Assembly: GCA_021789695.1 (NCBI GenBank)
Contig: JAJYJH010000008.1
Span: forward strand, 8,595-72,594
Source of the DNA: a bacterium
Lineage (GTDB): Bacteria > Elusimicrobiota > Elusimicrobia > Elusimicrobiales > UBA9959
Length of the DNA stretch: 64,000 bases
Reading direction: 5' to 3'
In this document: in pieces, positions 1-64,000 of the stretch
How positions within the stretch are numbered: position 1 is the stretch's first letter
How the letters are laid out: each line of letters begins with the position of its first letter
Program-made: the position numbers and the translations under genes
Notes under the pieces: model-generated
Seen by the model: the letters and a program-made list of their open reading frames with translations, nothing else
Told to the model about the DNA's origin: nothing
Database searches by the model: none

Positions 1-101
1 GCGGGGTGCTGATACTTTCGGTCAAGATAGTTTTTCTGCTCGACGGCTGGAAACGCCTGATGCGCATAGTGGCCTCGGCCGGGAAGAAGGAGGACCGATG
101 A
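1..101 (+). CDS. 3' end of an upstream gene (partial, function unknown)
   Basis: Frame 3 is open from the window edge to TGA 99-101, which overlaps the gmhB ATG (ATGA). Hydrophobic tail GVLILSVKIVFLLDGW. Confidence 0.3.
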   Translation, partial: GVLILSVKIVFLLDGWKRLMRIVASAGKKEDR

Positions 102-697
102 GGGCCTGGCCCGCGAAGCTCGACAAGGCTACGCCACGCCCGACCGCGTTTCTGGACAGGGACGGAACGCTGAACCATGACCATCCCGGCGCCTATATAA
201 CCCGTCCTGAACAACTGAAGATCTACGCCAACGCCCCGGCCGCGCTCAGGCTCATGGCCTCCAAGGGCTACCGCATCATAGTGGTCACCAACCAGTCGGC
301 CGTGGGCCGCGGCTACATGACCCTCGAAGCCTCGAAGAGGATAAACCTGCGCCTGGCCCGCGCATTGCGCGCCGCCGGCGCGCCTGTCGACGCCATCTAT
401 TTCTGCCCCCACGCTCCTTCGGAGAACTGCCCCTGCCGCAAGCCGGCTCCAGGCCTTATTGAGGAGGCCTCGTCCGACCTGCCTTTTGTCAAAGCCTCGT
501 CCTTCGTCGCTGGAGACAAGAAGAGCGACCTGGACCTGGCCCGCAACGCCGGCCTCAGAGGCCTGCTGGTGCGTACGGGCCAATGGCGTTCGCTTGGCCC
601 GGCCGTTGCGCAGAAAGGCTACGCCAGCCTGCTGGCGCTGGCGCGGGCCCTGCCGGACATGTCTCGCGCGGAAACGCGCAAAAGGAAAACACCGTGA
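98..697 (+). CDS. gmhB: D-glycero-D-manno-heptose 1,7-bisphosphate phosphatase (HAD family)
   Basis: HAD motif I FLDRDGTLN, then VTNQSAVGRG, the zinc-finger-like CPCRKPAPG insert and GDKKSDLDLARNAG, all typical of GmhB. Confidence 0.8.
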   Translation: MRAWPAKLDKATPRPTAFLDRDGTLNHDHPGAYITRPEQLKIYANAPAALRLMASKGYRIIVVTNQSAVGRGYMTLEASKRINLRLARALRAAGAPVDAIYFCPHAPSENCPCRKPAPGLIEEASSDLPFVKASSFVAGDKKSDLDLARNAGLRGLLVRTGQWRSLGPAVAQKGYASLLALARALPDMSRAETRKRKTP

Positions 698-1245
698 AAA
701 AGCGCATACTTGTATCCCAGATAGTCACGCTGCTCCTGCTGATAGCGGCGCGCCCCGAGAACTGGCGTCTTTTCCGGTACGGACTGGTCGTCATGGCCCT
801 CGGCCAGCTCGTCCGGCTGGCGGCCAGCGCGGCCATAGTAAAATCCAAGACGCTGACCACGACCGGCCCCTACGCCGCCGTCCGCAATCCTCTATACCTG
901 GGAACCCTGCTGATGACCGCCGGCCTGCTCCTGATGCTCTCCTCCCCCTCCCGCCCACTGCTGACGATTTTCATCTGGGTCTTCGGCGCAGCCTCCTTCG
1001 GGTGGATTTACTACGTAACGATAAAGGCAGAGGAAAAATACCTGCGCTCAGTCTACGGTGCGGACTTCGACAAGTACGCGGCGGCGGTCCCCTCCATACT
1101 GCCGCGGCCCGCGGGGCTGGCCGGTTTCTTCGACTTTTCAGCCTACTCCTCTGTCGTCTTCCGCAAGAACAAGGAATGGCGCGGCCTGAGCGCGGCGCTG
1201 CTACTGACGCTGCTGGTCGCAGGACTAATCAGATATGGCGTCTAA
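694..1245 (+). CDS. Isoprenylcysteine carboxyl methyltransferase (ICMT/PEMT) family membrane protein
   Basis: GTG 694 overlaps the gmhB stop (GTGA), with AAAGGAAAA upstream. Multi-TM protein with RNPLYLGTLLM and EEKYLRSVYGADFDKY motifs. Confidence 0.65.
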   Translation: MKKRILVSQIVTLLLLIAARPENWRLFRYGLVVMALGQLVRLAASAAIVKSKTLTTTGPYAAVRNPLYLGTLLMTAGLLLMLSSPSRPLLTIFIWVFGAASFGWIYYVTIKAEEKYLRSVYGADFDKYAAAVPSILPRPAGLAGFFDFSAYSSVVFRKNKEWRGLSAALLLTLLVAGLIRYGV

Positions 1246-2056
1246 ACTGGCGCTTCTCCTCTGCCTGGCCCTGCCCCTGCCGGCCTCTGCCGCGAAGAAA
1301 CTGCTGGAACATCCATATTGGAAAAGCGCCGTCCCCGCCGCTAAGGCCCCGCCGTCCGAAGCGTGGATGACGCCCGGGGAAACGCTGCAGTACAAAATCT
1401 ACTGGGGCATAATCCCCGTCGGAACTTCCTACCTGCGGGTGGAGAGGGCAGTAGACGTCTCCTCCCGCACGGCCTGGCACCTCATCTCCGAAGCCGATTC
1501 GAACTCCTTCATCGGCAATTTTTACCCGGTCGCCGACCGCAATGAATCCTGGATAGACACCTCGGACTTCGATTCCCTGGGCTACTATCGCAAGATATCC
1601 GAGGGCCGCTATTTTTTCAACGAATGGGCCGTCTTCGACAGAGCCGCCGGGCGTTTCTACGGCGAAGAGATGAACCGCAAGGGGAAGGTCTCGCCTTTCG
1701 AGGGCAAGCTGGACGCCCCCGTGCCGGTAAGCGACTACCTGTCGGCCGTCTACCGCCTGCGCGCGACAAAGCTCTCGCCAGGGGACGTAGCGCAGGTGGA
1801 CGTGATGAGCAGGAAACCGTTCCGCCTTACTGTCAAGGCCCGCAAGTTCCAGAAGATCGCGACTCCGTACGGCACAAGGAAATGCCTGCTCCTGGAGCCG
1901 ATGGAGGGCGGGAACGGCCTTTTCGTCTCCAAATCCGGAAAACGTATGTACGTCTGGGTCACGGACGACGAGTTGAGACTGCCGATGATGCTGAAAGCGG
2001 AGATCTTCATCGGCTCGGTCACCGCGAAGCTGGTAAAGCGCACGATAACCCCCTGA
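1235..2056 (+). CDS. DUF3108-like secreted protein
   Basis: Signal peptide LALLLCLALPLPASA. The YKIYWGIIPVGTSYLRV beta-rich pattern is typical of DUF3108. Confidence 0.55.
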   Translation: MASKLALLLCLALPLPASAAKKLLEHPYWKSAVPAAKAPPSEAWMTPGETLQYKIYWGIIPVGTSYLRVERAVDVSSRTAWHLISEADSNSFIGNFYPVADRNESWIDTSDFDSLGYYRKISEGRYFFNEWAVFDRAAGRFYGEEMNRKGKVSPFEGKLDAPVPVSDYLSAVYRLRATKLSPGDVAQVDVMSRKPFRLTVKARKFQKIATPYGTRKCLLLEPMEGGNGLFVSKSGKRMYVWVTDDELRLPMMLKAEIFIGSVTAKLVKRTITP

Positions 2057-2091
2057 AGTCCGCCGCCGGCTTTCCCCCAGTTCCGTTGCTT

Positions 2092-2099
2092 TGTATAAT
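2092..2099 (+). promoter_or_regulatory. Candidate -10 element (TGTATAAT) upstream of hldA
   Basis: TATAAT at 2094-2099 lies 9 nt before ATG 2109, with no Shine-Dalgarno between them. No convincing -35. Confidence 0.3.
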
Positions 2100-2108
2100 A
2101 TCTATATT

Positions 2109-3125
2109 ATGACAAAGGCTGCTTTTAAACGCCTTTCTACCGTCGCGGCCTCGTTCCGCGGCCGCCGTATAGCCGTATTCGGCGACCTGATGCTGGACCG
2201 CTACGTGAAAGGCACCGTAAGAAGGATTTCTCCGGAGGCGCCCGTCCCGGTAGTGAGGGTCACCTCCGAGTCCGCCGTCTGCGGCGGCGCCGCCAACGTG
2301 GCCGTGAACCTGGCCGCGCTGGGCGCCGAGCCGCAGCTGCTCTCCGTCACCGGGCGCGACTCGGCGGCCCAGGAACTGGCCTCGCTGCTTTCCGCGGCCG
2401 GGGTCTCCCCCTCTAGGCTGGTCGCGGACCCCGGTTTTTCCACCATAGAAAAAACCCGCGTGATAGCCGAGCACCAGCAGGTCGTGCGCTTCGACCGGGA
2501 GCAGCCCTCGCTTCTGGGACACTCCGCCAAGAAGGCCGCGCTGGCCGCGCTGGACGAGGCGCTGAAGAACGGCTGCGGCGCGCTGGTACTTTCCGACTAC
2601 GGCAAAGGGCTGCTGGAACCGGCCACGATAAAAGCCGCCGTTTCGATGGCCGCCGCGCGGCGGGTCCCGGTCTTCGTTGACCCGAAGGTGGAACATTTTC
2701 AGCTTTACCGCGGCGTGGACTCCATAACGCCCAATACGAGCGAGGCCTTCGGAGGCATGCGCCTGACGCATAAAGACGGGCAGGAAGCGGCCGAGGAGCT
2801 GGGCAAGGCCATCATGCGCAAGCTCTCCTGCCGCACGCTGCTGGTGACGCAGGGCGAGCACGGCATGACGCTGTTCACGCGCCGCGGCGGGTCGGTGCGC
2901 CCGGAGCACATCCCGACGCGCGCCAGGGAGGTTTTCGACGTGACCGGGGCCGGCGACACCGTTATCTCCACGCTGGCCCTCGCCTGGGCCTCGGGAGCCT
3001 CACCGGAAGAGGCGGCCTCGGCGGCGAATTTCGCTGCCGGCGTGGTGGTGGCCAAGCTCGGGACCGCCTCCGTAAGCGTGGAGGAGCTGCTGGAGAGCGC
3101 CAGATCATGGCTACAACCTGCCTGA
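2109..3125 (+). CDS. hldA: D-glycero-beta-D-manno-heptose-7-phosphate kinase (RfaE domain I, PfkB family)
   Basis: VFGDLMLDRYV, ISPEAPVPVV and DVTGAGDTVI motifs. The track ORF starts at TTG 2091; ATG 2109 is preferred. Confidence 0.8.
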   Translation: MTKAAFKRLSTVAASFRGRRIAVFGDLMLDRYVKGTVRRISPEAPVPVVRVTSESAVCGGAANVAVNLAALGAEPQLLSVTGRDSAAQELASLLSAAGVSPSRLVADPGFSTIEKTRVIAEHQQVVRFDREQPSLLGHSAKKAALAALDEALKNGCGALVLSDYGKGLLEPATIKAAVSMAAARRVPVFVDPKVEHFQLYRGVDSITPNTSEAFGGMRLTHKDGQEAAEELGKAIMRKLSCRTLLVTQGEHGMTLFTRRGGSVRPEHIPTRAREVFDVTGAGDTVISTLALAWASGASPEEAASAANFAAGVVVAKLGTASVSVEELLESARSWLQPA

Positions 3126-3904
3126 TAGTAATACCTGCCCGCTACGGCTCGCAGCGCTTCCCGGGCAAGGTGCTGGCCCCGTTGGCCGGCAAGCCGGTGC
3201 TGCAGTGGTGCTGGGAGGCGGCCGTCAAGGCGCGCCTCGGCAAGGTACTGATAGCCACGGAGCATACCAAGGTGCTGGAGTTCGCGCGCTCCATGGGGGC
3301 CTGCGCCGTGCTGACCAGCCCCGGCTGCCAGTCCGGCACCGACCGCGTCTTTGAGGCTTCGCGCAGCAGCCGCGCGGATTTCATCCTCAACGTGCAGGGC
3401 GACGAGCCTTTCATGACTGCGGCCATACTTAAGAAGGCCCTCGGGAAACTTAAGGCCTCTCCCTCCTGCGAGATCGGCACCGCCTGTACGCGCATCACCT
3501 CCGAGGCCGAGATCCGCGACCCCAACTGCGTGAAAGTCGCGATGAACTCCGAGGGCCGCGCGTTGTACTTCTCGCGCGCCCCGATCCCTTTTCACCACGA
3601 GCTTTCGCCGCTCAGGGACCGCCCGTGGCACAGGCACTGCGGTTTCTACATCTACCGCCGCGGGGCGATAGAGAAGTTCGTCAGACTCCGGCCCAGCCCG
3701 CTGGAGCGCCTGGAACGCCTGGAACAGCTGCGGGCGCTGGAGGCCGGCATGGGTATCGCGGTGGCGGAAGTCACGGCCACAGGGCCGGCCATAGACGTGC
3801 CGGCGGACCTGAGGGCGGCCGAAAGATATCTCAAAGCCCGGCGCCAGGAGGCCGGCGGGCCGGGCCCCCGTTCGCGGAGGCCTTTTCGGGATTATGCGCG
3901 CTAG
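3107..3904 (+). CDS. kdsB: 3-deoxy-manno-octulosonate cytidylyltransferase (CMP-Kdo synthetase)
   Basis: IVIPARYGSQRFPGK and NVQGDEPF motifs. Confidence 0.85.
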   Translation: MATTCLIVIPARYGSQRFPGKVLAPLAGKPVLQWCWEAAVKARLGKVLIATEHTKVLEFARSMGACAVLTSPGCQSGTDRVFEASRSSRADFILNVQGDEPFMTAAILKKALGKLKASPSCEIGTACTRITSEAEIRDPNCVKVAMNSEGRALYFSRAPIPFHHELSPLRDRPWHRHCGFYIYRRGAIEKFVRLRPSPLERLERLEQLRALEAGMGIAVAEVTATGPAIDVPADLRAAERYLKARRQEAGGPGPRSRRPFRDYAR

Positions 3905-3917
3905 CGCGGGGAGCGAC

Positions 3918-5534
3918 ATGACCAGATATATATTCGTGACCGGCGGTGTGGTGAGTTCTCTCGGCAAGGGCATAACGGCCGCCTCGATAGGCCGTCTGCT
4001 GAAAGCCCACGGCTTTTCGGTGAACATCGTGAAATGCGACCCGTACATCAACGTGGATGCCGGCACGATGGCTCCGTTCCAGCACGGAGAGGTGTTCGTC
4101 ACCGACGACGGCGCCGAGACCGACCTGGACCTCGGCTATTACGAGCGCTTTCTCGGGCTGGACACCACGCGGGTCAACATCGTAACGGCGGGCCAGATAT
4201 ACCAGAGCGTCATAGCGCGCGAGCGGGAAGGCGGATACCTGGGCCAGACCGTGCAGGTCATACCGCACATCACCGACGAGATTAAGAGCCGCTTCCTGAA
4301 AGCCGGTGAAGGCTACGACATCGCCATCATCGAGATCGGAGGCACGGTCGGCGACATAGAGAGCCTGCCGTTCCTGGAGGCCGCGCGCCAAATGCGCCCC
4401 GACCGCACGCGCAGCGAAGTGCTGTACCTGCACGTGACGCTGGTGCCTTACCTGTCCGCCTCGGACGAGCTCAAGACCAAACCGACGCAGCACTCGGTCA
4501 ACAAGCTGCGCGAAATCGGCATCGATCCAGACATCATCGTCTGCCGCGCGGAGAAGCCGCTAGCCCGCGACATCAAGAACAAGATCGCGCTGTTCACCAG
4601 CGTGCCCAGGGAGGCCGTGGTGGAGGCTCCCGACGCCCCGTCAATCTACGACGTCCCGGACCTGCTGAAGAAGCAAGGTCTCGACGAACAGATCATGATG
4701 CTGCTGCGGTTGCGCAGCGCCAAGTGGGACTTCGACGAATGGACCGGCTTCGTGCAGCGGATGAGAAAGGCCGCCTCTGCCCAGCCGGTGCGCATAGCGA
4801 TAGCCGGCAAGTACACCAAGCTCAAGGACTCCTATAAATCGCTGGTGGAGGCCATACAGCACGGCTGTATAGCCAACGGCGTAAAGGCGGACCTGGACTA
4901 CGTCGACGTGGAGGCCCCGGATTTCAAGGCCCGCCTCGCGCAGGCGGACGGCCTGATAGTGCCCGGCGGATTCGGGGACCGCGGCATTGAAGGCAAAATA
5001 GAGGCCGTGCGCTATGCCCGCGAGAACGGCCTGCCGTTCCTCGGCATCTGCCTCGGCATGCAGTGCGCCACGATAGAGTTCGCGCGCAACGTGCTGGGTC
5101 TCAAGAAGGCGCATTCCGCCGAGTTCGACTCGAAGACGCCGCACCCGGTGGTGGACCTGATGGAGGCGCAGAAGGGCGTTAAGGACAAGGGCGGCACGAT
5201 GCGCCTGGGCGCCTATCCCTGCGAGATAAAGAAAGGCACGCTGGCGCACCGCGTCTACGGCTCCTCTTCCGTCTCGGAACGCCACCGCCACCGCTACGAG
5301 TTCAACACCAGGTACGCCGCCCAGTACGCGGGCAAGGGCATGACAATCAGCGGCCTCAACAAAAAACTAAACCTGCCCGAGATAGTGGAGATAAAAGCCC
5401 ACCCGTGGTTCGTAGGCGTACAGTTCCACCCGGAATTCAGGTCGCGCCCGCTGATGCCGCACCCGCTGTTCTTCAGCTTCGTGGCGGCGGCGGTAAGCAA
5501 CAGGGGAGCCGGAGCCATAGCGGCCAAGGCCTAG
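3918..5534 (+). CDS. pyrG: CTP synthase
   Basis: YIFVTGGVVSSLGKGI N-terminus, glutamine amidotransferase GICLGMQ and ERHRHRYEFN. Confidence 0.95.
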   Translation: MTRYIFVTGGVVSSLGKGITAASIGRLLKAHGFSVNIVKCDPYINVDAGTMAPFQHGEVFVTDDGAETDLDLGYYERFLGLDTTRVNIVTAGQIYQSVIAREREGGYLGQTVQVIPHITDEIKSRFLKAGEGYDIAIIEIGGTVGDIESLPFLEAARQMRPDRTRSEVLYLHVTLVPYLSASDELKTKPTQHSVNKLREIGIDPDIIVCRAEKPLARDIKNKIALFTSVPREAVVEAPDAPSIYDVPDLLKKQGLDEQIMMLLRLRSAKWDFDEWTGFVQRMRKAASAQPVRIAIAGKYTKLKDSYKSLVEAIQHGCIANGVKADLDYVDVEAPDFKARLAQADGLIVPGGFGDRGIEGKIEAVRYARENGLPFLGICLGMQCATIEFARNVLGLKKAHSAEFDSKTPHPVVDLMEAQKGVKDKGGTMRLGAYPCEIKKGTLAHRVYGSSSVSERHRHRYEFNTRYAAQYAGKGMTISGLNKKLNLPEIVEIKAHPWFVGVQFHPEFRSRPLMPHPLFFSFVAAAVSNRGAGAIAAKA

Positions 5535-5543
5535 GAGACCGCG

Positions 5544-6389
5544 GTGACCAGACAGAAAAAAGTAAAAATCGGCAGCGTGGTCTTTTCCAACGACGGGCCG
5601 CTGGCCTACATTGCCGGCCCCTGCGTAGTGGAAACAGAGCAATCCTACGCGGCGGAGGCGGCGGCCCTGAAAAGGATATTTTCCTCCCTGAGGACCCCCT
5701 TCGTGCTGAAGGCCTCCTTCGACAAGGCTAATCGCACCTCCCACCGCTCCTTCCGCGGCCCGGGCCCGCAGGTACTGCCTTTCCTGAAGGAACTAAAGGA
5801 GCGCCTCGGCGTGCCGCTGCTGGTAGACGTCCACGATCCCGCCCAGGCCGCGCGCGTGGCGGAAGCGGCGGATATCCTTCAGGTGCCGGCCTTCATGTGC
5901 CGCCAGACGGACCTGCTTTTCGCCTGCGCCGACACCGGCCGCCCGGTCAACGTAAAAAAAGGACAGTTCCTCTCCCCCTGGGAAGCGGAAAACATCGTGA
6001 AGAAGCTGGAAGACAGGGGGGCCGCCGGAATCATGCTGACGGAGCGCGGCTCGTCGTTCGGCTACGGGAACCTGGTAGTGGATATGCGCGGCCTTGAAGT
6101 GATGAAGCAGTTCGGGTGGCCCGTAATCTTCGACTGCACCCATTCCGTCCAAAGACCGGGCGGCCTGGGCAGCGCCACCGGAGGAGACAGGCGCTTCGTG
6201 TTGCCGCTGGCCAAGGCGGCGGCCGCCCTGAAGATAGCTGGCATCTTCTTCGAGGCCCATCCCCGTCCCGAGAAGGCGCTTTCTGACGGGCCCAATTCCC
6301 TTAGGCTCGGCTCGGTGATGAAAATGGTCTCCGCGCTAAACCGCGTGGACAGGCTGGCGGCCGATATAGCCAAAGTGACTTCGGACTAA
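5544..6389 (+). CDS. kdsA: 3-deoxy-8-phosphooctulonate (Kdo8P) synthase
   Basis: IAGPCVVE, KASFDKANRTS, QVPAFMCRQTDLL and FDCTHSVQRPGG motifs. Confidence 0.9.
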   Translation: MTRQKKVKIGSVVFSNDGPLAYIAGPCVVETEQSYAAEAAALKRIFSSLRTPFVLKASFDKANRTSHRSFRGPGPQVLPFLKELKERLGVPLLVDVHDPAQAARVAEAADILQVPAFMCRQTDLLFACADTGRPVNVKKGQFLSPWEAENIVKKLEDRGAAGIMLTERGSSFGYGNLVVDMRGLEVMKQFGWPVIFDCTHSVQRPGGLGSATGGDRRFVLPLAKAAAALKIAGIFFEAHPRPEKALSDGPNSLRLGSVMKMVSALNRVDRLAADIAKVTSD

Positions 6390-6406
6390 ACAGCGAGGAC
6401 AAAGAT

Positions 6407-6670
6407 ATGAAATGCACCAACTGCGGTCAGGAGAACCGCCCCAACTTCAGGTTCTGCAAGAAATGCGGCACGGACCTCACCCTTCCTCCGCCCTGGTTCC
6501 CCGGCTGGAGATGGCACCTCAAGGCGCTCAGCTGGATTTACCTCTCGGTAATAGCGGGATTCTTCGTCATCAGCTACCTGCTGCACCAGCTGAAGCCCCC
6601 CTACAACCAGCGCCAGATCCCGCCGGAGATGACGCCATGGCTGAACCCGCACAAGGTCCCGGCGCCCTGA
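6407..6670 (+). CDS. Zinc-ribbon membrane protein
   Basis: MKCTNCGQENRPNFRFCKKCG (CxxC-x11-CxxC) followed by one TM helix. GAGGA lies upstream, and the stop overlaps the kdsD ATG. Confidence 0.5.
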   Translation: MKCTNCGQENRPNFRFCKKCGTDLTLPPPWFPGWRWHLKALSWIYLSVIAGFFVISYLLHQLKPPYNQRQIPPEMTPWLNPHKVPAP

Positions 6671-7650
6671 TGCCCGGCAAGGACGCACTGATACAGAGGA
6701 CGGCCAAGGCCGTCATAAGGTCCGAGGCCCGCGCGGTGGCGGGCCTTACGGCCGCCGTGGACGCCTCGTTCGCCAAAGCCGTGCGTCTGCTAGAGCGCTG
6801 CCCCGGCAAGGCCGTCCTGCTCGGAGTGGGCAAATCCGGTCTCATAGCGCGAAAGGTGGCTGCCACCCTCGCGTCCACAGGCACGCGCAGCGTCTACCTG
6901 CACCCGGTGGAGTCCCTGCACGGCGATCTCGGCATGATAGCTTCCGACGACGTAGCGGTGGCGTTCTCTTATTCCGGCGAGACCGAGGAAACCGCCAAGC
7001 TGCTGCCGATGCTCCGGAAGCAGGGCCTGCCGGTCATCTCCGTCACAAACAACCCCGATTCCCGCATGGCGCGTAATTCCGACGTGGTCCTGCGCCTGAG
7101 GGTCAGGTCGGAGGCCTGCCCGTTCGGCATAGTCCCCACCTCCTCCACCACCGCTATGCTGGCCCTGGGGGACGCGCTGGCGGTGACGCTGATGACCCTT
7201 AAGGGCTTCGGCCGCGACCATTTCGCCAGACTGCACCCCGGGGGCAACCTGGGAAAGCTGCTCAACCTGAAAGTGGGGGACCTCATGCACGAAGGAGCCC
7301 TCAACCCGGTGGTCAGGGAGAGCGACAGCGTGGCCGACGCGCTGCGCGCAATGACCGACACCCGCGCCGGCGCGGTCTCGGTGACTGGCCGCGGCGGCAG
7401 GCTTACCGGTTATTTCACGGACGGCGACCTGCGGCGCAGACTGCAGGACGGCTTCAAAGACCTGTCCGCTCCGGTAAGCTCGGTGATGACGCGCAGGCCT
7501 CTGACCGTGCACCCCGAGACCCCGGCCATGGAAGCCGCTAAGGTTATCTCCGAGAAGAAAATAGACAACCTGCCGGTGACAGATTCCCGCACAGGGCGCC
7601 CGGTAGGCATAGTGGACGAGCGCGACTTGCTGAAGGAAGGACTCGCTTGA
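6670..7650 (+). CDS. kdsD: Arabinose-5-phosphate isomerase (KpsF/GutQ family, SIS + tandem CBS)
   Basis: SIS motif GVGKSGLIARKVAATLASTG, SYSGETEE, and two C-terminal CBS-like segments. ATG 6670 was chosen inside the longer track ORF. Confidence 0.85.
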   Translation: MPGKDALIQRTAKAVIRSEARAVAGLTAAVDASFAKAVRLLERCPGKAVLLGVGKSGLIARKVAATLASTGTRSVYLHPVESLHGDLGMIASDDVAVAFSYSGETEETAKLLPMLRKQGLPVISVTNNPDSRMARNSDVVLRLRVRSEACPFGIVPTSSTTAMLALGDALAVTLMTLKGFGRDHFARLHPGGNLGKLLNLKVGDLMHEGALNPVVRESDSVADALRAMTDTRAGAVSVTGRGGRLTGYFTDGDLRRRLQDGFKDLSAPVSSVMTRRPLTVHPETPAMEAAKVISEKKIDNLPVTDSRTGRPVGIVDERDLLKEGLA

Positions 7651-8150
7651 AGGAGCTGCTGCCACTTTTACTCCTCTCCCTGGCGGCCTGCGGCGGAGGC
7701 GGCGCGCGCGAAGCCGCGCCCGGGGTCAGCCTGTTGGGGGACTTCTCCATAGCGGAGACCTCCCCCGCCGGCGCCAAATGGAAGCTGAACGCGGAAAAAG
7801 GCAGGATGGACGAGAAGAGGAACACGATAATTTTTTCCTCGCCCGACATAAAGTTCTACGACGGCGGCGCTGTCTCGTCGGAAATAACCGCCCGCTTCGG
7901 CTCCCTGAAGATGGGAGAGCGATCGGCGGTCCTCAATGACGACGTCGTAGTGGATACCCGCAAGGACGGCATGCGTCTGACCACCACCAAACTTTACTAC
8001 AGCTCCGCGCGCGGCAAGATCTGGACCGAGAAGCCCCTCACCATCTACAGGGGCAGCACCGTTACCAAAGGCCGCGGCTTCACCGCAAACCCAGACCTTT
8101 CCGAGATAGAGATACACCATCAGGAGACGCGGCTTGGAGGCCAGAAGTGA
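7647..8150 (+). CDS. lptC: LPS export periplasmic protein LptC-like
   Basis: Lipoprotein-type N-terminus LLLLSLAACGG and an OstA/LptC-like beta-jellyroll sequence. Positioned upstream of lptA-lptB. Confidence 0.6.
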   Translation: MKELLPLLLLSLAACGGGGAREAAPGVSLLGDFSIAETSPAGAKWKLNAEKGRMDEKRNTIIFSSPDIKFYDGGAVSSEITARFGSLKMGERSAVLNDDVVVDTRKDGMRLTTTKLYYSSARGKIWTEKPLTIYRGSTVTKGRGFTANPDLSEIEIHHQETRLGGQK

Positions 8151-8881
8151 GGTCGCTCCTGCTAGCCGCCCTCCTGCTGCTGTCGCCCGGCCTGCTGGCG
8201 GCCGAGGACGATTTCCTCAGGGGTTCCGTGGTCAAGAGCGAGAAGTGGACGCTCGACAGGGCGAAGGACCTGGAGATTTTCGACGGCGATGTCTCCTTCA
8301 ACAACCTTCTTTACTCGCTTAAAGCCAACAACGCGGTCTACCGCCGCAAGGACCAGGCCTGGGATATGAGAGGGGACGTCTACATGCTGCGCCGTTTCAC
8401 GGACGGTTCGCAGGTGCAGGTGGACTGCCACCGGGCCCACTACCTGGAACAGCAGGAGCTGGCCACGCTGCTGCGCGGCCAGCTGCCGGTGCGCATGAAG
8501 TACACCGGCCCCGACGGGCGGGTGCTCAGGGGCCGCTCGGACAGCGCGGTGGCCCAGAACAAGAAAGGGCTGATGACCTTCGACGGGGACTTTTCCCTCG
8601 CCACCGAAAACCTGGACATGTACTCCCAAAAGGGGCTCTACGACAACTCCGACGCCACCTTCCTGATGTACGACTCCACTCCGCTCGCCGTCGGGACGCG
8701 CGAGGGTTACGACTTCGCGATAAACGCCGAGACGATAAAGTTCTTCCGGGATAGCCGCGATATAAAGTTCTATAATAGGGTTAAAGGCTGGGTGAAGGAC
8801 CCCGACCACGGCCGCGCGGGGAAGGTGGCCAAGCAGGGGCCCCGGGACGCGGCGCCCGCTTCCGGCGCGCAGGATATATGA
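8147..8881 (+). CDS. lptA: OstA-like/LptA-like periplasmic protein
   Basis: Signal peptide, OstA_N-like repeats, and position between lptC and lptB. Carries a roughly 50-aa C-terminal extension. Confidence 0.55.
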   Translation: MRSLLLAALLLLSPGLLAAEDDFLRGSVVKSEKWTLDRAKDLEIFDGDVSFNNLLYSLKANNAVYRRKDQAWDMRGDVYMLRRFTDGSQVQVDCHRAHYLEQQELATLLRGQLPVRMKYTGPDGRVLRGRSDSAVAQNKKGLMTFDGDFSLATENLDMYSQKGLYDNSDATFLMYDSTPLAVGTREGYDFAINAETIKFFRDSRDIKFYNRVKGWVKDPDHGRAGKVAKQGPRDAAPASGAQDI

Positions 8882-9597
8882 GACTCGAGTGCGAACTTCT
8901 TGAGAAATCCTTTAGCCGCCGCCAGGTGGTCAACGGCATCTCCCTTCACATTGACTCCGGCGAGGTCTGCGGCCTGCTGGGCCCCAACGGCGCCGGCAAG
9001 ACCACCACCTTCCACATGCTGGTCGGTTTCCTCGAGCCCGACTCCGGCAAGGTGTTTCTGGACGGCCGCGACGCGACCAAGGACCCGATGTACGCCCGCG
9101 CGCGCGGAGGCATCGGCTACCTGGCGCAGGAGCCTACCGTCTTCCGCGGCCTGACAGTGGAGGAGAACCTGGAAGCCATACTAGAGCGAACGACTCCGGA
9201 CCGCAACGCCATGAAGGCCCGCGTCGAGTCGCTGCTGGGGGAGTTCGGGCTGTTGAAACTGCGCAAGCAGAAGGCCTGGACGCTGTCGGGCGGAGAGAAG
9301 CGGCGGCTGGAGGTGGCGCGGGTGATGATTAACGACCCGCGTATCATCCTGCTGGACGAGCCCTTCGTGGGCATCGACCCGATTACGGTCAGCGACCTAA
9401 AGAAGATCATCCTGCACCTGAAACAGAAGAGCATCGGGGTGTTGATCACCGACCATAACGTGCGCGAGACGCTCTCTATCACTGACCGCTCCTACCTGAT
9501 CTACAGCGGACAGATCCTGATAGACGGCGACGCGAACGCACTGCTCAGCGACCCCAAGGCCCGCGAGCTCTACCTCGGCTGGGATTTCAAACTGTAA
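8878..9597 (+). CDS. lptB: LPS export ABC transporter ATP-binding protein
   Basis: Walker A GPNGAGKTTTF, signature LSGGEKRRLEVAR and Walker B ILLDEPFVGIDP. Confidence 0.9.
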   Translation: MRLECELLEKSFSRRQVVNGISLHIDSGEVCGLLGPNGAGKTTTFHMLVGFLEPDSGKVFLDGRDATKDPMYARARGGIGYLAQEPTVFRGLTVEENLEAILERTTPDRNAMKARVESLLGEFGLLKLRKQKAWTLSGGEKRRLEVARVMINDPRIILLDEPFVGIDPITVSDLKKIILHLKQKSIGVLITDHNVRETLSITDRSYLIYSGQILIDGDANALLSDPKARELYLGWDFKL

Positions 9598-9671
9598 GCG
9601 GCGCCTGTCATAAACACCGGACTTCGCTTCCGCGGTCCCCGGCGATTCTCCCGGCGGGCACGCTGAAAGGA

Positions 9672-10721
9672 CTAGGTGAAGGTCTCCAGGTGGGTGTGAA
9701 GGCCGTGGTTGCGGATATGCCTCATGGCCGCGGCGTGCTGTTTTTCGGCGCGGGCGGTTTGCCCCATCAGGTAGTAGAGCTCGGCCAGCGAGAGCATCGT
9801 GAGAGCCTCTCCGCGCGGCTCGGAACGGCCTTTGAAGAGCTTCGCCGCGCTCCGGTAGTTCCTAAGCGCGCCAGGGAAGTCCCCGTTCTTTCTGTTTATC
9901 TCCCCCATCCCCCACTCTACGAAACCCAGGTCGGCCCAGTCGGAGAGAGAAGAGTACAACTTGTGTGCGCGCTCGTAACCGGCGAAGGCCTCGTCCAGGC
10001 GGCCGAGCTGGCGCAGAACGTTGGCCGTACCGCACTCGGCGTAGGCCTTGGCGAAAGTATCGTCGGTCTCCGCGAAGAACTTCCTGGCGCGCGCGTAGGA
10101 GTCCAGTGCCCCGCCCATGAAGCCGGCCACCCGCAGTATGCCGCCCAGGCCGAAAAGCGCGTAGGCCGCCGCCGCGCCGTCGCCGGCTTTTTCAGCCGCA
10201 CGCAGCGCTCCCTTGAATGCCGCTATCCCCTTCTCATAACGTCCCTGAAGCCTGTGGAGGCCGCCCAGCGCCCACAGGGCGAAAGCCTGGCCGGCGAGAT
10301 CCTTCTCCCTGCTATAGCCCCTATAAAGCCCTTCCAGCAGTTTCTCGGCCGCGCCCAGGCGGCCAGCAAGCCGCAGCGCCAGCGCCCACTCCAGCCGCGC
10401 GTCCGCTTTGGAGACGCCGAGCTTCGTTGAAAATCCCAGCGCTTTCTTCGCCGCCTTGAAAGCCCCCTTCTCATCCCCCAACGCCCTGAAGCAGCGCGCC
10501 TCGCTCAGCAGCGCCCCCAGCAAAAGCACGGCATCGCTTCCGGCGGCCTTCCGAGCGGCCGCATAATCCTTAAGAGCCTCGCCGAAGAACCCGAGCCCCC
10601 GCAGCGCCTCCCCTCTCATGAAGAGCCAGCGTCCCCGCTCCGCGCCAGGCGGCACATCCCCCAGGGCCTTCAACGCCTTCGCAAATTTCCCGTTATCAAG
10701 GAGCTGTTCTATCTTATCCAT
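9672..10721 (-). CDS. Tetratricopeptide repeat protein
   Basis: Repeated A/G/Y-rich TPR helices throughout. Start taken at MDKIEQLL (10721). Confidence 0.65.
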   Translation of the reverse strand: MDKIEQLLDNGKFAKALKALGDVPPGAERGRWLFMRGEALRGLGFFGEALKDYAAARKAAGSDAVLLLGALLSEARCFRALGDEKGAFKAAKKALGFSTKLGVSKADARLEWALALRLAGRLGAAEKLLEGLYRGYSREKDLAGQAFALWALGGLHRLQGRYEKGIAAFKGALRAAEKAGDGAAAAYALFGLGGILRVAGFMGGALDSYARARKFFAETDDTFAKAYAECGTANVLRQLGRLDEAFAGYERAHKLYSSLSDWADLGFVEWGMGEINRKNGDFPGALRNYRSAAKLFKGRSEPRGEALTMLSLAELYYLMGQTARAEKQHAAAMRHIRNHGLHTHLETFT

Positions 10722-10791
10722 AAAATGTCCCTTTAAACTCCGCTTCGGCGGAACCGGAAGGGGAACCGCGCCGGAAGAATAAAAAACCTCA

Positions 10792-11586
10792 TTAGGCCCG
10801 GCCCCATACAAGCTTCCTGCAAGCCTTATCCAGCGGACAACCGGCGCAGAGAGGATTTGACTTTTTGCAGAAATCCTTGCCCAGCTTCACCAAAAGGGCG
10901 TGATATTCATTATACACTTTTACGTCGGGAACCAGCGCCGCCTCGAACAGTTCCTGCCAAGCGCCGTACGAAAGCCCGCGCCCCAGTCCCAGCCGCTCCC
11001 CGATACGCCGCGTGTATGCGTCCACGACAAAGGAGGCCTTTGCGCCCGCGTAGAGCGCCATGGAATCAGCCGTCTCCGGTCCCACGCCCTTGTAGGAGAG
11101 CAGTTCCGCCCGCAGGTCTTCAGTGCGCGCCGCAGAGAACCAGGCCTCGAGACCCTCGGGGTGCTCCGCCAGGGCCCGCCGGCAAAATTCCCTGAGCCGC
11201 CGCGCCTTCTGCCTGAAATAACCGCTGCTGCGCAGCGCGCGCTCCAGCCGCGGCAAGGGGCAGGACGCTATCTTCTCCGGCGCCATCAGCCCTTCCGCCC
11301 GGAGCGCTTTCAGCGCCTTCTCCACGTTGGTCCAGGCAGTGTTCTGCGTCAGGACGGCCCCCGCGCATATCTCAAACATCCCCCCCTCGGCCACCGGTCC
11401 GTAGAATCCGGGCGTATACACCGGCTCCGGCCGCCCTGCGGGAGTGACCGGCCACCAGCCTTGCGGGCCGAAAGCCTTCAACAGAAGGGAATAGGCCCGT
11501 CTTATTATTCGGGGAGCAGCCGCTTTATCTCCCGGAGCAGGTCGTCCAGGTTGTACGGCTTCTTCATGAAGTTGCGCGCGCCGCAT
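10792..11586 (-). CDS. Endonuclease III-like HhH-GPD base-excision protein with a C-terminal Fe-S Cys cluster
   Basis: FGPQGWWPV, AVLTQNTAWTNVEKAL, and C-terminal CKKSNPLCAGCPLDKAC. Confidence 0.65.
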   Translation of the reverse strand: MRRAQLHEEAVQPGRPAPGDKAAAPRIIRRAYSLLLKAFGPQGWWPVTPAGRPEPVYTPGFYGPVAEGGMFEICAGAVLTQNTAWTNVEKALKALRAEGLMAPEKIASCPLPRLERALRSSGYFRQKARRLREFCRRALAEHPEGLEAWFSAARTEDLRAELLSYKGVGPETADSMALYAGAKASFVVDAYTRRIGERLGLGRGLSYGAWQELFEAALVPDVKVYNEYHALLVKLGKDFCKKSNPLCAGCPLDKACRKLVWGRA

Positions 11587-11876
11587 TGTTTGGCCTTCTC
11601 CATGCTTTCCGGGGTATCCAGGGTCGAAATTATCAGCACCGGGGTGTGGCGGGTCAGGTTGTCGCGCATCAGCGCGTTGCAGACCTCGTAGCCGTTGAGC
11701 TTCGGCAGCAGCAGGTCCAGAAGTATCAGGTCCGGCCTCTCGCGGCGGGCCAGGGCCAGTCCGGAAACGCCGTCGGAAGCGTGCATCACGGCGTAGCCCT
11801 CGGCGGCCAGCACCTCCTTCAGCACCCCGGAAGCGGCCTTACTGTCCTCTATCATCACTATCTTGCGCGGGGTCAT
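11505..11876 (-). CDS. Single-domain response regulator (receiver only)
   Basis: KIVMIEDS, PDLILLDLLLPKLNG (phospho-acceptor Asp) and KKPYNLDDLL. No output domain. Confidence 0.8.
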   Translation of the reverse strand: MTPRKIVMIEDSKAASGVLKEVLAAEGYAVMHASDGVSGLALARRERPDLILLDLLLPKLNGYEVCNALMRDNLTRHTPVLIISTLDTPESMEKAKQCGARNFMKKPYNLDDLLREIKRLLPE

Positions 11877-12385
11877 TTCTTGCCGCCGTCCCTGTAAGCG
11901 GCCATCAGGCGTATGTAGTTCTGCTCCGACTTCAGCAGCCCGCCGCATTCTTCGGCCGTCAGTTCCCGCCTAACCTTGGCCGGCATCCCCATCACCATGC
12001 TGCGCGGCGGTATCCTGGACCCCGGCGGCACCAGGGCGCCGGCGGCGATTATACAGTATTCCCCGATCTCGCTCGCCATCACCACCGCCCCCATCCCTAT
12101 CAGGCAGTGCGCGCCGACGCGCGAGCCGTGCACCACGGCCGAATGACCGATAGTGACGCCCTCGCCTATCTTCACCGGAGTGCCGCCGTCGGGATGAACG
12201 CAGGCCAGGTCCTGCACGTTGGTACCGCGGCCTATTTCTATGCCGTCCACGTCGCCTCGTATGACCGCGCCCGGCCAGACAGAGACGTCGGCAGCCAGCC
12301 GGACCCGGCCGATGACGCAGGCCAAAGGATGCACCCAGGCGCCGGAGGCGATCTCCGGGGCCGTTCCCATGAACTTCTCCGTCAT
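11873..12385 (-). CDS. Gamma-carbonic-anhydrase-like / hexapeptide-repeat (LbH) protein
   Basis: Left-handed beta-helix hexapeptide repeats, GTNVQDLACVH and IGHSAVVHG. Confidence 0.75.
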   Translation of the reverse strand: MTEKFMGTAPEIASGAWVHPLACVIGRVRLAADVSVWPGAVIRGDVDGIEIGRGTNVQDLACVHPDGGTPVKIGEGVTIGHSAVVHGSRVGAHCLIGMGAVVMASEIGEYCIIAAGALVPPGSRIPPRSMVMGMPAKVRRELTAEECGGLLKSEQNYIRLMAAYRDGGKK

Positions 12386-13437
12386 CTTCCCCTCCCGTGG
12401 CGGGAATGCGCGCCGGAGTACTTCGGCTCCGTGGCGTGAAGCCACCAATAGACCAGGATGCTGGCAAAGGCCGGCAGCAGATAATAAAGGAAGCGGAAGA
12501 TGAGGCTGGCGGCCAGGGCCTGAGCCACCGGCACGCCCATTCCGGAGAAAGCCGCCGTCATAGCGGCCTCCATCGCTCCCAGCCCGCCCGGCAATATCGG
12601 TATCACGGTCATCACCATGCCGAACGCGAAGCCCGCGACCAGCATCGTAGCCCCCATGGAGACACCGAGGGCCTTGAAGGCGAAATAGAGTATAAGTATG
12701 TTACTGAGCCAGTCCGCGAAGATATAGCCGATGACCACAGGCAGCTCGAAGCGGCGGCTGTGTATCGTGCGGATACCCTCGTCCAACTGGCTCTCAAACT
12801 TGTCGAAGTTCTCGTGAGGGATCTCCCTCCTGGAAAAGAAATAGATGACCCGGTTGACAGCCAGGAAAATCTTGCGCCCCCAGGACGTGCGCAGTTCGTG
12901 ATGGAAGAAGAGCAGGGTCAGCAGGAAGGCGAAAGTCAGCACGGCCCCCACTCCTATGACCGACTCCAGTATACTGTGGTGGAATTCCGGCGTCTGCAGG
13001 AACTGCAGGACGGCTCCCTGCACCACTATGACGGCCAGCGAAAGGTAGATCAGGACGGTTATAACCACCGAGGAGGTGACGCTGGCGCCGTAGGGGACCT
13101 TGCGCTTGCCCAACAGGTGCGCCCGGGTGGCGAAACCGCTGATACCGGCGGAGGAGACGAAGTAGTTGACCGTGGTGGAGACGAAGGCCACCGAGAAGGT
13201 CTCCAGGAACGGCAGTCTGTGGCCCAGTATGCGCAGGACCTCCCACAGGGACAAACCCATCAGGATATAACTGGCTACGGAGAACAACAGCGAGCAGAAC
13301 AGGAAGAAAACATCGGCGGACTTCAGCGTGACCAGCAGGGAGTCCAGGTTGGGATATACCAGCCAGGCCAGGATGGCCAGGGAGAGCAATATGGGGGCGT
13401 AGACCGCCAGTTTCTTGCCCGCGGAGACCTTTTTCAT
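12382..13437 (-). CDS. Flippase-like / lysylphosphatidylglycerol-synthase TM-region family membrane protein
   Basis: About 8 TM helices and a UPF0104-like pattern ending in ...LPGGLGAMEAAM.... Confidence 0.55.
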   Translation of the reverse strand: MKKVSAGKKLAVYAPILLSLAILAWLVYPNLDSLLVTLKSADVFFLFCSLLFSVASYILMGLSLWEVLRILGHRLPFLETFSVAFVSTTVNYFVSSAGISGFATRAHLLGKRKVPYGASVTSSVVITVLIYLSLAVIVVQGAVLQFLQTPEFHHSILESVIGVGAVLTFAFLLTLLFFHHELRTSWGRKIFLAVNRVIYFFSRREIPHENFDKFESQLDEGIRTIHSRRFELPVVIGYIFADWLSNILILYFAFKALGVSMGATMLVAGFAFGMVMTVIPILPGGLGAMEAAMTAAFSGMGVPVAQALAASLIFRFLYYLLPAFASILVYWWLHATEPKYSGAHSRHGRGR

Positions 13438-13441
13438 AAAT

Positions 13442-13470
13442 TTGATAGAATCAGTTTATATAATTATACC
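13442..13470. promoter_or_regulatory. AT-rich divergent promoter region (flippase-like gene / nadB)
   Basis: The only AT-rich patch locally. TTGATA at 13442-13447 and TATAAT at 13459-13464 on the plus strand; TATAAT on the minus strand at 13468-13463. Confidence 0.35.
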
Positions 13471-13503
13471 CTTTCAGGGAAAGATGCGGGCCCGGAGAAA
13501 TCC

Positions 13504-15088
13504 ATGACGGCGCATGAATTCGACTTTATCGTGGTGGGAAGCGGGGCGGCCGGACTGGTAGCCGCGCGCGAACTGGCGGCTGCAGGCCGGGTGGCGGTCG
13601 TGACCAAGCGGGACCCGGAAATTTCCAACAGCAACCTGGCGCAGGGCGGCATAGCCGCGGTCACCGACCCCAACGACGATTTCAGCCTCCATATCGCAGA
13701 CACTCTACGCACCGGGGCGGGACTTTCCGACCCCCGAATAGTCAGGATGGTGATAACCGAAGGGCCGGAGCGGGTGCGGGAGCTGGTGGACCTGGGCGCC
13801 GAGTTCACGATGCGCAAGGGCAGCTTCGACCTGGGACTGGAGGGCGGCCATTCCCGGCGCCGCGTGCTGCACGCCGCCGACGCGACCGGGCGCGAGATAG
13901 AGCGGGCGCTGCTGGCCGCCTGCAGGGCGGAGCGCAACATCTCGTTCTTCCCCCATTTCTCGGCCGTGGACCTCATACTGGCCCGCCGGCCAAAGCGGGT
14001 CAGGCCGCAAAGCAACCTCTGTCTAGGCGTCTACGCGCTGGAGGAAGCCACCGGCAGAGTGCACAGTTTCCTGGCGCCTGTGACAGTACTGGCCTCCGGA
14101 GGCGCCGGCAAGGTCTACCGATACACGACCAACCCCGACGTCACCACCGGCGACGGCATGGCTATGGCCTGGCGCGCCGGCCTGCCGCTGGTCAACATGG
14201 AGTTCGTGCAGTTCCACCCCACTTGCCTCTACCACCCCCAGGAGAAGTCTTTCCTGATTTCCGAGGCGCTGCGCGGCGAGGGGGGCGTACTGCGCGGCGA
14301 AGACGGCAAGGCTTTCATGAAGGACTATTCCCGCTACCGGGAGCTGGCGCCCAGGGACATCGTGGCCCGGGCTATAGACTCCGAGTTAAAACGCACCGGC
14401 GCGGACTGCGTCTTCCTGGATATGACCCACCTGAAGGCCGCCTTCCTGCGGCGCCGCTTCCCGACCATTCACGCCAAGTGCCTGTCGCTGGGCATAGACA
14501 TGACCAAGGCCCCGATACCCGTGGTGCCGGCCGCCCATTTCTTCTGCGGCGGCGTGGGGACGGACGAGGACGGACGCACAAGACTGCCAGGGCTCTACGC
14601 CATAGGGGAGGCGGCGCACACCGGACTGCACGGTGCCAACCGCCTGGCCTCCAACTCGCTGCTGGAGGCTTGTGTCTTCGGCCACAGGGCGGCCGGAGCG
14701 ATCAAGGCGGCCGGCAAGCCCCCGCGCCGGGGAGCGAGGCCGGCCCATTGGACCACCGGCAACGCGCGCCCTTCGGACGAAGCCGTGGTAATAAAGCACA
14801 ACTGGGACGAGATCCGCACGCTGATGTGGAACTACGTCGGCATCGTGCGAAGTGACAAGCGCCTGGAACGCGCCAGCACCAGGATAAAGATAATCTCGGA
14901 CGAGATAGTGAAGTACTACTGGGATTTCCTGCCCACGCGCGACCTGCTGGAACTGCGCAACATCGCCTGTCTGGCCGACGTGATAATACGCTCCGCCCGC
15001 TCCAGGAAAGAGAGCAGAGGGCTGCATTACACCGTGGACTATCCAGCAGCCTCCGACAGGTTCAGGAGACCGACCGAGGTTGACAGGT

Positions 15089-15096
<8 letters not shown>
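13504..15096 (+). CDS. nadB: L-aspartate oxidase
   Basis: DFIVVGSGAAGL FAD fold, HFFCGGV and GANRLASNSLLE. GGAGAA lies before ATG 13504. The upstream 1.1 kb of the track ORF is rejected. Confidence 0.9.
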
Positions 15097-17898
<2,802 letters not shown>

Positions 17899-17902
<4 letters not shown>

Positions 17903-18642
17903 ACTTCCCCCGGCCCTCTTCGGGCGGTTGGCGCCGGCCGGAGGTCTCGGTCGTCATCCCTTGTCTCGACGAGGCCGAGAACGCAGCCTGCTACCCGGAG
18001 TCCCTTTTCCGCCCCCTCGAGGAAGCCCCCTTCGCCTGCGAACTGATATTCTCCGACGGTGGCAGTTCCGACGGCACCCCAGACGCGCTGGAGGAGGCGG
18101 CCGAAGGACGCTCCTGGGTGCGTGTCCTGCGCTCCGCCCGGAGACTCGCTTTCGGCGCATCCATCGCGCGGGCCCTGCCGTTCTGCTCCGGCGTGCATAT
18201 AGCCCTGATGGAGGCTGACCTCTCCTTCTCCCCGGCCGACCTGGTCCGCCTGCTCTCCGCGGCGGAGGCCGGCGGCTTCGACTGCGTCTGCGGCTCCCCT
18301 TTCCTGGGAAGTTTCGAGGGCCTTCCGCCGCTGCGCCGGCTGCTCACCGGCGCCGCCAACGGGTTGCTGCGGCTGCGTTTCGGGCCTTCGATTACCTCCT
18401 ATACCCAGATCTTCAAACTCTACCGGGCGGACGTTCTCCGCTCGCTGGATTTCGAGAGCACTGGCTTCGCGCTGGATGCCGAGCTGCTGGCCAAGTGCCT
18501 GGCCCGCGGCGGGCGCGTGGGAGAGGTCCCGGTCACGATGCGTGCCAGGACCAGAGGGCGTTCAAAACTGGACATGGCGGGAGAGGTCTTCAGCTCCCTG
18601 CGCCTGCTGGCCAGGGGTGTCGCCTCCGGAGCCCGCCCATGA
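17899..18642 (+). CDS. Family 2 glycosyltransferase (polyprenyl-phosphate sugar synthase-like)
   Basis: VSVVIPCLDEAEN and SDGGSSDGT motifs. GTG overlaps the uvrA stop. Confidence 0.7.
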
Positions 18643-19832
18643 AACGTGCCCGTGTACTGCTGGTCACTCCCCGCTTTCCTTTTCCCTCTATCAGCGGCGG
18701 AGAGAAGTGGGCCGCCTCTCTGGCCTCCGGGCTGTCAGCCGCTCACGAGCTCTCCCTTTTTTCCTTCGCCGTACCCGGAGTCGAGGCTCATCAGACCGCT
18801 CTGGCCATGAGCCTGGAGGGAAAGACCTTCGCCAAGGTTTACCTGCTGCCCAAGCCGGAGCGCCGCGAGGCCGCGCCCCTCCCCTCCCTGCCGGGGGAAT
18901 ACTGGTCCTTTGCCGCCGCCGAGGCGCTACGGACCGCCGCAACCGAGACCGGGGCGGAACTGGTCCACATACTTTTTTCCGAGATGGCCGCCTACCAGGC
19001 CGCCCTTCCCCCCGAATTACCCGTGGTCTACACGGAGATAGATTCCAGTTATCTCTATCCCTGGAAGTATTACCTGCGCGGGAGCGCCGGTCTTAAAGGC
19101 TTCTTTAAGGCTGGGGAGTTCCTGCGCTCAAGGGCCTACGCCCGCCGCCACTACGGACGCTTCAGGGCGGTGACCGCCATCACGGCCAGCGACGGCAGGG
19201 ACATAGCCCGTTACCACCGGGCCGCCTTCACCGCGGTCACTCCCAACGCCGTGGTCCCGGAAGACTTCGCCCCCGTCCCCGGAGAGCAGCGCAGGCCCGG
19301 AAGTCTGCTCTTCGTCGGACATTACCCCCACTATCCCAACGAGGACGCGGCCCTGCGTCTTGCGCGCCGCATCTTCCCGCTGGTCAAGGCAGAGGTGCGC
19401 GGCGCCGCGCTGACGCTGGCCGGCTCCTCACCCACTCTTCCAGTGGCCGCCCTGGCCGGGCGCGACGTCTCGGTGCCCGGCACGGTAGCGGACATCCGCC
19501 CCTTCCTGCGCCGCGCCTCGGTGTTCGCCGCTCCGGTACGCTACGGCCTCGGTACGAAAGGCAAGATACTGGAGGCTTTCGCCGCTGGGCTGCCGGTGGT
19601 AGCCTCCCGCGAGGCGGCCGCCGGGGTCGAGCACGCCCGCATCGGAGAGCACCTGCTGGCGGCTTCCTCCGACTCGGATTTCGCGGCCAAGACCGCCGCC
19701 CTGCTAAAAGACTCCGCCCTGCGTGAAAGGCTGGCAGAAGCAGCCCTGGCGCTGGTCGACAGGGAATATTCCTTTTCCTCCGTCGTCTCGACGGTGTCGG
19801 AACTCTACCGAAGGGTCCTCGATGTCGCCTGA
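18639..19832 (+). CDS. Family 4 (GT-B) glycosyltransferase
   Basis: PRFPFPSISGGEKW N-terminus and C-terminal GLGTKGKILEAFAAGLPVVAS. ATGA overlap with GT2. Confidence 0.75.
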   Translation: MKRARVLLVTPRFPFPSISGGEKWAASLASGLSAAHELSLFSFAVPGVEAHQTALAMSLEGKTFAKVYLLPKPERREAAPLPSLPGEYWSFAAAEALRTAATETGAELVHILFSEMAAYQAALPPELPVVYTEIDSSYLYPWKYYLRGSAGLKGFFKAGEFLRSRAYARRHYGRFRAVTAITASDGRDIARYHRAAFTAVTPNAVVPEDFAPVPGEQRRPGSLLFVGHYPHYPNEDAALRLARRIFPLVKAEVRGAALTLAGSSPTLPVAALAGRDVSVPGTVADIRPFLRRASVFAAPVRYGLGTKGKILEAFAAGLPVVASREAAAGVEHARIGEHLLAASSDSDFAAKTAALLKDSALRERLAEAALALVDREYSFSSVVSTVSELYRRVLDVA

Positions 19833-20691
19833 AGCCCTGCACATAGAGCTGCTGCACTCCTGCCGGATGCGTTGCAGGGCATGCGACCACCGCCTGCTGG
19901 GCGGGGCCAGGCTGAAGACGGCGGACCTGCGCCGGGTTTTCTCCATGCCGGAACTTAAGGGACTCAGGCTGGTCTCCTTCTCCGGCGGCGAGCCGCTGCT
20001 CTACCCGGGACTGGCAGCGGCGCTGAAGAAGGCCGCGGCCGCTTTTCCAGCCGCGCGTCTGGTACTCCTCTCCTCTCTTTACGACACATCCGGGGCGCTG
20101 CGCCTGCTGCGCTCATTGCCCCCCCCCCTGCTGGCGCGTCTGCACCTGGGTTCGTCGCTGGACGGAAGCCCACGGATGCACGACGTCATGAGGGGACGCC
20201 CCGGCGCTTTCGCCGCCCTCAGGGCCTCGCTGACCGCGATCAAGCGGGAATTTCCCTCGCTCTCCGCCGGGCTCACCTTCACCGCCACGCGGCTCAATGC
20301 AGCGGTCTTTTACGAAGCCTGGGAACAGGCACGGGCGCTGGGAGTACCGCTGCTCCCCCAGTTCCTGGTCCCTAATCAAAACACCGCAGGCCTGGAACTG
20401 GACGAGCGCGCCAGGGTCCGGATGGCCGCCGGTCTCAGGCGCGTCCTGAGGCGGCGCCCAGAAGGCGCGGCCGAACTGCGCCAAGCGCTGGATTTTATAT
20501 CCGGGGGGCCGACCGGCCCGTGCGGGGCCGGGCTAACCTTCCTGATGCTTTCCCCGGAAGCCGAGTTCTACCTCTGCCCTCTCCACAAGGAGATACGGGC
20601 CCCGCTGAACAAGCCGGCCGCGCTGCGGCCTGCGGGCCCCGGCTACAGGTCCCGCCACTGTGCGGGCTGCTTTCTGCGCTGCGCCAGATAG
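19822..20691 (+). CDS. Radical SAM protein with a Cys-rich C-terminal (twitch/SPASM-like) region
   Basis: CRMRCRAC (CX3CX2C), GGEPLLYP, and C-terminal CGAG...LCPLH...HCAGCFLRC. Confidence 0.7.
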   Translation: MSPEALHIELLHSCRMRCRACDHRLLGGARLKTADLRRVFSMPELKGLRLVSFSGGEPLLYPGLAAALKKAAAAFPAARLVLLSSLYDTSGALRLLRSLPPPLLARLHLGSSLDGSPRMHDVMRGRPGAFAALRASLTAIKREFPSLSAGLTFTATRLNAAVFYEAWEQARALGVPLLPQFLVPNQNTAGLELDERARVRMAAGLRRVLRRRPEGAAELRQALDFISGGPTGPCGAGLTFLMLSPEAEFYLCPLHKEIRAPLNKPAALRPAGPGYRSRHCAGCFLRCAR

Positions 20692-20710
20692 GCTTTGATA
20701 TAATTGTGTT

Positions 20711-21463
20711 ATGAGGACGGCTTCCAGAAAACTCGTCGCGCTGGCCAGGGCGGAATGGAGACTGCGCCAGCAGAGCACCTTTCTCGGCTTCCTGTGGACG
20801 CTGCTCAATCCGGCGCTCATGTTCGCCGTGCTCTACGGGCTGTTCGTGAAATGGCTCGGAAGGGCGCAGGAAGGGTACGCCGTATTCCTGCTGATCGGCA
20901 TAGTGGAGTGGAATTTCTTCGCCACGGCCAGCACCTACGCCCTTTCCAGCCTGCTGCGGCGCGGAGCGCTGCTCAAGAACTACCCGCTGGCGCTGGAGGT
21001 GCCGGTCCTGGCCTCGGTACTGAGCGTCTATTTTTCGCACCTGCTCGAGTTGGCGGCTCTCGCCGGCTTACTCTCCGTCTTTCTGTCCCCGCCTTCAGGC
21101 TCGTGGCTGTGGCTGCTGCCGGTGGACGCCGCCTACCTGTTACTGACCGCCGGCGCCGGCCTGCTGCTGGCCGGGGCCTTCGTCTTCTTCTCGGACATGG
21201 AGCGTATCTGGAACATACTGCTCACCGCCGGCTTCTTCCTTACACCGGTCTTTTACCCGCTCGCCGTGATCGCCCCTGATAAACGCAGGCTGCTGGCGCT
21301 GAACCCGCTCACCTCTATAATAGAGGCGGCCCGCGCGGCCTTTTCTGGCGCATCCCCAGAGCCGGAGCGGCTGGCCGGGGCCTGGCTCTGGGGCGCCGCC
21401 GTCCTCGCCGGCGGCTTTCTTTTCATCAGGCTCAAGCGCGGCCCCATGGCTGACAGCCTATGA
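20711..21463 (+). CDS. ABC-2 type polysaccharide export permease (Wzm/TagG-like)
   Basis: FLGFLWTLLNPALMF signature region and six TM helices. Confidence 0.75.
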   Translation: MRTASRKLVALARAEWRLRQQSTFLGFLWTLLNPALMFAVLYGLFVKWLGRAQEGYAVFLLIGIVEWNFFATASTYALSSLLRRGALLKNYPLALEVPVLASVLSVYFSHLLELAALAGLLSVFLSPPSGSWLWLLPVDAAYLLLTAGAGLLLAGAFVFFSDMERIWNILLTAGFFLTPVFYPLAVIAPDKRRLLALNPLTSIIEAARAAFSGASPEPERLAGAWLWGAAVLAGGFLFIRLKRGPMADSL

Positions 21464-23037
21464 GCGGCCTTTCCGTTTCCGGAGTGGCAAAAGCCTACCG
21501 CGTGGAGCTTCCGCGCGAGGACGCGCTATCATCCCTTGTGCGCTTCTTCAGCGGGCGCTCTCCCTCGCGCCCTTTCCTCGCGCTGGATGGAATCTCGTTC
21601 GAGCTCGCACCCGGAAAGGCGCTGGCTCTGCGGGGGCACAACGGCTCCGGCAAGACCACGCTGCTGAAGATTCTGGCAGGCATAACGGCGCCGACCTCCG
21701 GTTTTGTCTCTTTCTCGGGCAAAAGGGCCTGCCTTCTGGGCTTCGCCTCGATACTGCAGGACCGCCTCAGCGTAAAGGAGAACGCACGGCTTTGCGCCAT
21801 TTTTTTTGAGTTGCCGGGGGACCCCGCCGAGAACGCGGAGAGGATAATGGCCGCGGCGGGGCTGGAGCATCTGCGCAACGCGCGCGCTGGAGAGCTCTCC
21901 TCGGGCATGCGGCTGCGGCTGCCCTTCATGGCGGCCCTCTCGTCCGGGGCGGACCTCTTCCTGCTGGACGAGACGCTGGCCGTTGGCGATGCCGATTTCA
22001 GGCGCGAATGTCTAGCCAGGCTGGCCGGGCTAAAGCGCTCCGGGGCCATGCTGGTATTCGCTACCCACGACGACGCGCTGGCCATGGCGCTGGCCGACGA
22101 GGCACTGCTGCTGGAAGCCGGCAGGCCGCTTTACCTGGGGCCTGCGCACGGTATGCCGGGCGCGGCGCAACCAGCCGAAGGAGCCCTCGCGCGCGCTCTC
22201 GCCCGGTTCGCCATCCTTTTCGCCAGGCTCCGCTCTGAAGGGTTCGAGCTGCGCGAGGCGCCGCCGGCTTCCGACGAGGACCTGCTGCTCGTCCACACTC
22301 CGGTCTGGCTGGCCAGGCTGAAGGCCAACGATCTCTCTCCAGACGAAGAGCGCCTGCTGCTGCTCCCTTCGTCGCGCACGCTCCTGCCGCGTGCCTGGCG
22401 CATGGCCGGCGGTACGCTGGCCGCGGCCAGAAGGGCCCTGGCCTCCGGGCTTGGCGTATATCCGCCCGGAGGAGGGCACCATGCCTTCCCGGACCGCGGG
22501 GCCGGTTTCTCCGCGGTCAACGACATAGCCATAGCCGCGCGCCGCCTGCTAAAGGACGGCCTTGTTCGCCGCCCGGCCGTGATAGATCTGGACGCCCACC
22601 AGGGCAACGGCACCGCTTTCATCTTTCCTTTGGGAGAGGTCGCCACCTTTTCCGCTCACCGGGCCGGCGGCTACCCCATTAACAGGCACCGCTCGACGCT
22701 GGACGTGGAGCTCCCCCCGGGCGCCGGCGACGCAGACTATCTGGCCGCCGTGGAGAAAGGCCTAGGAGATTTTCTGGCCGCCTCCGCTCCGGACTTCGTT
22801 TTCGCGCTCTGCTCAGGGGACCCCTACGAAAAAGACCCGCTGGGCGGGCTGAAACTCTCCAGGAACGGCCTGCGGGGGCGCGACGAGCTCTTGTTCCGCC
22901 TGCTGAAGGAAGTGCCGGTCTGCCTTCTGCTCGGGGCCTCCTACTCACCACCCGAGGAGGCGGCTGAAATAGACCTGGCCGCCGTCAAAGCGGCGTTTTC
23001 GGCCCGTCCTTCGGCCGAGCGCGTGATAGACGTCTGA
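21460..23037 (+). CDS. Wzt/TagH-like ABC ATPase fused to an HDAC-family (arginase/deacetylase fold) domain
   Basis: N-terminal GHNGSGKTTLLK, LSSGMRLRL and LFLLDETLAVGD. C-terminal PPGGGHHAFPDRGAGFSAVNDIA, VIDLDAHQGNGT and SGDPYEKDPLGGLKLS. One uninterrupted ORF. Confidence 0.8.
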   Translation: MSGLSVSGVAKAYRVELPREDALSSLVRFFSGRSPSRPFLALDGISFELAPGKALALRGHNGSGKTTLLKILAGITAPTSGFVSFSGKRACLLGFASILQDRLSVKENARLCAIFFELPGDPAENAERIMAAAGLEHLRNARAGELSSGMRLRLPFMAALSSGADLFLLDETLAVGDADFRRECLARLAGLKRSGAMLVFATHDDALAMALADEALLLEAGRPLYLGPAHGMPGAAQPAEGALARALARFAILFARLRSEGFELREAPPASDEDLLLVHTPVWLARLKANDLSPDEERLLLLPSSRTLLPRAWRMAGGTLAAARRALASGLGVYPPGGGHHAFPDRGAGFSAVNDIAIAARRLLKDGLVRRPAVIDLDAHQGNGTAFIFPLGEVATFSAHRAGGYPINRHRSTLDVELPPGAGDADYLAAVEKGLGDFLAASAPDFVFALCSGDPYEKDPLGGLKLSRNGLRGRDELLFRLLKEVPVCLLLGASYSPPEEAAEIDLAAVKAAFSARPSAERVIDV

Positions 23038-23058
23038 GCTGATAGGACCCTCCCCCCC

Positions 23059-23076
23059 AAAGGCGCGCCCGCTTTT
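23059..23076. terminator. Possible bidirectional hairpin in the convergent gap
   Basis: AAAGGCG-CGCC-CGCTTTT forms a 7-bp stem with a flanking A-run/T-run in the 46-bp gap between convergent genes. Short stem. Confidence 0.3.
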
Positions 23077-23083
23077 CCTGGCC

Positions 23084-23923
23084 TCAGCGCTGGAACTCGT
23101 AGGAATAGAGGATATAGAGCAACGCCCGGACCGCGAAAGCCGGGGTCATGAAGGATTCCGTGCCGGAGGCGTTTTTCAGCGCCGCCCGGGCCGCCCAGTA
23201 GGAGGCCGTCGGACTAGTAAGGTCGCGGGTCAGGCGTAGCCTCCAGCCGGAGCCGGCGGCCCCGTTCAGGTACTCCTCCCGTGAATGTATCCGCGTGACG
23301 TAGGCCTTATCCGCCAACGTGGCGTACCTGCGTCCGAGGCGGTGCGCCGAATTTCGCGTCCAGGCTATTACTACCAGCCTGGCCCCCGGCCTTGCCACGC
23401 GGGCCGTTTCGCGGAAGAAAGCTGGCAGGGCGGGCACGTGTTCGGTGGACTCGCAGGCCCAGACCAGGTCGAAGGAACCGCGCCCGAAGGGCAGGTCAAG
23501 CATGGAGGCCTTAGAAAAACGCACACGTCCGGAGAGACCACGCGCCCTGGCGGCGGCCCTGGCGGCCGAGGCCTGATAGCCGGATAGAGTAACGCCGCGC
23601 ACCGTCAGGGCCGGATACCTCTCCGCCAGCAGCAGGCTAGATCCGCCGCGGCCGCACCCGGCGTCCAGCAGACTGGCGCCTGGACGCGGCCTGCCCAGGT
23701 ACCTGAAGCCCAACTTTGCAAGCGCCGTCTCGGAATCGTGTATCATCCTTTCCGCCCCGGCGGGAGCGGCCTTGGCGAAGCGCCGCAGGAAGGAGACCCT
23801 GTCGGCTACCAGCCCGTTGTGATGGTGTATTATCCCGTCTGAGGCCAGACGCCAGTTAAAGTCCTTGCGCTTGGAGTCGTAGAGGGCCGCCACCTTTGCC
23901 AGCCAAGGGTCCCCGGCCCTCAC
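23084..23923 (-). CDS. Class I SAM methyltransferase resembling prenyl-diphosphate (GPP 2-C-) methyltransferases
   Basis: LLDAGCGRGGSS SAM motif, N-terminal IIHHHNG, then VRGVTLS, MLDLPF and IHSREEYL. From memory this pattern matches the GPP C-methyltransferase family. Confidence 0.65.
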   Translation of the reverse strand: MRAGDPWLAKVAALYDSKRKDFNWRLASDGIIHHHNGLVADRVSFLRRFAKAAPAGAERMIHDSETALAKLGFRYLGRPRPGASLLDAGCGRGGSSLLLAERYPALTVRGVTLSGYQASAARAAARARGLSGRVRFSKASMLDLPFGRGSFDLVWACESTEHVPALPAFFRETARVARPGARLVVIAWTRNSAHRLGRRYATLADKAYVTRIHSREEYLNGAAGSGWRLRLTRDLTSPTASYWAARAALKNASGTESFMTPAFAVRALLYILYSYEFQR

Positions 23924-24435
23924 GCAGCCCCCTTCAGCGCGGCAGCGAAGGCAAGAGCCAGGCGCCGCGCCGAGGCGGATGGGCAGAAGCGCTCACGCGG
24001 CCTCGGCAGCGCCATGGCGGCTGGCATCGCAGCCATCTCTCCGGAGAACGCGGCGTGCAGGGCCAGGGCCGCCCGGGCCGGCAGCCGCGGGCCGGAAAAG
24101 AGGAAGAAGCGGGAATAGTTCCCCAGAGCCATCGCGAAATTGAGGGTCATCGGCATATCCATGCCGGGAAGCGGCCCGCCGCCGCGCGCATAGGCCGCGG
24201 CAATCTCCTGGGAGGCCTGCCAGAGACGCAGCGAAATCACTAGACGGCGGCGCAGTGACGCCGGGAGGGAACGCGGAATATCTTTTTCAGCGGTAACCGG
24301 CCTGCGGCAAAGCCGCGAGGCCGGCCCGAAGAAGGCGGCGCGGGCGGCGTGTGGGTCACAGGAAAAAGGCAGGGGTCCCAGGACGGCCCTGTGCCAGGCC
24401 GGCACCGAGCGCTTAACCGGAAAAATGGCCCTCAT
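23920..24435 (-). CDS. Hypothetical protein
   Basis: ATGA overlaps at both ends tie it into the operon. No recognisable motif. Confidence 0.45.
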   Translation of the reverse strand: MRAIFPVKRSVPAWHRAVLGPLPFSCDPHAARAAFFGPASRLCRRPVTAEKDIPRSLPASLRRRLVISLRLWQASQEIAAAYARGGGPLPGMDMPMTLNFAMALGNYSRFFLFSGPRLPARAALALHAAFSGEMAAMPAAMALPRPRERFCPSASARRLALAFAAALKGAA

Positions 24436-25142
24436 CCGCCGAAGGCCTCCCGCACCGAGGCCAGCCTGGCGGCGCTCACCGAGCGGGAACGGTCGGAGCC
24501 GAAACAGACGGCGCCGCGCAGGCCGACTATGTCGGGCCCCAGCCCCCGCAGTACCGGCAGCATCCGCACTCCTACGGAGCCGGCGAGGGCGGTCTTAAGG
24601 CCGGCGGCGCGGGCCAGGCGCAAAAAGCGCGCCAGCTCCGGGCGCGTCATGTTGTCGAAAAGGGAACGCCCGTCCTTAAGGGCTGTGTCCAGCATGACGG
24701 CGGCGGCTCCGGCCCTCTTAGCCGCACGCACCAGGGGCCAGGGCGCCAGCCCGCCGAAACGGCGCCAGTCCGCATAGCCGGCTATGACCGGCAGCGCGCG
24801 TGGCGCCGCCGAGCGTACGCCTTTGACCACGGCGCTGGCCAGCTCGAAGGCCCTGGCCTCGGTCCTGACGCCGTAGAGCCCGGCCTTGACGTAATCCGCG
24901 CCTATCGAGGCCGCGGCGTAGGCCGCAAGCGCTGCTGTGCCCGGCTTGAAATCCAGGTCGCCTATCGCGGCGCTGAACTCTACGGGATAACGCCGAAGCC
25001 GGCGGACTATCCCGGCCAGCACCCAGGGGAAATTGGCCCCCAGCGAGCCTTCATTGACGTTCTTGAGGTCCAGGATATCGGCCCCGCCGCGGGCCACGAG
25101 CAGGGCCTCGCGCAGGTCCACAGGGCTGACTAGAAGTTTCAT
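24432..25142 (-). CDS. (5-formylfuran-3-yl)methyl phosphate synthase homologue (MfnB / DUF556 family)
   Basis: MKLLVSP start, GSLGANFPWV, AAIGDLDFKPGTA, GADYVKAGLYG, AGYAD, MLDTALKDGRSLFD, ALAGS and IVGLRGAVC. An alternative ATG lies at 25160. Confidence 0.7.
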   Translation of the reverse strand: MKLLVSPVDLREALLVARGGADILDLKNVNEGSLGANFPWVLAGIVRRLRRYPVEFSAAIGDLDFKPGTAALAAYAAASIGADYVKAGLYGVRTEARAFELASAVVKGVRSAAPRALPVIAGYADWRRFGGLAPWPLVRAAKRAGAAAVMLDTALKDGRSLFDNMTRPELARFLRLARAAGLKTALAGSVGVRMLPVLRGLGPDIVGLRGAVCFGSDRSRSVSAARLASVREAFGG

Positions 25143-25143
25143 C

Positions 25144-26199
25144 TTATTTGTCGCGTTCATCGGCCATGTAATACGCCAGAGAGCGGAGCAGCGAAAGTTC
25201 CCGCAGGCGCAGGCGGCAGGAACCCAGTTCGCTGAGCGCCCTTCGGCGGAACACGTCTATCATGCGGCGGTTCTCCTCCACCGCGCCGCTCCGGCGGACT
25301 ATATCTATAACATTTTTAAGGGCCGCCATGGAAATGGACGCGTCCCCCAGCGCCGCTCCCAGCGCCGCCCGCTGCGCCGGGGCGGAAAAGCGCATGGCGG
25401 TAAGGTAGAGATACGTGTACCGTCCTGCGGTTATATCGTCGGCCAGCGGTTTTCCCCAGGCCTCGGAACGCGGGAAGAGGTTCAGCTCGTCGCCGTGCAG
25501 GTGATAGGCCATGCCGAGCCAGGAGCCGGCCGCCTCGAAGCGCGGCAGTTCCCGGCGGCCGCAGCCGCCAAGCAGCGCCCCTATCCTGAAGGGACCGGTG
25601 AAGGAGAGGAAACGGATACGGTCCCAGCTCATGGAGAGATACTCCTCCGCTGACGGCGCCCTGCGCCCCGCCGTCCACCAGAGTTCCACGGACTGCCCGT
25701 AACCGTAGGCGAAGATCTCCGAGGAGAACGTGCGCAGTATGTACTCCCGGCGCCAGTCCTCCAGCCGCAGGGACGGGGAAAGGAAAACGCGCCAAGCCCA
25801 GTTATAGGACGCCTGATACGCCAGGTAGGCGTTCTTCTCGCCGTAGAGCCTGTGCGCGGCAGGGCCCCCGCGGCGGAGGGCGGAGCCGTCTATTATGTCG
25901 TCGAAACTGACCGTGGAGGCCTCCATTAGTTCGATGGCGCCGAAGACCTCCTCGTAATCCGCCGGCGCCTTGCCGAAAGCCTCCAGCAGCAGGCGGGCTA
26001 TCAGCGGACGCAGCAGTTTTCCCGGTCGCTCAAGGTAAAGACGCGCGGGCGCGTTGATCCCGCGGCGGAGGGCGGCGGAGGCGGAGAGACCGGCCGCCCT
26101 GAGCCAGTCGGTAGGGAAGACGCGCGGGAAAGCCGCGCGCGAAGCCCGCAGCAGCTGCGGCAGCGCCGCGGCGTAATAGGCCGCCAGGGCGGGGGACAT
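25144..26199 (-). CDS. Polyprenyl synthase-family paralogue with a degenerate second Asp-rich motif
   Basis: RPGKLLRP, first motif FDDIID plus RRGGPAAH, and second motif HGDELN in place of DDxxD. Confidence 0.7.
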   Translation of the reverse strand: MSPALAAYYAAALPQLLRASRAAFPRVFPTDWLRAAGLSASAALRRGINAPARLYLERPGKLLRPLIARLLLEAFGKAPADYEEVFGAIELMEASTVSFDDIIDGSALRRGGPAAHRLYGEKNAYLAYQASYNWAWRVFLSPSLRLEDWRREYILRTFSSEIFAYGYGQSVELWWTAGRRAPSAEEYLSMSWDRIRFLSFTGPFRIGALLGGCGRRELPRFEAAGSWLGMAYHLHGDELNLFPRSEAWGKPLADDITAGRYTYLYLTAMRFSAPAQRAALGAALGDASISMAALKNVIDIVRRSGAVEENRRMIDVFRRRALSELGSCRLRLRELSLLRSLAYYMADERDK

Positions 26200-26237
26200 T
26201 CCGCCGCCCTGCCGCCGGAGATGGACGGGGCAGTTTT

Positions 26238-27269
26238 TCAAGACGCCCTCCCGGCGAGGCGGCGGACGAAAGCCTTTAGCGCCTCCCCGTAGCCGCCGTT
26301 CATGGCCGGAAGCAAGGCCCGCTCCAGCACCGCCATGGCGGAGCCTGTCCTCGCGGCCGCGGTGGAACGGCAATACGCCGCGGCACCGCTGGCGATCATC
26401 GCCTCCCGGGCACGGGTCACGTCCGCCTCCCGTGGCACGGTCCCGGGAGGCCGCGAATAAAGGCGGAGCAGGAAGGAACGGCCGACGGAGGAGGAGCGCC
26501 GCAGGGCGTGCCAGAGCAGCAGCGTGCGCTTGCCTTCCCGTATGTCGTTGCCCGGAGCTTTTCCGAAGCCGGTCCCGCCGTCGTTCTCCAGGTCCAGAAC
26601 GTCGTCCATGAGCTGAAAAGCGGCGCCGAGGTGCCGTCCAAAAACATTAATCGCACCGAAGAGGTCGTAACGTCCGGCGAGGACGGCGGCCAGCCTGCAC
26701 GGGCCCGTGGTGGTATAGGAGGACGTCTTCATGTCCGCCAGGCGGAAGTAAGCGCGCGGCGAAAATTCTCGCGGCGGCCTACCCCGCCAGACCAGCTCCA
26801 GGTGCTGTCCCTGGAGCGCGCGCCGGACAGCGGTATAAAACTCGCCGAATACCGGACCGAACTCCCGCGGCCCGAGCAGACAGTTGCCGTAGAGCATCTC
26901 CGGTATGTAGGTGGCTGTGAGGTCCAGCGCGTTGATAGCGGCCTCCTCGCCGCACAGGCGGTGGAGCGCCGGGCCGCCGCGTCTCGTCTCGGCGTGATCC
27001 ATAAGGTCGTCGCGGCCGAGACCCCAGTTCTCAAGAAGTTCGTAGGCCGCCGCGAGGCGGGAGGCCTTCCTGTAGCTCCCCCCGAGCCCTCCGGCGAACA
27101 GGCACAGCAGGACGGAGCGCAGCGCCTTGCCGCGGCGCCGCGGATAGGCCGTGATGCATCCGCGCAGGCCGGGGTCCATGCCCGCCGTCTTTTTCTCAAG
27201 CCAGCCGTCCATGACCGCGAAGACGTCCCGGCGCACTTTCACGGCATAGGCGTCAAGACTTATCGCCAT
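26238..27269 (-). CDS. Polyprenyl diphosphate synthase (canonical motifs)
   Basis: RDDLMD...RRGGPALH and FQLMDDVLDLE...GK...NDIREGKRT. GGGAGG Shine-Dalgarno. Confidence 0.8.
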   Translation of the reverse strand: MAISLDAYAVKVRRDVFAVMDGWLEKKTAGMDPGLRGCITAYPRRRGKALRSVLLCLFAGGLGGSYRKASRLAAAYELLENWGLGRDDLMDHAETRRGGPALHRLCGEEAAINALDLTATYIPEMLYGNCLLGPREFGPVFGEFYTAVRRALQGQHLELVWRGRPPREFSPRAYFRLADMKTSSYTTTGPCRLAAVLAGRYDLFGAINVFGRHLGAAFQLMDDVLDLENDGGTGFGKAPGNDIREGKRTLLLWHALRRSSSVGRSFLLRLYSRPPGTVPREADVTRAREAMIASGAAAYCRSTAAARTGSAMAVLERALLPAMNGGYGEALKAFVRRLAGRAS

Positions 27270-27873
27270 AAACCTCCCTCAGGGTCGAACCTAGAAAGCC
27301 GCGCGGAAGAAGAAGGGCGGACTCGGCCCGGGAGCGGCGCGCAGACCAACCGGCGCCGACGGCGAGCGCGGCCTCTCGGCAAGCGCGCGCGCCGCCTTCC
27401 CCCAGGCCCAGTTCCAGCGCGCGGAAAAAGAAGGCGGCCCGCAGGGCCCACCCCTCAGGAGAAACTTCTTTCGCCACGCCTGGGCGCAGCAGAGATCCGG
27501 AAATGGCAGCTCCGGCCTCCACGAAGAAACCCTCAAGAGCCTGGCGGCGTTCCGCCGGGAAGCAGCGCGCGGCCAGGCGCTCCGCCAACGAAACGGCCGA
27601 AAGCAGCAGCAGGATATCGCCCCCCCGCAGGGCGGCGGTTGCGCGCCTGCCGCAGGCCTCCCTGGACCTCAGCCATGGCTGCTGCGCAGCCGAGAGGGCG
27701 TCTGCGGAAGCCAGCAGCCGGGGCGGGACGCGCGTCCCAGGCCAGAGCAGCCTCACCGCCCTGCCAGCAGGGGTGCGCGCAAGGAGGAGCCGTGCCTCGG
27801 AAGAAGGCCATGGCCTTCCCGGCGGTCCGGCCAGGAGGGCCGCGGCAAGCTGGGCCACTGGGCCGCGCTTCAT
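27253..27873 (-). CDS. Hypothetical Ala/Leu-rich helical protein
   Basis: Operon-embedded, with overlaps at both ends. No motif recognised. Confidence 0.4.
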   Translation of the reverse strand: MKRGPVAQLAAALLAGPPGRPWPSSEARLLLARTPAGRAVRLLWPGTRVPPRLLASADALSAAQQPWLRSREACGRRATAALRGGDILLLLSAVSLAERLAARCFPAERRQALEGFFVEAGAAISGSLLRPGVAKEVSPEGWALRAAFFFRALELGLGEGGARACREAALAVGAGWSARRSRAESALLLPRGFLGSTLREVYGDKS

Positions 27874-28973
27874 TTCGTCCTCCGTGCCGAAAGATAAAGC
27901 GGCAGGCGCAAAAAAAGGGCGCGAGAAGCCCGCGGCAGGCTAAGCTCCGCGACGAGGCGCAGGGCGCGGGCATTGAGGGACGCGATAGAGGCTTCCGTTT
28001 CCTCCACCGCGCCGCAGTCGCGGGCCGCCCGGATGGCGCGCTGCAAGGCGCTGCGGGAAGGTTTCCCCGAAAGGACGGAATCCGCCGCGCGGGGGTCGTC
28101 CCGTTTCAGGCGAGCCAGAGCCGCCGAGGTCAGGAAGGTGGCTTTGCCGGCCAGAAAGTCGTCGCCGGGGAGTTTCCCCCAGGAAGGGTCTTCCGGAAAG
28201 AGGTTGAGCATATCGCCGCGCAGGTGATAGGCCGCGCCAAGGGTCTCTCCGAGAGCGCAGAACTCGGCCTGCCTGGCGCGCGGAAGGCCGGCGCAGACCG
28301 CCGCCGCGCCGAGCGGGCCGGCGAAGGAAAGGATCGAGATCCTGTCGCGCACGTTATCGAGATAGGCGGCCATGGTTACGGGCCCTTGAGCTTCGGCCAG
28401 GAGCGGTTCCGACAGGTGGCCGCGACAAGCCCTGAAATAATAGGAATTCATGAGCTCGTGAAGGTGTAGCCTCTGCCTGGACCCGAGGGGCAGCGCCGGG
28501 TGGTCCGGCACTCCCAGGCAGAGATGAAAGACGGCCATGGCGGCCGCGGCCGCCCGGGGGCCGTATACCAGCTGCGCCGCGCGGGCCCCGCGCCGGCGCG
28601 GAGAGGAGTCCAGTGCATCGTCGAGCATCACGGTGGCGGACTCCATCACCTCGAGCATCCACAGCAGGGGACGGAACTCTTCCGGGGCGCGCCCAGCCGC
28701 CTGCAGAGCCAGCATGGCCAGGTAAGGGCGAAGCAGCTTGCCCGGCCTGTCCAGATAATAGCGCAGCACCGACCAGTCCGTCCCCGCCAGCCCGGCGCGC
28801 CCTGGCCTGGCCAGAAGTTCCGGCACCGCGGAAAAGGAATACTCTGCCAAAGCGCCCCGGATGACCGGCAGACAGGCCCGGTAATGCCCGGCCAGTTCCG
28901 GCCCCATCTCGCCGGCCGCCTCCGGAGATGGTTCCCCCCAGCCCGGGCCGAAAGGCTTTGGACGCCCGGCCAT
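27870..28973 (-). CDS. Polyprenyl synthase-family paralogue with a degenerate second Asp-rich motif
   Basis: RPGKLLRP, MLDDALD...RRRGARAA, and RGDMLN in place of DDxxD. Clear paralogue of 25144-26199. Start taken at 28973 (a 1-nt overlap with the upstream stop). Confidence 0.7.
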   Translation of the reverse strand: MAGRPKPFGPGWGEPSPEAAGEMGPELAGHYRACLPVIRGALAEYSFSAVPELLARPGRAGLAGTDWSVLRYYLDRPGKLLRPYLAMLALQAAGRAPEEFRPLLWMLEVMESATVMLDDALDSSPRRRGARAAQLVYGPRAAAAAMAVFHLCLGVPDHPALPLGSRQRLHLHELMNSYYFRACRGHLSEPLLAEAQGPVTMAAYLDNVRDRISILSFAGPLGAAAVCAGLPRARQAEFCALGETLGAAYHLRGDMLNLFPEDPSWGKLPGDDFLAGKATFLTSAALARLKRDDPRAADSVLSGKPSRSALQRAIRAARDCGAVEETEASIASLNARALRLVAELSLPRASRALFLRLPLYLSARRTK

Positions 28974-29797
28974 CAGGATACCAGCCAGCCCGCCAGCACG
29001 CAAAGCAGCATCAGGTTGGCGGAAAGAAGATAAAGCTCGTAGAACCAGCGCGGCGGGCGGAAGGAGGCGGCCGCCGCGGCGGCCATCGTCCAGAGGGTCC
29101 AGGCGGAATCGGCCTTCTCCCCGAGAAGAAGATGCCGGAGCAGGACCGGCGCCAGCAGCAAGGCCAGCGCCGCGGCTGTAGCCCTCAGACCGAGAAGTAC
29201 GGGCACGCTGCGCACGCCGGCTTCGGCGTCCCCGCTGTAGTCGCGCATATCCAGGATCACACTAAGGGCCAGGATGAACGGGATAAGCATCCATGTCGCA
29301 CGGATCAGGGCCGCAGCGGCCGTCCACGAGAAGGCGTGGTGCAGCAGGAACGGGGCAAGAACCCCGACGCCCCAGAACGCGGCCAGGTTCACCAGGGTCT
29401 TGAGCGCCGGCACCCTCTTTATAAGAGTTACGCCGTTGAAAGGGACCGCGTACAGCGGCACGAAAACCACGGAGAGGACCAAAAGCGGGCGGAAGGGGGT
29501 AAGCAGCAGGATATAGAGCGAGTCGGCCAGCAGCAGCGCGCCGAAGAAGGCCGGCGGGGGCGGGGAAATCCTCAGTTCCCCGGCCGGCACGTTGACGGAA
29601 TCCTCTTTCTGCGAGAACAGGCGGTCCAGCAGATAAGCCAGCTGGATCATGACGGCCAGCGCGCCGCCGGCCGCGATGGCGGCGGCCTTCAGCCCCCCCA
29701 TGGCCGAGGCCATATTGAGAAAAAGCAGGAAAGCCGCCAGCGGGAGCTGGACCCGGAACGAGGAAACGAACCCGTAGACAGCGGAGAATGCCCTCAT
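28973..29797 (-). CDS. UbiA-superfamily-like membrane prenyltransferase (divergent first motif)
   Basis: Eight or nine TM helices. The second motif DMRDYSGDAEAGVRSVP fits DxxDxxxD-x3-G-x2-[ST]-x-P. The first motif YLLDRLFSQKEDSVN is degenerate. Confidence 0.55.
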   Translation of the reverse strand: MRAFSAVYGFVSSFRVQLPLAAFLLFLNMASAMGGLKAAAIAAGGALAVMIQLAYLLDRLFSQKEDSVNVPAGELRISPPPPAFFGALLLADSLYILLLTPFRPLLVLSVVFVPLYAVPFNGVTLIKRVPALKTLVNLAAFWGVGVLAPFLLHHAFSWTAAAALIRATWMLIPFILALSVILDMRDYSGDAEAGVRSVPVLLGLRATAAALALLLAPVLLRHLLLGEKADSAWTLWTMAAAAAASFRPPRWFYELYLLSANLMLLCVLAGWLVS

Positions 29798-30807
29798 ATA
29801 AAAAAACGCGGCTTCTGGCCCCAGACTATGGTCTCGGGCTGCACCACCATGGTGACTTGCACTCCCGAAAAAACGGCCGCCAAGTCCGGGGCGCCGACGC
29901 CGCGGCGCAGAGCGAAGAAAGGCGCCGCCAGCAAGGCCTCCAAAGGGTTCAGGCGCCTGAGCCTTCCCAGATATCGTCCACGCCATCTGCGGCTCAGCTC
30001 CTGCGCTGCGGAAAAGAACTCCGGAGAATGGAAACGCCGGCCGCGCCCGGAGGACACTGCGAAGAACCATTTATTCTTCCCGGTGGAAGAGGACGGGAGC
30101 GTGGCGCAGAGGCGGAAGCCGGGGACCGCGCCGGAAAGGGCCGACAGCACGGCCCCGGCCCCGCACTCCGACTCCAGCAGTGCGGCCCGCTCCGGGCCGG
30201 AAACGCTCTCGGGGGTCTTAAAGGCCACGAAAAGGACCAGGTCGGCAAGATCGGGCCTGGACAGGGCCCAGGAGTGGACCGCCGGCGCTCCGTCGAGGTT
30301 GCGCCTGGAGACGGTCATGTTGAAATAGCAGGAGCCTACTCCGGCGTCGCGCACCATCCCCCCGAGGCGCGCGCGCAGGGAATTGAGCGCGGCCTCGTCG
30401 GCTCCTTTCCAGCCCTCCCGGTCCTGCATGGAGTCCACGTGAAGACAGACCCCGGCTAGGCCCGCGGATTTAAGCGCCTTCAGGCGCGCCGGGGACAGCA
30501 GGGAACCGTTGGTATTTACGAAGGGGCGCAGTCCGGCTCTGGCCGCGTGCCTGACCGCCTCCTCGATATGCGGGTAGCACAACGGATCGCCTCCTGCGAA
30601 AGCCAGGACGTCCGTGCGCACCCCCGAGGCCACCGAGTCTATCTCGGCCAGGACTTCTGGCAAAGACCTGTGCTTACCCGGAAAATTGGAGGAAAAGCAG
30701 CCAGGGCAGTGCATATTGCACTCCTTCGTAGGCTCCAGCCAGGTAATTATAGTGTCGGCAAGAGTCCAAGGCAGGCGGTATGGCCGCGGCGTTGCGGATA
30801 AGGTCAT
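29794..30807 (-). CDS. Radical SAM protein
   Basis: ECNMHCPGCF (CX3CX2C), FAGGDPLCYP, and GGAGGA/GGAGAA Shine-Dalgarno. First gene of the operon. Confidence 0.75.
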   Translation of the reverse strand: MTLSATPRPYRLPWTLADTIITWLEPTKECNMHCPGCFSSNFPGKHRSLPEVLAEIDSVASGVRTDVLAFAGGDPLCYPHIEEAVRHAARAGLRPFVNTNGSLLSPARLKALKSAGLAGVCLHVDSMQDREGWKGADEAALNSLRARLGGMVRDAGVGSCYFNMTVSRRNLDGAPAVHSWALSRPDLADLVLFVAFKTPESVSGPERAALLESECGAGAVLSALSGAVPGFRLCATLPSSSTGKNKWFFAVSSGRGRRFHSPEFFSAAQELSRRWRGRYLGRLRRLNPLEALLAAPFFALRRGVGAPDLAAVFSGVQVTMVVQPETIVWGQKPRFFI

Positions 30808-30921
30808 TTATTCTCCGTCCTCCGCAAGAAAATGCGCCTCGTCGCCGGCCGGATGCCGGTCATTCTCCTGGCACGGAGAGATCTCGCGGGCTGCATCGAT
30901 AGCGGCTTTTCCTTAAGTCCC

Positions 30922-30927
30922 ATTATA
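30922..30927 (-). promoter_or_regulatory. Candidate -10 (TATAAT) for the radical SAM-to-methyltransferase operon
   Basis: Minus-strand TATAAT about 115 nt upstream of ATG 30807 in the 165-bp gap. No clear -35. Confidence 0.3.
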
Positions 30928-30972
30928 TTAAATGCCTCGCCGCCGGGGCGCTTGGGCCGCGTCGGAATGCGG

Positions 30973-31743
30973 TCAGGCGCGGCCTGGCCCGAGCAGCGTA
31001 CCCGGCCGGGACCGTCCGGCGAGAAAGGAAACGAGGCCCTCCGGGCGCCTGCCGTCGAGCACGAGGGCCCGCCCCCCTCCTCGCACTATCTCCAGCAGTT
31101 CGGCAGCCTTGCCGCGCATCCCCCCGCTTACGTCTCCCGGCTCCCGGGGACAGGCGCGGGAGAACGCCTCCAGGCCCGGCTCGTCCAGCTCCGGCAGCAC
31201 CGCGCCGGCGGCGTCCAGCAACCCCGGCGCGTCGGTGAAGAATACCGCCAGGCGCGGCCGCAGCAGCCCGCAGAGCCCGACGGCCAACGCGTCGCTGGAG
31301 ACCACTACGCCGCCCCCAGTCCCGTCGGGAAATATACCGCTGGAGACCACCGGCACGAGTCCTGACGCCAGCGGGGCCTCGATAGCAGAAGCATCCGCGG
31401 GCACGGGGCGCCCCCCCCTCAATAAAAAATACTCCGGCCCCGGCACACTTCCGACCACCAGCCCGGCCGAGCGCAGTTCCCGGAGAAATGCCAGATGAAG
31501 GCGCAGAAGGGAAGTATTGATGGCGTCTACGGGCGCCCCGCCCGGAGGTACCCTGCCGGACAGGTAGCCGTAGCGAAGGGCCGGAGGCTTGCCGAAGGAA
31601 CCGGTGCCGTGGACCAGCGCGAAAGGCTCGCGCAGTTCTGCCAGAGAGGCCGCCAGGCGCGAGGCGGCCGCCCGGTCAAAGACCGGAGACTCCCCTTTGC
31701 GGGTTATCACGCTGCCACCGGCTTTTATCACCAGCATCGCCAT
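30973..31743 (-). CDS. Isopentenyl phosphate kinase family (amino-acid-kinase fold) protein
   Basis: VIKAGGSVITRK, LVHGTGSFGK, LVPVVSSG, FFTDAPGLL and DVSGGMRGK, aligned by eye to archaeal IPK motifs. Confidence 0.65.
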   Translation of the reverse strand: MAMLVIKAGGSVITRKGESPVFDRAAASRLAASLAELREPFALVHGTGSFGKPPALRYGYLSGRVPPGGAPVDAINTSLLRLHLAFLRELRSAGLVVGSVPGPEYFLLRGGRPVPADASAIEAPLASGLVPVVSSGIFPDGTGGGVVVSSDALAVGLCGLLRPRLAVFFTDAPGLLDAAGAVLPELDEPGLEAFSRACPREPGDVSGGMRGKAAELLEIVRGGGRALVLDGRRPEGLVSFLAGRSRPGTLLGPGRA

Positions 31744-31761
31744 ATATTATAAAATTTTGGT

Positions 31762-32814
31762 ATGAGCTCCGGAGCCAAAGACGGGAAGGGCGGGCCTGAG
31801 CCGGGGAAGCCGTCACCCCGCGCGCTGCTTGAGCTGGCCGCGCTTAAGGCCAGACTCCTGAAACTGCCTGAAGGCGCCCCCGGCACGCTCTATATCGCGC
31901 TCACCTACCGCTGCGATCTCTCCTGCCGTCACTGCAAGTACCGTTCCTCGGCGCCGGGCCCGGATATGCCGTTCGGAGACCTGAGGCGGCTGCTGGAAAA
32001 CGCCGCCGCCTCCGGCATACCCCGCGTCGCCTTTTTCGGCGGAGAACCGCTACTCTACCCGCGCCTGGAACAGGCCGTGCGCCTGGCCTCGGGACTTGGG
32101 CTTTTTACGCAGCTGGACACCAACGGCCAGACGCTGGGCGCCCGGAGGGCCTTGGAACTTGCAGCCGCCGGGCTCTCCCTTGCCACTATCAGCCTGCACT
32201 CCGCCGATGAGGCCGGGCACGACGCCCTAAGCGGACTTGGCTCATTCCGCAAGGCCATCGCGGCGGTTTCGGCGGCCCTGCGCGCCGGGCTCTTCGTCCA
32301 CGTCTCCTCTTGTTTCTTCTCGGCCGGGCTTTCCTCCGGAGAACCGGGCCGGCTGGCGGCCTTCGCCCGCGGCCTGGGCGCCCACGGCGCAAGGGCGCTG
32401 CTCTATTCCCCGCCGGAGGGCGGTTCCGCGGACCTGCCGCGCCGCTTGTCAAAGGCCTTGGCCGCGGCCGACCTGGACGGCTTCTCGCGCGGCTGCGTCC
32501 GCTCCGGCCGGCGAGCCTGCGCCGCAGCCGCCGGGGACATACTTTTCACGGACGCAGGATTGAACGTGAAGAGCTGCCCCTACTCCGTCCGGTCGCTGGG
32601 AAAGGCCACGGCCGGGCTGCGCCGCTTCTTCGGCGGCGAGCGCGCTCCCGCCGGTCTCTTCCCCTGCCATTCCCCACGCCCATCCTGCCGCGCAGCTAGC
32701 GCAGGCCGTAATTTTGCTAAAATAATCAGATGCGAGAGGCTAGGAAGAACAAAGCCATATCCGAATCCGTCAGCTGGCGCAAGACCGGTGAAGAGGCCGT
32801 CCTCCTTGACCTAG
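31762..32814 (+). CDS. Radical SAM peptide-maturase-like enzyme with a partial SPASM/twitch region
   Basis: YRCDLSCRHCKY (CX3CX2C), FFGGEPLLYP, and C-terminal C-x12-G-x5-C (ACAAAAGDILFTDAGLNVKSC). The last ~30 codons run across an AT-rich spacer into the PqqD gene. Confidence 0.75.
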   Translation: MSSGAKDGKGGPEPGKPSPRALLELAALKARLLKLPEGAPGTLYIALTYRCDLSCRHCKYRSSAPGPDMPFGDLRRLLENAAASGIPRVAFFGGEPLLYPRLEQAVRLASGLGLFTQLDTNGQTLGARRALELAAAGLSLATISLHSADEAGHDALSGLGSFRKAIAAVSAALRAGLFVHVSSCFFSAGLSSGEPGRLAAFARGLGAHGARALLYSPPEGGSADLPRRLSKALAAADLDGFSRGCVRSGRRACAAAAGDILFTDAGLNVKSCPYSVRSLGKATAGLRRFFGGERAPAGLFPCHSPRPSCRAASAGRNFAKIIRCERLGRTKPYPNPSAGARPVKRPSSLT

Positions 32815-33014
32815 AAACCTCGGAGTATTACTCCCTTAACGACACCGGCACGTTCATATGGGAGCGTTTCGCCGCCGGCAAGCCGCTCTCCTCGATAACC
32901 GAAGAACTGGCCGCCGAATACGGCATATCCGCCGGCCAGGCCGAGCGCGACGCCGAGGCCTTTCTCAAGGACCTATCCGTCCTGAAGATCCTGAACGAGG
33001 GGGACGCTAAATGA
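32730..33014 (+). CDS. PqqD-family peptide chaperone (stand-alone RRE)
   Basis: EAVLLDLETSEYYSLNDTGTFIWE followed by a winged-helix-like tail. 94 aa. Confidence 0.8.
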   Translation: MREARKNKAISESVSWRKTGEEAVLLDLETSEYYSLNDTGTFIWERFAAGKPLSSITEELAAEYGISAGQAERDAEAFLKDLSVLKILNEGDAK

Positions 33015-33115
33015 AACGCCAGAAGACCAGCCAGCCCAAACAGAAAAAATACCGCAAACCGCAGATAAAATCCCACGGCAAGCTAAGTGAAGTCGCCTCG
33101 GCGTTCAAGCCCTAA
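33011..33115 (+). CDS. Candidate RiPP precursor peptide, 34 aa (MKRQKTSQPKQKKYRKPQIKSHGKLSEVASAFKP)
   Basis: Not in the ORF track (below 60 aa). The ATG overlaps the PqqD stop (ATGA), and GAGGGGG lies 7 nt upstream. The Y14-P17-I19-G23 spacing equals the RRE-recognised leader motif YxxPxL-x3-G. Locally A-rich. Confidence 0.55.
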   Translation: MKRQKTSQPKQKKYRKPQIKSHGKLSEVASAFKP

Positions 33116-34070
33116 GCGGAAGACCGCTTTTCTTTTCCCGGGCTCCGGGGCGCAATACCCCGGGATGGGGCGCGCGTTGCGGAACGCCTTCCCCCCGATA
33201 GAGCGGCAGCTCGCCTTCATCGACCGCGCCGCGCTGCGTCCCCTTTCCGCCGCGATGGACGGGCCGGCCAGTCTCCTTTTTCCGGAGAAGACGCACGCGG
33301 ACCCGACCGTGTTCATGGAAGTAGTAATGGAACTGTCGCTGGCCGTGGCCTTGTCCATGACGGAGGCCGGCGCCCATCCTGACGCGGCAGCAGGGCGCAG
33401 CATGGGCGAATACAGCGCCGCCGCCTTCACCGGTGTATTAACGATGAGCGACTGCTTTGAACTGGTCCGCTTCGTGACGCTGAAGGGGCAGGAGGACTGC
33501 CTGGCGCAGCCGAGCGTTCTCGCGACGGTTTACGGCCTGACCAGGCGCGAGCTCGCGGCGGCGGCGGCAAAAGTGGCCGCTGCCGGTGAACCCTGCGAAG
33601 TGACAGTCTTCTACGACAAGGCCCGCCTCGGAGTGGCCGGCCTGCGCGAAAGCGCCCTGCCGTTGCTAAAGAAGGCCCTCTTACCGCTGCGCCACCGACT
33701 GAGCCTTTCGCGGGAACCCGGGGCCTTCCACACAAGCCTTTTCGACAGGCTGGCCGCCGGGGCGGCCGCGAAATTCGGGGAAACGCCCTTCTCCGCGCCG
33801 GCCATGCCACTTTACATGAACGCCGACGCGCGCAGGGCCACCTCCGCGCGGACCGTCAGGGAGAAGTTGGCAGCGGCGCTGAACAGCCCCGTACTCTGGC
33901 AGGAGACCATAGAGCGCATGCTGGCCGACGGGGTGCGTAACTTCGTGGAGCTGGCGCCAGGCGCGATGCTGACCGAGTTCGTCTGCGAACTGCCGCCCGA
34001 CGCCGAGGTCCTGCGCACGGACACTCCCGGGAACTACGCCAGAACCCTGCAAAGGCTGGCCGGGAAATGA
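33087..34070 (+). CDS. FabD-like acyltransferase (malonyl-CoA:ACP transacylase family)
   Basis: FLFPGSGAQYPGMG and nucleophile elbow GRSMGEYSA. The only in-frame start is GTG 33087, inside the small ORF. Confidence 0.75.
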   Translation: MKSPRRSSPKRKTAFLFPGSGAQYPGMGRALRNAFPPIERQLAFIDRAALRPLSAAMDGPASLLFPEKTHADPTVFMEVVMELSLAVALSMTEAGAHPDAAAGRSMGEYSAAAFTGVLTMSDCFELVRFVTLKGQEDCLAQPSVLATVYGLTRRELAAAAAKVAAAGEPCEVTVFYDKARLGVAGLRESALPLLKKALLPLRHRLSLSREPGAFHTSLFDRLAAGAAAKFGETPFSAPAMPLYMNADARRATSARTVREKLAAALNSPVLWQETIERMLADGVRNFVELAPGAMLTEFVCELPPDAEVLRTDTPGNYARTLQRLAGK

Positions 34071-35086
34071 TCCCGACGGAAGAACTTCACTTCGACCTCG
34101 GCGGCTGCAGGGTACTATTCTCCTGCGGGGACCCGCTCCTCTCCTTCGCCGTAGCCGCAAGCCTGTCCGCTTTCTCGGCCCCGCCCGGACACCCGGACAT
34201 CAGCATATCCGCCGAACTCGGCACAGTCTCCTCCGCGGGCCTCTCCCCAGCCCTCTTCTCCACGCGGCGCTGGAAAGTACTCAAGGCCCCGGCCGGCAGA
34301 CGCCTGGTCTGGTACCCGGAAGGGGCCGTCTGCGAATACGATTTCAGGACGCGCACCGGACGGCTGCGCTCCGCCGACCGCGCGCTGTTGGAGGAACTCT
34401 CCTATCTGCTGATACTGTCGCGGGCCGGGGAGGAACTAGACCTGGCCGGACTGCACAGGCTGCACGCCGGCGCGCTGGGCCACTCCGGGCAGGCGCTGCT
34501 CTTCTGCGGCCCGCGCGGCTCGGGTAAGACCACGCTGTTGCTGGAGCTGCTCAAGGACTCCGCTTTTTCGCTGCTTTCCGACGACACGCCGCTGGTGAGC
34601 GCGGACGGGTCGGTGCTGCCTTTTCCGGCCCGCGTCGGCCTTGCGCTCGACAGCCCACATCTGCCCGGCTTCGGCGGTCTGCGCCGGCTGGAGCGCCGCC
34701 ATTATCCGCCCAAGCGCCTGCTTGACACCGTCAAGGCGGGCTTCAGGCTGGCGGGCCCGCTGCCGCCCGGGGCTCTTTTCCTGCTCAGGCGCTCGGAACG
34801 GGCGCGGATACGCCGCGCGGCCATTCCCGCCGCCGCGGCGGAACTGGCCGTCTCGCTGGCCGTCGGCTGGGGCGTGCCGCAGCTGGCCGAATACTTCCTG
34901 AGGGCGGAACCGGAAGATCTCCTGCGCAAGGGCGGCATACTGGCCTCCAGGCTTCGGGCCGCGGCCCGCCTGCTCCGGCGCTCCGGCCGCTATATCTTCG
35001 AACTTTCCCCCGACCACGCGAGAAACGCGCAGGAACTCAGGGCCTTCCTTGGCAGCGGCAGCGCGCAGGGCGCGCGCGGCCTCTGA
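34067..35086 (+). CDS. HprK-related kinase (HPr kinase C-terminal-domain-like P-loop protein)
   Basis: LFCGPRGSGKTTLLLEL followed by LLSDDTPLV. ATGA overlap with the acyltransferase. Confidence 0.6.
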   Translation: MIPTEELHFDLGGCRVLFSCGDPLLSFAVAASLSAFSAPPGHPDISISAELGTVSSAGLSPALFSTRRWKVLKAPAGRRLVWYPEGAVCEYDFRTRTGRLRSADRALLEELSYLLILSRAGEELDLAGLHRLHAGALGHSGQALLFCGPRGSGKTTLLLELLKDSAFSLLSDDTPLVSADGSVLPFPARVGLALDSPHLPGFGGLRRLERRHYPPKRLLDTVKAGFRLAGPLPPGALFLLRRSERARIRRAAIPAAAAELAVSLAVGWGVPQLAEYFLRAEPEDLLRKGGILASRLRAAARLLRRSGRYIFELSPDHARNAQELRAFLGSGSAQGARGL

Positions 35087-36053
35087 ACGTTTCCAACAGT
35101 TCCTCCAAAGCTCCGAATATCCAGCCCGCGCCGTAAGCAGCGTGCAGCGCCGGGTAAAGGCAGAACACAAGCGGCGCGTCAGACGCGCCTGCACCGGATA
35201 AAATCGCGGAAACCGCGCAGGCCGAAAGATAGAGAAGGCCGAGCGCGCAGGCCGTCCCCGGCGCCGCCGCGGCCAGCACCGGCCCGGCCGCGAGGGCCGC
35301 CGGCGGCAGCAGCGTGAAGGCGCAGAAACCGCTGCGGGCCTGGACCGTTATCTGGCCCCTCCCCCGCCCGGAGGAAAAGACCTGACGGACGAAAGCCCCT
35401 GCGGAGGTCCTGCGGCGGTGCACCAGATTGAGGTCCCCGCTCAGCAGCATACGCGCTCCGTCCGCGGCCATTCTGCCCAGCAGCAGGTTCTCCTCGGCGC
35501 TACTCAGATGTCCCTCAAAGGAAAGCCCGCGCGCGGCCAGGAATTCCCTGTCCAGCGTCAGATTGCAGAGCACGAACTTGCCGGGACCGGCCTCGTAGGA
35601 GCCGGAAACGGGGGCGAACCTGGGCGTGAACGGCCCGCTTGCCCAGCGCGAGCGCAGCAGCCGGTAGACCGCGCGCTCGAAACGGCCGGCCCCGGAGTAA
35701 AGTTCCTGCCCGCCGCCGAATACGGAAAAGCCGCCGCCCGCCTCTATCAGCGCCCTCAACCGCCAAAAGTACCCCGGCGGCAGAACGGTGTCGTCGTCCA
35801 GGAAACAGAGCCAGCGCCCGGAAGCCAGGCGGACCAGCTCGTTGCGGGCCTCCCCGCGGCAGCCCCGTGGCAGCTGTACGGCGCGGGTGCCCGGGAACTT
35901 TCCCAGCACTCCGGAGGAGGCTGGATCGGCCCCGTCGATCCCCACCAGCACTTCGCCGGGGACTCCGGCTGCCCGCAGGCTCTCCAGGCATCGGGCCAGC
36001 AGCTCCGGCCTGCCGCGTGTAAGTATGATAACGCTTATCTCAGCGCCCGGCAT
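35037..36053 (-). CDS. Family 2 glycosyltransferase with a C-terminal membrane region
   Basis: ISVIILTRGRPELL and CFLDDDTV, plus hydrophobic C-terminal helices. Confidence 0.7.
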   Translation of the reverse strand: MPGAEISVIILTRGRPELLARCLESLRAAGVPGEVLVGIDGADPASSGVLGKFPGTRAVQLPRGCRGEARNELVRLASGRWLCFLDDDTVLPPGYFWRLRALIEAGGGFSVFGGGQELYSGAGRFERAVYRLLRSRWASGPFTPRFAPVSGSYEAGPGKFVLCNLTLDREFLAARGLSFEGHLSSAEENLLLGRMAADGARMLLSGDLNLVHRRRTSAGAFVRQVFSSGRGRGQITVQARSGFCAFTLLPPAALAAGPVLAAAAPGTACALGLLYLSACAVSAILSGAGASDAPLVFCLYPALHAAYGAGWIFGALEELLETFRGRARPARCRCQGRP

Positions 36054-39000
36054 CGTCCAGCCTCCCGGCCGCCGCGGCGGTCTGGGCCGCCGTGAACAGA
36101 TAATTCTCCCGGTTATAACCGCCTTTCAGAAAGGCGTTCCAGTCCGGAGAAGCCGCCCCGAAAGCCGCGCGGAACCGCTCCGCCAGTTCGGCGGGGCGGG
36201 AGAACGGAACCGCCTCCCCGGTCTCCAGCAGCAGACGCAAGCCGGCGGCCCGCGTAAAAAAATAATGCGGCGGCATGGTCCCCCAGAAAGAGCGCCAGGA
36301 AACCGCGAAATGCCTGGCCGCCAGCACGGCGCCGCCCTTCAGCGCCTCCGCAGTGGGCGCCGGCAGGACGTCCACTCCTGAAGAATAGATCCCGCCGTCC
36401 TCCGGCCGCGCCCCGCGGCCGCCGTAAAGCAGGTCCAGCGCCAGCGACGGATTGTTGAGATACGGCAAGCCGCACAGGGCCGCGAAGGAGGCGCGGGTAA
36501 GCAGCAGCGGAGCCGCAGAAAAATAGTGGAACGAACCGCGCGCCTTCAGGAAAGCTTCTGCGGCGCGCAGGAAGAAGTCCCTGTCTGCGGCTGCCTCGTC
36601 CGGCAGCACGACGTAGACCCGGTAGAGCGGGTCCAGGACGACCCCGGCCTGGCCGCCGGCTCCGGCCGCCAGTTCCGCGCACGCGGCTTCGAAAGCGTGG
36701 GTATTGAAAAGGCCGGCGGCGGGGGGCGGCGCGGGGCGACCGCCGGAGAAAGGAGGGCAGGCGGCGTGCAACGAGGCGAAAGCGGCGAAGGCCGAGTCGG
36801 CCGGGGCCGGTGAAAAGGCCGGGCCTGCGCCGAAATGCGAGGCGGTGTAGGCGGACCGGCTCTCCCTCTCCGGGGAGCCCGGGTCCGTGTAGCGCCTGAC
36901 GTCTATCATGCTTTTGGCGCAGTTGCGGCGGCGGAAGGCCGGCGGCAGATCTGGAGACAAAAAATGGCCCAGCAGCAGAGTGTAGGCGTAGAAGGCCTCG
37001 GTCAGATCGGCCTGGGGAGAGTTCTCCGGAGGCTGCATCACGAGCCGCGCCCCGCCAAGCAGGCGGGAAGCCCTCTCGAACTCCGCTCCCTTCACCCCCC
37101 AGCAGCGCATAAAGGAGGAGAACTCCGCCGCCGGGGACTGCAGCGCCTCTCCGGTGAATGGGAACAGCGCGCGAAAAAAACGCAGCTTCCGGCGCAGCGA
37201 AACGAAAAGTTCCCAATCCGCCGCGGGAGGTCCCGGCGGGAACAGCAGCGCCAGGTCCATGTCGCTCAGCCCCGGAACCCAGCCGCCTGAAACCATGCCG
37301 CGGTACAGGTAAACCGAGCCGCCCCGCCCCGGGCGGAGCAGTAGCCCCGCGGCGCCGGCGGCGGCCAGGTAGAGCGCTCTATAGAAGCCGCTGAAAAACG
37401 GGAAGCGGGAGGTGGCGGCCGCGAAACGGAACAGCGCGGAGCGCAGCGCGGACCGGGACGGCCGCCGGAGTGGCGCCTCCCAGGGCAGCCCGTCGAAAGA
37501 CACGTCAGAGCAGCGCAGGTTTGCGCCGTCCCCTGCGGCCAAGCCCGGATAGGGGGAACCGGAAAGGACGCAGCCGCGCAGGAATGCGCTCCCCCCGGAG
37601 ACCCGGAGCCCGCCGTGGGAGCCGCCCAGCACTATCAGGCCGCGGGCGCGCAGCCTCGCGCCGCGCAGTTCCGCCCCGTATTCCTCGCCACGCAGCGTCA
37701 GGTTCTCAGCCTCTATGTCCGCGGGCGCAGAAGCGGAGAGCCCCCCTTTGCCGGAGGCGCTCACGGAAAGCAGTCTGACTCGCCGCGCCGAAATATCCAG
37801 ACCGGCCCCGGCGCCGGCCGCCAGAGAGGAGTTGGATAGTTCCACCGAAGTTCCCGCCGCGGCGCGCAGCGCGGACGAGGCAGAGACGAACTCCGAGGAA
37901 ACCGCGCGGAGGGAGGAGGCCCCTTCCGCCGAGACCGCAGGCCCGCCCACCCCCTCCGCTTTCAGGGCATCGAGCGAAGCCGAGGAGCGCCCCGAAATGG
38001 CCAGCGCCGGAAATCCGCCGCAAGAGCGCAGGACGCAGGAATAGGCCCGCAGTCCAGCCAGACCGCCGGCGGCAACGACCGGGCCGCCGGAACTTTCCGC
38101 GTTCACCCTGGTCACCGATGCCGAGGAGCGTTCAGAAAGGACCAGCGCCGGCGGAGCGCCGGAGGAACGACAGGAGGAAAAGAACAGCGAAGCGCGGCCT
38201 GCCAGTTCCGCGGCCGGTCCGGAGTTGCCGAAAAACTCCGAGTTCTCCGCGCGCAAGCCGGCTCTGCCGGCGGCGTAAAGCCCGGCGCCGCAGTTCTTCA
38301 CGGAACAGCCGTCCAGAGAGGCGGACACGGAACCTTCGGCATAGAGGGCCGGCCCGGCCAGGTCGGAGAACGCGCACTTCCCCGCCCGCAGCAGGGAGCG
38401 CCCGGCCGCCATTATCCCAGCGGCGCAGCCGTGGACGGAAAGGCCAAAGAACCCCGCCGAGGCGTCCCCCCAGAGCTCGGCCGCGGGGCCGGAAGAGGCA
38501 GAAATCAAGCCGCTCCGGAAAAGGACGACGGCCGCTCCAGAGACCAGCAGAGCCGGCCCTCTGCCGGCCGAAAAAGAGCAGTCCTCCAGCGAGGCCGAGG
38601 AGCGCCCATAGAGCTCGGCGCCGCGTTCGACGGATTCTACCGCGCAGGAGCGCGCATCCACCCGCCCCCGGTCCCTGGCCGACAGAGCGCAGCCGGAAAC
38701 CGCGCGCAGCGTGCAGCGGGACAGTTCCAGTACGGCGTCCCCAAGCGCGTGAAGACCGGCGAAGCCAGGCCCGGAAAAGGTTATCCCCGCGGCCGGGCCG
38801 CCAGCGGCCTTGAGAGCGCCATAGACCAGCAGTTTGGCCCCGGCACTCTCGAGGGAAAGCGTCCCGCCGCCGGCCGAGGCGCGCAGGACCGGAAAGAACC
38901 ATGGTTCGCGGCGTTCAAAGAACACCTCGGTGCCAGGCAGGACCGTCACTGTGACTCCGCGCTCTATGGTAAGATAGTCCGCCACCGTCACCCGGCCGCT

Positions 39001-39591
39001 CCAGGTCTCGTCGCAGGAGATACGTCCGCTCTTCAGCAGCCCGGCCGGAGCGGGGCCGGAGGAAGGCAGGCGGGCGGGAAGGGCGGCCAGCGCGGAGAGG
39101 GCAGGGTAGACGCGGGACTCCCAGGCCAGCCAGAGGGGGTCCAGCAGCGAGCCCTCGCGGCCGGGCAGCAGGCGGCAGAGCAGGCGGAACGCCGACGAAG
39201 CGACGGCCACCGAGAGGTAGAGCAGCTTCGCGGCCGCGGCGGAATAGACGGCCAGGAAAAAACCGCGCGCCCCTCCGCGCGGCAGCCGCCGGCGCGTCCC
39301 CGCCCGGTCGAAGGCCGTCACGAGACCGCCGGGTTTAAAGGCGGAAGGCGGCCAGTCCGGCAGCAGATTGGCGTCGCCCTTGCAGAGAAAAAGGCGCCGC
39401 CCCAGGAACGAAGCGTTCAGCAGCACCCGGTGTATGACGTAGCCGCAGGGAAGGGCGCCCCGCCATTTAACCAATAGCGCAACGTCTCCGGAAACGACCT
39501 CGGCCGGCGCGCAGCGGCGCACGTGCGCCGCGTCTCCCGGCTCCAGGAGAAAACGCATCGAATGCCCAAGAACCGGGTAGGTCTTTTCCAA
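36040..39591 (-). CDS. 1183-aa multidomain protein: S24/S26 (SipW/Sec11-like) peptidase, TM segment, parallel beta-helix repeats, TM segment, nucleotidyltransferase-fold domain
   Basis: GHSMRFLLEPGD, VIHRV and CKGDANLLPD at the N-terminus. About 500 aa of Gly/Ala/Ser/Cys periodic repeats follow. Then YRGMVSGGWVPGLSDMDLALLF (NTase G-S/DxD pattern). Confidence 0.7.
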   Translation of the reverse strand: MEKTYPVLGHSMRFLLEPGDAAHVRRCAPAEVVSGDVALLVKWRGALPCGYVIHRVLLNASFLGRRLFLCKGDANLLPDWPPSAFKPGGLVTAFDRAGTRRRLPRGGARGFFLAVYSAAAAKLLYLSVAVASSAFRLLCRLLPGREGSLLDPLWLAWESRVYPALSALAALPARLPSSGPAPAGLLKSGRISCDETWSGRVTVADYLTIERGVTVTVLPGTEVFFERREPWFFPVLRASAGGGTLSLESAGAKLLVYGALKAAGGPAAGITFSGPGFAGLHALGDAVLELSRCTLRAVSGCALSARDRGRVDARSCAVESVERGAELYGRSSASLEDCSFSAGRGPALLVSGAAVVLFRSGLISASSGPAAELWGDASAGFFGLSVHGCAAGIMAAGRSLLRAGKCAFSDLAGPALYAEGSVSASLDGCSVKNCGAGLYAAGRAGLRAENSEFFGNSGPAAELAGRASLFFSSCRSSGAPPALVLSERSSASVTRVNAESSGGPVVAAGGLAGLRAYSCVLRSCGGFPALAISGRSSASLDALKAEGVGGPAVSAEGASSLRAVSSEFVSASSALRAAAGTSVELSNSSLAAGAGAGLDISARRVRLLSVSASGKGGLSASAPADIEAENLTLRGEEYGAELRGARLRARGLIVLGGSHGGLRVSGGSAFLRGCVLSGSPYPGLAAGDGANLRCSDVSFDGLPWEAPLRRPSRSALRSALFRFAAATSRFPFFSGFYRALYLAAAGAAGLLLRPGRGGSVYLYRGMVSGGWVPGLSDMDLALLFPPGPPAADWELFVSLRRKLRFFRALFPFTGEALQSPAAEFSSFMRCWGVKGAEFERASRLLGGARLVMQPPENSPQADLTEAFYAYTLLLGHFLSPDLPPAFRRRNCAKSMIDVRRYTDPGSPERESRSAYTASHFGAGPAFSPAPADSAFAAFASLHAACPPFSGGRPAPPPAAGLFNTHAFEAACAELAAGAGGQAGVVLDPLYRVYVVLPDEAAADRDFFLRAAEAFLKARGSFHYFSAAPLLLTRASFAALCGLPYLNNPSLALDLLYGGRGARPEDGGIYSSGVDVLPAPTAEALKGGAVLAARHFAVSWRSFWGTMPPHYFFTRAAGLRLLLETGEAVPFSRPAELAERFRAAFGAASPDWNAFLKGGYNRENYLFTAAQTAAAAGRLDDAGR

Positions 39592-39611
39592 AAGACTCTC
39601 CTCGCCCCGCC

Positions 39612-40412
39612 TCAGGCGGCCTTCAGGCTGCTCGGGTCGCTCTCAAGATACGGGTCCAGCTCGTCCAGGAATTCCAGCGCCTTGCGGCACCATTTATCCA
39701 CGAAGACCTCGCGATTCTTGACCGCGCAGGAATGGAAATGCTCGTGTCCGTCGAAGCTGGCGTGGTGGCGGTGCCAGACGAAGACTTCCTTGGCGACCTT
39801 AAGTTGCCAGCCGGCCTGCCGCAGGCGCAGAGAATAGTCGAAGTCCTCGAAACAGCCGGTGCCGAAGCGCTCGTCGAACAGGCCCACGCTCTCGTAGGCC
39901 CGGCGGCGCAGCATGAGGCAGAAACCGACAAGGCGGTGCGCCTCGAAGCTCTCGGCCCGGAACCTGAGACGCATGGCCTGGGAGAAGGCGGACAGGGACT
40001 TCCTGTCTTTTTCCACTGTTGGGGCCAGAACTACGCGCTGCACGCCTACGGTACGGTTGGTTAGCGGGCCGCAGGCCCCGACCGCGGGATAGGCGTCGAG
40101 GCAGGCGGCCAGGCCCTGCAGGCCGCCTTCGAAGAAAGCCACGTCGCTGTTCACCACCGCGATGTACTCACCTGTAGCGGCCCTTAGGCCCCGGTTGACG
40201 GCCTTGGCGAAGCCCAGATTAGAGGCGTTGCGCAGCCGCAACGCGCCGCGCTTTGCAGCTACGTAGCGCCGCGTCTCCGGGCGCGAGCCGTTGTCGACCA
40301 GTATGAGCTCGTAAAGCCCGCCAGCCGTGCGTTCCAGGCTATCCAGGCAGGACCTGAGGTCCGGGAGTGCGTTGAAAACAGGAATAACCACGCTTATTTT
40401 CTTGTCTGGCAT
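39612..40412 (-). CDS. Family 2 glycosyltransferase
   Basis: ISVVIPVFNALPDL, LILVDNGS and VVNSDV. Confidence 0.8.
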   Translation of the reverse strand: MPDKKISVVIPVFNALPDLRSCLDSLERTAGGLYELILVDNGSRPETRRYVAAKRGALRLRNASNLGFAKAVNRGLRAATGEYIAVVNSDVAFFEGGLQGLAACLDAYPAVGACGPLTNRTVGVQRVVLAPTVEKDRKSLSAFSQAMRLRFRAESFEAHRLVGFCLMLRRRAYESVGLFDERFGTGCFEDFDYSLRLRQAGWQLKVAKEVFVWHRHHASFDGHEHFHSCAVKNREVFVDKWCRKALEFLDELDPYLESDPSSLKAA

Positions 40413-40453
40413 AAAGAGATCTCCGTCCGACCCAGGCGGGATGGCGAAGCAAA

Positions 40454-40464
40454 TATTATAGAAT
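40454..40464. promoter_or_regulatory. Face-to-face -10 elements in a divergent gap
   Basis: Plus-strand TAGAAT (40459-40464) lies 7 nt before ATG 40472, with no Shine-Dalgarno. Minus-strand TATAAT (40460-40455) lies about 42 nt before ATG 40412, which has GGAG. Confidence 0.4.
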
Positions 40465-40471
40465 TTTAGAC

Positions 40472-42241
40472 ATGGCCACGGCGCCCGGACAGCGTAAACA
40501 TATTCTTTTTGCCTTCCTTGCCTTCGCCGCCGGTCTGACCGCCCAGCTCCCAGCCGTGACCGACAGGCTGCTGTGGGACGACGCGCAGTTCGTCGCGCGG
40601 AATCCCTTCGTCTCCGACTGCGCCAACCTCGCCAAGGCGCTGGACCCCGTCTATCTCTTCAAGGTCCTGCCAGTACGCATGAGCGCCAGGCCGGTGGTGA
40701 ATGCCGCGCTGCTGGCGGACGTCTGCTCCGGCGCAGGGCCGCGCGGTATGCGGATCACGAACGTGCTGCTGCACGCCTGCGGCGCGGCCATGCTCTTCGC
40801 TCTGTTGCTGGTTTTATGCGGCTCTCCGCCGGCGGCCCTGTTCGGAGCGCTGGTCTTCGCCATCCATCCGGCCGTCTCGGAAGCCGTGCAGATAGTCGCG
40901 TTCCGCTCCCACCTGCTCGGATTCTTTTTCTTTTCAGGGGCGCTCGCGCTGGCGGTCCTGGCCGGACGCGGGGCCGGGACCGCAGCCTCCCTGGCGGGCG
41001 CGGCGTGCTATTTGCTGGCCGTCCTGAGCGTGGAGACGACCGCGGTCCTGCCCCTCTCAGCGGCCCTGGCCGTCTGGTTCGATTCGGGGAGGGATGGCCT
41101 CAGGCGCGCCGCCCCGCTCTTCGCGGCCCTGGCGCTGATTGGGGCCTTCTACCTGTGGTTCAGGGTCCCGCGCTCGGGTTACGAACTGCCCGGCTCGAAG
41201 CCGGGCGTCTCCGCCCCGTCAGTTCTCTACCCGGCCGGCCTTCTTCCGCCCCCCTCCGCGCCGCAGGCAGCCGGGCGAGGCTGGAGCGAGCTGCCTCCCT
41301 GGCGCGCTGTTTACGCCAGCGGCAGCGCCAACCTCTACACGATGTCAGCGGTCACGCTGGACTACCTGCGAGAGCTGGTCCTGCCCCTTGGCCTGAAAGC
41401 GGACTATGCGCCCAAGGTAATAACTGACCCGCGGCGCGGCCTGAGGGCGCTGGCGATCTGCCTGGCGGTACTGGCGTCTGGGCTGATCCTTTTTTTCAGG
41501 AGGCGGCTCTCCGGGCTGGGGCTGATGCTGACGTTGATAGCCCTGCTGCCGGCCCTGGACCTGGTGCACATCTACAACCTGCGGGCGGACCGCTATCTTT
41601 ACCTGCCGCTGGCGGGCTTCGCGCTGCTTGCCGCGGCCGCTTTCAGGCGGGCGGACAATCTGGGCGGGCCCCTCAGGGCGGCGGTCCTGGCCGCCGGGGC
41701 CGCCTGGCTGGCCGGCCTCGGCGCGCTCACCGTCTCGCGCTGGCCGCAGTTCGCCGACGACAAAGCGCTCTTTTCGGCGGCAGCCGCCGGAGGCTCGCCC
41801 AGGGCGCACGCCAACCTGGCTGGAACGCTGCTGCGGGATGGCGACTGCGGCGGAGCGGTCAAAGAATCGGCCGAGGCGGCAAGGCTAGACCCAGGGGATC
41901 CCTTCCTGCGTCTTAGGCTGGGTTACGCGCTGGCCTGGTGCGACCGCGGTAGGGAGGCCATAATCGCCATAGGCAGCGTCCCCGAGACCCCCGACACGGT
42001 TTTCCTGCACGGTCTGGCTTATATGGAAAGCGATCCGGAAAAGGCGGCGGGGCTGATAAACGCCGCGCTCAAAAAGGAGCCGGGACGCGCGGATATGCGG
42101 CTGGCCCTGGCCTTAGCCCTGGGCAGGGCGCCGGCCGGGTTGGACCCCGCCTCCGCGGCCGAATTCGCCGCGGTGCAGGCCTCCTTTAAGAAAGGCGGCC
42201 TGCGCGGCGCGACGCTCAGTGCTTTAGGCCGAAATTGGTGA
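40472..42241 (+). CDS. Polytopic membrane protein with C-terminal TPR repeats (PMT_2/TMTC-like GT-C candidate)
   Basis: LLWDDAQFVARNPFV N-terminal motif, about 10 TM helices, and a TPR tail. Confidence 0.55.
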   Translation: MATAPGQRKHILFAFLAFAAGLTAQLPAVTDRLLWDDAQFVARNPFVSDCANLAKALDPVYLFKVLPVRMSARPVVNAALLADVCSGAGPRGMRITNVLLHACGAAMLFALLLVLCGSPPAALFGALVFAIHPAVSEAVQIVAFRSHLLGFFFFSGALALAVLAGRGAGTAASLAGAACYLLAVLSVETTAVLPLSAALAVWFDSGRDGLRRAAPLFAALALIGAFYLWFRVPRSGYELPGSKPGVSAPSVLYPAGLLPPPSAPQAAGRGWSELPPWRAVYASGSANLYTMSAVTLDYLRELVLPLGLKADYAPKVITDPRRGLRALAICLAVLASGLILFFRRRLSGLGLMLTLIALLPALDLVHIYNLRADRYLYLPLAGFALLAAAAFRRADNLGGPLRAAVLAAGAAWLAGLGALTVSRWPQFADDKALFSAAAAGGSPRAHANLAGTLLRDGDCGGAVKESAEAARLDPGDPFLRLRLGYALAWCDRGREAIIAIGSVPETPDTVFLHGLAYMESDPEKAAGLINAALKKEPGRADMRLALALALGRAPAGLDPASAAEFAAVQASFKKGGLRGATLSALGRNW

Positions 42242-43106
42242 ACTGGAAAGAGGAGAGTTGCATAGACTTGAACTGAAGAGCGTCGCCGGAGTCTGCCTCC
42301 GTTCCGCCGGGGGCCGCCTTGTCCGATAAATTCTGCAGCCAGGCGGTCCATTTGCCGCTTAAATCGGCCCCCTCCCTGGTCCGGTAATAGGCCCAGAGCG
42401 CATCGTTAACGCTTTCCCCGTCCCGGACAGCATCGCAGAAAGCCTTGAACTGCAGCCGTTTATGCGGCTGGTACAGGTACTTGACGATACCGAAAGCCTG
42501 CAGGTACCAGTCGGCTATCTGCGCGTCCGAATGCAGGTCGTCCGTGCGGGTGTCGAAGAAACGGTTTAACGGGATGCGCCGGTCCGGGGAGAAATAAGGC
42601 AGGGCCCTGGTCCAAGGTCCGCCGTTAGGATAGACCGACTCCTCCATGTTGACGGCCAGGCCCTCGTTAAGCCATTGCGGCGGGTATTTCAGTTTCTCGG
42701 CGAAGTAGCTTTCGAAGTACAGATGCGTCAGTTCGTGGGCTATCACGGCCTTCAGTTTTATCATGTCCCCGGTATCGTAGACGACGATGGTCTTCTTCTG
42801 GACGAAGGCCAGCCCCTTGGACCAGGGCGGAGGGTGGAACTCCCCCCGCAGGTAGTCCTCGGCGGAGGAATAGATATAGATGTTGCTGCGCTCACGCACC
42901 ATCCACGGGGCGAACATCGCCAGGTTGAGGCGCATTGAAGAGTACATCCTCTCCATCTCCAGGGAGATGGAAGAGGGCGACCAGGAGGACTCGTACATTA
43001 TCCTGAAATGCGGGGAGGTGAGTACGTGCCAGCGCAAGGGAACCCGGGGCGGCGGCGCGGCGGTGGCCGGCGCCGTCAGCGCCAGCAGCAGCAGGGCATG
43101 AATCAT
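42216..43106 (-). CDS. Secreted MA-clan zinc metallopeptidase-like protein
   Basis: Signal peptide, HELTH zinc motif, and WLNEGLAVNME 19 aa downstream (gluzincin third ligand). Confidence 0.6.
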   Translation of the reverse strand: MIHALLLLALTAPATAAPPPRVPLRWHVLTSPHFRIMYESSWSPSSISLEMERMYSSMRLNLAMFAPWMVRERSNIYIYSSAEDYLRGEFHPPPWSKGLAFVQKKTIVVYDTGDMIKLKAVIAHELTHLYFESYFAEKLKYPPQWLNEGLAVNMEESVYPNGGPWTRALPYFSPDRRIPLNRFFDTRTDDLHSDAQIADWYLQAFGIVKYLYQPHKRLQFKAFCDAVRDGESVNDALWAYYRTREGADLSGKWTAWLQNLSDKAAPGGTEADSGDALQFKSMQLSSFQFTNFGLKH

Positions 43107-43119
43107 AGATGCCGGAGCG

Positions 43120-43455
43120 TCACTGGTCCTCGTTGGTGGTTATGCTGACGGGAAAAGAGCCATAGGGGTCTATGCCGGTACGGCTATACTGGACGGTAAC
43201 TCCGTCGGGATAGATATAGCCCGTGGAGGGAATAGAGGACAGCGTGGGATAGGCTCCGGTCGGGCTCCAGGCCAGCATCGTATACCCCATAATGGAATGC
43301 GCGTGCGTGACGGACGCCGCTGCCCGGTAATCGCGAGAGGCCAGCAGGTAACGGGCCATGACCCACTTCATTACCATCACGGCAATCATAGAAAGGATAA
43401 TTGCCATGACCAGCGTCTGAAGCATTATCATGCCTTCGCGGCGCGCGGTTCTCAT
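43120..43455 (-). CDS. Small pilus-operon membrane protein with a degenerate prepilin-like N-terminus
   Basis: REG/MIMLQTLVMAIIL: Gly followed by a hydrophobic helix, with Gln where Glu+5 is expected. Confidence 0.4.
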   Translation of the reverse strand: MRTARREGMIMLQTLVMAIILSMIAVMVMKWVMARYLLASRDYRAAASVTHAHSIMGYTMLAWSPTGAYPTLSSIPSTGYIYPDGVTVQYSRTGIDPYGSFPVSITTNEDQ

Positions 43456-43511
43456 CTTAATAGTCTAGCAGAGAAATACGCCGCCGGCAAGCGGACGGAC
43501 GGGAATGTGGC

Positions 43512-44195
43512 TCACGGGGTGTAAGGAACCTGCCCCTGCAGCAGGGTGTTCATGGAGAAGTCCACGTCGTGCTGCGCTCTGCCGAAGCTGTGCGCGGTGG
43601 CCTGCCAGAAGGAACGAAGCGAAACCCGCACCGCGCCGGGAGCGGCGGCTCCGTCCGCCGGTATGCGGGAGAAGATGTAGCCGGCGGAAGGAACGGCGTA
43701 CTGCATCAGTTTGGTGGCGCCAGGGGTGCCGCCGCAGTTGGGAACCGCGTAATACAGGTTGGGGTTGAAGATGGCAGGCGCGGCCTTGCCGCAGGCGGTG
43801 GCCGCGGAACTCCCGCCGACGTTGCCGTTGTAGTAGTAAAGGCTCTGGTAGCCGGGAGTAGAGGCGTCGTTGCCCAGACAGAACAGGTACCAGGTGGACG
43901 GAAGGGCGGGGTTAATAGGGTAGCAGCCGGTGAGCTGGTCCACGTTGGAGGCGAACTTCAGCACGGTGTCCCTGGCGTTCCTGGCGGGCCAATCGATGCG
44001 GGTGGCCGTGGGAAGCGTGTTCTGCAGCGCCTTCATCGCCACGACCACACCCGTTTTGATGACGTCGCTGCGGTAGTTCTGGAAGAAGTGTCTCTGGCTG
44101 GTGGAATAGATAGTGGCGAGGGAGGCGATCATGTAACTGAAGATGAGGACGGCCACCATCACCTCTATCAGTGTAAAAGCGCCTCTGGTCTTCAT
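43512..44195 (-). CDS. Prepilin-type N-terminal cleavage/methylation domain protein (minor pilin)
   Basis: MKTRGAFTLIEVMVAVLIF. Confidence 0.7.
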   Translation of the reverse strand: MKTRGAFTLIEVMVAVLIFSYMIASLATIYSTSQRHFFQNYRSDVIKTGVVVAMKALQNTLPTATRIDWPARNARDTVLKFASNVDQLTGCYPINPALPSTWYLFCLGNDASTPGYQSLYYYNGNVGGSSAATACGKAAPAIFNPNLYYAVPNCGGTPGATKLMQYAVPSAGYIFSRIPADGAAAPGAVRVSLRSFWQATAHSFGRAQHDVDFSMNTLLQGQVPYTP

Positions 44196-44197
44196 GA

Positions 44198-44698
44198 TCA
44201 GTCCGTATAGCTTAGCCTGAACGTAACCGCCTTGCAGGCGGTGGGATAGTCCGGAGGCGACCCCATAGGGAAGCCGCCGCAGGGCTGGCTCTGCACCGTG
44301 TAGGTGAAGCTGGCCTGGTGCGAAGGGTCCGGGCTCAGAATATTGGAGGGGTCGGAGGGATTGTACGGATCGTATGCCACCAGCGAGGAGATGTCGTGCG
44401 TGATATTGGGACGCAGCGCCCAGACATGGGAGGAATCCGCCGGCCAGAGGCCGTTGTTCGGCGAGCCCGGGATGCCGTTCACCATGTTCGGATTGGTCGG
44501 GTCCACGCTCACGTAGGCCTGCAGCGCCTGCTGGGCGTACTTGATGGCCATGGCCGCCGCGTCGCGCTTGTCCGCCTTGGCGCTGGAGACGAAGCTGGAG
44601 AGCATGACCGAGAAGACCGCCGTGCTCGTCATGGCGGCCACCATCGTGGCCATAGAGACCTCGATCAGCGTCTGGCCAGGTCTTCCGCGCAGTCTCAT
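44198..44698 (-). CDS. Pilin-like protein (minor pilin)
   Basis: RPG/QTLIEVSMATMV: Gly-1 and Glu+5. Confidence 0.55.
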   Translation of the reverse strand: MRLRGRPGQTLIEVSMATMVAAMTSTAVFSVMLSSFVSSAKADKRDAAAMAIKYAQQALQAYVSVDPTNPNMVNGIPGSPNNGLWPADSSHVWALRPNITHDISSLVAYDPYNPSDPSNILSPDPSHQASFTYTVQSQPCGGFPMGSPPDYPTACKAVTFRLSYTD

Positions 44699-44705
44699 AA
44701 GGTCC

Positions 44706-45170
44706 CTAGAACTGGGGACAGGAAGGAGCCCCGTTCAGATTAAAGCAGGCGCCGGCCGAGTCGAAATTATAGCCCCAGTTTGCGTAGACGCCGTTCCCGT
44801 TATTCCTGTGCGTGCAGGCGGTATTGCCGCCCCCGCAACTGAGCCCCACGGAGAAAATATAGGCGGAGGAGTCCCAGTCCTGCGGCGCCACGTAATTGCA
44901 GCGGACCAGGCGGCAGGCCGTGTAGTCAGAGGTGCTGCAGCCGCCTGAGTTGCAGCCGTTGGACAGGCTCCCCGAAAGGTTGACTCCGGGATAGTCCAGC
45001 TCGAACATCCGGTAGGAGTTGGAAAGCATGTGGCCGATGGCTATAGAGTCGGTGGCCTTGGAGGTCTCTATCGTTTTCTTGTAGTACGGCAGCCCTATGG
45101 AGGCGAGTATGCCGATAATCAGCACCACCACCATCATCTCTATCAGCGTAAAAGCAGGATATCCTTTCAT
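44706..45170 (-). CDS. Type IV pilin / pseudopilin (probable major subunit), Cys-rich
   Basis: MKGYPAFTLIEMMVVVLIIGILASIGLP, strong GGGGGAGAG Shine-Dalgarno, and eight Cys in the globular domain. Confidence 0.8.
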   Translation of the reverse strand: MKGYPAFTLIEMMVVVLIIGILASIGLPYYKKTIETSKATDSIAIGHMLSNSYRMFELDYPGVNLSGSLSNGCNSGGCSTSDYTACRLVRCNYVAPQDWDSSAYIFSVGLSCGGGNTACTHRNNGNGVYANWGYNFDSAGACFNLNGAPSCPQF

Positions 45171-45186
45171 TCTCTCCCCCCCCGCG

Positions 45187-46410
45187 TCAGCCGCCGCCGA
45201 TCTGTGACAATTTGAAGATGGGCATAAAGATGCTCATCACGATGACAGCGACTATACCGCCGACGCCGACGACCAGTATCGGGTCTATCAGCGCCGAGAA
45301 CCGGCGCAGCCACTGGTCTATCTGCTCCTGATAGTATTTGGAAAGCACCCCGATGATGTCCGGCAGTTTGCCGGACTCCTCGCCCATCCACATCATCTCG
45401 GTGACCATCGGCGGGAACATTGCTGTCTTCTTGAATGACTCCGAGATCGAGCGGCCGCTGGCGATATCATTCTTGGCCTGCTTCAGCGCGTTCTGGAAGA
45501 TCAGGTTCTTCTTGAAGGCCCCCTCCAGCACCGACACGGCGTTCAGGATGCTGACGCCGGAACGGATCAGCGTGGACATCGTCGTCAACATGCGCTCGGT
45601 CTGCATCGCCCGGACCAGGCCTCCGAAAAGTGGCATATTGAACTGAGCGTGGTTCCAGGTCAGGCGGCCGGCCGGGGTGGCGATATAGGCGCGGATGGCG
45701 AAGACGGAGCCTATGACCACCACCAGCATCAGCACGAAATATTTCGTGACCACGGCCGAAAAGGCGACGATGACGCGGGTGAGGATGGGCAGCTGCAGGT
45801 GGAAGTCGCGGAAGATGCCGGCGAAGACCGGCACGATGTAGACGATAAAATAGGTCAGCACGCCCATCGACATCGTGAACAGCACGGCCGGATAGGAGAC
45901 CGCGGTGATAATCTTGGATTTGACGGCTTCCTGCGACTCGCTATAGGCCGTTATCTGGCGCAGCACGGACGGCAACTGGCCGGAAACCTCCCCCGCCTGG
46001 ACCAGCGAGATCCAAATCTCGTTGAAGACCTTCGGATGCTTCTCAAGGGCTTTGTGGAAGGCGCCCCCGGCGGAGACCTCCTTGGTCACCGAGGAAAGGA
46101 CGGCCCCCAGAGCCTTGTTCTCGGCGTGCTCGGAAAGCAGCGAAAGCGCGCGGACCAGCGGGATGCCGCCGCCTATCAGCGTGGACATCTGCTCCCCGAA
46201 GAAGACCATCTCCCTGCCGGAGATCTTGCCCCCGCCCTTCTTCTTCAGGCTCAACAAGCCCTTGGACTTGGTGTCCTCGGCCTGGATTGAAAGTATGAAG
46301 AGGCCTTTGGTCTGCAGCGTCTGTACCGCGCCGTCCTCGTCCTCCGCGTCGACAGCCCCGGTAGTCACCGTGCCCTGAGCATCCTGAACCGTGTAGATAA
46401 ACCTGCCCAT
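45187..46410 (-). CDS. pilC: Type II secretion / type IV pilus platform protein (GspF/PilC family)
   Basis: Two T2SSF repeats and three TM segments. Confidence 0.9.
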   Translation of the reverse strand: MGRFIYTVQDAQGTVTTGAVDAEDEDGAVQTLQTKGLFILSIQAEDTKSKGLLSLKKKGGGKISGREMVFFGEQMSTLIGGGIPLVRALSLLSEHAENKALGAVLSSVTKEVSAGGAFHKALEKHPKVFNEIWISLVQAGEVSGQLPSVLRQITAYSESQEAVKSKIITAVSYPAVLFTMSMGVLTYFIVYIVPVFAGIFRDFHLQLPILTRVIVAFSAVVTKYFVLMLVVVIGSVFAIRAYIATPAGRLTWNHAQFNMPLFGGLVRAMQTERMLTTMSTLIRSGVSILNAVSVLEGAFKKNLIFQNALKQAKNDIASGRSISESFKKTAMFPPMVTEMMWMGEESGKLPDIIGVLSKYYQEQIDQWLRRFSALIDPILVVGVGGIVAVIVMSIFMPIFKLSQIGGG

Positions 46411-46456
46411 ATATATATAGAAGTCTAACAGAAAGCGTGGATAGGCGCAATCCCCC

Positions 46457-48202
46457 CTACCTCTCGGTCATCGTGATGGACGTCATGTCGTCCACGGAAG
46501 TGACGCCGGCCATCACCTTGCGCCAGCCGCTGGCCCGCAGATCCCAGGCGCCGCTCTTGGCGACGGCCTCGCGCAGCTTAGGGATATCGGCGTCTTTGGA
46601 GATGATGTGCTTCATCTCTTCGGTTATGAAGTAAACCTCGTAGATGGCCTTGCGGCCCTTGTAGCCCATATTGCCGCACTTGGGACAGCCCCGTGCTTTG
46701 TAAAAGGTCAGGCGCGTCAGGTCCGGCAACGGGTTGAGTCTGGACTCCTTGGCGAACATATCTATCTCGTCCTGCGGAGGCCTGTAGGGGACCTTGCAGT
46801 CCGGGCACAGCACGCGGACGAGGCGCTGGGCCGCCACCAGCAGCAGCGTGCTGGCCAGCAGGTAGGGCTCGATATCCATATCTATCAGGCGCGGGATGGC
46901 CTCCAGCGCGCTGTTCGTGTGCAGCGTCGAGAGCACCAGGTGGCCCGTCATGGCGGCCTTCAGACAGGACTCGGCCGTCTCGTTGTCGCGCGTTTCGCCT
47001 ACGAGGATTACGTCGGGGTCCTGCCGCAGGAAAGAACGCAGGCCGCTGGCGAAGGTCAGCCCTATCTGCGGCTTTATCTGCACCTGGCTGATGCCCTCCA
47101 TCTTGACCTCTACAGGGTCCTCCAGCGTCATGATATTTATTTCTGGAGACTTGATCGTGTTGAGCACGGCGTTGAGCGTCGTGGTCTTGCCGGAGCCGGT
47201 CGGGCCGGTCAGCAGGATAAGGCCGTGCGGGGACTGGGCCGCCTTCAGGAAGTCCTCCTTCTGGCGCGTCTCGAAGCCGATCTTGTCCACGTTGAACTCC
47301 ACGTTGCCCTTGTCGAGCAGACGCATGACCAGTTTTTCGCCGAAAACCGTAGGGCAGATGCTGACGCGGGTCTCGATGTTGCGGTTCTGGTACTTGATCG
47401 TGAAACTGCCGTCCTGCGGCAGGCGGCGCTCGGAGATGTCGAGCTTTGAGAGAATCTTCACGCGCGAGATGATGGCGTCGAACAGCTCGGACTGGGGCGC
47501 GCTCCTCTCGTAGAGCGAGCCATCTATGCGGAAGCGCAGTGCCACCTTCTCGTCGTACTTCTCCAGGTGGATGTCTGAAGTGCGCTCGGCTATAGCCTGC
47601 TTTATCATCGCATTGACGAGTTTTATGGACTGGGCGCCCTTGGAGTCGCCGATGATGATTTTATCCAGGTCCAGCTTGCCGTCCGCGGTCATCACGTCGG
47701 CGTCGGAACCGCCCTCGCCGCCCTCGCCGCCCTTGTCCAGCACCCTGTCTATCAGGCTGCCCTGGCCAGCGTAAAAAGCGTCTATGACCTTCAGTATCTG
47801 CGCTTTCGTGGAGACGAACGGCGTGATCTCCATGCCGGAGACCAGTTTCAGGTTGTCCAGCAGCAGGATATTGGCCGGGTCCGTCATCGCGGTGGCCAGC
47901 GTATTGTTCTCGATGAACAGCGGGACCACGGCGTTCTCCCTGGCGAACTTCTCCGGGATCAGCTTCTCAAGCCCCTGTGTCTTCTCCGGGATCAGAATCT
48001 GGTTCTCGCGCGAGGCGTACGGAATGCCCATCTGCTTGGCAAGCGCCTGTGCCACCTGCTCCTCGGTGGCGTAGTGCAGCTTGACCAGCGCCTCGCCTAT
48101 CAGGCAGCTCTGCTGCTGCTGGAATTTAAGGGCTTTCTGAAGCTGTTCTTCGGTGATCCATTTGGCCAGGATCATTATCTCGCCGAGGAGTTTCTGTGCC
48201 AT
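46457..48202 (-). CDS. pilB: Type II/IV secretion ATPase (GspE/PilB family)
   Basis: Walker A GPTGSGKTTTL, Asp and His boxes, tetracysteine CPDC...CPKC, and an N-terminal MshEN-like region. Confidence 0.95.
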   Translation of the reverse strand: MAQKLLGEIMILAKWITEEQLQKALKFQQQQSCLIGEALVKLHYATEEQVAQALAKQMGIPYASRENQILIPEKTQGLEKLIPEKFARENAVVPLFIENNTLATAMTDPANILLLDNLKLVSGMEITPFVSTKAQILKVIDAFYAGQGSLIDRVLDKGGEGGEGGSDADVMTADGKLDLDKIIIGDSKGAQSIKLVNAMIKQAIAERTSDIHLEKYDEKVALRFRIDGSLYERSAPQSELFDAIISRVKILSKLDISERRLPQDGSFTIKYQNRNIETRVSICPTVFGEKLVMRLLDKGNVEFNVDKIGFETRQKEDFLKAAQSPHGLILLTGPTGSGKTTTLNAVLNTIKSPEINIMTLEDPVEVKMEGISQVQIKPQIGLTFASGLRSFLRQDPDVILVGETRDNETAESCLKAAMTGHLVLSTLHTNSALEAIPRLIDMDIEPYLLASTLLLVAAQRLVRVLCPDCKVPYRPPQDEIDMFAKESRLNPLPDLTRLTFYKARGCPKCGNMGYKGRKAIYEVYFITEEMKHIISKDADIPKLREAVAKSGAWDLRASGWRKVMAGVTSVDDMTSITMTER

Positions 48203-48257
48203 AGTTATGCGCCTGCCAAGAGGGCCGCTTCCGGACCGAGCCCCGATCCCGGCGGAG

Positions 48258-50060
48258 TTAGTCCACCAGGATGGTCGGGGTTATAAAGATCACCAGATCT
48301 GTGTTAGTGCGACTCTCGCTGACACTGGTGAACAACCACCCGATTATCGGTATGTAGCCGAGCAGCGGGACCTTGCGGATCGTCTTGTTCTCCGTGGAGG
48401 AGAGCATGCCGCCAATGACCACCGTCTGACCGTTCTTGACCCGCACCATCGTGGAGGCGCCGCGGCTGACCGGGTCGTAGACTGTCTGCCCGTTGACGGT
48501 CACCGCGGAGGCCACCGCGTTGGAATAGGCGGGCTGGACCGACATCGTTATGTAGCCGTCCTTGTTGACCTGCGGGGTGACCTTGAGCGTCAGGCCTATG
48601 CGGCGGCGCTCGACTCCGGTGGAACTGCTGCCGACCGAGCCGCCCGCGGAGGAGAGCGTGCTGGTGGTGCCCATCGCGGCGTCCTGCGAGATGGCTATCA
48701 CCGCAGTCTTATTGTTCATCGCCACGATCTTGGGCTTGCCCAGATAGCGGGCCTCGCCGCGCGAGACAAGGGCCCGGAAAACGGCTTGAAGCTGCGCGAG
48801 GCTGAAGATGCCGTAGTAGACGCCCCTGGAACTCTGCTGGCCGGTGGAGAAGATAGGGTTTATGCTGGAAGCGCCGCCGCCGCTGCTGCTGCTGCTGCCG
48901 CTGCTGCCGCTGCTGGAGGAACTGCCGCTCCCTATGTCAGTGGTGTCGGGGAAGAACTGCTTCCAAGAGTTGCCGGAGAAGAAACCGGGGCGCAGGCCGT
49001 AGTCGGTCAGGCGGGCAGGGCCCGCGAAGTAGGCCATCTCGCCGCGCGAGCCGCCCCACTCTATACCCAGTTCATTGGTACGGTCCGTGTTAATCTCCAC
49101 GATTTGGGCCTCGATCAATATCTGCGGGGCTTTCTTGTCCAGTTCGGAGATGATCTGCTCCACCTGGGGGAAGACCTCGGGCACGTCGGTGATTATCAGC
49201 GTATTGGTGCGCGGGTCCGTGGCCAGCGTGCCGTACTTCTTGGTCAGCACGCTGCGGATAATCTTGATAATCGGGATGGAGTTGTCTGAGCCGGAACCGG
49301 AACCGGAATTGGAGTTGGAATTGGAACCGGACTGCTGGCCGCCTCCGGAACTGCCGGGCATACCGCCGCCCTGCTGCGACATATCGTTGCCGGAGGAGAC
49401 GTCCTGCGAGGTGATTGCCGCGATGTCCTGGCTCAGCGAGTCGAGCGGGATGAGCGGGATATAGTTCAGAGTGTAGATCTTGGTTATAAGGTTGGGCGCG
49501 TTGGCGGAGCGCTTCTGCACGACGTAGGTATTGCTCTTGCCGATGCGCTGATAGGTGAGCCCCTTGACGCGCAACAACAGCTCCAGCGCCTCGCGGACCG
49601 TGGTCTTGCGCAAGAAGACCGTCACGGTCTTCTTCTCGAGGCCCTCGGTTATTATGAAGTTTACCTTAGATTGCGCGGAGATGACGTCCAGGAAAGTGGA
49701 AAGCGGGGCTTCCTTGAGGCGTATTGGGCCGATCTTACGATCGAGCGGCGAGGTGTTCTCAGAGTTCTCGTACATCGGAGGCTCTTGGGGCGTTCCCCCG
49801 CCAACCTGCACGGAACTTATAGGCGTCCCCGGGGTCTGGGCCTGCGGCATAGTGGAGGGAGGGGCCGAGTCAGGGGAGGAGCCGCTGTCGAGTATCGGAC
49901 CGCCGCCGTCTCCGCCGGAAGGTCCCTGAAGGTCCTGGGCAAAGCTCCTGTCGGAAGACGACTGAGAGGAGGATCCGGTCTGCGCGAAGAGCGGAACTAC
50001 CGGAAAGAGCAGCGGTTCGGCCGCCAAGGCCAGCGAGATTAGGATGCGAATGCTTTTCAT
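48258..50060 (-). CDS. Secretin (PilQ/GspD family)
   Basis: Signal peptide, N-domains, and a C-terminal secretin domain ending in VPLLGYIPIIGWLF. GGAGGAG Shine-Dalgarno before ATG 50060. Confidence 0.85.
   Translation of the reverse strand: MKSIRILISLALAAEPLLFPVVPLFAQTGSSSQSSSDRSFAQDLQGPSGGDGGGPILDSGSSPDSAPPSTMPQAQTPGTPISSVQVGGGTPQEPPMYENSENTSPLDRKIGPIRLKEAPLSTFLDVISAQSKVNFIITEGLEKKTVTVFLRKTTVREALELLLRVKGLTYQRIGKSNTYVVQKRSANAPNLITKIYTLNYIPLIPLDSLSQDIAAITSQDVSSGNDMSQQGGGMPGSSGGGQQSGSNSNSNSGSGSGSDNSIPIIKIIRSVLTKKYGTLATDPRTNTLIITDVPEVFPQVEQIISELDKKAPQILIEAQIVEINTDRTNELGIEWGGSRGEMAYFAGPARLTDYGLRPGFFSGNSWKQFFPDTTDIGSGSSSSSGSSGSSSSSGGGASSINPIFSTGQQSSRGVYYGIFSLAQLQAVFRALVSRGEARYLGKPKIVAMNNKTAVIAISQDAAMGTTSTLSSAGGSVGSSSTGVERRRIGLTLKVTPQVNKDGYITMSVQPAYSNAVASAVTVNGQTVYDPVSRGASTMVRVKNGQTVVIGGMLSSTENKTIRKVPLLGYIPIIGWLFTSVSESRTNTDLVIFITPTILVD
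48871..48929 (-). repeat. Imperfect GCN trinucleotide tract encoding a Ser/Gly run inside the secretin
   Basis: gccgccgccgctgctgctgctgctgccgctgctgccgctgctgga encodes GSGSSSSSGSSGSSSSSGGG. Confidence 0.8.
49290..49331 (-). repeat. Hexanucleotide-like tract (ccggaa/ttggag) encoding SGSNSNSNSGSGSGS in the secretin
   Basis: gccggaaccggaaccggaattggagttggaattggaaccgga. Confidence 0.8.
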
Positions 50061-50119
50061 AACTCCTCCGTTCAGAATCCTCTTATTATACGTTAACCGG
50101 CGCCGGCAAGCCAGCCCGG

Positions 50120-50905
50120 TCACCTCATGATCTTGCGGAACCTTTTGCCCTTGTACTCGCAGAGCACGTAGTCAGGCCCCACCCTCAGGATTTTTATGCC
50201 GCGCACCGTCTGGCCGGCCCTGTACATATCGCCGTTAATGATTGCGGCCGTCCCGACTATTCCCTGCAGAGAGATCAGGGTCTCCGGCCCGGGTGGCCGG
50301 TGGCGTATCTCCGCCAGACGCTGTTGTCTCTCTTCCTGCAGACGCTGGTACTCCTGCTCCCGTATCTTGCGGTAGTCCTCGGGAGTGAGCGTCGGGTCCC
50401 TCGTGGCCGTAGGGGCGTAATAAGAAAGCGGCTGCGGCGCGGTGGAGGTCCTCACAGACAGGGAATCGGCCCCTGGTCCCTGCAGCACAGGCCCGGTAGC
50501 GGGCCGGGGCGCCGGGCCTGGCGACGCCGCTGGCCTGGCGGCTGAAACTGCTTGGGCCACCAGAGGGGCGGCTGCGGGCGGCCTGGGGGCCGGCTGCTCT
50601 CCGGACGAGGGAGCCAGGGAAGCCGGAACGGCCTTGAACGCCGGCTCTGCGGGAGCGTCGGCCGTCTGGCTGGAAACGCCGACGGGAGCGGCGGGAGCGT
50701 TTCTGGCCGGCTGCGGCGCCACGGAAGGCGGAGCGGCTGCAGCGGGGACCGACGCCGGAAATACGTCGGTGGTCACCGGACCGCGGGTCACCTCCGTGGA
50801 GGCCTGCTGCCGGCTCTTACTCCACCAGTTGTAGAAAAGGAAAGACGGCACCGCCAGGACCGCGACCAGGAGGAGCCAGCCAAGAATGGAGGAAAAGCTC
50901 TTCAT
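50120..50905 (-). CDS. Membrane-anchored Pro/Ala-rich protein in the PilP position
   Basis: N-terminal TM helix, a roughly 130-aa P/A-rich linker, and a small C-terminal beta domain. ATGA overlap with the pilO-like gene. Confidence 0.45.
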   Translation of the reverse strand: MKSFSSILGWLLLVAVLAVPSFLFYNWWSKSRQQASTEVTRGPVTTDVFPASVPAAAAPPSVAPQPARNAPAAPVGVSSQTADAPAEPAFKAVPASLAPSSGEQPAPRPPAAAPLVAQAVSAARPAASPGPAPRPATGPVLQGPGADSLSVRTSTAPQPLSYYAPTATRDPTLTPEDYRKIREQEYQRLQEERQQRLAEIRHRPPGPETLISLQGIVGTAAIINGDMYRAGQTVRGIKILRVGPDYVLCEYKGKRFRKIMR

Positions 50906-51516
50906 CTTGCCCCCGCCGCCCCCGGGCCGCCGGACTTGGGGAAGACCGTCGCTATGGTGAACGACACCTTCACCGTCCCTGGCCTGGAATCGTCCCGGTT
51001 TATGCTGAGATCGGTCAGGTGCACGAAAATAGGGGAATTCTCCATGTCCGCCAGCCATTTGCCGAACTGCGCGTAAGTCGTGGTGGCCGTGACCGGCCTG
51101 GAGGCCACCACATAGGTTCCCACCTCAGTCTCGGTCTGCGCGCCCTGGGAGTCGATGGACACTCCGACTTTTCTGGCGCTGTCGTTTATCAGGTAGCTGA
51201 GCCAGTCCGCCTTATCCTTGAGGAGCGGCAGTTTGCGCTGCATGGCCATCAGCCGCGTCTTAGCGTCGTTATAATCGTCGGCGTAGAGCGCCACGGCCTT
51301 CATGCCTTCTATACGACGCTGCGTGTGGCTCAGGCTTGAGGAGAGCGGGCTGTAGACCCCTGCGTAGAGCACCAGCAGGGAAGGCACGGCTATCATCAGC
51401 GGCTTCTTGAAAGGGGCTATGCCCTTCTCCCCGTAGATTATGAGGATATCCGACACCATGTCCTTGAAGTAAGACCTGATTTTTTCCGCGGCATCGGACG
51501 CCGTTATGGAAGCCAT
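50902..51516 (-). CDS. PilO-like pilus assembly protein
   Basis: N-terminal TM helix, coiled coil, and a ferredoxin-like C-terminus. Position after pilMN. Confidence 0.6.
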   Translation of the reverse strand: MASITASDAAEKIRSYFKDMVSDILIIYGEKGIAPFKKPLMIAVPSLLVLYAGVYSPLSSSLSHTQRRIEGMKAVALYADDYNDAKTRLMAMQRKLPLLKDKADWLSYLINDSARKVGVSIDSQGAQTETEVGTYVVASRPVTATTTYAQFGKWLADMENSPIFVHLTDLSINRDDSRPGTVKVSFTIATVFPKSGGPGAAGAR

Positions 51517-51519
51517 ATC

Positions 51520-53085
51520 CTATTTCCTCTTATAGCTGCAGACGATAGTGAACCCGCTGGTATCCATGGGCTGGGCCGAGGCTGCGCCGCCGGTATTGCC
51601 GGTGTTCACACCTTCGCCCATCGTGTTGTCCATGGTACCGAAGGGAGGCGAGTATATCTTAAACTCCTTGGACTTCTTGAGCGCGTCCATAAAAGCGTTC
51701 ACGAGATGTATTTTGGCCTGCCCGCGCAGGAAGGTCGCCCCGGAAATGGTGAACTGCTTCTCCGGGGGTTGCCCCTGGGAGATGGAGAACGGGCTGGAAT
51801 AACTGATGACCGTCACCCAGAGGTCTTGCGGGATGTTGTCCGCTATGGCCTGAAGTTTGGGAGCCACGGGGTCGGTATCGGAGATAAGATCCTTGAGCAG
51901 GTCCGCGTTGTTCTGCATGGCGACCAGGCTGGTATGGACCATTTCCGCGTCCGAGTCGGAGAGCTCCGGGGCGACCATAAGCTTGTTGCGCAGGGATGCG
52001 GCCGTCGAGGAGGCCATGTAAAGCCGCATCTGGGCCATGATGGACAGCAGAAGCAACATGCCGCCTAGCAGGAAGGTTACCACCCAGACGTAGGTTTGCA
52101 CCTTCTTCTCCAGCGTGGCAGCCGTGCTAAGACCGGATATGTCGGGGAGCACCGGGCCCGAGGTCCGCCCGCGCAGGGCGGCGGCGCAGGAGAGCAGCGA
52201 GGCGAAATCGTTATCCTTAAGCCCGCAGAGCGCGGAGGCGTTCCAGACGGAGACCTTGATAGGCTCGGCCTCTTTGGAGGCCAGGTTATGCCAGACCTCG
52301 ACCCCGTCGCCGCTGAGCATTATCTCCTTGTATTCCTTTCCTCCGACGTAACGGTCCACGAACTGCACCGCGCCCTTGATATCCAGACGCTTTCGCTCGC
52401 TCATCGCGCCGCCGGAGTCGGATTCGGTCTCCCGGTAAAGCACAGGGGCACCGGCGTGGGAGAAGAGCATCGCGCTGGAATTGCCGCTGAAATGCACGTA
52501 GCCCCTTGCGTCGTGGTCCTTCTGGTCGAGCAGACCGAAAAGGCGCTCCATCGAAAGAGGAGAGGTCTCGATACCCGCCAGGGCCAGCCCCGCGGACTTC
52601 AGGGTCTCGGAGATGAACTCCACGCTCTTGCGCTGCGTGAGGCCGAACAGTACGCCGAGCTTTTTGCCGCCTTCCGCCGGGGAGGCCTTGAAGTCGTAAA
52701 CGACTTCCTCGAAGGAGACAGGGATATATTTTTTGGATTCCAGCGGGATGGACTTGTTCCAGAACCTGCGGTCCACGGCCGGCATCACGAAATAGCGCAG
52801 TATCACGAACTGCGGCGACAGGGTGACCACGGCGGAGGAGGTGTCCCATTTCACCTTCTTCACGGCCTGCGCGAAAGACGCGACCCACGAGGCCTTTTCG
52901 CTGAAGAACTCGTGGTTCAGGGAGAGCGGGCGCAGCATGCCCTCCTTCACGGGGAACCCCGTGGGGAACTTTATCAAATGCTCGGGCTCCGGCTTTGAGT
53001 CCTTCCCGAGTTTTACCTGGGAGATGCAGATCTCCTTCGGGGAGATATAGATGCCCAGGCTGTTGTGCCCCTCCGGTTTAGACAT
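51520..53085 (-). CDS. PilM-PilN fusion-like pilus assembly protein
   Basis: An actin-like ATPase-fold N-terminal ~330 aa, then a TM helix (VWVVTFLLGGMLLLLSIM) and a ~150-aa periplasmic domain. Confidence 0.65.
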   Translation of the reverse strand: MSKPEGHNSLGIYISPKEICISQVKLGKDSKPEPEHLIKFPTGFPVKEGMLRPLSLNHEFFSEKASWVASFAQAVKKVKWDTSSAVVTLSPQFVILRYFVMPAVDRRFWNKSIPLESKKYIPVSFEEVVYDFKASPAEGGKKLGVLFGLTQRKSVEFISETLKSAGLALAGIETSPLSMERLFGLLDQKDHDARGYVHFSGNSSAMLFSHAGAPVLYRETESDSGGAMSERKRLDIKGAVQFVDRYVGGKEYKEIMLSGDGVEVWHNLASKEAEPIKVSVWNASALCGLKDNDFASLLSCAAALRGRTSGPVLPDISGLSTAATLEKKVQTYVWVVTFLLGGMLLLLSIMAQMRLYMASSTAASLRNKLMVAPELSDSDAEMVHTSLVAMQNNADLLKDLISDTDPVAPKLQAIADNIPQDLWVTVISYSSPFSISQGQPPEKQFTISGATFLRGQAKIHLVNAFMDALKKSKEFKIYSPPFGTMDNTMGEGVNTGNTGGAASAQPMDTSGFTIVCSYKRK

Positions 53086-53133
53086 AAATAGTTATTTTAC
53101 AATAATAGGCCGTCCGTTGCGACAGAACCGGCG

Positions 53134-54921
53134 CTATCCCCCGGCCAGTCTTATCTCCACCATCGGTTTCGTGGCCTCGGTGACCTTTGACGAAAGCTGC
53201 ATGCGGGAACGGTCTATCTTGTATTTCTCGGCGAGCCTGTCCGCCACCTTATTTACGCGACTCTGAGCCACCGCGGCGGCGTCGGCTTCCCCGGAATAGG
53301 CAAAGCCGGTAAGCTGGATGCTGGCCATCGGGTAATAGCCCATGGTCTCGGCTACCTGCTCCAGCCTCTTCTCGCTGGCGTTGGTCAGGGCGTTCCGGTC
53401 GGTGAAGAATATCCTGTAGCTCACCTGCCCGGACAGTTGCCCCGGTTTCTCCGCGGCGGGATTGTCCCCCCCGGAGCGCGCGGGAGAAGCCCGCTTGAGT
53501 TTGCGGACGGCGGCAGGGCGGAATTTCCGCGGCGGGTATTTCTTATGAGTCTTGACGCGCTTCAAAAGTTTACCCGAAGTCCCCCCTCTCTTGCCGCCTT
53601 TGGCCAGGGACCTGCTCTTCAGGCCCGTTGGCGCTACGCTCTCGTTCTGTACGGGCTGACGAGCCGCAACTGAGCGCATAGCCGCCTCCTCCTGCGGCGT
53701 CGGACGGACCAGCAACCAGCGGCTAAGGCTCGTCTTCTGCCCTTGCGGGTCTGCCGCGGTTACGGTGAACATATAGCGTCCCGAAGGATAGGAAGGGCCG
53801 AAAAACTTCTGGCGGCCGTTCCAGTAGCTCTGGTTGTACATCGGCCCCGAGCCGGAGACCTCTTGCAGCAGCAACCGGCTGCCGTCCCCGCGGATCTCGA
53901 AGATCTGGAACTTCCACGTAGGAGTGCCGACCGGCGACTGGAAGACGGAGAATTCGACTATGGACCCTTCGTTCTTATAAACCGAGATGGCCGTCGGATA
54001 AATACCGAGCGACACCCTTGGGCCTTTTGTCGTCATATCGGCGCTATCTTCCAGGCGGGGGTGCTTATCGTAATCGAATAATATGATGATACCGCTTATG
54101 TTCGTCAGTTCCGAGGGATAGTGAACTTCTGAACCGGTCAGATTGACGTTAAGACGGGCTTTAGAGATGCCGCGGGACTCGAAGTAGGAGTCGATGGCGA
54201 GCGCCTTGCGGATGCTCTGTATCTTCATCTCCCCTTCCGTGGCCCCGTCGGGAAGGATCATGATATTGGCCTTGCCGAGCGTGAACATCAGACCGGAAAC
54301 CATCGAGAGCAGGTTCTCCGAGCCGGAACGAAAACTCGTGTCCCCGGAGAAGAAGTAAGAGGGGTCCAGCGTCATGGCGACCGGCATGCCGTCGGAACCC
54401 ATGTATATCTGCACAGGACGCGAGCGTCCGAGCGCAAGCAGCAGGTCGCGGCGCATGACCGAGATCCTCTCGGTAATCCTGGCGTTGGCCCGCTCGCGCT
54501 GGGCCGCGTCGTCTCCGCCCTGCTGGGACTGGGCCTCGTCCCCGGATGCGGCGGCGGGGTAACCAAGCGGCGCCGCTTTCTGGGTCTCTACCGCGGGAGC
54601 GGCGACCTCGCTCAGGGCCGTAGGCTGCGCGCCCCTGTCCTTCACGGTGGGGACTCCGCTGTTCATGCGGAGCGTTATCTTGGAAATATATTCGTTGGCC
54701 AGCGCCTTTTCGGAAGGACTCCCCTTCACAAGGATATCCATGAACCTATCCATCGCATCAGAATCCTGCCCATTGTTGTAAAGCCTTATGGCCTGCTCCA
54801 TAGCGCGGCTGGAGGCGCTGGCAGACTGGGCGCAGAGGTCACTCGGCAGCCTGCCGGAAACTGCGAAAAGCAGAATCAGGGCTGACGAAAAAGCGATTTT
54901 CAGAACTGCATTAGTTTTCAT
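53134..54921 (-). CDS. OmpA-family peptidoglycan-binding protein (first gene of the pilus operon)
   Basis: Signal peptide, an Ig-like middle region, a basic linker, and a C-terminal OmpA-like domain (QLTGFAYSGEADAAAVAQSRVNKVADRL). Confidence 0.7.
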   Translation of the reverse strand: MKTNAVLKIAFSSALILLFAVSGRLPSDLCAQSASASSRAMEQAIRLYNNGQDSDAMDRFMDILVKGSPSEKALANEYISKITLRMNSGVPTVKDRGAQPTALSEVAAPAVETQKAAPLGYPAAASGDEAQSQQGGDDAAQRERANARITERISVMRRDLLLALGRSRPVQIYMGSDGMPVAMTLDPSYFFSGDTSFRSGSENLLSMVSGLMFTLGKANIMILPDGATEGEMKIQSIRKALAIDSYFESRGISKARLNVNLTGSEVHYPSELTNISGIIILFDYDKHPRLEDSADMTTKGPRVSLGIYPTAISVYKNEGSIVEFSVFQSPVGTPTWKFQIFEIRGDGSRLLLQEVSGSGPMYNQSYWNGRQKFFGPSYPSGRYMFTVTAADPQGQKTSLSRWLLVRPTPQEEAAMRSVAARQPVQNESVAPTGLKSRSLAKGGKRGGTSGKLLKRVKTHKKYPPRKFRPAAVRKLKRASPARSGGDNPAAEKPGQLSGQVSYRIFFTDRNALTNASEKRLEQVAETMGYYPMASIQLTGFAYSGEADAAAVAQSRVNKVADRLAEKYKIDRSRMQLSSKVTEATKPMVEIRLAGG

Positions 54922-54997
54922 GGCGCGATTCCTGCGGAACGTTCTTCCTGCGCTATATTTAATCTTTTCCTGTTTGCCTAATTATTGCAGGATTGTT

Positions 54998-55038
54998 ACA
55001 AAAAACAACCTCCCTCCGGGGTCCACCGGCGGGAGAGG
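54998..55038 (-). terminator. Rho-independent terminator after the Wzy_C-TPR gene
   Basis: Minus-strand CCTCTCCCGCCGG-TGGACC-CCGGAGGGAGG followed by TTGTTTTTTG, 17 nt after the stop at 55055. Confidence 0.6.
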
Positions 55039-55054
55039 CGCAGGCGAGTCCGCC

Positions 55055-57658
55055 CTAGCGCAGGGCGTTCAGCCGCGCGCGAACGGCGGCGTTACCCGGC
55101 TCCTGCTGCAGAAAACGCTCCCACTGCGCCCGCGCCAGGTCGTTGCGGCCCTCTTTCTCGTAGATGACGGCCAGACCGTACCTGGCCTGGTTATCGGAGT
55201 CGTTCTCAGCGAGCAGCGCCTGCAGATCGGCCTGCGCCTCCTCCAGCTTTCCGGCGCGGAAATAGAGCTTGGCCCTGAGCAGGCGCGCCTTGGACGAGGC
55301 CGGGGCCTCGGCAACGAGCTCGTCCGCCCGCGCCAGCTCCGTCTTGGAAGGGGCGGAGGTCTCCACGCTACCGGACAGACTCCTGTAGGAGCGCAGCCAT
55401 TCAAGCGCCGCGTCGTCCTTTATCCCAAGCTGGCGGGAAACGCCCAAAAGGTTCTCGTCGAGCGCCGGGTTGTCTGGATCCGCGTGAACGCCGCCTATAT
55501 ACGCCTTCCGCGCTTTCTTATATTCCTTCAGCACCGTGTAGAAATAGCCCTCGGCATTCCAGAGCTCGGCGTCCTGCGGGAAGATGGAAACCGCTTCAGG
55601 CAGATCTTTCAGGGCGGCCGGCGCGGCCGCGGCCTTGTCGGGCATGGCCAGGTATACCTCGGCCAGGGCGTGCCAGGTCATCGGGTTGAGCGGGTTTATG
55701 AAGGAGGAGAGCTGCAGGTCTTTCAGAGCCTCGTCCGCGCGTCCGAGACGTTTAAGGACTATCGCCCGGTTGAAGAAGATTTCGTCGTAACCCGGGTTGG
55801 CGCGCAGCGCCTGCGTGTACGCCCAGACCCCCTTCTGCAAGTCCCCCGCCCGCACATAGGCGTTGCCGTACTCGTAATCGCAGTTCACCTCGTGCGAATC
55901 GGCCTTCCAAGCGGCGGTCAGGGAATCTATAGCCGCGGTGATGGGGCCTGTGCGCACTTCCCTGAATCCGCGGAAGAAATAGAACTCGCGAGCCATCTGG
56001 CGCTCCCAGCCCCGGGCGCCCAAGACGCAGAATGCGATAAGCGCCCAGGCCGCCGCGACGCCGGCCGCCGGGCGGCGCCATGGTGCGCGCTGGCGCGTGC
56101 CGGAGGTTCTGAGCGCCAGCGCCCCCGCCAGCCACCAGAACGCCAGGGCTGGTACCGCAAAATGTATCGAGACGTTTATCGTATTGTCGGCCAGCGCGCC
56201 GGCCAGTCCCGCCGCCAGCGGCACCGCCGAATAGCGGGCCTCCTCGCCGGCAGAACGGTAGAAGCGCAGGAAGCCGGCGAACAGGGCGGCCAGGAACCAG
56301 AGGTACGCTCCCAGCCCGAGTATCCCGGACTGGGAGAACTGTTCAAGCACTTCGTCGTGCGCGTTATTAGCGTGCGTGCGCAGTCCGCGTATCGCCGGAT
56401 AGTCCACCAGTAGTCGGCCCTGGAAAAAAGGATAGAAAAGTTCAAACTGCCCCCAGCCGTTGCCGAGCATCGGGTTCTGCAGCCCCATCTGCCAGGCGCT
56501 GGCCCAAATCAGAAGGCGCTGGTGGAACGAGGCGTAAACGCGCCCGTGGTCGCCGGATAGGCTCACAGCCGAAGGGCTCTTTATACCGGAGGCGGCCTCC
56601 TCGACGCGCTCCGCCAGCCCCGAGCTGAACGGTTTCAGGTTGTCCGAAGGCCAGAAAACCACGAACAGCAGCAGCGCTGCTAGCAGCGGGTAAAGGAACC
56701 GGCCGTTGGCCTTCAACTGGGCGCGGTGAGAACCGAACACAAAAAGGAAAGAGACCGCGACGGCCGCGCCCAGCCACGACGAGCGCGTCAGGCTGGCCAT
56801 CAGCATTCCGGCCAGGGAAAAAAGCGCGAAAGAGTAGAAGACCCGCTTAACGGCGGTATCGGCCTTCATCAGCAGCGAGAGGGTGAAGGGCAGAAACATC
56901 ACCGCGTAGGTGGAGACGAAATTCGGGTTGCCGAAGGTGGAGACGGAGCGGTTGCCGTACGGATTAAGCAGCTTGCCCCAGACCAGTTCCAGATGGAAGT
57001 ACTGCAGTATGCCGTAGAGGGAGGCCAGAACGCCCGCGGACAGGCCCAGGTGCAGTATGTCCTCCTGGCGGCAGCGGCGCACCAGCAGCCAGGCCGTCGT
57101 GATCCCGGTGACCCAGACAAGGAAGCCGTAAGGGTCGAAGAAGCGGTCGAAGAAGGAGTCCCCTACCGCGGGACCCTTCAGCCAGGGGAAGAAAAACCAC
57201 AGCGAGCCCCAGCCCAGTATAAAAAACAGCCATTTACCCGCCGAGACCGGCGCCTCTTGCCCGGCGTACGGCACGGAAAGGGACAGGTAGAAGACGGCCA
57301 GGCAGTTCACGAGGAAGAAAAGGCCGGCCTTTAAGCCTTCGGAAGCCATCGCCGGGTGGAAGAACGGAGCGTGCCCGAACCAGGACCAGACGAAGGATAC
57401 CAGATACACCAGGGCCAGGACGCCGAGCGGCCTGGAGAGGTGCGTCGAGGGCATCAGCCAGCGGCCGCGCCTGACAGAATAGAACAGAAAAAGAGCCGCC
57501 GAGGCCAGCACCGCGACGTTGAGCAGCGCGATCTGAAAATAATAGGGGTTGCGGGTAAGCCCGGTGAAGAAGATCAGCGGCGACACCAGAAAAGCCGCCG
57601 TAAGCAGCAGCGCGAGAGGTCCGCGGGGGACAGGGAGATCATTGCCGGGTTCAGCCAT
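55055..57658 (-). CDS. O-antigen-ligase-family (Wzy_C) membrane protein with a C-terminal TPR domain
   Basis: STFGNPNFVSTY, NNAHDEVLEQFSQSGILG, more than 10 TM helices, and about 300 aa of TPR. Confidence 0.75.
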   Translation of the reverse strand: MAEPGNDLPVPRGPLALLLTAAFLVSPLIFFTGLTRNPYYFQIALLNVAVLASAALFLFYSVRRGRWLMPSTHLSRPLGVLALVYLVSFVWSWFGHAPFFHPAMASEGLKAGLFFLVNCLAVFYLSLSVPYAGQEAPVSAGKWLFFILGWGSLWFFFPWLKGPAVGDSFFDRFFDPYGFLVWVTGITTAWLLVRRCRQEDILHLGLSAGVLASLYGILQYFHLELVWGKLLNPYGNRSVSTFGNPNFVSTYAVMFLPFTLSLLMKADTAVKRVFYSFALFSLAGMLMASLTRSSWLGAAVAVSFLFVFGSHRAQLKANGRFLYPLLAALLLFVVFWPSDNLKPFSSGLAERVEEAASGIKSPSAVSLSGDHGRVYASFHQRLLIWASAWQMGLQNPMLGNGWGQFELFYPFFQGRLLVDYPAIRGLRTHANNAHDEVLEQFSQSGILGLGAYLWFLAALFAGFLRFYRSAGEEARYSAVPLAAGLAGALADNTINVSIHFAVPALAFWWLAGALALRTSGTRQRAPWRRPAAGVAAAWALIAFCVLGARGWERQMAREFYFFRGFREVRTGPITAAIDSLTAAWKADSHEVNCDYEYGNAYVRAGDLQKGVWAYTQALRANPGYDEIFFNRAIVLKRLGRADEALKDLQLSSFINPLNPMTWHALAEVYLAMPDKAAAAPAALKDLPEAVSIFPQDAELWNAEGYFYTVLKEYKKARKAYIGGVHADPDNPALDENLLGVSRQLGIKDDAALEWLRSYRSLSGSVETSAPSKTELARADELVAEAPASSKARLLRAKLYFRAGKLEEAQADLQALLAENDSDNQARYGLAVIYEKEGRNDLARAQWERFLQQEPGNAAVRARLNALR

Positions 57659-57670
57659 CGCCAGGGCCGG

Positions 57671-60121
57671 TCAGCGCGGCGCGCCAGCCGCGGACTGCCC
57701 GCCGCCCACCACGCTCTTTATCTCCGAGGTGCTCACACTCTTAGCGCGGCCGGCCTTTATCCTTGCCTCTACTATGGCCAGGTTGTGCTTGGCCTGAGCG
57801 TAGTTGGGATCGAGCTTCAGCGCAAGGTAGTAGTTTCTGGCCGCCTCGTCGAACTCCCTCAGCGCGTACTGCACGTTTGCCAGAAGGGTATAGCCTTCCG
57901 GCGTGCCGTGGTTATGATTGGGCACAAAGCACTTCCACGCGTCCACGTTATGCAGATACTCGGTCTCGGCGGCCTTGTAGTCGCCGCGCAGGATGTCTAT
58001 CTGCGCCTTACGGTAATAGGTAGGCGCGTAAACCGGGTCAAGGTTCTCGTAGAGGTTGAAGCGGGCCATCGCCTTGTCCAGGTATTCATTGGCCTTCTTC
58101 ATGTCCCCCTTCTGCACATAGTAGTCGTGCATCTTAAGGTAGAGAGTCCCCACCTGGAAATGCATCTGTACGTAGTTCGGCGCTATGCTGCGGACGTACT
58201 CGTAGGCGGCCATCGCGCGCTCGAAGTCGTCGCGGGGGACGTCGTTCTTATCCCCCCACTCCGGATGGTAGGACTTCTCCATGTTGAAGCGGTCGTTGAA
58301 AACGTTGCCGGTAAAATAATAGGGCATGATGAAGTACTTATCCAGTTCGTTCACCTTGCGGTAGTAGGTGATCGCGTCCTCCCACTTGCCCTGCTTGGAG
58401 AAGAAGATGGCCATGTTATGGTAGACGTCGCCCCTGAACCAGCCCCAGAAATAGTACATCGGCAGCAGCGTCATCAGGATGACAGCTGGAACGGCGACGG
58501 AAACCCCGCGCAGGAGCACGCCGCCGAAAGCGTAGACCGCGTAGCCCACGCAAACCAGCATAATGGCCCAGGAAACGTACCACTGCAATATCTCCCCGCC
58601 CGCGACGTAGTTCCGGATCGGGCCCTGCAGGTCGGAGAACTCGCCCAGTACCAGATAAGCCGTGTAAAGGACGGCCACTATGCCGGCCGCTCTGGCGATC
58701 CAGACCGCCAGCATATAGAACCCGCCTTTCTCCGGAGCGGCTACTTCGGGGGCCTTTTTCTGCTCCGGCTCGTCGCAGTGCAGTTCCCAGAGCGCGTGCC
58801 CCCGCGAAATATTGACGATCACCCCCGGCAGCAGGCCGAAGAAAATCCCGGAGGAGACAAAGCGCATACTGACGTCCGTGAAGTTATGTGCCAGCATGGC
58901 CAGGAGCGACGTAAGGTAGCCCAGCAAGTCATAGGCCACGGGCGGAGGCCTGGAACCTTTCAGGTTGGAGGTGAGGATACTCAAACCGCGCAGGCCGACT
59001 ACGGTGACGAACGCGATTATCCAGAGGTAGAGCCCGAAGCCGATGACGCCGTTGTCCATCCACTCCTCAAGGTGCTCGTCCTCGGCGTGGTCCGTTTCGG
59101 TGTTATGCTTCCCCTCTATGTGGAAGATGGCCGGCCTGCGATAGGCGGGATAGATTATCTTGAAACTGCCCACTCCCACGCCTACCAGCGGGTGCGTTTC
59201 TATCATCTCCCACGTGGACAGCCAGGTATTGATGCGGAAACTGTAAGAAACGGGATTCCCGAACTTGTAGATGATGAACAGGGCCGCCACGGGGATAACG
59301 GAAGCCAGTCCCAGGAAAGCGGCCTTGCCTATCCTCAACTTCTCGCGCAGGAAGAAGTAGCCGTAAAAGAGAACGAAAAGAAAGGAGGAAACCCCGAAGC
59401 CGAGGAAGGCGCCCTTGGTCTGTGTCCCGTACAGACACAGCAGTGACATCAGGACCAGCGGCAGCAGAAGCACAGACCTCTTCTTAAGGTACTGGGCCAC
59501 TATCAGCGGCAGTATCAGCACAATGAAGTTCCCGAAAAAATTTGGATTGCCGTAGGTCGAAAAGACGCGCGGGCCGAAGGCTCCGCGCCAGACGAACGGG
59601 TCGATACCCAGCCCCGGCCCCGGAGGGAAGAACCTGGTGTCGAAGAACTGGATTACTCCGTAAGTCATCGAGATATAGGCCGTCAACATCAGTATCTTCG
59701 TCAGGCGGTCTACGGCTTCGGAGGTGAACTCGCGTATCACTATCAAGGTCACCGACATATATAGGATGTAACGGACGAAATCATCAACGCTGGGGCCCTT
59801 ATAAGGCACGTGCGTAAACGAAACAATCACGTAGAGAAGATAGGCGAAGAACGGTGCCAGGAAGACGAAGTCCTGCCTGTGGAAGGCCCGCCGCCCTTCC
59901 AATATCAGCAGCGAGACCCATAGTCCAAGCAGACCGATGCCGCCCATCTGCAGCAGTGTTATCTTGACCTGCGCGGAATCGTAGGTGCGCAGGTAGAAGG
60001 TGTCGGAGACCAGGAGGTAGAGTATCGGCAACCACCACCAGATGACCTTTCTGGCGAAGCTTACCCCAGGTGCTGCTGCCACATAGTCGTCCGCGGCTGG
60101 GAGATTGTATTTTTTAGCCAT
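57671..60121 (-). CDS. O-antigen-ligase-family (Wzy_C) membrane protein with a C-terminal TPR domain
   Basis: STYGNPNFFGNF, DHAEDEHLEEWMDNGVIG, more than 10 TM helices, and a TPR tail. Confidence 0.75.
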   Translation of the reverse strand: MAKKYNLPAADDYVAAAPGVSFARKVIWWWLPILYLLVSDTFYLRTYDSAQVKITLLQMGGIGLLGLWVSLLILEGRRAFHRQDFVFLAPFFAYLLYVIVSFTHVPYKGPSVDDFVRYILYMSVTLIVIREFTSEAVDRLTKILMLTAYISMTYGVIQFFDTRFFPPGPGLGIDPFVWRGAFGPRVFSTYGNPNFFGNFIVLILPLIVAQYLKKRSVLLLPLVLMSLLCLYGTQTKGAFLGFGVSSFLFVLFYGYFFLREKLRIGKAAFLGLASVIPVAALFIIYKFGNPVSYSFRINTWLSTWEMIETHPLVGVGVGSFKIIYPAYRRPAIFHIEGKHNTETDHAEDEHLEEWMDNGVIGFGLYLWIIAFVTVVGLRGLSILTSNLKGSRPPPVAYDLLGYLTSLLAMLAHNFTDVSMRFVSSGIFFGLLPGVIVNISRGHALWELHCDEPEQKKAPEVAAPEKGGFYMLAVWIARAAGIVAVLYTAYLVLGEFSDLQGPIRNYVAGGEILQWYVSWAIMLVCVGYAVYAFGGVLLRGVSVAVPAVILMTLLPMYYFWGWFRGDVYHNMAIFFSKQGKWEDAITYYRKVNELDKYFIMPYYFTGNVFNDRFNMEKSYHPEWGDKNDVPRDDFERAMAAYEYVRSIAPNYVQMHFQVGTLYLKMHDYYVQKGDMKKANEYLDKAMARFNLYENLDPVYAPTYYRKAQIDILRGDYKAAETEYLHNVDAWKCFVPNHNHGTPEGYTLLANVQYALREFDEAARNYYLALKLDPNYAQAKHNLAIVEARIKAGRAKSVSTSEIKSVVGGGQSAAGAPR

Positions 60122-60134
60122 GATCTCTTGCAGG

Positions 60135-60169
60135 AAAGGGCCGGCACAGCCGCCCTCCTGCGGCCCTTT
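60135..60169 (-). terminator. Possible hairpin downstream of the tRNA
   Basis: A perfect 9-bp inverted repeat (AAAGGGCCG / CGGCCCTTT) with a 17-nt loop. Weak U-tract. Confidence 0.3.
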
Positions 60170-60221
60170 GAGCGCGCCCCGGACGCGCCGGGCCTGGAAA
60201 AGCGCATCCGAAAATATCTTC

Positions 60222-60293
60222 AGCCGAGGATGGGACTCGAACCCACAACCTGTCGCTTACGAAGCGAATGCTCTACCATTGAGCTACCTCGGC
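60222..60293 (-). tRNA. tRNA-Thr (anticodon CGU)
   Basis: A 72-nt cloverleaf folded by hand: acceptor GCCGAGG/CCTCGGC, D-arm GCTC/GAGC, anticodon loop TTCGTAA, T-arm GTGGG-TTCGAGT-CCCAT. No encoded CCA. Confidence 0.9.
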
Positions 60294-60304
60294 AACGATT
60301 GTAA

Positions 60305-60333
60305 ATTATATAGTAATTTTTAAAAAAATTCAA
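60305..60333 (-). promoter_or_regulatory. Sigma70-type promoter of the tRNA-Thr
   Basis: Minus-strand TTGAAT, a 17-nt spacer, then TATAAT. The -10 ends 11 nt before the tRNA 5' end. Confidence 0.65.
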
Positions 60334-60572
60334 AGTTCCGCAAGGAGAACGTTCCCGCCCGCCTTCTGCGGGAACAGAAAAGCACGATACTCGAGCTTCC
60401 CTAATATTCTTGACGTCAGTACCGCAAAGTGCCGCGGCGCAAAAGGGCGCAGGACGCTCCCTGCCGGGCTTTTAAGGCCGCTCTCGAGCGGACCGCGGCG
60501 CAGCCAGGACAAGCGGGACAGGGGGCGTTTTTTGTATAGTATGAGGCAGGAAAACGCGACAAGGAGCCGAAA

Positions 60573-62117
60573 GTGAACCCCTCAGCAGCAGAGCCTGCCG
60601 CGGACCCGATGGCCGCCGAATCCCTGCCGGAGCTGCCGCGCCAGCAGACCAACCCCTCGCGCTGGAACGGCGCGGGCTGGGCCGCTTTCGCGACGCGTCT
60701 ACGCTCCAGCGGGATAGAGATCTCCGAAAAAAGGCCGGCCCTGGCCGTCTACGCCACCGACAGCGGCGGGCTGGCCTGCGGTATGCCCCACGGCGTGGCG
60801 CTAGCCCGCAGCACGGAACAGATATCGGAAATCATGAAGGCCGCTCAGAAGTACCGCGTGCCGGTCACCGTCAAGGGCGGCGGGCTCACCACCGAGGGAG
60901 AGACCGTCGCCTACGGAGGGCTGCTGCTGGATATGAGAGGCATGAGCGAGGTGCTCTCAGTAAACAAAGCGGCCCTGACGGTGCGGACCCAGGCCGGCAT
61001 CTACTGGCATTCGCTCGCCGAGGCGCTAAGGCGCGAAGGCCTGGACTATCTCTCCGCCCCCCTCAACATGACCTCCTCCGTAGGCGGCACTCTGCAGGTG
61101 GGCGGCATCGACGTAAATTCCCCGCGGCTCGGCTGCAGCGCCGACCAGGCCGTGAGTCTGAAGGTAGTGACCCCGACCGGGGAAATAAAGGAATGCTCGG
61201 AGACCGAGAACCCGGAGCTCTTCGAGCGGGTACTGCTGGGCTACGGACAGTTCGGAATAGTAACCGAGGCCGTAATGAGGGTGCGCCCATTCACTCCGAT
61301 AACGATGCGTTATTTCTATTATTCCTCCATAGTCGAAGCGATGGAGGACCTGAAGATGCTCGTGCGCGGCGACGCGGCGGACTACTGCGGAATTCTGACC
61401 ATAATGGATAAGGCCGTGAACCTGCTGGTGGCCTTCGACTCCGACGGGCGGGAGGAGAACTTCTTACGGACCTGGCGAAAAAAATTACGCGGCCACGGCG
61501 AGGCGGGCTTCGCGCTGCGCATGGCCGTCCACTACGCCCTGCGCCCGTGGAAGTTCCAGGAGGCGCTCTACCTGCTTTCGCGCAAGAACGCCATGCAGCC
61601 CGAGTTCTTTCCTTATCACCACATGGAGAAAGGAAAGATCGTGGACCGCACCGTTGTCTTCAGCAACGCCGTCTGGAAGTTCTGGGGCGGCAAGAAGATG
61701 GTAATCCCCGACCTGGCCACCAGCGAAGAGAAATTTGTGGAAGCCATAGTGCGCGGCAACGAGGTCTGCAGGAAGTACTTCAAGCACTACACGCTCTACT
61801 GCGTGGCGATAAAGCTCAGGGACGGCCTGCCCCGCTACGAACTATCCTGTATACCGCCCGACGCGCGGGGCTACGCCTACGGCTGCGAATTCGAACCAAT
61901 GCTGGGAGACAGGGAGTACAGCCGCGACTATCTGCAGAGTTTTAAGAACGAGATTTACGACATCGGCGCGGATATGAAGACCAGCTACTACCGTTTCGGC
62001 GGGGGTATGAAGGGCTACATACGCCGCGCCTTCGGCAACGAACTGGTGGACAGGCACCTGGCGCTCAAGCGCGAAGCCGATCCAGCCATGGTACTCAATC
62101 CCGACGTTATCTTCTGA
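60573..62117 (+). CDS. FAD-binding (PCMH/FAD_binding_4 type) oxidoreductase
   Basis: VPVTVKGGGLTTEGE, VGGTLQVGGID and GYGQFGIVTEAVMRVRP. AAGGAG before GTG 60573. Confidence 0.7.
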   Translation: MNPSAAEPAADPMAAESLPELPRQQTNPSRWNGAGWAAFATRLRSSGIEISEKRPALAVYATDSGGLACGMPHGVALARSTEQISEIMKAAQKYRVPVTVKGGGLTTEGETVAYGGLLLDMRGMSEVLSVNKAALTVRTQAGIYWHSLAEALRREGLDYLSAPLNMTSSVGGTLQVGGIDVNSPRLGCSADQAVSLKVVTPTGEIKECSETENPELFERVLLGYGQFGIVTEAVMRVRPFTPITMRYFYYSSIVEAMEDLKMLVRGDAADYCGILTIMDKAVNLLVAFDSDGREENFLRTWRKKLRGHGEAGFALRMAVHYALRPWKFQEALYLLSRKNAMQPEFFPYHHMEKGKIVDRTVVFSNAVWKFWGGKKMVIPDLATSEEKFVEAIVRGNEVCRKYFKHYTLYCVAIKLRDGLPRYELSCIPPDARGYAYGCEFEPMLGDREYSRDYLQSFKNEIYDIGADMKTSYYRFGGGMKGYIRRAFGNELVDRHLALKREADPAMVLNPDVIF

Positions 62118-62125
62118 GGCGAAAA

Positions 62126-63046
62126 ATGGACCAGGATATACCCGCCGTAACAGGCTTCGGGAACTGCACCGGCTGCGCGGTCTGTCTGCTTACCTGCCCG
62201 GTCTGGCGCCGGACTCACGACGTGCTGATGACCAACTGCGGCCGTACCCGCTCGCTGCAGGCCGGCGCCGTCCCTGAGGACCTGGAGGCGTCCGCCGAGG
62301 CCTGCCTGTTCTGCGGCGCCTGCGCCGCCGTCTGCCCGTCCGGGGTCGACACCCTGTCGCTCACTGCCGCCCTGCGCGCGGCGCTCTCCTCGAAGCGCAA
62401 GGCCGCCGAACGCCGCCGTTGCGAGACTTCCTTTGCCTATGCCGGCAGGACAGTCCTCCTTCCGGGTCCTGACCTGCGGGCCGACGCGCTGCTGCTGGAG
62501 AAGCTGGCTTTGCTCCTGGGCGCGGCCGTCCCACCCGGCGACGAACTGCCAGACCTGGCCGCCGACCTTGACGCGGGCCTGCGCGCCGCGCCGGAGGAAC
62601 TGCGCGCCGCTACGGCGGCCGCGGACGGAGCCTCGGCTTTTGTGGCGGCGGAAGGCTTTGCGCTCAGGCACCTGAGGAAATGGTTCCCCGCCCTCCCCTC
62701 AAAAGGGCTGGGAGAGGCGCTGCTGGGGAGCTGCCGGGGAGGCCTGAGGCACGGCGACCTATACGTGGTGGATGCGCGCGCGTTCAACTCCGACCGCGGG
62801 CGCCTCGTAAGGTTCTACGACGCGATGAGGCAGGAGACCGGCTGCACGCTCAGCATCAGCCTGCAGCGCGCGGCCATTCCCGCCGGCCCGGCCCGCGGGA
62901 CGCCCTCCGCCGACAGCAAAGCCCAGGCGCGGTGGGTCCTGGACCACTTCCGGCCTCGGCGCATCGTAGTTGAAGCCCCCTCGGAACTGGGACTCTACCG
63001 CATGGTAGCAGGAGTACCGGTACTGCACCTGGGAGAGCTGGCGTGA
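62126..63046 (+). CDS. 4Fe-4S dicluster domain protein with an uncharacterised C-terminal domain
   Basis: CTGCAVCLLTCP and CLFCGACAAVCP. Confidence 0.65.
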   Translation: MDQDIPAVTGFGNCTGCAVCLLTCPVWRRTHDVLMTNCGRTRSLQAGAVPEDLEASAEACLFCGACAAVCPSGVDTLSLTAALRAALSSKRKAAERRRCETSFAYAGRTVLLPGPDLRADALLLEKLALLLGAAVPPGDELPDLAADLDAGLRAAPEELRAATAAADGASAFVAAEGFALRHLRKWFPALPSKGLGEALLGSCRGGLRHGDLYVVDARAFNSDRGRLVRFYDAMRQETGCTLSISLQRAAIPAGPARGTPSADSKAQARWVLDHFRPRRIVVEAPSELGLYRMVAGVPVLHLGELA

Positions 63047-64000
63047 GCGCGACAAAGACCGACGTGGTGATAGTCGGTTCCGGCCCTTCGGGCGCGGCAG
63101 CGGCCAAGCGCCTTACCGACGCCGGCTACGAGGCGGTAATGCTGGAGCGCAAGGCGATGCCGCGCCACAAGCCCTGCAGCGGAATCATCTCCCCGCGCGG
63201 CCACCGTTTCCTGATAGAGAACTTCGGCCCGCTGCCCGGCGAGACCATGCATGAGCCGCGCTACTGCCGCGGCGTCACGTTCCACTTCCCGCGCGGCGGC
63301 GCGCTACCGATGGACTTCGACGGAGGCCCCACCCCGCACATGCACAGGAAATACTGCGACGCCTGGGCCGTCAAGCGCAGCGGGGCCGTGCTGCACGCCG
63401 CCACGGAGTTCCTATCGCTGGAGGACGACGGCAGGCGCGTGCGTGTGCGCGCCAGCAGGAACGGAGAGCCACTCACGTACGACGCTCGCTACGTGATAGG
63501 GGCGGATGGCCCGCGCCTTGCGGTGGTAAAGTCCCTCTACCCGGAATACGCCAAGAGCATCCCATGGTTCGTCGTCGGACAGAAGTTCCACGCGATAAAG
63601 GAGTGCCCGCTGGACGAGGAATATTTCCATTTCTGGTTCGACCCTGGGCTCGGCCATTACACCTGGAGCCACGCCCGGGACGGCAGGCAGATCGTGGGCG
63701 TAGGCTTCAGGAGCGGCGAAGTCTTCGACACGAAGCACGCCCGGGTGGTGGAGCACCTGGAGCGCCGCCACGGAGTCAGGCTGGGGCCGGGTGAGGACAC
63801 GGAGATAGTTACCGCTAATTTCGGGCCGTCGCTGATAAACCGCTACGTCTTCGGCCGGGGGAACACGCTGATAACCGGGCAGGCGGCCGGCTTTTTCAAT
63901 ATGATAGCCGAGGGCATGAGCTGCGCGCTGCATTCCGGCGCCATAGCCGGCGAGGCGGCGGTGCAGGCGTTCCGCTACGGTTCCGACGTGCAAACGGTCT
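63043..64000 (+). CDS. Geranylgeranyl-reductase-family FAD-dependent oxidoreductase (partial, runs off the window)
   Basis: Hand translation from GTG 63043 (GTGA overlap): DVVIVGSGPSGAAAAKRL, HKPCSGIIS, YVIGADGPRL and GQAAGFFNMIAEGMSCALHSG. Open to the window end. Confidence 0.7.
   Translation, partial: MSATKTDVVIVGSGPSGAAAAKRLTDAGYEAVMLERKAMPRHKPCSGIISPRGHRFLIENFGPLPGETMHEPRYCRGVTFHFPRGGALPMDFDGGPTPHMHRKYCDAWAVKRSGAVLHAATEFLSLEDDGRRVRVRASRNGEPLTYDARYVIGADGPRLAVVKSLYPEYAKSIPWFVVGQKFHAIKECPLDEEYFHFWFDPGLGHYTWSHARDGRQIVGVGFRSGEVFDTKHARVVEHLERRHGVRLGPGEDTEIVTANFGPSLINRYVFGRGNTLITGQAAGFFNMIAEGMSCALHSGAIAGEAAVQAFRYGSDVQTV

What the first reader, a model, noticed from the sequence alone, without database searches (positions are those of the whole stretch)
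23084..31743. A translationally coupled operon links an MfnB-type furan-phosphate synthase to prenyl-chain enzymes: candidate pathway for a prenylated, methylated furan metabolite
Seen in sequence:
- Nine minus-strand genes run from 30807 to 23084. The largest gap is 38 nt, and several junctions overlap (23920-23923, 24432-24435, 27870-27873, 28973, 29794-29797).
- The gene order is radical SAM (ECNMHCPGCF), UbiA-like prenyltransferase, polyprenyl-synthase paralogue, hypothetical, canonical polyprenyl synthase, second paralogue, MfnB/DUF556 homologue, hypothetical, and a GPP-C-methyltransferase-like enzyme.
- An IPK-family kinase sits 165 bp upstream on the same strand.

Established knowledge:
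- MfnB condenses two glyceraldehyde-3-phosphate molecules to 4-(hydroxymethyl)-2-furancarboxaldehyde phosphate in methanofuran biosynthesis.
- In that pathway the furan-methyl phosphate is later raised to a diphosphate (MfnE) and used as an electrophile (MfnF). This chemistry is formally analogous to prenyl transfer.
- No other methanofuran or H4MPT genes are present in this window.

Inference: a furfuryl (di)phosphate may be coupled to, or elongated with, isoprenoid units. I know of no described pathway with this gene combination.
Basis: partly seen in the sequence, partly recalled or inferred. Interest (0 to 1): 0.85.

Follow-up and report, generated by a model that had tools for sequence, protein, structure and literature searches.

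The report
Furan synthase wired to isoprenoid enzymes
A tightly packed operon in an uncultured groundwater bacterium (Elusimicrobia) joins the enzyme that makes the furan ring of the methanogen cofactor methanofuran to enzymes that build and transfer isoprenoid chains; the same partnership recurs in several unrelated bacteria, pointing to an undescribed furan-isoprenoid metabolite.

Summary
Nine minus-strand genes (30807 to 23084) overlap or abut, and a kinase gene lies 165 nt upstream. All domain calls hold. The MfnB homologue scores 240 bits on Pfam 4HFCP_synth and keeps four active-site Asp/Lys positions of the M. jannaschii enzyme.

MfnB sits with a polyprenyl-synthase-like gene in 11 further Elusimicrobia-type loci. 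It also does so in a Streptomyces three-gene operon (PPS-like, MfnB, kinase) and in five other metagenomic lineages with 33-68% GC. These usually carry the same IPK-like kinase subfamily and a UbiA prenyltransferase as well. In a neighbour-joining tree, all PPS-linked MfnBs form one clade apart from the archaeal methanofuran enzyme.

Best model (inferred, untested): MfnB makes 4-HFC-phosphate. The IPK-like kinase raises it to a diphosphate that mimics DMAPP. A two-component PPS-like enzyme condenses it with IPP. A GPP-methyltransferase-like enzyme, a canonical synthase, UbiA and a radical SAM enzyme then finish a lipid.

A neighbouring module (PqqA-like peptide, PqqD, radical SAM) and an ABC exporter travel with the operon in Elusimicrobia. 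I found no description of this in the searchable literature. The product and the order of steps are unproven.

The parts
30973..31743 (-). IPK-like AA_kinase of the MfnB-linked subfamily; proposed kinase converting furan-methyl phosphate to diphosphate
   Evidence: Pfam AA_kinase 70.8 bits; IPPK_Arch 92.8 bits, below the cut-off of 120. The best solved relatives are IPKs (7lnt, 85 bits). The motif is HGTGSFGKPPA, where IPK structures 7lnt, 8u0k and 3ll9 have GSFGH. Orthologues sit next to MfnB in Streptomyces, Phycisphaerales and metagenomic loci.
30808..30972 (-). Intergenic region, likely promoter and ribosome-binding site of the nine-gene operon
   Evidence: AT-rich TAATATAAT in a 67% GC context, and GGAGG seven nt before ATG 30807. 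This is consensus-level evidence only.
29794..30807 (-). Radical SAM enzyme (CxxxCxxC = CNMHCPGC); tailoring role unknown
   Evidence: Pfam Radical_SAM 59.3 bits. Orthologues at 41-54% identity in L007, L013, L017 and L107. A radical SAM gene also lies directly upstream of MfnB in L029 and L032.
28973..29797 (-). Divergent UbiA-family membrane prenyltransferase (274 aa)
   Evidence: Pfam UbiA 41.8 bits against a cut-off of 34.2. The second Asp-rich motif LDMRDYSGDAEAG is read directly from the sequence. No solved relative was found by phmmer. UbiA genes are also present in L005, L007, L008, L025, L051, L055 and L105.
27870..28973 (-). Polyprenyl-synthase-like paralogue A (first motif DDALD; second motif AYHLRGDMLN)
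   Evidence: Pfam polyprenyl_synt 103 bits; motifs. Found only in the window and in close relative L010.
27253..27873 (-). Hypothetical 206-aa protein, lineage-specific
   Evidence: No Pfam or NCBIfam hit. Present only in the window and L010. Synonymous fraction 0.55 against L010, so probably coding. No profile similarity to prenyl synthases.
26238..27269 (-). Canonical trans-polyprenyl diphosphate synthase (DDLMD and DDVLD)
   Evidence: Pfam 145.6 bits; both Asp-rich motifs intact. It resembles the Thermus-type GGPPS sequence context (alignment, ENWGLGRDD compared with NWVLVHDD).
25144..26241 (-). Polyprenyl-synthase-like paralogue B, the MfnB-linked subfamily (DDIID; AYHLHGDELN); proposed furan-isoprenoid condensing enzyme
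   Evidence: Pfam 122.8 bits. It overlaps the MfnB start by 17 nt. Orthologues are adjacent to MfnB in every Elusimicrobia-type locus. The closest relatives outside the phylum are the MfnB-linked PPS-like genes of L025, L029 and L051 (E 1e-37 to 1e-44). Only 18 of 1.84 billion representative clusters reach E <= 1e-30.
24432..25160 (-). MfnB-type 4-HFC-P synthase homologue
   Evidence: Pfam 4HFCP_synth 240 bits. NF002575 scores 277 bits, just below its cut-off of 304. 209 bits to MJ1099 (4rc1), with D25/K27/K85/D151 equivalents conserved and invariant in alignment A1.
23920..24435 (-). Hypothetical 171-aa all-helical protein, possibly a degenerate prenyl-synthase-fold partner
   Evidence: The family has 37 members, all from the Elusimicrobia lineage. 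The AlphaFold model has pLDDT 89 and pTM 0.84. Top Foldseek PDB matches are almost all GGPPS/FPPS, but the scores are not significant (TMq 0.52-0.58, E >= 0.2). hhalign is not significant.
23084..23923 (-). Prenyl-diphosphate C-methyltransferase-like enzyme (GPPMT family)
   Evidence: GPPMT_Stmyces 140.5 bits against a cut-off of 400. Full-length match to GPP 2-C-methyltransferase 4f84 (115 bits), and also to BezA and a C6-FPP methyltransferase.
31762..35086 (+). Neighbouring divergent module, link to the operon likely but unproven: radical SAM (31762-32814), PqqD (32730-33014), 34-aa peptide (33011-33115), FabD/MdcH-like acyltransferase (33165-34070), HprK-related kinase (34067-35086)
   Evidence: Family hits. 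The peptide C-terminus SEVASAFKP is invariant across loci, with 7-13 synonymous against 2-4 non-synonymous codon changes. A hairpin plus T-run lies at 33114-33129. The gene set is kept next to the kinase and radical SAM genes in the rearranged locus L107.
20711..23037 (+). ABC-2 permease and an ABC ATPase fused to a histone-deacetylase-like domain; candidate exporter, convergent with the operon
   Evidence: Pfam families on the identical contig L001. Conserved in L007, L008 and L010-L017, and kept with the peptide module in L107.

Best explanation
The operon encodes a pathway that merges a furan unit made by MfnB with isoprenoid units.

Shown by sequence:
- An MfnB orthologue with four conserved active-site Asp/Lys positions.
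- An IPK-like kinase subfamily.
- Rare polyprenyl-synthase-like enzymes.
- A UbiA prenyltransferase.
- A methyltransferase of the prenyl-diphosphate type.
These are conserved together across distant bacteria.

Inferred mechanism:
1. MfnB condenses two glyceraldehyde-3-phosphate molecules to 4-(hydroxymethyl)-2-furancarboxaldehyde phosphate (4-HFC-P).
2. The IPK-like kinase adds a second phosphate. This is the same phosphate-to-diphosphate step that IPK performs on isopentenyl phosphate and MfnE performs on the methanofuran furan.
3. The furan-3-ylmethyl diphosphate is a DMAPP analogue, because its C=C lies inside the ring and the cation is stabilised by the ring oxygen. Paralogue B, with a degenerate partner, ionises it and condenses it with IPP. 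The product is a GPP analogue whose terminal dimethylvinyl group is replaced by a furan.
4. The GPP-C-methyltransferase-like enzyme methylates this allylic diphosphate.
5. The canonical synthase may elongate it.
6. UbiA transfers it to an unknown acceptor.
7. The radical SAM enzyme tailors it.
8. The lipid is exported.

My confidence that some furan-isoprenoid hybrid is made is about 0.7. My confidence in this specific order, with the furan as the starter unit of a prenyl-synthase-like enzyme, is about 0.4.
For: 1. MfnB identity: 240 bits on PF04476. There is 209-bit similarity to MJ1099, and the positions matching D25, K27, K85 and D151 are conserved and invariant in 15 bacterial homologues. 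Two Lys and two Asp are essential and Lys27 forms the Schiff base, according to PMC6604932.

2. Translational coupling: paralogue B, MfnB, hyp171 and the methyltransferase overlap by 17, 4 and 4 nt.

3. Conservation: a PPS-like gene lies next to MfnB in
- L005, L007 and L010-L017;
- L008/L009, at 33% GC and 55% MfnB identity;
- Streptomyces L021, as the operon PPS-MfnB-kinase;
- L025, L029, L032, L051, L055/L059 and L105.

4. Phylogeny: in a neighbour-joining tree every PPS-linked MfnB falls in one clade, separate from MJ1099. A PPS gene is present in 16 of 20 clade loci of at least 5 kb, against 0 of 49 outside the clade (Fisher p = 2.5e-12).

5. Kinase:
- All MfnB-linked kinases share HGTGxxGKPxA. 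Lys replaces the His found in three IPK structures.
- The pair MfnB plus kinase is adjacent in Phycisphaerales even without a PPS gene.
- The genuine furan kinase MfnE belongs to the same AA_kinase superfamily. Its model cross-hits IPK, and MfnE-like genes lie near MfnB in archaeal loci L019 and L064.

6. PPS-like enzymes:
- FARM, GKxxR, RRG and the basic C-terminus are kept.
- The second motif is altered (YH..GDxLN/D) in the window, L025 and L051.
- Partner genes are fused to the catalytic domain in P0205 and P0207.

7. Methyltransferase: the best solved relatives are prenyl-diphosphate C-methyltransferases.

8. Lipid-type export genes sit in other lineages: MMPL in L025, and LolA-like plus MacB in L051. 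Enzymes that handle aldehydes also occur: AKR, and an SDR-ALDH fusion.
Against: - No biochemical data exist. No tool here can test substrate use.
- The altered second Asp-rich motif is not universal among MfnB-linked PPS-like enzymes. L029 and L055 keep DDxxN/D, so it is not a clean signature of a new substrate.
- Several of the linked kinases score above NCBI's IPK cut-off: L025 144, L029 162, L104 142 bits. A true IPK role is therefore not excluded.
- The formyl group would destabilise a furfuryl cation, and the window has no obvious reductase or aminotransferase.
- The kinase is not inside the operon in all Elusimicrobia loci. It lies more than 10 kb away in L007, L015 and L008.
- Loci in the association test are not phylogenetically independent, and the tree has no support values.
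- UbiA, rather than the PPS-like enzyme, could be the furan-handling catalyst.
Confidence: 0.45

Rival explanations
1. The furan is the prenyl acceptor, not the starter. The synthases make an ordinary or methylated polyprenyl diphosphate. UbiA then attaches it to the furan ring or hydroxymethyl group of 4-HFC-P or a derivative, as UbiA does with 4-hydroxybenzoate or DGGGPS does with GGGP. The result is a membrane-anchored furan head group. The kinase acts before or after this step, or recycles prenyl phosphates.
For: UbiA is present in almost every locus that has MfnB plus a PPS-like gene. UbiA enzymes normally join a prenyl chain to a small polar acceptor (established knowledge). One canonical synthase is present in the operon. 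L025's UbiA weakly matches DGGGPS (E 0.002). Some linked kinases pass the IPK cut-off.
Against: The Streptomyces operon has PPS-like, MfnB and kinase but no UbiA on the part of the contig available. The contig ends 2.5 kb downstream, just beyond a transposase gene. The kinase subfamily tracks MfnB even without prenyl genes, which suggests it acts on the furan phosphate. L008 has no canonical synthase in the locus. Furan-2-carbaldehyde is an electron-poor acceptor (chemical reasoning).
Confidence: 0.25
2. The whole cluster of about 25 kb is one pathway. The furan and/or prenyl group is installed on the ribosomal 34-aa peptide, for example by MfnF-like alkylation of Tyr, Ser or Lys, or by Schiff-base chemistry of the aldehyde with Lys. 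The product would be a lipidated RiPP or a peptide-derived cofactor that is glycosylated and exported.
For: The peptide, PqqD, radical SAM, acyltransferase, HprK-like, GT and ABC-HDAC genes flank the operon in L007, L008 and L010-L017. The same set stays beside the kinase and radical SAM genes in the rearranged locus L107. In L106 the kinase lies on the far side of the peptide/GT module. The peptide is under strong purifying selection.
Against: L005 has the MfnB-prenyl operon without the peptide module within 10 kb. None of the non-Elusimicrobia loci has it. Synteny in this lineage also extends to unrelated flanking genes (T2SS, UvrA), so part of the conservation may be inertia.
Confidence: 0.15
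3. The two functions are unrelated and merely co-located. MfnB and the kinase serve a methanofuran-type C1 cofactor. The synthases, methyltransferase and UbiA make an unusual methylated polyprenyl lipid or quinone-like molecule.
For: MfnB's only characterised role is in methanofuran or methylofuran synthesis (PMC8141765). The MfnB-kinase pair occurs alone in Phycisphaerales. GPPMT-like enzymes with dedicated synthases are known from non-canonical terpenoid pathways (established knowledge).
Against: The genes overlap each other. The co-occurrence is independent across GC contents of 33-68% and several lineages. PPS linkage is 0 of 49 outside the clade. No mfnA, mfnC, mfnD, mfnF, fwd or H4MPT genes occur in the window or in any linked locus examined.
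Confidence: 0.08

Closest known systems
Methanofuran / methylofuran biosynthesis (MfnB, MfnC, MfnE, MfnF)
   Same: It has an MfnB orthologue with four conserved active-site Asp/Lys positions. A small kinase of the AA_kinase superfamily is genomically linked to it. The logic is plausibly the same: raise the furan-methyl phosphate to a diphosphate and use it as an SN1 electrophile.
   Different: No MfnA, MfnC, MfnD or MfnF genes are present. The kinase is IPK-like (21-25 bits on the MfnE model), not MfnE. The partners are prenyl synthases, UbiA and a prenyl-diphosphate methyltransferase. The MfnB belongs to a separate bacterial clade.
Non-canonical methylated terpenoid pathways (GPP 2-C-methyltransferase with 2-methylisoborneol synthase; BezA; IPP or FPP C-methyltransferases with dedicated synthases)
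   Same: A GPPMT-family methyltransferase is encoded beside prenyl synthases. The best solved relatives are 4f84, 3vc1, BezA and a C6-FPP methyltransferase.
   Different: It scores far below the GPPMT equivalog cut-off (140 against 400). No terpene cyclase is present. MfnB and UbiA are present instead.
Heteromeric trans-prenyl diphosphate synthases (hexaprenyl or heptaprenyl synthase small and large subunits; GPPS large and small subunits)
   Same: A catalytic PPS-like subunit is encoded next to a degenerate PPS-like partner. The two are fused in P0205 and P0207. hyp171 weakly resembles the fold.
   Different: The catalytic subunit itself has an altered second Asp-rich motif (GDxLN) in this lineage. 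The partners are unrelated in sequence to known small subunits. This family is rare: 18 representative clusters reach E <= 1e-30.
Isopentenyl phosphate kinase (IPK) and FomA
   Same: The fold is the same, the best solved matches are IPKs, and the inferred chemistry is the same (phosphate or phosphonate raised to a diphosphate-type product).
   Different: Lys replaces the conserved His of GSFGH. The window protein scores below the IPK cut-off. It is linked to MfnB, not to mevalonate-pathway genes.
UbiA-superfamily pathways (ubiquinone or menaquinone head-group prenylation, DGGGP synthase, DPPR synthase)
   Same: It is a membrane UbiA-family enzyme encoded with the synthase that would supply its prenyl donor.
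   Different: It is very divergent: no solved relative by phmmer, and 41.8 bits on Pfam. No genes for a quinone ring or for glycerol phosphate are present.
PQQ- or mycofactocin-type peptide maturation (small peptide, PqqD/RRE, radical SAM, MftF-like GT2). This applies to the neighbouring module only.
   Same: It has a short conserved peptide with a [WY]xKP...EV pattern like PqqA, a separate PqqD, a PqqE-like radical SAM enzyme, and MftF-like GT2 genes.
   Different: None of the equivalog cut-offs is reached. Extra FabD-like and HprK-related genes are present. The core ends in SEVASAFKP, with no Glu-X3-Tyr or Val-Tyr.

Membership tests
MfnB / 4-HFC-P synthase (PF04476, NF002575) | Score above the family threshold | tested here: met
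   Pfam gives 240 bits against a cut-off of 22.4. The stricter NCBIfam equivalog NF002575 gives 277.1 bits, just below its cut-off of 304.
MfnB / 4-HFC-P synthase (PF04476, NF002575) | Catalytic Schiff-base Lys27 plus the second Lys and two Asp (MJ1099 numbering) | tested here: met
   D31, K33, K92 and D158 align with D25, K27, K85 and D151 and are invariant in 15 homologues. Essentiality of two Lys and two Asp, and the Lys27 Schiff base, come from PMC6604932. The residue numbers for K85, D25 and D151 are from my own knowledge.
MfnB / 4-HFC-P synthase (PF04476, NF002575) | Converts glyceraldehyde-3-phosphate to 4-HFC-P | not testable with these tools
   An enzyme assay is needed.
Methanofuran biosynthesis pathway | Co-occurrence with mfnA, mfnC, mfnD, mfnE, mfnF or formylmethanofuran / H4MPT enzymes | tested here: not met
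   None is present in the 64-kb window or in the linked loci examined. Whole genomes could not be searched.
Isopentenyl phosphate kinase (NF040647) | Score at or above the equivalog cut-off of 120 bits | tested here: not met
   The window kinase scores 92.8 bits. Orthologues in other lineages range from 113 to 162 bits, so the result for the subfamily as a whole is mixed.
Isopentenyl phosphate kinase (NF040647) | Conserved His of the GSFGH loop, which binds the substrate phosphate | tested here: not met
   All ten MfnB-linked kinases aligned have Lys (GKP). IPK structures 7lnt, 8u0k and 3ll9 have His. The role of the His is from my own knowledge of IPK structures.
MfnE (NF040622) | Score at or above 300 bits on the MfnE model | tested here: not met
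   No hit for the window kinase at E <= 0.01. Related MfnB-linked kinases score 21-25 bits. It is in the same superfamily only.
trans-Polyprenyl diphosphate synthase (PF00348) | Pfam threshold and first Asp-rich motif DDxxD followed by RRG | tested here: met
   The three copies score 103, 145.6 and 122.8 bits. DDALD, DDLMD and DDIID are each followed by RRG.
trans-Polyprenyl diphosphate synthase (PF00348) | Second Asp-rich motif DDxxD/N preceded by FQ | tested here: not met
   It is met only by the 26238-27269 product (AFQLMDDVLD). Paralogues A and B have AYHLRGDMLN and AYHLHGDELN.
Geranyl diphosphate 2-C-methyltransferase (NF041943) | Equivalog cut-off of 400 bits and pairing with a 2-methylisoborneol synthase | tested here: not met
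   It scores 140.5 bits, and no terpene cyclase is in the cluster. The full-length alignment to 4f84 (115 bits) shows it is a family relative.
UbiA prenyltransferase superfamily (PF01040) | Pfam threshold and Asp-rich motifs | tested here: met
   It scores 41.8 bits against a cut-off of 34.2. The second motif DxxDxxGD is present. The first motif is a variant (DRLFSQKED), read from the sequence. No characterised subfamily could be assigned.
Radical-SAM/RRE RiPP or peptide-cofactor system (neighbouring module) | Conserved short precursor peptide, a PqqD-type RRE and a radical SAM maturase encoded together | tested here: met
   PqqD scores 69.5 bits and Radical_SAM 71.6 bits. The peptide is conserved with an excess of synonymous changes. 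No SPASM domain was detected, and no equivalog family cut-off was reached.

The most novel reading that the evidence does not exclude
A furan-3-ylmethyl diphosphate derived from two glyceraldehyde-3-phosphate molecules serves as a non-isoprenoid starter unit for head-to-tail prenyl chain elongation. In Elusimicrobia the resulting methylated furan-isoprenoid is joined to, or works with, a radical-SAM-matured PqqA-like peptide. The outcome would be a new class of exported lipid-peptide conjugate or membrane-bound cofactor.
Probability: 0.2. Interest if true: 0.92.

Novelty: new variant of a known kind. Interest (0 to 1): 0.76.

Why it matters
MfnB has so far been tied only to methanofuran and methylofuran, which are C1-carrier cofactors. 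A distinct bacterial MfnB clade is linked to prenyl synthases, UbiA and an IPK-like kinase. It occurs in Elusimicrobia, Streptomyces and several lineages I could not identify. This would give the furan a second, unrelated metabolic fate.

If the furan diphosphate really primes or decorates isoprenoid chains, that adds a new building block and a new substrate class for prenyl-synthase-fold enzymes. It would also explain a rare synthase subfamily with an altered metal-binding motif, and it would point to unknown envelope lipids or cofactors in uncultured phyla.

The Phycisphaerales MfnB-kinase pair also suggests a candidate replacement for MfnE in Planctomycetota.

The minimal Streptomyces three-gene operon makes the hypothesis directly testable in a tractable host.

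Tried and rejected
- Literature: eight full-text searches found nothing linking MfnB to prenyl chemistry. They used MfnB with prenyltransferase, gene cluster or terpene; 4-HFC-P; MfnE; formylfuran, UbiA and IPK terms; and HPr kinase, PqqD and radical SAM terms. Most hits were noise. The key MfnE/MfnF paper and the methylotroph gene-island paper are not held.
- L020 (Alcaligenaceae) was examined in the hope of finding an Orf21/MfnE-type neighbour. Nothing informative emerged.
- hyp171 and hyp206 against a prenyl-synthase profile by hhalign: not significant.
- UbiA against solved structures: no usable match.
- Rfam on the whole window: only a tRNA, and no riboswitch in the 165-nt leader.
- Sigma-70 promoter scan: at chance level.
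- High-GC artefact ORFs: rejected on synonymous/non-synonymous counts.
- A mevalonate-pathway IPK role for the kinase: no pathway genes in the window, and the His is replaced by Lys.
- The altered second motif as a universal signature of MfnB-linked synthases: rejected, because L029 and L055 are canonical.

Full report
**Observation**

The ten minus-strand ORFs are present as described. The same genes are called independently on four public contigs that carry the identical MfnB protein. One of these is MAG GCA_027357245.1.

With the best-supported start codons, the spacings run as follows:
- kinase to radical SAM: 165 nt;
- then, from radical SAM to the methyltransferase: -4, -1, -4, -17, -4, -17, -4 and -4 nt.

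The 165-nt spacer carries an AT-rich TAATATAAT and a GGAGG ribosome-binding site.

The family searches confirm every assignment:
- AA_kinase, closest to IPK but below the cut-off (92.8 bits against 120).
- Radical SAM.
- UbiA: 41.8 bits.
- Three polyprenyl_synt proteins: 103, 145.6 and 122.8 bits.
- 4HFCP_synth: 240 bits.
- A methyltransferase whose best model is GPP 2-C-methyltransferase (140.5 bits, cut-off 400).
- Two proteins with no family.

All ten genes show more synonymous than non-synonymous codon changes against the 90%-identical locus L010. The remainder of the window is housekeeping. It holds KDO and CTP synthesis genes, NadB-like and UvrA genes, a type II secretion/pilus cluster and one tRNA. 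It has no methanofuran, H4MPT, mevalonate or MEP genes.

**Origin**

The closest loci in species-representative genomes are groundwater Elusimicrobia MAGs: GWA2_62_23, GWB2_63_16, GWC2_64_44, GWD2_63_28 and Elusimicrobiales STC_50.

**Is the MfnB homologue a real MfnB?**

- It aligns over its full length with M. jannaschii MJ1099 (PDB 4rc1, 209 bits).
- The residues matching D25, K27, K85 and D151 are D31, K33, K92 and D158. They are invariant in an alignment of 15 diverse bacterial homologues.
- Two Lys and two Asp are reported as essential, and Lys27 forms the Schiff base (PMC6604932).
- It is the most constrained gene of the operon, with a synonymous fraction of 0.79.

**Is the pairing conserved?**

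A tblastn matrix and the gene calls cover eleven further Elusimicrobia-type loci. All show a canonical-type synthase, paralogue B, MfnB, the 171-aa protein and the methyltransferase together. A locus of 33% GC whose MfnB is only 55% identical (L008/L009) also carries two paralogue-type synthases, MfnB and the methyltransferase, with a distant hyp171 relative in place of the 171-aa protein and no canonical synthase.

Outside this lineage:
- Streptomyces sp. NPDC088789 has a three-gene overlapping operon, PPS-like, MfnB, AA_kinase. Its kinase is 34% identical to the window's.
- A metagenome scan with an MfnB profile returned 80 loci. Profile searches and Pfam found MfnB with an IPK-like kinase and a PPS-like gene in L025, L029, L051 and L055/L059. 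L032 is a partial case.
- L025, L051 and L055 also carry UbiA.
- Accessory genes in these loci include an aldo-keto reductase, an SDR-aldehyde dehydrogenase fusion, an MMPL transporter, LolA-like plus MacB genes, an AsnB-like amidotransferase and a HAD phosphatase.
- The divergent 268-270-aa proteins of L005 and L008 are UbiA relatives too.

In a neighbour-joining tree of 98 MfnB sequences, all PPS-linked ones fall in one clade that excludes MJ1099. A PPS gene lies in 16 of 20 clade loci of at least 5 kb, and in 0 of 49 loci outside the clade (Fisher p = 2.5e-12). The loci are not independent and the tree is unsupported. Even so, at least seven lineages spanning 33-68% GC carry the link.

**The kinase**

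Starting from the kinase instead gave the following:
- A Phycisphaerales protein, seen in more than 100 contig blocks, lies immediately downstream of MfnB with no PPS gene nearby.
- Another locus has the order MfnB, kinase, AsnB, PPS, HAD, UbiA.
- In L008's contig the kinase lies at the far end of the neighbouring cluster.

All MfnB-linked kinases share HGTGxxGKPxA. IPK structures 7lnt, 8u0k and 3ll9 have His at the Lys position.

NCBIfam shows that the genuine methanofuran kinase MfnE is itself a member of the AA_kinase superfamily that cross-hits IPK. MfnE-like genes lie near MfnB in two archaeal-type loci. The PPS-linked kinases score 93-162 bits on the IPK model and only 21-25 bits on MfnE.

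So two branches of one kinase superfamily, both specialised in phosphate-to-diphosphate chemistry, are each genomically tied to MfnB. I take this as the strongest indirect evidence that the kinase acts on the furan phosphate.

**The synthases**

- The 26238-27269 product is canonical (DDLMD, FQLMDDVLD).
- Paralogues A and B keep GKxxR, DDxxD-RRG and a basic C-terminus. They replace FQ..DDxxD with YH..GDxLN.
- The same YH..GD change occurs in L025 and L051. L029 and L055 are canonical at this motif, and Streptomyces has NGFLDE.
- The MfnB-linked enzymes share an N-terminal [ML]PxxLxx[FY]Y extension and match paralogue B best.
- The family is rare: 18 of 1.84 billion representative clusters reach E <= 1e-30.
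- Next to them sit degenerate helical partners: L029_336/L032_347, L025_357/L051_391 and L055_320. In P0205 and P0207 such partners are fused to the catalytic domain. I therefore infer that the enzyme is two-component.
- The 171-aa protein is restricted to this lineage. It models confidently as a helical bundle (pLDDT 89). Its top structural matches are almost all GGPPS/FPPS, but the scores are not significant (TM 0.52-0.58, E >= 0.2). hhalign is also not significant.

**Methyltransferase and UbiA**

The methyltransferase aligns end to end with GPP 2-C-methyltransferases 4f84 and 3vc1. It also matches BezA and a C6-FPP methyltransferase. It is thus a relative of enzymes that methylate the C=C of prenyl diphosphates.

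UbiA is too divergent to assign to a subfamily.

**Mechanism (inference)**

4-HFC-P carries a CH2-O-phosphate on a ring carbon that is part of a C=C. After a second phosphorylation it is formally a DMAPP analogue, and its cation is stabilised by the ring oxygen. This is the rationale proposed for MfnF (from my own knowledge of that work).

Condensation with IPP by a PPS-fold enzyme would give a GPP analogue with a furan in place of the terminal dimethylvinyl group. That is exactly the kind of substrate a GPPMT-like enzyme could methylate. A canonical synthase, UbiA, a radical SAM enzyme and an exporter could then complete a lipid.

The main rival is that UbiA prenylates the furan as an acceptor. 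I cannot separate these two models computationally. The Streptomyces operon without UbiA favours the first, although its contig is truncated beside a transposase.

**Surroundings**

A second operon is transcribed divergently from the kinase. It encodes:
- a radical SAM enzyme;
- PqqD;
- a 34-aa peptide, MKRQKTSQPKQKKYRKPQIKSHGKLSEVASAFKP;
- a FabD/MdcH-like acyltransferase;
- an HprK-related kinase.

The peptide's C-terminus is invariant across loci. Synonymous codon changes outnumber non-synonymous ones by 7-13 to 2-4. A hairpin plus T-run follows its stop codon.

MftF-like GT2 genes, a giant beta-helix protein, an ABC-2 permease with an ATPase-deacetylase fusion, another radical SAM enzyme and a GT1 complete a block of about 25 kb. 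This block is conserved in most Elusimicrobia-type loci.

In the more distant, rearranged locus L107 the same set still sits together: ABC-deacetylase, HprK-like, acyltransferase, GT1, a peptide ending in SEVASAFKP, PqqD, radical SAM, the kinase and the operon's radical SAM enzyme. This argues for a functional link.

Against such a link, L005 and all non-Elusimicrobia loci lack the module. Flanking housekeeping genes are also syntenic in this lineage.

**Novelty**

Full-text searches found no report connecting MfnB with prenyl enzymes. The library is incomplete, so this is absence of evidence only.

All the enzyme families are known. What is new is their combination and the implied use of a furan diphosphate in isoprenoid metabolism. 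I class it as a new variant of a known kind, namely a hybrid biosynthetic operon. There is a substantial chance of new chemistry.

Noticed in passing
window 33011-33115 (+), with 31762-35086: A 34-aa PqqA-like peptide whose C-terminus SEVASAFKP is invariant in the Elusimicrobia-type loci checked and in the rearranged locus L107. It is encoded after a radical SAM gene and PqqD, and before a FabD-like acyltransferase and an HprK-related kinase. A hairpin plus T-run at 33114-33129 follows its stop codon.
   Followed up: partly
window 21460-23037 (+): An ABC-transporter ATPase fused to a histone-deacetylase-family domain, next to an ABC-2 permease (20711-21463). The fusion is conserved, and it stays with the peptide module even in the rearranged locus L107.
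   Followed up: partly
window 36040-39591 (-): A beta-helix protein of more than 1183 aa with a weak N-terminal signal-peptidase-I-like match. It lies between two MftF-like GT2 genes (35037-36053 and 39612-40412). Orthologues of 1472-1548 aa occur in L007 and L106.
   Followed up: no
window 17900-42250 compared with its flanks: The conserved block has 67.7% GC, against 63.6% (1-17900) and 61.2% (42250-64000) in the flanks. This is a compositional step of unknown meaning.
   Followed up: no
L104 8251-9789 (Phycisphaerales): MfnB is immediately followed by the IPK-like (Lys-variant) kinase, with no prenyl synthase within 9 kb. The arrangement is seen in more than 100 contig blocks. The kinase may be a non-orthologous replacement of MfnE for methanofuran synthesis in Planctomycetota.
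   Followed up: partly
L023 1-8738 (Chloroflexi-type MfnB): MfnB lies beside two ketosynthase-like genes, an ACP-sized ORF, an aldehyde dehydrogenase, an SDR and a UbiD-family decarboxylase. This is a third, different genomic context for a bacterial MfnB.
   Followed up: no
proteins P0205 (671 aa) and P0207 (848 aa): These are natural fusions of a degenerate PPS-like partner (homologous to L055_320 and L025_357 respectively) to an MfnB-linked PPS-like catalytic domain. This is Rosetta-stone evidence for a two-component enzyme.
   Followed up: partly
L005 7514-8941 and L007 12123-13586: B12-binding radical SAM enzymes are inserted in or next to the MfnB-prenyl operon in some Elusimicrobia relatives, and L007 has an extra methyltransferase. 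This suggests further C-methylation in those lineages.
   Followed up: no
window 31743-31762: Only 18 nt separate the divergent start codons of the kinase and the peptide-module radical SAM gene. Their promoters must therefore overlap coding sequence or each other.
   Followed up: no

What the first reader, a model, noticed from the sequence alone, without database searches (positions are those of the whole stretch)
25144..28973. Three polyprenyl-synthase paralogues in one operon, two with the second Asp-rich motif changed to GDxxN
Seen in sequence:
- All three keep the first motif (FDDIID, RDDLMD, LDDALD) and the downstream RRG.
- Only 26238-27269 keeps the second DDxxD (MDDVLD).
- The two paralogues carry HGDELNLFP and RGDMLNLFP at the homologous position.
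- They share RPGKLLRP, E-x-ME, WGK and GAVEE blocks with each other, so they are a distinct conserved subfamily rather than decayed copies.

Established knowledge:
- The second Asp-rich motif helps bind the Mg-diphosphate of the substrate.
- Synthase homologues with altered motifs include non-catalytic subunits of heteromeric synthases. ComQ, the peptide prenyltransferase, is a polyprenyl-synthase homologue.

Inference: these paralogues may accept a non-isoprenoid diphosphate or transfer prenyl groups to a non-IPP acceptor.
Basis: partly seen in the sequence, partly recalled or inferred. Interest (0 to 1): 0.6.

Follow-up and report, generated by a model that had tools for sequence, protein, structure and literature searches.

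The report
Furan-linked variant prenyl synthase clade
Two of three prenyl-chain synthase genes in this Elusimicrobia operon belong to an undescribed, strictly conserved enzyme clade with a rebuilt active site, which always sits next to a degenerate partner subunit and usually next to a furan-making enzyme, suggesting an unknown furan-isoprenoid lipid pathway.

Summary
Three PF00348 genes lie in one minus-strand operon. B (26238-27269) is an ordinary GGPP-synthase-like enzyme. A (25144-26199) and C (27870-28973) keep the first Asp-rich motif, but GDxxN sits exactly where the second DDxxD belongs.

A and C are not decayed copies. They belong to a single clade of about 15-20 representatives at 50% identity among 1.84 billion proteins.
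- Signature: R-x-x-x-LSF (replacing KT) and Y-H-L-x-G-D-x-L-N/D (replacing F-Q-x-x-D-D-x-x-D).
- Kept: GKxxR, RRG and the C-terminal RxK, the residues that hold the second substrate's diphosphate.

New findings:
- Each clade member is adjacent or fused to a motif-less IDS-like partner, here 23920-24435. That partner, not A or C, is the non-catalytic subunit.
- A is always followed by MfnB, the furan-phosphate synthase.
- Distant members in unrelated loci recur with MfnB, an IPK-like kinase, UbiA and lipid exporters.

ComQ carries the same N/GDxxx pseudo-motif but is unrelated and lacks the diphosphate-binding residues.

Best reading (confidence about 0.4, inferred): heteromeric prenyltransferases that join an isoprenoid chain to the MfnB-derived furanylmethyl (di)phosphate. 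No biochemistry exists.

The parts
25144..26199 (-). IDS paralogue A, GD clade, subclade A. FARM FDDIID; R194-x-x-x-LSF replaces KT; AYHLHGDELN replaces FQxxDDxxD; C-terminal ERDK.
   Evidence: AF2 model pLDDT 93.4; Foldseek top hits are GGPPS and long-chain IDS with TM about 0.8.
26238..27269 (-). IDS paralogue B, a canonical trans-IDS. Both DDxxD motifs, KT and FQ are present; Trp at -5 before FARM as in Thermus GGPPS.
   Evidence: (1wmw E=8e-43).
27870..28973 (-). IDS paralogue C, GD clade, subclade C. LDDALD; DRISILSF; AYHLRGDMLN; C-terminal RRTK.
27253..27873 (-). 206-aa ORF between C and B. It occupies the position that the IDS-like partner of subclade C holds in other loci. Homology was not detectable.
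   Evidence: 81% identical homologue only in L009. hhalign to the partner family not significant.
23920..24435 (-). 171-aa degenerate IDS-like partner, equivalent to the N-terminal half of the fold, with no Asp-rich motifs. Probable non-catalytic subunit paired with A.
   Evidence: 37 homologues, all hypothetical Elusimicrobia proteins. hhalign to long partners Prob 95.7%, E=1e-8. Long partners vs GD-IDS Prob 97.4%, E=1e-11. AF2 pLDDT 85.8, all-helical; weak Foldseek hits almost all GGPPS/FPPS. Fused to the IDS in P0093.
24432..25160 (-). MfnB-type (5-formylfuran-3-yl)methyl phosphate (4-HFC-P) synthase. Overlaps the 3' end of A by 17 nt.
   Evidence: Pfam PF04476 E=3.5e-71. NCBIfam NF002575 277 bits, cut-off 304. 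MJ1099 structure 4rc1 E=6e-61, with DILDLKN, YVKAG and MLDTALKDG aligned.
23084..23923 (-). Prenyl-diphosphate C-methyltransferase homologue (GPPMT, BezA, C6-FPP MT family).
   Evidence: NF041943 GPPMT 140 bits, full length, below the cut-off of 400. PDB 4f84 E=3e-32, 3vc1 8e-31, BezA 7fbh, C6-FPP MT 9tb4.
28973..30070 (-). Divergent UbiA-family membrane prenyltransferase. The ORF as listed is 365 aa; homologues are 264-283 aa, so the start is probably near 29824.
   Evidence: PF01040 E=1e-10. Present in most full-length syntenic loci.
29794..30807 (-). Radical SAM enzyme (rSAM_b).
   Evidence: PF04055 E=7e-16. Present in some syntenic loci.
30973..31743 (-). Isopentenyl-phosphate-kinase-like amino-acid-kinase-fold enzyme, first gene of the operon.
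   Evidence: NF040647 IPPK_Arch 92.8 bits, cut-off 120. PDB IPK 7lnt E=5e-23. 39% identical homologue next to MfnB in the unrelated locus L021, and MfnB-AAK pairs in L022-24.
33011..33115 (+). 34-aa Lys-rich peptide gene MKRQKTSQPKQKKYRKPQIKSHGKLSEVASAFKP in the divergent neighbouring operon. ATGA overlap with the PqqD stop.
   Evidence: The C-terminus is invariant in 13 loci.
31762..33014 (+). Radical SAM (31762-32814) plus PqqD-like peptide chaperone (32730-33014).
33087..35086 (+). FabD-like acyltransferase (33087-34070; the start probably lies after the peptide gene) and HprK-related P-loop protein (34067-35086).
20711..23037 (+). ABC-2 permease (20711-21463) and Wzt-like ATPase fused to a histone-deacetylase-like domain (21460-23037), convergent with the methyltransferase.
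   Evidence: Conserved in all syntenic loci.

Best explanation
B is an ordinary short-chain (probably GGPP or FPP) synthase.

A and C are catalytic subunits of a previously undescribed clade of trans-IDS-fold enzymes, which I call the GD clade. Each is paired 1:1 with a degenerate, motif-less IDS-like partner. For A the partner is the 171-aa protein at 23920-24435. For C it is presumably the 206-aa ORF at 27253-27873.

The clade keeps the FARM, which binds the Mg-diphosphate of a prenyl donor. It also keeps every basic residue that holds the diphosphate of the second substrate: GKxxR, RRG, WGK and the C-terminal RxK. It has rebuilt the residues that hold the third Mg2+ and surround the reacting carbons: DDxxD to GDxxN, FQ to YH, KT to R(I/V).

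Most likely these heteromers do not carry out the standard IPP condensation. Instead they join an isoprenoid chain to the furanylmethyl phosphate made by the co-transcribed MfnB, after conversion to the diphosphate by the IPK-like kinase where one is present. The furan-CH2-OPP unit would act as an isoprene-unit mimic in one of two ways:
- It sits in the IPP site as the nucleophile, with ring C2 attacking the prenyl cation and the invariant His as a possible base.
- It sits in the allylic site as a starter that is extended with IPP.

The product would then be C-methylated by the GPPMT-like enzyme, transferred by UbiA and exported by the ABC-2 system as an envelope lipid.

Shown: homology, motif conservation, partner homology and fusion, gene linkage. 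Inferred: substrates, heteromer formation and all chemistry.
For: - The GDxxN segment is homologous to SARM.
- AYHLxGDxLN, R194..LSF, GK..R, DDxxDxSxxRRG and the C-terminal R-x-K are invariant or nearly so in 29 sequences down to 31% identity. In the wider clade Y-H-x-x-G-D-x-L is invariant.
- A profile search of 1.84e9 representatives shows a sharp switch from YHxxGD to canonical FQxxDDxLN at about 265 bits. An NJ tree gives one GD clade.
- The partner family is adjacent to every GD-IDS and is fused to it in P0093. It is a degenerate IDS homologue (Prob 97.4%, E=1e-11).
- MfnB lies immediately downstream of A, usually overlapping it, in all Elusimicrobia loci. The exception is the L001/L002 type, where two genes intervene.
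- A minimal trio MfnB-partner-GD-IDS occurs in the unrelated locus L018.
- L021 carries MfnB-AAK-UbiD-Aldedh-ADH-UbiA-GD-IDS-partner-MMPL. L022-24 carry MfnB-AAK pairs about 5 kb from partner-GD-IDS.
- MfnB is 6e-61 to MJ1099 with its catalytic motifs aligned.
- Precedent for first-Asp loss when the acceptor is not IPP: ComQ requires NDxxx or GDxxx (PMC5331326), and chrysanthemyl-PP synthase has NDxxD (own knowledge; mentioned).
- Precedent for a furan-3-ylmethyl diphosphate as an SN1 electrophile: MfnE/MfnF in methanofuran synthesis (own knowledge).
Against: - There is no biochemical or expression data, and everything rests on uncultured MAGs and metagenome contigs.
- The kept IPP-site residues, the small residues at -5/-4 before FARM (as in long-chain synthases) and a partner subunit (as in HepS/HepT and HexA/HexB) fit ordinary medium- or long-chain elongation equally well.
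- UbiA could be the enzyme that couples furan and chain.
- The IPK-like kinase is absent from about half of the Elusimicrobia loci and from L018.
- Two distant loci (L025, L026) show no MfnB within 8 kb.
- The formyl group of 4-HFC-P would disfavour both ionisation and nucleophilic attack. The window has no obvious enzyme to remove it, whereas L021 has Aldedh plus UbiD.
- Heteromer formation was not modelled.
Confidence: 0.4

Rival explanations
1. A and C, each with its partner, are heteromeric medium- or long-chain polyprenyl diphosphate synthases that still condense IPP, using an unusual catalytic motif. They only make the tail. UbiA attaches it to the MfnB-derived furan head group, following ubiquinone-like logic.
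For: - All IPP-diphosphate ligands and the C-terminal RxK tail are kept.
- Residues at -5/-4 before FARM are S/A-T, as in the E. coli octaprenyl-PP synthase alignment.
- The partner subunit recalls HexA/HexB and HepS/HepT, and 3aqb_B and 9kp1_B are among the hits.
- UbiA is present in most loci, and L021 has UbiA plus UbiD plus an aldehyde dehydrogenase, as in aromatic-acid prenylation followed by decarboxylation.
Against: - Every characterised chain-elongating trans-IDS keeps the first SARM Asp, and its mutation costs orders of magnitude in kcat (own knowledge).
- FQ and KT are replaced as well, and the replacements are invariant, which suggests changed chemistry rather than drift.
- L018 has MfnB-partner-GD-IDS without UbiA nearby.
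- Canonical B-type synthases are present in many loci and could make the tail.
Confidence: 0.25
2. A and C are ComQ-like peptide prenyltransferases that lipidate the conserved 34-aa peptide encoded in the divergent neighbouring operon.
For: - ComQ needs a GDxxx or NDxxx pseudo-SARM, and the register matches in hhalign.
- A strictly conserved peptide with PqqD and a radical SAM enzyme lies 4 kb away in all full-length Elusimicrobia loci.
Against: - The GD clade is not related to ComQ beyond the shared fold (hhalign E=0.1, Prob 0.6%).
- ComQ lacks GKxxR, RRG and RxK, whereas the GD clade keeps them.
- The peptide has no Trp.
- Distant GD-clade loci (L018-L026) and L006 lack the peptide module but keep the partner, with MfnB in L006, L018 and L021-24.
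Confidence: 0.1
3. A and C are elongation enzymes specialised for methylated building blocks, such as homo-IPP or methyl-prenyl-PP, made by the GPPMT-like methyltransferase, as in longestin-type pathways.
For: A GPPMT/BezA-family methyltransferase lies in the same operon in all Elusimicrobia loci. B12-radical SAM enzymes occur in several loci.
Against: - This methyltransferase is absent from L018 and L021 and from the fetched parts of L019 and L020. L023 and L025 carry only an unrelated Methyltransf_24 protein.
- The partner is the constant companion of the clade and MfnB its most frequent one, not the methyltransferase.
Confidence: 0.1
4. A and C act like terpene synthases. They ionise a prenyl diphosphate and quench or cyclise it without a second substrate.
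For: FARM is kept and SARM altered, as in some IDS-derived terpene synthases (own knowledge).
Against: The complete set of second-substrate diphosphate ligands and the closing C-terminal tail are invariant. That would be unnecessary for a single-substrate enzyme.
Confidence: 0.07
5. A and C are non-catalytic regulatory subunits of a heteromeric synthase whose catalytic subunit is B.
Against: - Loci L001, L005, L016 and L017 have A and C but no B. Other loci have B and A but no C.
- FARM, RRG, GKxxR and RxK are invariant.
- A different, truly motif-less IDS-like family is the obvious non-catalytic partner.
Confidence: 0.03

Closest known systems
Canonical trans-isoprenyl diphosphate synthases (PF00348; e.g. 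Thermus GGPPS 1wmw, E. coli IspB 5ze6)
   Same: Same fold (TM about 0.8). Same FARM, GKxxR, RRG, WGK/DD-x-x-G and C-terminal RxK. Paralogue B is a regular member.
   Different: In A and C the first SARM Asp is Gly, FQ is YH, and the KT Lys-Thr is Arg-Ile/Val. All of these are invariant in the clade. A and C are always paired with a degenerate IDS-like partner and are linked to MfnB.
ComQ / PalQ tryptophan prenyltransferases of Bacillus and Paenibacillus
   Same: IDS fold, FARM kept, pseudo-SARM N/GDxxx in the same register, and a ribosomal peptide gene nearby.
   Different: No specific sequence relationship (hhalign E=0.1). ComQ lacks the IPP-diphosphate ligands that the GD clade keeps. The local peptide has no Trp. 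Distant clade members lack any peptide module.
Heteromeric medium-chain prenyl diphosphate synthases (HexA/HexB, HepS/HepT) and plant GPPS small subunits / OsGRP
   Same: A catalytic IDS plus a smaller helical, motif-less IDS-like partner encoded next to it.
   Different: In known systems the catalytic subunit keeps both DDxxD motifs. Here it does not. The partner family has no detectable sequence match to solved small subunits.
Chrysanthemyl diphosphate synthase (irregular coupling, NDxxD)
   Same: Replacement of the first SARM Asp in an IDS that puts a non-IPP diphosphate in the second site.
   Different: It is a plant FPPS derivative with Asn rather than Gly, no partner subunit and no furan link.
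Methanofuran biosynthesis MfnB-MfnE-MfnF
   Same: MfnB homologue (52% identity range, E=6e-61). A kinase that could make the furanylmethyl diphosphate. A diphosphate-displacing coupling enzyme.
   Different: No MfnA, C, D or F in the window. The kinase has the IPK fold, not the adenylate-kinase fold. The candidate coupling enzyme is an IDS-fold protein, and the context is lipid synthesis and export.
Benzastatin-type meroterpenoid logic (BezA prenyl-PP C-methyltransferase plus UbiA-type prenyltransferase plus aromatic acceptor)
   Same: A GPPMT/BezA-family methyltransferase, a UbiA enzyme and a small aromatic unit in one cluster.
   Different: The aromatic unit would be a furan phosphate. Extra GD-clade IDS enzymes are present. 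Radical SAM enzymes, an ABC-2 exporter and a peptide module are attached.

Membership tests
trans-isoprenyl diphosphate synthase (polyprenyl_synt, PF00348) | All-helical class I isoprenoid synthase fold and a Pfam match above threshold | tested here: met
   (123, 146 and 103 bits against a cut-off of 27). AF2 pLDDT 93.4 with Foldseek TM about 0.8 to GGPPS and long-chain IDS.
trans-isoprenyl diphosphate synthase (polyprenyl_synt, PF00348) | First Asp-rich motif DDxxD followed by RRG | tested here: met
   FDDIID, RDDLMD and LDDALD, each followed by RRG.
trans-isoprenyl diphosphate synthase (polyprenyl_synt, PF00348) | Second Asp-rich motif DDxxD/N with the first Asp, preceded by FQ, and the KT motif | tested here: not met
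   Met by B only. A and C have YHLxGDxLN and R(I)xxLSF, invariant in the clade.
trans-isoprenyl diphosphate synthase (polyprenyl_synt, PF00348) | Chain-elongation activity with IPP | not testable with these tools
   The IPP-diphosphate ligands GKxxR, RRG and C-terminal RxK are conserved, but activity needs an assay.
ComQ family peptide tryptophan prenyltransferase | Pseudo-SARM NDxxx or GDxxx with FARM kept | tested here: met
   Literature criterion. GD is in the same register as ComQ (S/x)(G/N)D in hhalign.
ComQ family peptide tryptophan prenyltransferase | Specific sequence relationship to ComQ | tested here: not met
   Authentic ComQ sequences were retrieved and aligned. The profile-profile comparison gave E=0.1, Prob 0.6%. 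The NCBIfam hits for A and C were all isoprenyl diphosphate synthase models and included no ComQ-named family.
ComQ family peptide tryptophan prenyltransferase | Adjacent ComX-like precursor with a Trp acceptor | tested here: not met
   The conserved peptide has no Trp and is absent from distant clade loci.
Non-catalytic small subunit of heteromeric prenyl diphosphate synthases | Loss of catalytic motifs and obligate pairing with a catalytic IDS | tested here: not met
   A and C keep FARM and all basic ligands, and they occur without B in several loci. The separate partner family (23920-24435) does fit this description.
MfnB, 4-HFC-P synthase (neighbour gene 24432-25160) | Sequence membership and catalytic Asp25, Lys27, Lys85 and Asp151 of MJ1099 | tested here: met
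   PF04476 240 bits. 4rc1 E=6e-61 with DILDLKN, YVKAG and MLDTA aligned. The residue roles are from my own knowledge. The NCBIfam equivalog score of 277 is just under the cut-off of 304.
Prenyl diphosphate C-methyltransferase (GPPMT / BezA family; neighbour gene 23084-23923) | Full-length similarity to GPPMT, including the N-terminal HHH-x-G region | tested here: inconclusive
   4f84 E=3e-32 over residues 5-273 with IIHHHNG aligned to LYHHHYG. The NCBIfam GPPMT score of 140 is far below the equivalog cut-off of 400. It is a family member, with substrate unknown.

The most novel reading that the evidence does not exclude
MfnB-derived furanylmethyl diphosphate is a non-isoprenoid C5-like building block. 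Dedicated heteromeric IDS-fold enzymes (GD clade plus degenerate partner) splice it into polyprenyl chains. This would define a new class of furan-isoprenoid hybrid envelope lipids in Elusimicrobia and other uncultured bacteria, a second biological use of the methanofuran furan pathway, and a de novo (non-oxidative) route to furan-bearing terpenoid-like lipids.
Probability: 0.3. Interest if true: 0.85.

Novelty: new variant of a known kind. Interest (0 to 1): 0.66.

Why it matters
If the reading holds, it adds a new reaction type to one of the best-studied enzyme folds in isoprenoid biochemistry. It shows that the archaeal cofactor enzyme MfnB has been recruited for lipid synthesis in bacteria. 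It also gives a sequence signature, YHLxGDxL(N/D) plus an adjacent degenerate IDS-like gene, for mining such pathways.

It would provide a second, independent case after ComQ that replacing the first SARM Asp by Gly or Asn marks trans-IDS enzymes that have given up IPP condensation.

Even if the enzymes only make an ordinary tail, the conserved 25-kb Elusimicrobia locus is an uncharacterised envelope or natural-product pathway worth expressing. It combines a peptide with radical SAM and PqqD, a furan synthase, five IDS-fold genes, a prenyl-PP methyltransferase, UbiA and an ABC-deacetylase exporter.

Tried and rejected
- **ComQ membership.** I retrieved authentic ComQ proteins with a remembered B. 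subtilis sequence (99-100% match). The profile comparison showed only fold-level similarity, so membership was rejected.
- **Non-catalytic subunit idea for A and C.** Rejected on locus composition and on conservation of the ligand residues.
- **Homology of the 206-aa ORF (27253-27873).** No Pfam or NCBIfam hit, and hhalign to the partner family was not significant. Left open.
- **Context of the fusion proteins.** P0093 and P0097, the latter in the canonical sister clade, lie on contigs too short or without DNA. I therefore could not test whether MfnB linkage is specific to the GD motif.
- **Literature.** Searches for MfnB or 4-HFC-P together with polyprenyl, prenyltransferase, UbiA, UbiD or gene cluster found nothing relevant.
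- **First structure and representative-search submissions.** I repeated them with alignment A4.

Full report
**Observation**

The region holds three PF00348 genes on the minus strand: A at 25144-26199, B at 26238-27269 and C at 27870-28973 (E=1.8e-35, 2e-42 and 2e-29).
- A is listed as an ORF from TTG 26373. It is identical over 351 aa to a called database protein starting at ATG 26199.
- Motif coordinates were verified on the DNA. A has FDDIID and AYHLHGDELN. B has RDDLMD and AFQLMDDVLD. C has LDDALD and AYHLRGDMLN.
- HMMER alignments to solved GGPP and octaprenyl-PP synthases place HGDELN and RGDMLN exactly on the second Asp-rich motif of those enzymes. The three-way alignment agrees.
- The terminal Asn is not unusual, since Thermus GGPPS has DDVLN. 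The diagnostic change is the first Asp to Gly.
- Gene overlaps of -4, -4, -17, +38, -17, -4 and -1 nt tie MT, partner, MfnB, A, B, the 206-aa ORF, C and UbiA into one operon.

**A and C form a real, sharply bounded clade**

- A word-index search found about 38 close relatives, all from metagenomes or MAGs, followed by a gap down to canonical synthases. The canonical ones all carry FQxxDDxL and KT.
- In 29 aligned sequences down to 31% identity the following are invariant: G60, K61, R64, E90, E93, D101, D104, S106, R109, R110, E172, R194, L198, S199, F200, A231, Y232, H233, L234, G236, D237, L239, N240, G249, K250, D255 and R349.
- Mapped on canonical enzymes (residue roles from my own knowledge of FPPS structures), three sets of changes stand out.
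  - F-Q-x-x-D-D-x-x-D has become Y-H-L-x-G-D-x-L-N.
  - The K-T that lies against the allylic cation has become R-(I/V).
  - The ligands of the second substrate's diphosphate (GKxxR, RRG, C-terminal RxK) and the FARM are untouched.
- A profile search of 1.84 billion representatives lists about 15-20 members at 50% identity. The switch to AFQxxDDxLN comes at about 265 bits.
- An NJ tree puts all YHxxGD sequences in one clade with three subclades: A-type, C-type and a distant group. A canonical sister clade lies next to it, and B sits far away near Thermus-type GGPPS.
- The AF2 model of A is confident (pLDDT 93.4) and is a standard trans-IDS fold.
- In a scan of 185,579 species genomes, the nine matching loci came from Elusimicrobia MAGs or unclassified MAGs with the same locus.

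**B is ordinary**

B has both motifs, KT and FQ, and matches Thermus GGPPS at 8e-43.

**Conserved locus**

All Elusimicrobia loci are syntenic. The gene order is:
- beta-helix protein and GT2;
- HprK-like protein, FabD-like acyltransferase, a 34-aa peptide, PqqD and a radical SAM enzyme, in a divergent operon;
- an optional IPK-like kinase and radical SAM enzyme, then UbiA, then C-type and/or B-type IDS, with a B12-radical SAM enzyme or an unknown ORF in some loci, then A-type IDS, MfnB, a 171-aa protein and a GPPMT-like methyltransferase;
- an ABC ATPase-deacetylase fusion, an ABC-2 permease, a radical SAM enzyme, GT4 and UvrA.

Further points on the locus:
- A is directly followed by MfnB, usually overlapping it, in every locus except the L001/L002 type. 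There a 251-aa partner homologue and the methyltransferase intervene.
- Some loci have C and A but no B. Others have one or two B plus A but no C. This excludes the idea that A and C are obligate silent partners of B.
- MfnB is a close homologue of MJ1099 (E=6e-61) with its catalytic motifs aligned.
- The methyltransferase belongs to the prenyl-diphosphate C-methyltransferase family.
- The kinase is IPK-like.

**The hidden fourth and fifth IDS-fold genes**

- The 171-aa protein at 23920-24435 has 37 hypothetical homologues.
- It shares an N-terminal W...G..PF..D..A..FF motif with longer proteins of 250-414 aa. These proteins sit next to every GD-clade IDS examined, and one is fused to the IDS in P0093.
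- Profile comparison shows that the short form is homologous to the long form (Prob 95.7%, E=1e-8).
- The long form is homologous to the GD-clade IDS itself over 217 collinear columns (Prob 97.4%, E=1e-11). It lacks FARM, GKxxR and RRG.
- The AF2 model of the 171-aa protein is all-helical (pLDDT 85.8). Its weak Foldseek hits are almost all GGPPS or FPPS.
- This family, not A or C, looks like a non-catalytic small subunit, and each GD-IDS has one.
- For C the position is taken by the 206-aa ORF at 27253-27873. Its homology could not be shown.

**Distant members keep the same companions in unrelated loci**

- L018 carries MfnB, a 414-aa partner and GD-IDS, and nothing else from the Elusimicrobia locus.
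- L021 carries MfnB, IPK-like kinase, UbiD, aldehyde dehydrogenase, Zn-ADH, DUF1302, UbiA, GD-IDS, partner, MMPL, a LolA-like protein and an amine oxidase. Its kinase is 39% identical to the window's.
- L019 carries a UbiD fragment (the identification is my own reading of the translated sequence), GD-IDS, partner, aldehyde dehydrogenase and MMPL.
- L022-24 carry a LolA-like protein and a MacB-type ABC system, then partner, GD-IDS and a pyruvyltransferase, and about 5 kb away a GT, AAK and MfnB.
- L025 and L026 carry MMPL, GT, MT, partner, GD-IDS and UbiA, but no MfnB within 8 kb.
- The partner is the constant theme and MfnB the most frequent companion. An IPK-like kinase often lies next to MfnB, along with UbiA, glycosyltransferases and lipid exporters.
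- The peptide module is confined to the Elusimicrobia loci.

**Comparison with ComQ**

- A review states that ComQ keeps FARM and that its pseudo-SARM must be NDxxx or GDxxx. It adds that DDxxD is unsuitable for Trp prenylation (PMC5331326; see also PMC10853753).
- I retrieved authentic ComQ proteins and aligned them.
- hhalign against the GD clade puts GD on ComQ (G/N)D, but with E=0.1.
- ComQ lacks the GKxxR Arg, the RRG and the C-terminal RxK.
- So the GD clade shares a convergent motif change with ComQ but is not a member. Unlike ComQ, it still looks built to hold a phosphorylated second substrate.

**Interpretation**

The pattern has four parts:
- the donor site (FARM) is kept;
- the diphosphate anchor of the second site is kept;
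- the residues around the reacting carbons and the third metal are rebuilt and then frozen;
- there is tight linkage to an enzyme that makes a small phosphorylated furan, and to a kinase that could make its diphosphate.

This pattern is best explained by a prenyl-transfer reaction in which the furanylmethyl (di)phosphate replaces IPP as nucleophile or DMAPP as starter.

A furan-3-ylmethyl diphosphate has five carbons and an ionisable CH2-OPP conjugated to a C=C-O system. Methanofuran biosynthesis already uses such a diphosphate as an SN1 electrophile (own knowledge).

In L021, aldehyde dehydrogenase plus UbiD could remove the deactivating formyl group. UbiD is the family of the furan-dicarboxylate decarboxylase HmfF (own knowledge). 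The window has no such pair, which is a weakness.

The main rival is that GD-IDS plus partner is simply an unusual heteromeric tail synthase and that UbiA does the coupling. The kept IPP site and the small residues before FARM fit that reading. The loss of an otherwise universal catalytic Asp and the UbiA-less trio in L018 argue against it.

All substrate assignments are inference.

**Verdict**

The finding is real and more interesting than a motif curiosity. It is a new, conserved, heteromeric-looking variant of a classic enzyme family, tied to a furan synthase, with no literature found. The function remains unproven.

Noticed in passing
window 33011-33115 (+), with 31762-35086: A 34-aa Lys-rich peptide gene overlaps the PqqD stop (ATGA). 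Its C-terminus HGK(I/L)S(E/D)VASAFKP is invariant in 13 loci, although the flanking enzymes are only about 40% identical. It is flanked by a radical SAM enzyme, PqqD, a FabD-like acyltransferase and an HprK-related P-loop protein. This looks like a RiPP- or cofactor-type module that matches no named family.
   Followed up: partly
window 23920-24435 (-): An unannotated 171-aa gene proved to be a degenerate homologue of the N-terminal half of the IDS fold. Longer versions (250-414 aa) accompany every GD-clade IDS, and they are fused to the IDS in P0093 and to a canonical IDS in P0097.
   Followed up: yes
window 21460-23037 (+): A Wzt-like ABC ATPase is fused to a histone-deacetylase/acetylpolyamine-amidohydrolase-like domain. 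The fusion is conserved in all syntenic loci, next to an ABC-2 permease. Export coupled to deacetylation would be unusual.
   Followed up: no
window 27253-27873 (-): A 206-aa ORF lies between C and B. It has a homologue only in the closest relative (L009, 81% identity) and no detectable family. It sits where the partner of C-type IDS sits in other loci.
   Followed up: partly
window 35037-39591 (-): A GT2 whose best NCBIfam hit is the mycofactocin glycosyltransferase MftF (weak, 46 bits). It is followed by a 1183-aa right-handed beta-helix protein whose N-terminus weakly matches archaeal signal peptidase I. Both are conserved at the edge of the locus.
   Followed up: no
L021 1-15404: An unrelated metagenomic operon (GC 0.67) carries MfnB, IPK-like kinase, UbiD, aldehyde dehydrogenase, Zn-ADH, DUF1302, UbiA, GD-IDS, partner, MMPL, a LolA-like protein, an amine-oxidase-like flavoprotein and MarR. 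It looks like a complete furan-plus-isoprenoid lipid pathway with its exporter.
   Followed up: partly
L003 7558-8979; L006 6193-7560; L010, L012-14: A B12-binding radical SAM enzyme is inserted between IDS genes in many Elusimicrobia versions of the locus, but not in this window. This suggests variable C-methylation or other radical tailoring of the product.
   Followed up: no
window ~42000 onward: GC content drops from about 0.68 to about 0.60 at roughly 42 kb. Downstream lie type IV pilus/T2SS genes (PilC-, PilB-, secretin- and PilM-like, 45-53 kb) and two large O-antigen-ligase-like TPR proteins (55-60 kb).
   Followed up: no
window 3107-7650: KDO pathway genes (KdsB-like cytidylyltransferase, KdsA-like DAHP_synth_1, and an SIS+CBS arabinose-5-P isomerase-like gene) lie beside CTP synthase. 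This is consistent with a diderm Elusimicrobia chromosome.
   Followed up: no

What the first reader, a model, noticed from the sequence alone, without database searches (positions are those of the whole stretch)
31762..35086. Lasso-less PqqD/HprK-kinase cassette with a radical SAM maturase and a FabD-like acyltransferase
Five co-directional genes are overlapping or tightly spaced: radical SAM/SPASM-like, PqqD, the small ORF, a FabD-like acyltransferase and an HprK-related kinase. The ATGA overlaps are at 33011-33014 and 34067-34070. HPr-kinase-like enzymes paired with PqqD proteins are known from lasso-peptide clusters, where they phosphorylate a precursor Ser. The candidate peptide has Ser26 and Ser30 near its C-terminus. 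Here the lasso cyclase and leader protease are replaced by a radical SAM enzyme and an acyltransferase, and a large peptidase-containing protein lies on the convergent strand. I do not recognise this enzyme combination as any described RiPP class.
Basis: partly seen in the sequence, partly recalled or inferred. Interest (0 to 1): 0.8.

Follow-up and report, generated by a model that had tools for sequence, protein, structure and literature searches.

The report
Lasso-less phosphopeptide cassette with extra enzymes
A tightly packed, strongly conserved gene set in Elusimicrobia encodes a 34-residue peptide and the enzymes that probably modify it. It resembles the "linear polyphosphorylated peptide" systems described in 2026 in Bacillota, but adds a radical SAM enzyme and a FabD-like acyltransferase, so its product is probably new chemistry.

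Summary
Five co-directional genes (radical SAM, PqqD, a 34-aa ORF, a FabD-like acyltransferase and an HprK/PEPCK-fold kinase) sit at the stated coordinates, with both ATGA overlaps.

The small ORF is real. Forty related loci carry it, in 27 distinct DNA versions. Its last 13 codons show 1455 synonymous against 78 non-synonymous pairwise differences. Its motif YxKPxIKxHGKI matches lasso and LPP leaders.

No lasso cyclase or B2 protease was found in the window or in any related locus, so this is not a fragment of a lasso locus.

The combination is not wholly undescribed. Popov et al. [quoted passage not shown] Those clusters lie in glycosyltransferase-rich loci and are reported as restricted to Bacillota.

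The convergent 1183-aa protein supplies the peptidase domain (9/9 orthologues hit TIGR02228) and probably a nucleotidyltransferase-like domain.

Four things are new: the phylum, the cassette-specific acyltransferase, the radical SAM enzyme, and a near-invariant core of only 4-5 residues. Verdict: a new variant of a known kind, with unknown product chemistry. Interest 0.62.

The parts
31762..32814 (+). Radical SAM enzyme. It has a Cx3Cx2C motif and a shortened SPASM/twitch-like C-terminal half. The conserved protein ends at about 32667 (FPC). The remainder is a non-conserved tail created by a 1-nt deletion near 32690.
   Evidence: PF04055 E 1.2e-19. Best NCBIfam hits are SPASM-type maturases (GeoRSP, PqqE, ScmF, MftC), all far below their cut-offs. 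Orthologue alignment shows the conserved Cys residues SSC, Cx8CAA, SCPY and FPC.
32730..33014 (+). Discrete PqqD-type RiPP recognition element (RRE).
   Evidence: PF05402 E 3e-19. Best NCBIfam hit is the lasso PqqD chaperone NF033530, E 9e-15, below its cut-off. N37 and D74 are invariant in 12 sequences, including a true lasso B1. Their spacing equals that of LppB N33/D70 (PMC13381572).
33011..33115 (+). Precursor peptide, 34 aa. It has a Lys-rich N-terminus, a leader motif Y14xxP17xI19xxH22G23K24[IL]25, and a near-invariant C-terminus S26-E-V-A-S30-A-F-K-P34.
   Evidence: Found in 40 loci in 27 distinct DNA versions. Variable sites by codon position are 7/5/20. The last 13 codons show 1455 synonymous against 78 non-synonymous pairwise differences. 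The overlap read in the acyltransferase frame shows 81 against 934. It was called as a gene in L001, L003 and L062.
33087..34070 (+). FabD-superfamily acyltransferase of a clade specific to this cassette.
   Evidence: Family profile against PDB malonyl-CoA:ACP transacylases, E 3e-40. Q23, S105 (GRSxGE) and H215 (GAFHT) are invariant. The FabD Arg117 position is V or F (alignment to E. coli FabD made from memory). Of 44 homologues at E <= 1e-10, 42 are 44-100% identical and, where named, from Elusimicrobia. The other two (33% and 29%) look like ordinary FabD; the 33% one (P0113/L060) was checked and is.
34067..35086 (+). HprK/PEPCK-fold P-loop kinase.
   Evidence: AF2 model with pLDDT 91.8. Foldseek top PDB hits are PEP carboxykinases, E 1e-10, TMq 0.58. 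36/38 family members hit TIGR04352, 33 hit TIGR04355, 9 hit true HprK and 9 hit PEPCK. The motif H133-x14-G148xxGxGKT-x15-DD173 is invariant or nearly so.
35037..36053 (-). GT2 glycosyltransferase with a C-terminal hydrophobic segment. It converges on the kinase and overlaps its 3' end by 50 nt. It is the kinase's most constant partner.
   Evidence: PF00535 E 7e-12. Hydrophobic segment at residues 243-285. It is paired with the kinase in every locus with at least 43% kinase identity, including those that lack PqqD and the peptide.
39307..39591 (-). N-terminal S26B (archaeal/ER-type signal peptidase I-like) domain of the 1183-aa protein. It is the candidate leader peptidase, with S11, H54 and D73.
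   Evidence: 9/9 orthologous domains hit TIGR02228, best E 8.6e-10, below the cut-off. The profile's top PDB hits are SEC11C and SEC11A, aligned across the catalytic Ser, His and Asp, although E is only 0.3-0.7. S11, H54 and D73 are invariant.
37492..39024 (-). Right-handed beta-helix region of the 1183-aa protein. It is flanked by a clear hydrophobic segment (residues about 108-142) and a weaker one (about 730-752).
   Evidence: PF13229 E 3e-20. Hydropathy analysis. Its length varies from 1023 to about 1700 aa among orthologues.
36040..37329 (-). C-terminal domain of the 1183-aa protein, with a Pol-beta-type nucleotidyltransferase signature: YLYRG-x10-SDMD, then FPFTGE.
   Evidence: No Pfam hit. 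There are 261 relatives among 1.84 billion representatives. S-D-x-D is invariant and LG[ED] nearly so in 24 diverse members. The only significant PDB hit of that profile is the minimal nucleotidyltransferase 1ylq, E 9.2e-4. The AF2 model was too poor to use, pLDDT 51.
39612..40412 (-). Second GT2 glycosyltransferase, soluble type, syntenic with the cassette.
   Evidence: PF00535 E 1.5e-26. Best NCBIfam hit is the mycofactocin glycosyltransferase MftF, E 9e-26, far below its cut-off. It is 62-93% identical in the related loci.
40472..42241 (+). Polytopic membrane protein with C-terminal TPR repeats. It is syntenic, but whether it takes part is uncertain.
   Evidence: About 10 hydrophobic segments. 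Weak TPR hits. Present in most related loci, and also beside kinase+GT2 pairs that lack the peptide.

Best explanation
This is a lasso-less RiPP pathway of the LPP type that has gained extra tailoring enzymes.

Proposed mechanism:
1. The 34-aa peptide is translated from an operon in which PqqD, the peptide, the acyltransferase and the kinase overlap end to end.
2. PqqD, acting as the RRE, binds the leader motif Y14-x-x-P17-x-I19.
3. [quoted passage not shown] It also presents it to the HprK-fold kinase, which phosphorylates a Ser/Thr hydroxyl. The only position conserved as Ser/Thr in all variants is 26. Ser30 is the alternative in the main clade.
4. The FabD-like enzyme uses its Ser105-His215 dyad to form an acyl-enzyme with a non-malonyl acyl group and passes it to the peptide or to a group attached to it.
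5. The cytoplasmic S26 domain of the convergent 1183-aa membrane protein removes the leader next to V28-A29-S30. This leaves a core of 4-5 residues, (S)AFKP.
6. The protein's nucleotidyltransferase-like domain and the two GT2 enzymes then add sugar or phosphodiester decorations.

What is shown: the genes, their families, the catalytic residues, the co-conservation, and purifying selection on the peptide.

What is inferred: every chemical step, the order of the steps, the cleavage site, and the involvement of the GT2 enzymes.
For: - Gene identities and catalytic motifs.
- The peptide is under strong purifying selection in its own frame, including where it overlaps the acyltransferase start.
- The leader motif is shared with a canonical lasso cluster (L059) and a lasso-like precursor (L041). 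It also matches the LPP consensus YxxPxVLxHQxIxFET at Y, P, V/I, H, I/L, and A/T at the -1 position (PMC13381572).
- PqqD N37 and D74 are invariant, with the spacing of the residues LppB uses to hold the leader Tyr and Pro (PMC13381572).
- In LPPs it was shown experimentally that the RRE presents the precursor to an archaeal-type signal peptidase with a Ser/His/Asp triad, and that the HprK-like kinase phosphorylates a core Ser.
- The set rSAM-PqqD-peptide-AT-kinase / GT2 / S26-beta-helix-NTase-like / GT2 is conserved in order at 40-90% protein identity.
- The accessory enzymes vary while PqqD, peptide, acyltransferase, kinase, GT2a and the S26/NTase-like protein stay. L005 has rSAM-SPASM plus an AMP-binding enzyme. 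L021 has the acyltransferase fused to a spermidine-synthase-like domain and no rSAM within the part of the contig held.
- A distant variant, L026, keeps the kinase, PqqD and a stand-alone NTase-like protein among glycosyltransferases.
Against: - No product is known.
- The kinase and its convergent GT2 also occur without PqqD, peptide, acyltransferase or S26 protein within 10 kb (L006/L022, L019, L061). The kinase's substrate therefore need not be the peptide.
- The variant cores GIIVRE, GADDDPVR and GHAK contain no Ser or Thr.
- The inferred core of 4-5 residues is far shorter than LPP cores (the characterised one is 45 aa). It is near-invariant, unlike the highly variable LPP C-termini.
- The nucleotidyltransferase assignment rests on a motif and one PDB hit at E 9e-4. 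hhalign against a lasso-type NTP_transf_5 protein was negative.
- No MsbA-type exporter lies nearby.
- The flanking genes form a large glycan and isoprenoid locus, so some cassette enzymes could serve that pathway instead.
Confidence: 0.55

Rival explanations
1. The peptide is a scaffold for a small cofactor-like or envelope-bound molecule, not a secreted peptide antibiotic. As with PQQ or mycofactocin, an RRE-guided radical SAM enzyme alters the invariant C-terminal residues and a peptidase releases the small modified piece. GT2 enzymes then glycosylate it, with phosphate and acyl groups as extra handles. Alternatively, the phosphorylated peptide primes a glycan built by the neighbouring glycosyltransferases.
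For: - The C-terminus HGKIS[ED]VASAFKP is near-invariant even where the enzymes are only about 40% identical (L034/L038, L045, L033/L056). PqqA and MftA behave this way; antimicrobial cores do not.
- The locus lies in a conserved neighbourhood in many Elusimicrobia genomes, which suggests vertical inheritance.
- Both GT2 enzymes have the mycofactocin glycosyltransferase MftF as their best NCBIfam hit.
- The parts list RRE + rSAM + peptidase + GT2 parallels the mycofactocin pathway.
Against: - All scores against the PqqE, MftC and MftF models are far below their cut-offs.
- The variant clusters have quite different tails (GIIVRE, GADDDPVR, GHAK), and L021 shows no rSAM in the part of the contig held.
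- No redox partner genes were recognised.
- MftF-like hits are typical of any GT2 enzyme.
Confidence: 0.2
2. Only PqqD, the peptide and perhaps the S26 protein form a RiPP unit. The kinase, acyltransferase, radical SAM enzyme and GT2 enzymes belong to the surrounding glycan and isoprenoid-lipid pathway and are merely packed next to it.
For: - Kinase+GT2 pairs exist without PqqD or the peptide, next to ABC-2 transporters and glycosyltransferases (L006, L019, L061, L027).
- The window carries polyprenyl synthases, UbiA, isopentenyl phosphate kinase, an ABC-2 transporter and several glycosyltransferases within 15 kb.
- FabD-type enzymes normally serve lipid synthesis.
Against: - The acyltransferase start codon lies inside the peptide ORF in every locus. 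The ATGA overlaps link PqqD to the peptide and the acyltransferase to the kinase.
- This acyltransferase clade was found only in such cassettes.
- No ACP gene was seen in the cassette.
- HprK-like kinases are experimentally peptide kinases in lasso and LPP systems.
- L061 places the kinase beside radical SAM proteins and MsbA-like exporters, which is again a RiPP-like setting.
Confidence: 0.15
3. The cassette is a remnant of an ordinary lasso-peptide locus whose cyclase and B2 protease lie elsewhere or were lost recently.
For: The RRE is closest to lasso B1 proteins, and the leader motif is shared with true lasso precursors.
Against: - tblastn with a lasso cyclase, a B2 protease and a lasso-type nucleotidyltransferase found nothing at E <= 1e-3 in the 64-kb window or in any related locus.
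- The core is too short (4-5 aa) and lacks the acidic ring-closing residue.
- The cassette is intact and under purifying selection in dozens of lineages.
Confidence: 0.03

Closest known systems
Linear polyphosphorylated peptides (LPP; lppA-K-B-S-D-N of Paenibacillus alginolyticus; Popov et al., Nat Commun 2026, PMC13381572)
   Same: [quoted passage not shown] - A nucleotidyltransferase-type partner (probable here, not proven).
- No macrolactam cyclase.
- A precursor with a YxxPx[V/I]xxH..I motif.
- Location inside a glycosyltransferase-rich polysaccharide locus.
   Different: - The phylum is Elusimicrobia; LPPs are reported as restricted to Bacillota.
- A radical SAM enzyme and a FabD-like acyltransferase are added.
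- The peptidase and NTase-like domains are fused in one 1100-1700-aa membrane protein around a beta-helix.
- The NTase-like domain is not PF14907.
- There is no MsbA-like exporter.
- The precursor is 34 aa with a near-invariant tail of 4-5 residues, instead of 35-200 aa with variable C-termini.
- The conserved Ser/Thr lies upstream of the inferred cleavage site.
- Inheritance appears vertical rather than patchy.
Phosphorylated or phosphoglycosylated lasso peptides (paeninodin, pseudomycoidin)
   Same: A B1-type PqqD RRE that recognises a YxxP leader. An HPr-kinase homologue that phosphorylates a precursor Ser. A nucleotidyltransferase that adds hexose to the phosphate and is sometimes fused to the leader protease (PMC8498205).
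   Different: No Asn-synthetase-like cyclase and no transglutaminase-like B2 protease. The core is too short to form a lasso. The C-terminal residue is Pro, not Ser.
RRE-dependent radical SAM systems acting near a peptide C-terminus (PqqD/PqqE with PqqA; MftB/MftC/MftE/MftF with MftA)
   Same: A discrete PqqD-family chaperone next to a SPASM/twitch-type radical SAM enzyme. A short precursor with an invariant C-terminus. A peptidase and GT2 enzymes in the same locus. The PqqA motif WKKPxF...EV[T] lines up with YRKPxI...EV[A] (from my memory of the PqqA sequence).
   Different: All equivalog scores are far below their cut-offs: PqqE 58 against 381 bits, MftC 44 against 265. There is no Glu-x3-Tyr or Gly-Val-Tyr motif. 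A kinase and an acyltransferase are present.
NCBIfam in-silico cassettes: SynChlorMet (ScmC/D/E/F) and the HPr-rel-A system (TIGR04352/TIGR04353)
   Same: They combine a PqqD-family protein with radical SAM/SPASM proteins, or with an HprK-related kinase. The proteins here give weak hits to ScmD, ScmE, ScmF, ScmC, HprK_rel_A and PqqD_rel_X.
   Different: Every hit is far below the curated cut-off. Those cassettes have no FabD-like enzyme or S26 fusion protein in their model names, and none has been characterised, as far as I know.
FabD / MdcH malonyl-CoA:ACP transacylases
   Same: The same fold, the Ser-His dyad and the oxyanion Gln.
   Different: The Arg that binds the malonyl carboxylate is replaced by Val or Phe. 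His in GHSxG is replaced by Arg. No ACP is present in the cassette. The clade is confined to this cassette. In variants it is fused to, or preceded by, a spermidine-synthase-like domain or an AMP-binding enzyme.

Membership tests
LPP (linear polyphosphorylated peptide) BGC | Discrete RRE (PqqD fold) with the Asn and Asp that hold the leader Pro and Tyr | tested here: met
   PF05402 E 3e-19. N37 and D74 are invariant, with the same 37-residue spacing as LppB N33/D70 (PMC13381572).
LPP (linear polyphosphorylated peptide) BGC | HprK-like kinase | tested here: met
   AF2 model with pLDDT 91.8 has the PEPCK/HprK fold. 36/38 family members hit HprK_rel_A and 9 hit true HprK. Direct similarity to LppK was not tested, because no LppK sequence was available.
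LPP (linear polyphosphorylated peptide) BGC | [quoted passage not shown] | tested here: met
   9/9 N-terminal domains hit TIGR02228, best E 8.6e-10, below the cut-off. They align to SEC11A/C over the catalytic S, H and D. S11, H54 and D73 are invariant. Here it is a domain of a fusion protein, not a free enzyme.
LPP (linear polyphosphorylated peptide) BGC | NTP-transferase (LppN) | tested here: inconclusive
   The C-terminal domain has an invariant G..SDxD..G[ED] signature, and its profile hits the nucleotidyltransferase 1ylq at E 9.2e-4. It has no Pfam hit. hhalign against a lasso-type PF14907 protein gave probability 0.2. The AF2 model was unusable.
LPP (linear polyphosphorylated peptide) BGC | MsbA-like exporter (LppD) | tested here: not met
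   tblastn with an MsbA-like lasso exporter gave only ATPase-domain matches in the window and loci. The nearest transporter is an ABC-2 type, 10 kb upstream.
LPP (linear polyphosphorylated peptide) BGC | Precursor motif YxxPxVLxHQxIxFETxxS, followed by a long variable core | tested here: inconclusive
   Y14, P17, I19, H22, [I/L]25 and A29 (T in L021) match. L, Q, F, E and Ser+3 do not. The core is 4-5 aa and near-invariant rather than long and variable.
LPP (linear polyphosphorylated peptide) BGC | Polyphosphorylation of a core Ser, and RRE-dependent cleavage | not testable with these tools
   Needs expression and mass spectrometry.
Lasso peptide BGC | ATP-dependent macrolactam synthetase (Asn-synthase-like C protein) | tested here: not met
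   No tblastn hit at E <= 1e-3 in the 64-kb window or in any related locus. No Asn_synthase appears in the called genes of L001-L006, L061 or L062.
Lasso peptide BGC | Transglutaminase-like B2 leader protease | tested here: not met
   No tblastn hit.
Lasso peptide BGC | Core with an N-terminal Gly/Ala/Ser/Cys, an Asp/Glu at position 7-9, and a tail | tested here: not met
   Only 4-5 residues follow the position equivalent to the lasso cleavage site (sequence).
PqqE / MftC equivalogs (RRE-dependent rSAM-SPASM) | Score above the curated NCBIfam cut-off, and the cognate precursor motif | tested here: not met
   PqqE 58.5 against 381 bits; MftC 44.2 against 265. The precursor lacks E-x3-Y and GVY.
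SynChlorMet cassette / HPr-rel-A system (NCBIfam) | Scores above the cut-offs of TIGR04248-04251 and TIGR04352/04353 | tested here: not met
   ScmD 27 against 100, ScmF 51 against 400, HprK_rel_A 28 against 200, PqqD_rel_X 20.6 against 35.
FabD malonyl-CoA:ACP transacylase | Ser-His dyad, the malonyl-binding Arg117, and a score above the TIGR00128 cut-off | tested here: not met
   The dyad is present (S105, H215), but the Arg117 position is V or F and the score is 103.8 against 260.9 bits. It is a member of the superfamily, not of the equivalog.

The most novel reading that the evidence does not exclude
The cassette makes a previously unknown small, cofactor-like or envelope-anchored molecule from the invariant C-terminal residues of a ribosomal peptide. 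An RRE-guided radical SAM step, phosphorylation and FabD-type acyl transfer (which I believe would be the first FabD-type acyl transfer in RiPP maturation) build it on the scaffold. A signal-peptidase-like domain releases it, and nucleotidyltransferase and GT2 enzymes decorate it. On this reading the molecule serves a housekeeping role in Elusimicrobia, not a role in warfare.
Probability: 0.2. Interest if true: 0.85.

Novelty: new variant of a known kind. Interest (0 to 1): 0.62.

Why it matters
The LPP logic (a lasso-type RRE and kinase, a signal-peptidase leader protease, no cyclase) was published only in 2026 and was thought to be confined to Bacillota.

This cassette shows the same logic in a distant, uncultivated phylum. 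Here it is combined with a radical SAM enzyme and a dedicated FabD-like acyltransferase, and in sister variants with an adenylating enzyme or an aminopropyltransferase-like domain.

That points to new peptide chemistry, possibly a phosphorylated, acylated and perhaps cross-linked or glycosylated short peptide.

It also gives a compact, testable gene set, and a near-invariant peptide that can be looked for by mass spectrometry.

The near-invariance and the conserved synteny suggest a physiological role, in the envelope or as a cofactor, rather than an antibiotic one.

It also assigns a likely context to an unannotated nucleotidyltransferase-like domain family with 261 representative members.

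Tried and rejected
- Sequence profile of the kinase against PDB: only generic P-loop hits, E > 0.02. The fold search was needed to place it.
- Homologue search with the C-terminal domain of the large protein: only 3 hits, because the candidate list filled up. The resulting 4-sequence AF2 model had pLDDT 51 and was not used for fold search.
- hhalign of that domain against a lasso-type NTP_transf_5 protein and against the L006 345-aa neighbour: both negative.
- Literature searches for the exact enzyme combination, for Elusimicrobia RiPPs and for 'HprK-related kinase': nothing found. The LPP paper surfaced only with broader terms.
- P0113, the nearest acyltransferase outside the cassette: an ordinary FabD in an unrelated context.
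- Rfam scan of the window: only a tRNA at 60222-60293.
- Promoter and terminator scan: not above chance, 7 terminator-like sites against 5.2 expected.
- The hairpin after the peptide stop codon is strong only in the window and L007.
- The SAFKP match between the peptide and the S26 domain is exact only in the window. Orthologues have PPS[AS][FY][QE]P, so I treat it as a curiosity.
- The reading as a fragment of a lasso locus was rejected.
- The reading of the small ORF as spurious was rejected.

Full report
**1. What is in the sequence**

The window is GC-rich (about 66% around the finding). It is identical over the 21 kb held as locus L001 to part of a 279-kb metagenome contig. Its closest labelled relatives are all Elusimicrobia or Elusimicrobiales genomes assembled from metagenomes.

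Their family assignments hold:
- Radical SAM, 31762-32814: PF04055, E 1.2e-19.
- PqqD, 32730-33014: PF05402, E 3e-19. Its best NCBIfam hit is the lasso PqqD chaperone NF033530, E 9e-15, below the cut-off.
- A 34-aa ORF, 33011-33115.
- A FabD-superfamily acyltransferase, 33087-34070.
- A P-loop protein, 34067-35086, with a weak hit to HprK-related kinase A.

Both ATGA overlaps are real.

The acyltransferase can only start at the GTG at 33087, since a stop codon lies directly upstream in its frame. Its first 29 nt therefore lie inside the peptide ORF.

One correction is needed. Compared with the 92%-identical relative L007, the window has a 1-nt deletion near 32690. This adds 38 non-conserved residues to the radical SAM ORF and makes it overlap PqqD. 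Orthologues end a few residues after a conserved FPC.

**2. The small ORF is a real, conserved gene**

A motif search in 21 genome loci found the peptide in every locus that has PqqD and the acyltransferase. I then scanned metagenome contigs with a back-translated pattern of the peptide motif. This gave 32 more loci, about 27 of which carry the same peptide beside PqqD, acyltransferase, rSAM or kinase homologues.

In total 40 loci carry the main type, in 27 different DNA versions. The evidence for selection is as follows.
- Variable sites by codon position are 7, 5 and 20.
- In the last 13 codons (HGKISEVASAFKP), pairwise codon differences are 1455 synonymous against 78 non-synonymous.
- The stretch that overlaps the acyltransferase, read in the acyltransferase frame, shows 81 against 934.

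Selection therefore acts on the peptide frame.

The C-terminus stays HGKIS[E/D]VASAFKP even where the neighbouring enzymes are only about 40% identical (L034/L038, L045, L033/L056). Three variant tails exist:
- L005/L018 have two copies, ...HGKITTVAGIIVRE and ...HGKITKVAGADDDPVR.
- L021 has ...HGKISVVTGHAK.

**3. The leader looks like a lasso or LPP leader**

The conserved part is Y14-x-K-P17-x-[I/V/L]19-K-x-H22-G-K-[I/L]25. The same pattern scan also picked up three other loci:
- L059, a canonical lasso cluster with Asn-synthase-like cyclase, PqqD, transglutaminase-like B2, ABC exporter and NTP_transf_5. It carries a KYDKPVLKKHGKIEELTE... ORF.
- L041, whose precursor YKKPELKEHGKIKEITM-GTSSGHGE... 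looks like a lasso precursor.
- L057, from a 36%-GC organism, with PqqD, a Ser/Thr-rich peptide, a GT4, an HprK_rel_A-like kinase, more glycosyltransferases and a sulfotransferase, but no cyclase.

In the PqqD alignment, N37 and D74 are the only invariant internal residues apart from V24 and L26. They are shared with the lasso B1 protein of L059. Their spacing of 37 residues equals that of LppB N33 and D70. Popov et al. showed that those two residues hold the leader Pro and Tyr (PMC13381572).

**4. The enzymes**

*Kinase.* 67 homologues were found, and all named ones are from Elusimicrobia. The AF2 model has pLDDT 91.8. Its best PDB matches are PEP carboxykinases (E 1e-10, TMq 0.58). To my knowledge that fold class also contains the HprK catalytic domain. 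Of 38 family members, 36 hit HprK_rel_A, 33 hit HprK_rel_B, 9 hit genuine HPr kinase and 9 hit PEPCK, all far below the curated cut-offs. The invariant H133, G148xxGxGKT and D172-D173 have the same order as the His, P-loop and Asp-Asp of HPr kinase (the comparison with HprK is from memory).

*Acyltransferase.* The family profile matches malonyl-CoA:ACP transacylase structures at E 3e-40. The oxyanion Gln23, the nucleophile Ser105 (GRSxGE) and His215 (GAFHT) are invariant. The position of FabD Arg117, which binds the malonyl carboxylate, is Val or Phe. This alignment to E. coli FabD was made from memory of its sequence. The acyl group is therefore probably not malonyl. The clade is confined to this cassette: 42 homologues at 44-100% identity, then a drop to 33% and 29%. 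The 33% protein, which I checked, is an ordinary FabD.

*Radical SAM.* It has a Cx3Cx2C motif plus five conserved Cys in the C-terminal half (SSC, Cx8C, SCPY, FPC). That is a shortened SPASM/twitch-type domain. The L005 counterpart has a full SPASM motif.

**5. The convergent genes belong to the unit**

A tblastn table, gene calls and HMM scans all show the same order: rSAM, PqqD, peptide, acyltransferase and kinase, followed on the opposite strand by GT2a, the large protein and GT2b.

The large protein (1183 aa here, 1023 to about 1700 elsewhere) has four parts.
- *An N-terminal S26B domain.* All 9 orthologous domains hit the archaeal-type signal peptidase I model TIGR02228 (best E 8.6e-10, below the cut-off). 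The profile's top PDB hits are human SEC11C and SEC11A, aligned over the catalytic Ser, His and Asp, although the E-values are weak at 0.3-0.7. S11, H54 and D73 are invariant.
- *A clear hydrophobic segment* at residues about 108-142.
- *A right-handed beta-helix* (PF13229).
- *A C-terminal domain of about 430 aa.* It follows a weaker hydrophobic segment and has no Pfam match.

That last domain has 261 relatives among 1.84 billion representative proteins. Many are stand-alone proteins of 450-530 aa, and some are fused to an S24/S26 peptidase or to beta-helices. In 24 diverse members the invariant residues are S-D-x-D, followed about 35 residues later by [L/F]G[E/D]. This is the Pol-beta nucleotidyltransferase signature. 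The only significant PDB hit of that profile is the minimal nucleotidyltransferase 1ylq (E 9.2e-4). I regard the assignment as probable, not proven, for two reasons. hhalign against the lasso-type NTP_transf_5 protein of L059 was negative. The AF2 model from four sequences was too poor to use.

**6. Comparison with the literature**

Searches for the exact combination found nothing. A broader search found Popov et al., Nat Commun, 20 May 2026 (PMC13381572).

That paper defines linear polyphosphorylated peptides (LPPs). They have:
- an archaeal-type signal peptidase LppS as leader peptidase, with catalytic S29, H68 and D93, which needs the RRE to cleave;
- a discrete RRE, LppB;
- an HprK-like kinase, LppK, which puts several phosphates on core Ser3;
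- an NTP-transferase, LppN, whose role was not found;
- an MsbA-like exporter;
- precursors of 35-200 aa with the motif YxxPxVLxHQxIxFETxxS.

The clusters lie in capsule loci full of glycosyltransferases, and the family is described as restricted to Bacillota. The paper does not mention radical SAM enzymes, acyltransferases or Elusimicrobia.

An earlier review records that lasso-associated HPr-kinase homologues phosphorylate a precursor Ser. It also records that a nucleotidyltransferase, sometimes fused to the B2 protease, adds hexose to that phosphate (PMC8498205).

The cassette here shares the RRE, the kinase, the signal-peptidase-type domain, probably the nucleotidyltransferase, the absence of a cyclase, the glycosyltransferase-rich setting and part of the leader motif (Y, P, I/V, H, I/L, and A/T at -1).

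It differs in six ways:
- the phylum;
- the extra radical SAM enzyme and acyltransferase;
- the fusion of peptidase and NTase-like domains around a beta-helix;
- the lack of an MsbA-type exporter;
- the very short, near-invariant tail;
- its conserved genomic neighbourhood.

**7. What is core and what is accessory**

Across the three precursor types, the constant genes are PqqD, the peptide, the acyltransferase, the kinase, GT2a and the S26/NTase-like protein. The accessory enzymes change:
- The main clade has a twitch-like rSAM.
- L005/L018 have an rSAM-SPASM plus an AMP-binding enzyme directly upstream of the acyltransferase.
- L021 shows no rSAM within the 2 kb held upstream of PqqD, and its acyltransferase is fused to a spermidine-synthase-like domain.

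The distant L026 keeps the kinase, PqqD and a stand-alone NTase-like protein among glycosyltransferases, a phosphodiesterase, an APS kinase and an ABC-2 transporter.

The kinase and its convergent GT2a also occur without PqqD, peptide, acyltransferase or S26 protein within 10 kb (L006/L022, L019). In L061 they sit beside three radical SAM-like proteins and two MsbA-like exporters. The kinase-GT2a pair is therefore the tightest unit, and the kinase's substrate is not settled.

**8. Most likely mechanism**

The steps are given under Best explanation. The key arguments are these.

Anchoring on Tyr (-16 in LPP, about -17 in lasso leaders) puts the cleavage site after A29 or S30. This fits the small residues at -1 and -3 (V28-A29-S30) that S26 peptidases prefer (from general knowledge). 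The core is then SAFKP or AFKP.

Position 26 is Ser or Thr in every variant. The variant cores have no Ser or Thr. If the kinase acts on the peptide, Ser26 is therefore the better candidate across the family, and Ser30 only in the main clade.

The acyltransferase, with an intact dyad but no malonyl-binding Arg, and with an adenylating partner in L005, most likely transfers a non-malonyl acyl group.

None of these chemical steps is shown. I give this explanation 0.55. The rivals are:
- a cofactor-like or glycan-priming reading, 0.2;
- a reading in which only part of the cassette serves the peptide, 0.15;
- the lasso-fragment reading, 0.03.

**9. Verdict**

The cassette is best filed as a new variant of the LPP kind, not as a member in the strict sense. 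The exporter feature was tested and is not met, and the precursor motif and the nucleotidyltransferase are only partly matched.

It is of clear interest to RiPP specialists. It takes a class described in 2026 into a new phylum, and it adds enzymes, above all a dedicated FabD-like acyltransferase, that I do not know from RiPP maturation. Interest 0.62.

Noticed in passing
window 24432-31743 (- strand): An isoprenoid-type gene block lies directly upstream of the cassette. It contains a 4-HFC-P synthase (MfnB-like, PF04476 E 3.5e-71), three polyprenyl synthases, a 206-aa hypothetical protein, a UbiA prenyltransferase, a radical SAM enzyme and an archaeal-type isopentenyl phosphate kinase. It is syntenic in several related genomes. 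A methanofuran-type enzyme beside prenyl enzymes in a bacterium is unusual.
   Followed up: partly
window 20711-23037 (+): An ABC-2 permease is followed by an ABC ATPase fused to a histone-deacetylase-family domain. The same fusion occurs in L003, L004 and L062.
   Followed up: no
window ~32690: A 1-nt deletion relative to the 92%-identical L007 extends the radical SAM ORF by 38 non-conserved residues across the PqqD start. It may be an assembly error or a recent mutation.
   Followed up: yes
window 39331-39351 (- strand; residues 81-87 of the 1183-aa protein) and 33098-33112: The peptide's last five residues, SAFKP, recur as PPSAFKP just after the KGDAN motif of the S26 peptidase domain. Orthologues have PPS[AS][FY][QE]P, and the divergent L005 has a different segment. 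This could be chance, a pseudo-substrate or a self-cleavage site.
   Followed up: partly
window 33114-33129 (+): A hairpin AAGCGG-AAGA-CCGCTT followed by a T-rich run starts at the peptide stop codon, inside the acyltransferase codons. It is strong only in the window and L007. Most orthologues have a 4-bp CCG-UAAAA-CGG stem. It could attenuate read-through after the precursor gene.
   Followed up: partly
L057 1213-7407 (metagenome contig Ga0265593_1000009, GC 36%): A separate lasso-less cluster in another organism. It contains PqqD, the peptide MKEARDDLKCRKEEAAYEKPELKKHGKIKKVIMGSPSTTPSTVGATYS, a GT4, an HprK_rel_A-like kinase (E 6e-12), a NodZ-like/GT2 protein, a GT2 and a sulfotransferase.
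   Followed up: partly
L026 8950-19225 (Elusimicrobia RA.bin80): A distant variant with GT2, a kinase (33% identical), GT4, PqqD, a type I phosphodiesterase, an APS kinase, an ABC-2 transporter, GT4 and a stand-alone 522-aa NTase-like protein. No rSAM, acyltransferase, S26 domain or recognisable precursor was found.
   Followed up: partly
L061 3162-15460; L006 3651-8515; L019 4388-6422: The kinase and its convergent GT2 occur without PqqD, peptide, acyltransferase or S26 protein. In L061 they lie beside three radical SAM-like proteins of about 470 aa, whose N-terminal ~130 residues lie outside the radical SAM match, and two MsbA-like ABC exporters.
   Followed up: partly
L021 2687-4822: A single 711-aa ORF fuses a spermine/spermidine-synthase-like domain (PF01564, E 9e-23) to the cassette-type FabD-like acyltransferase. 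No radical SAM gene was found in the part of this contig that is held.
   Followed up: partly
window 36040-37329 (-) and proteins P0115-P0263: The C-terminal domain of the large protein defines a family with no Pfam model. It has 261 representatives at E <= 1e-3, an invariant SDxD motif and a nearly invariant G[ED]. It is often a stand-alone protein of about 500 aa with an N-terminal hydrophobic helix.
   Followed up: partly
window 43512-44195 (-) and 60222-60293 (-): A protein with a type IV pilin-like N-terminal methylation motif lies downstream of the locus. The only Rfam match in the window is a tRNA.
   Followed up: no
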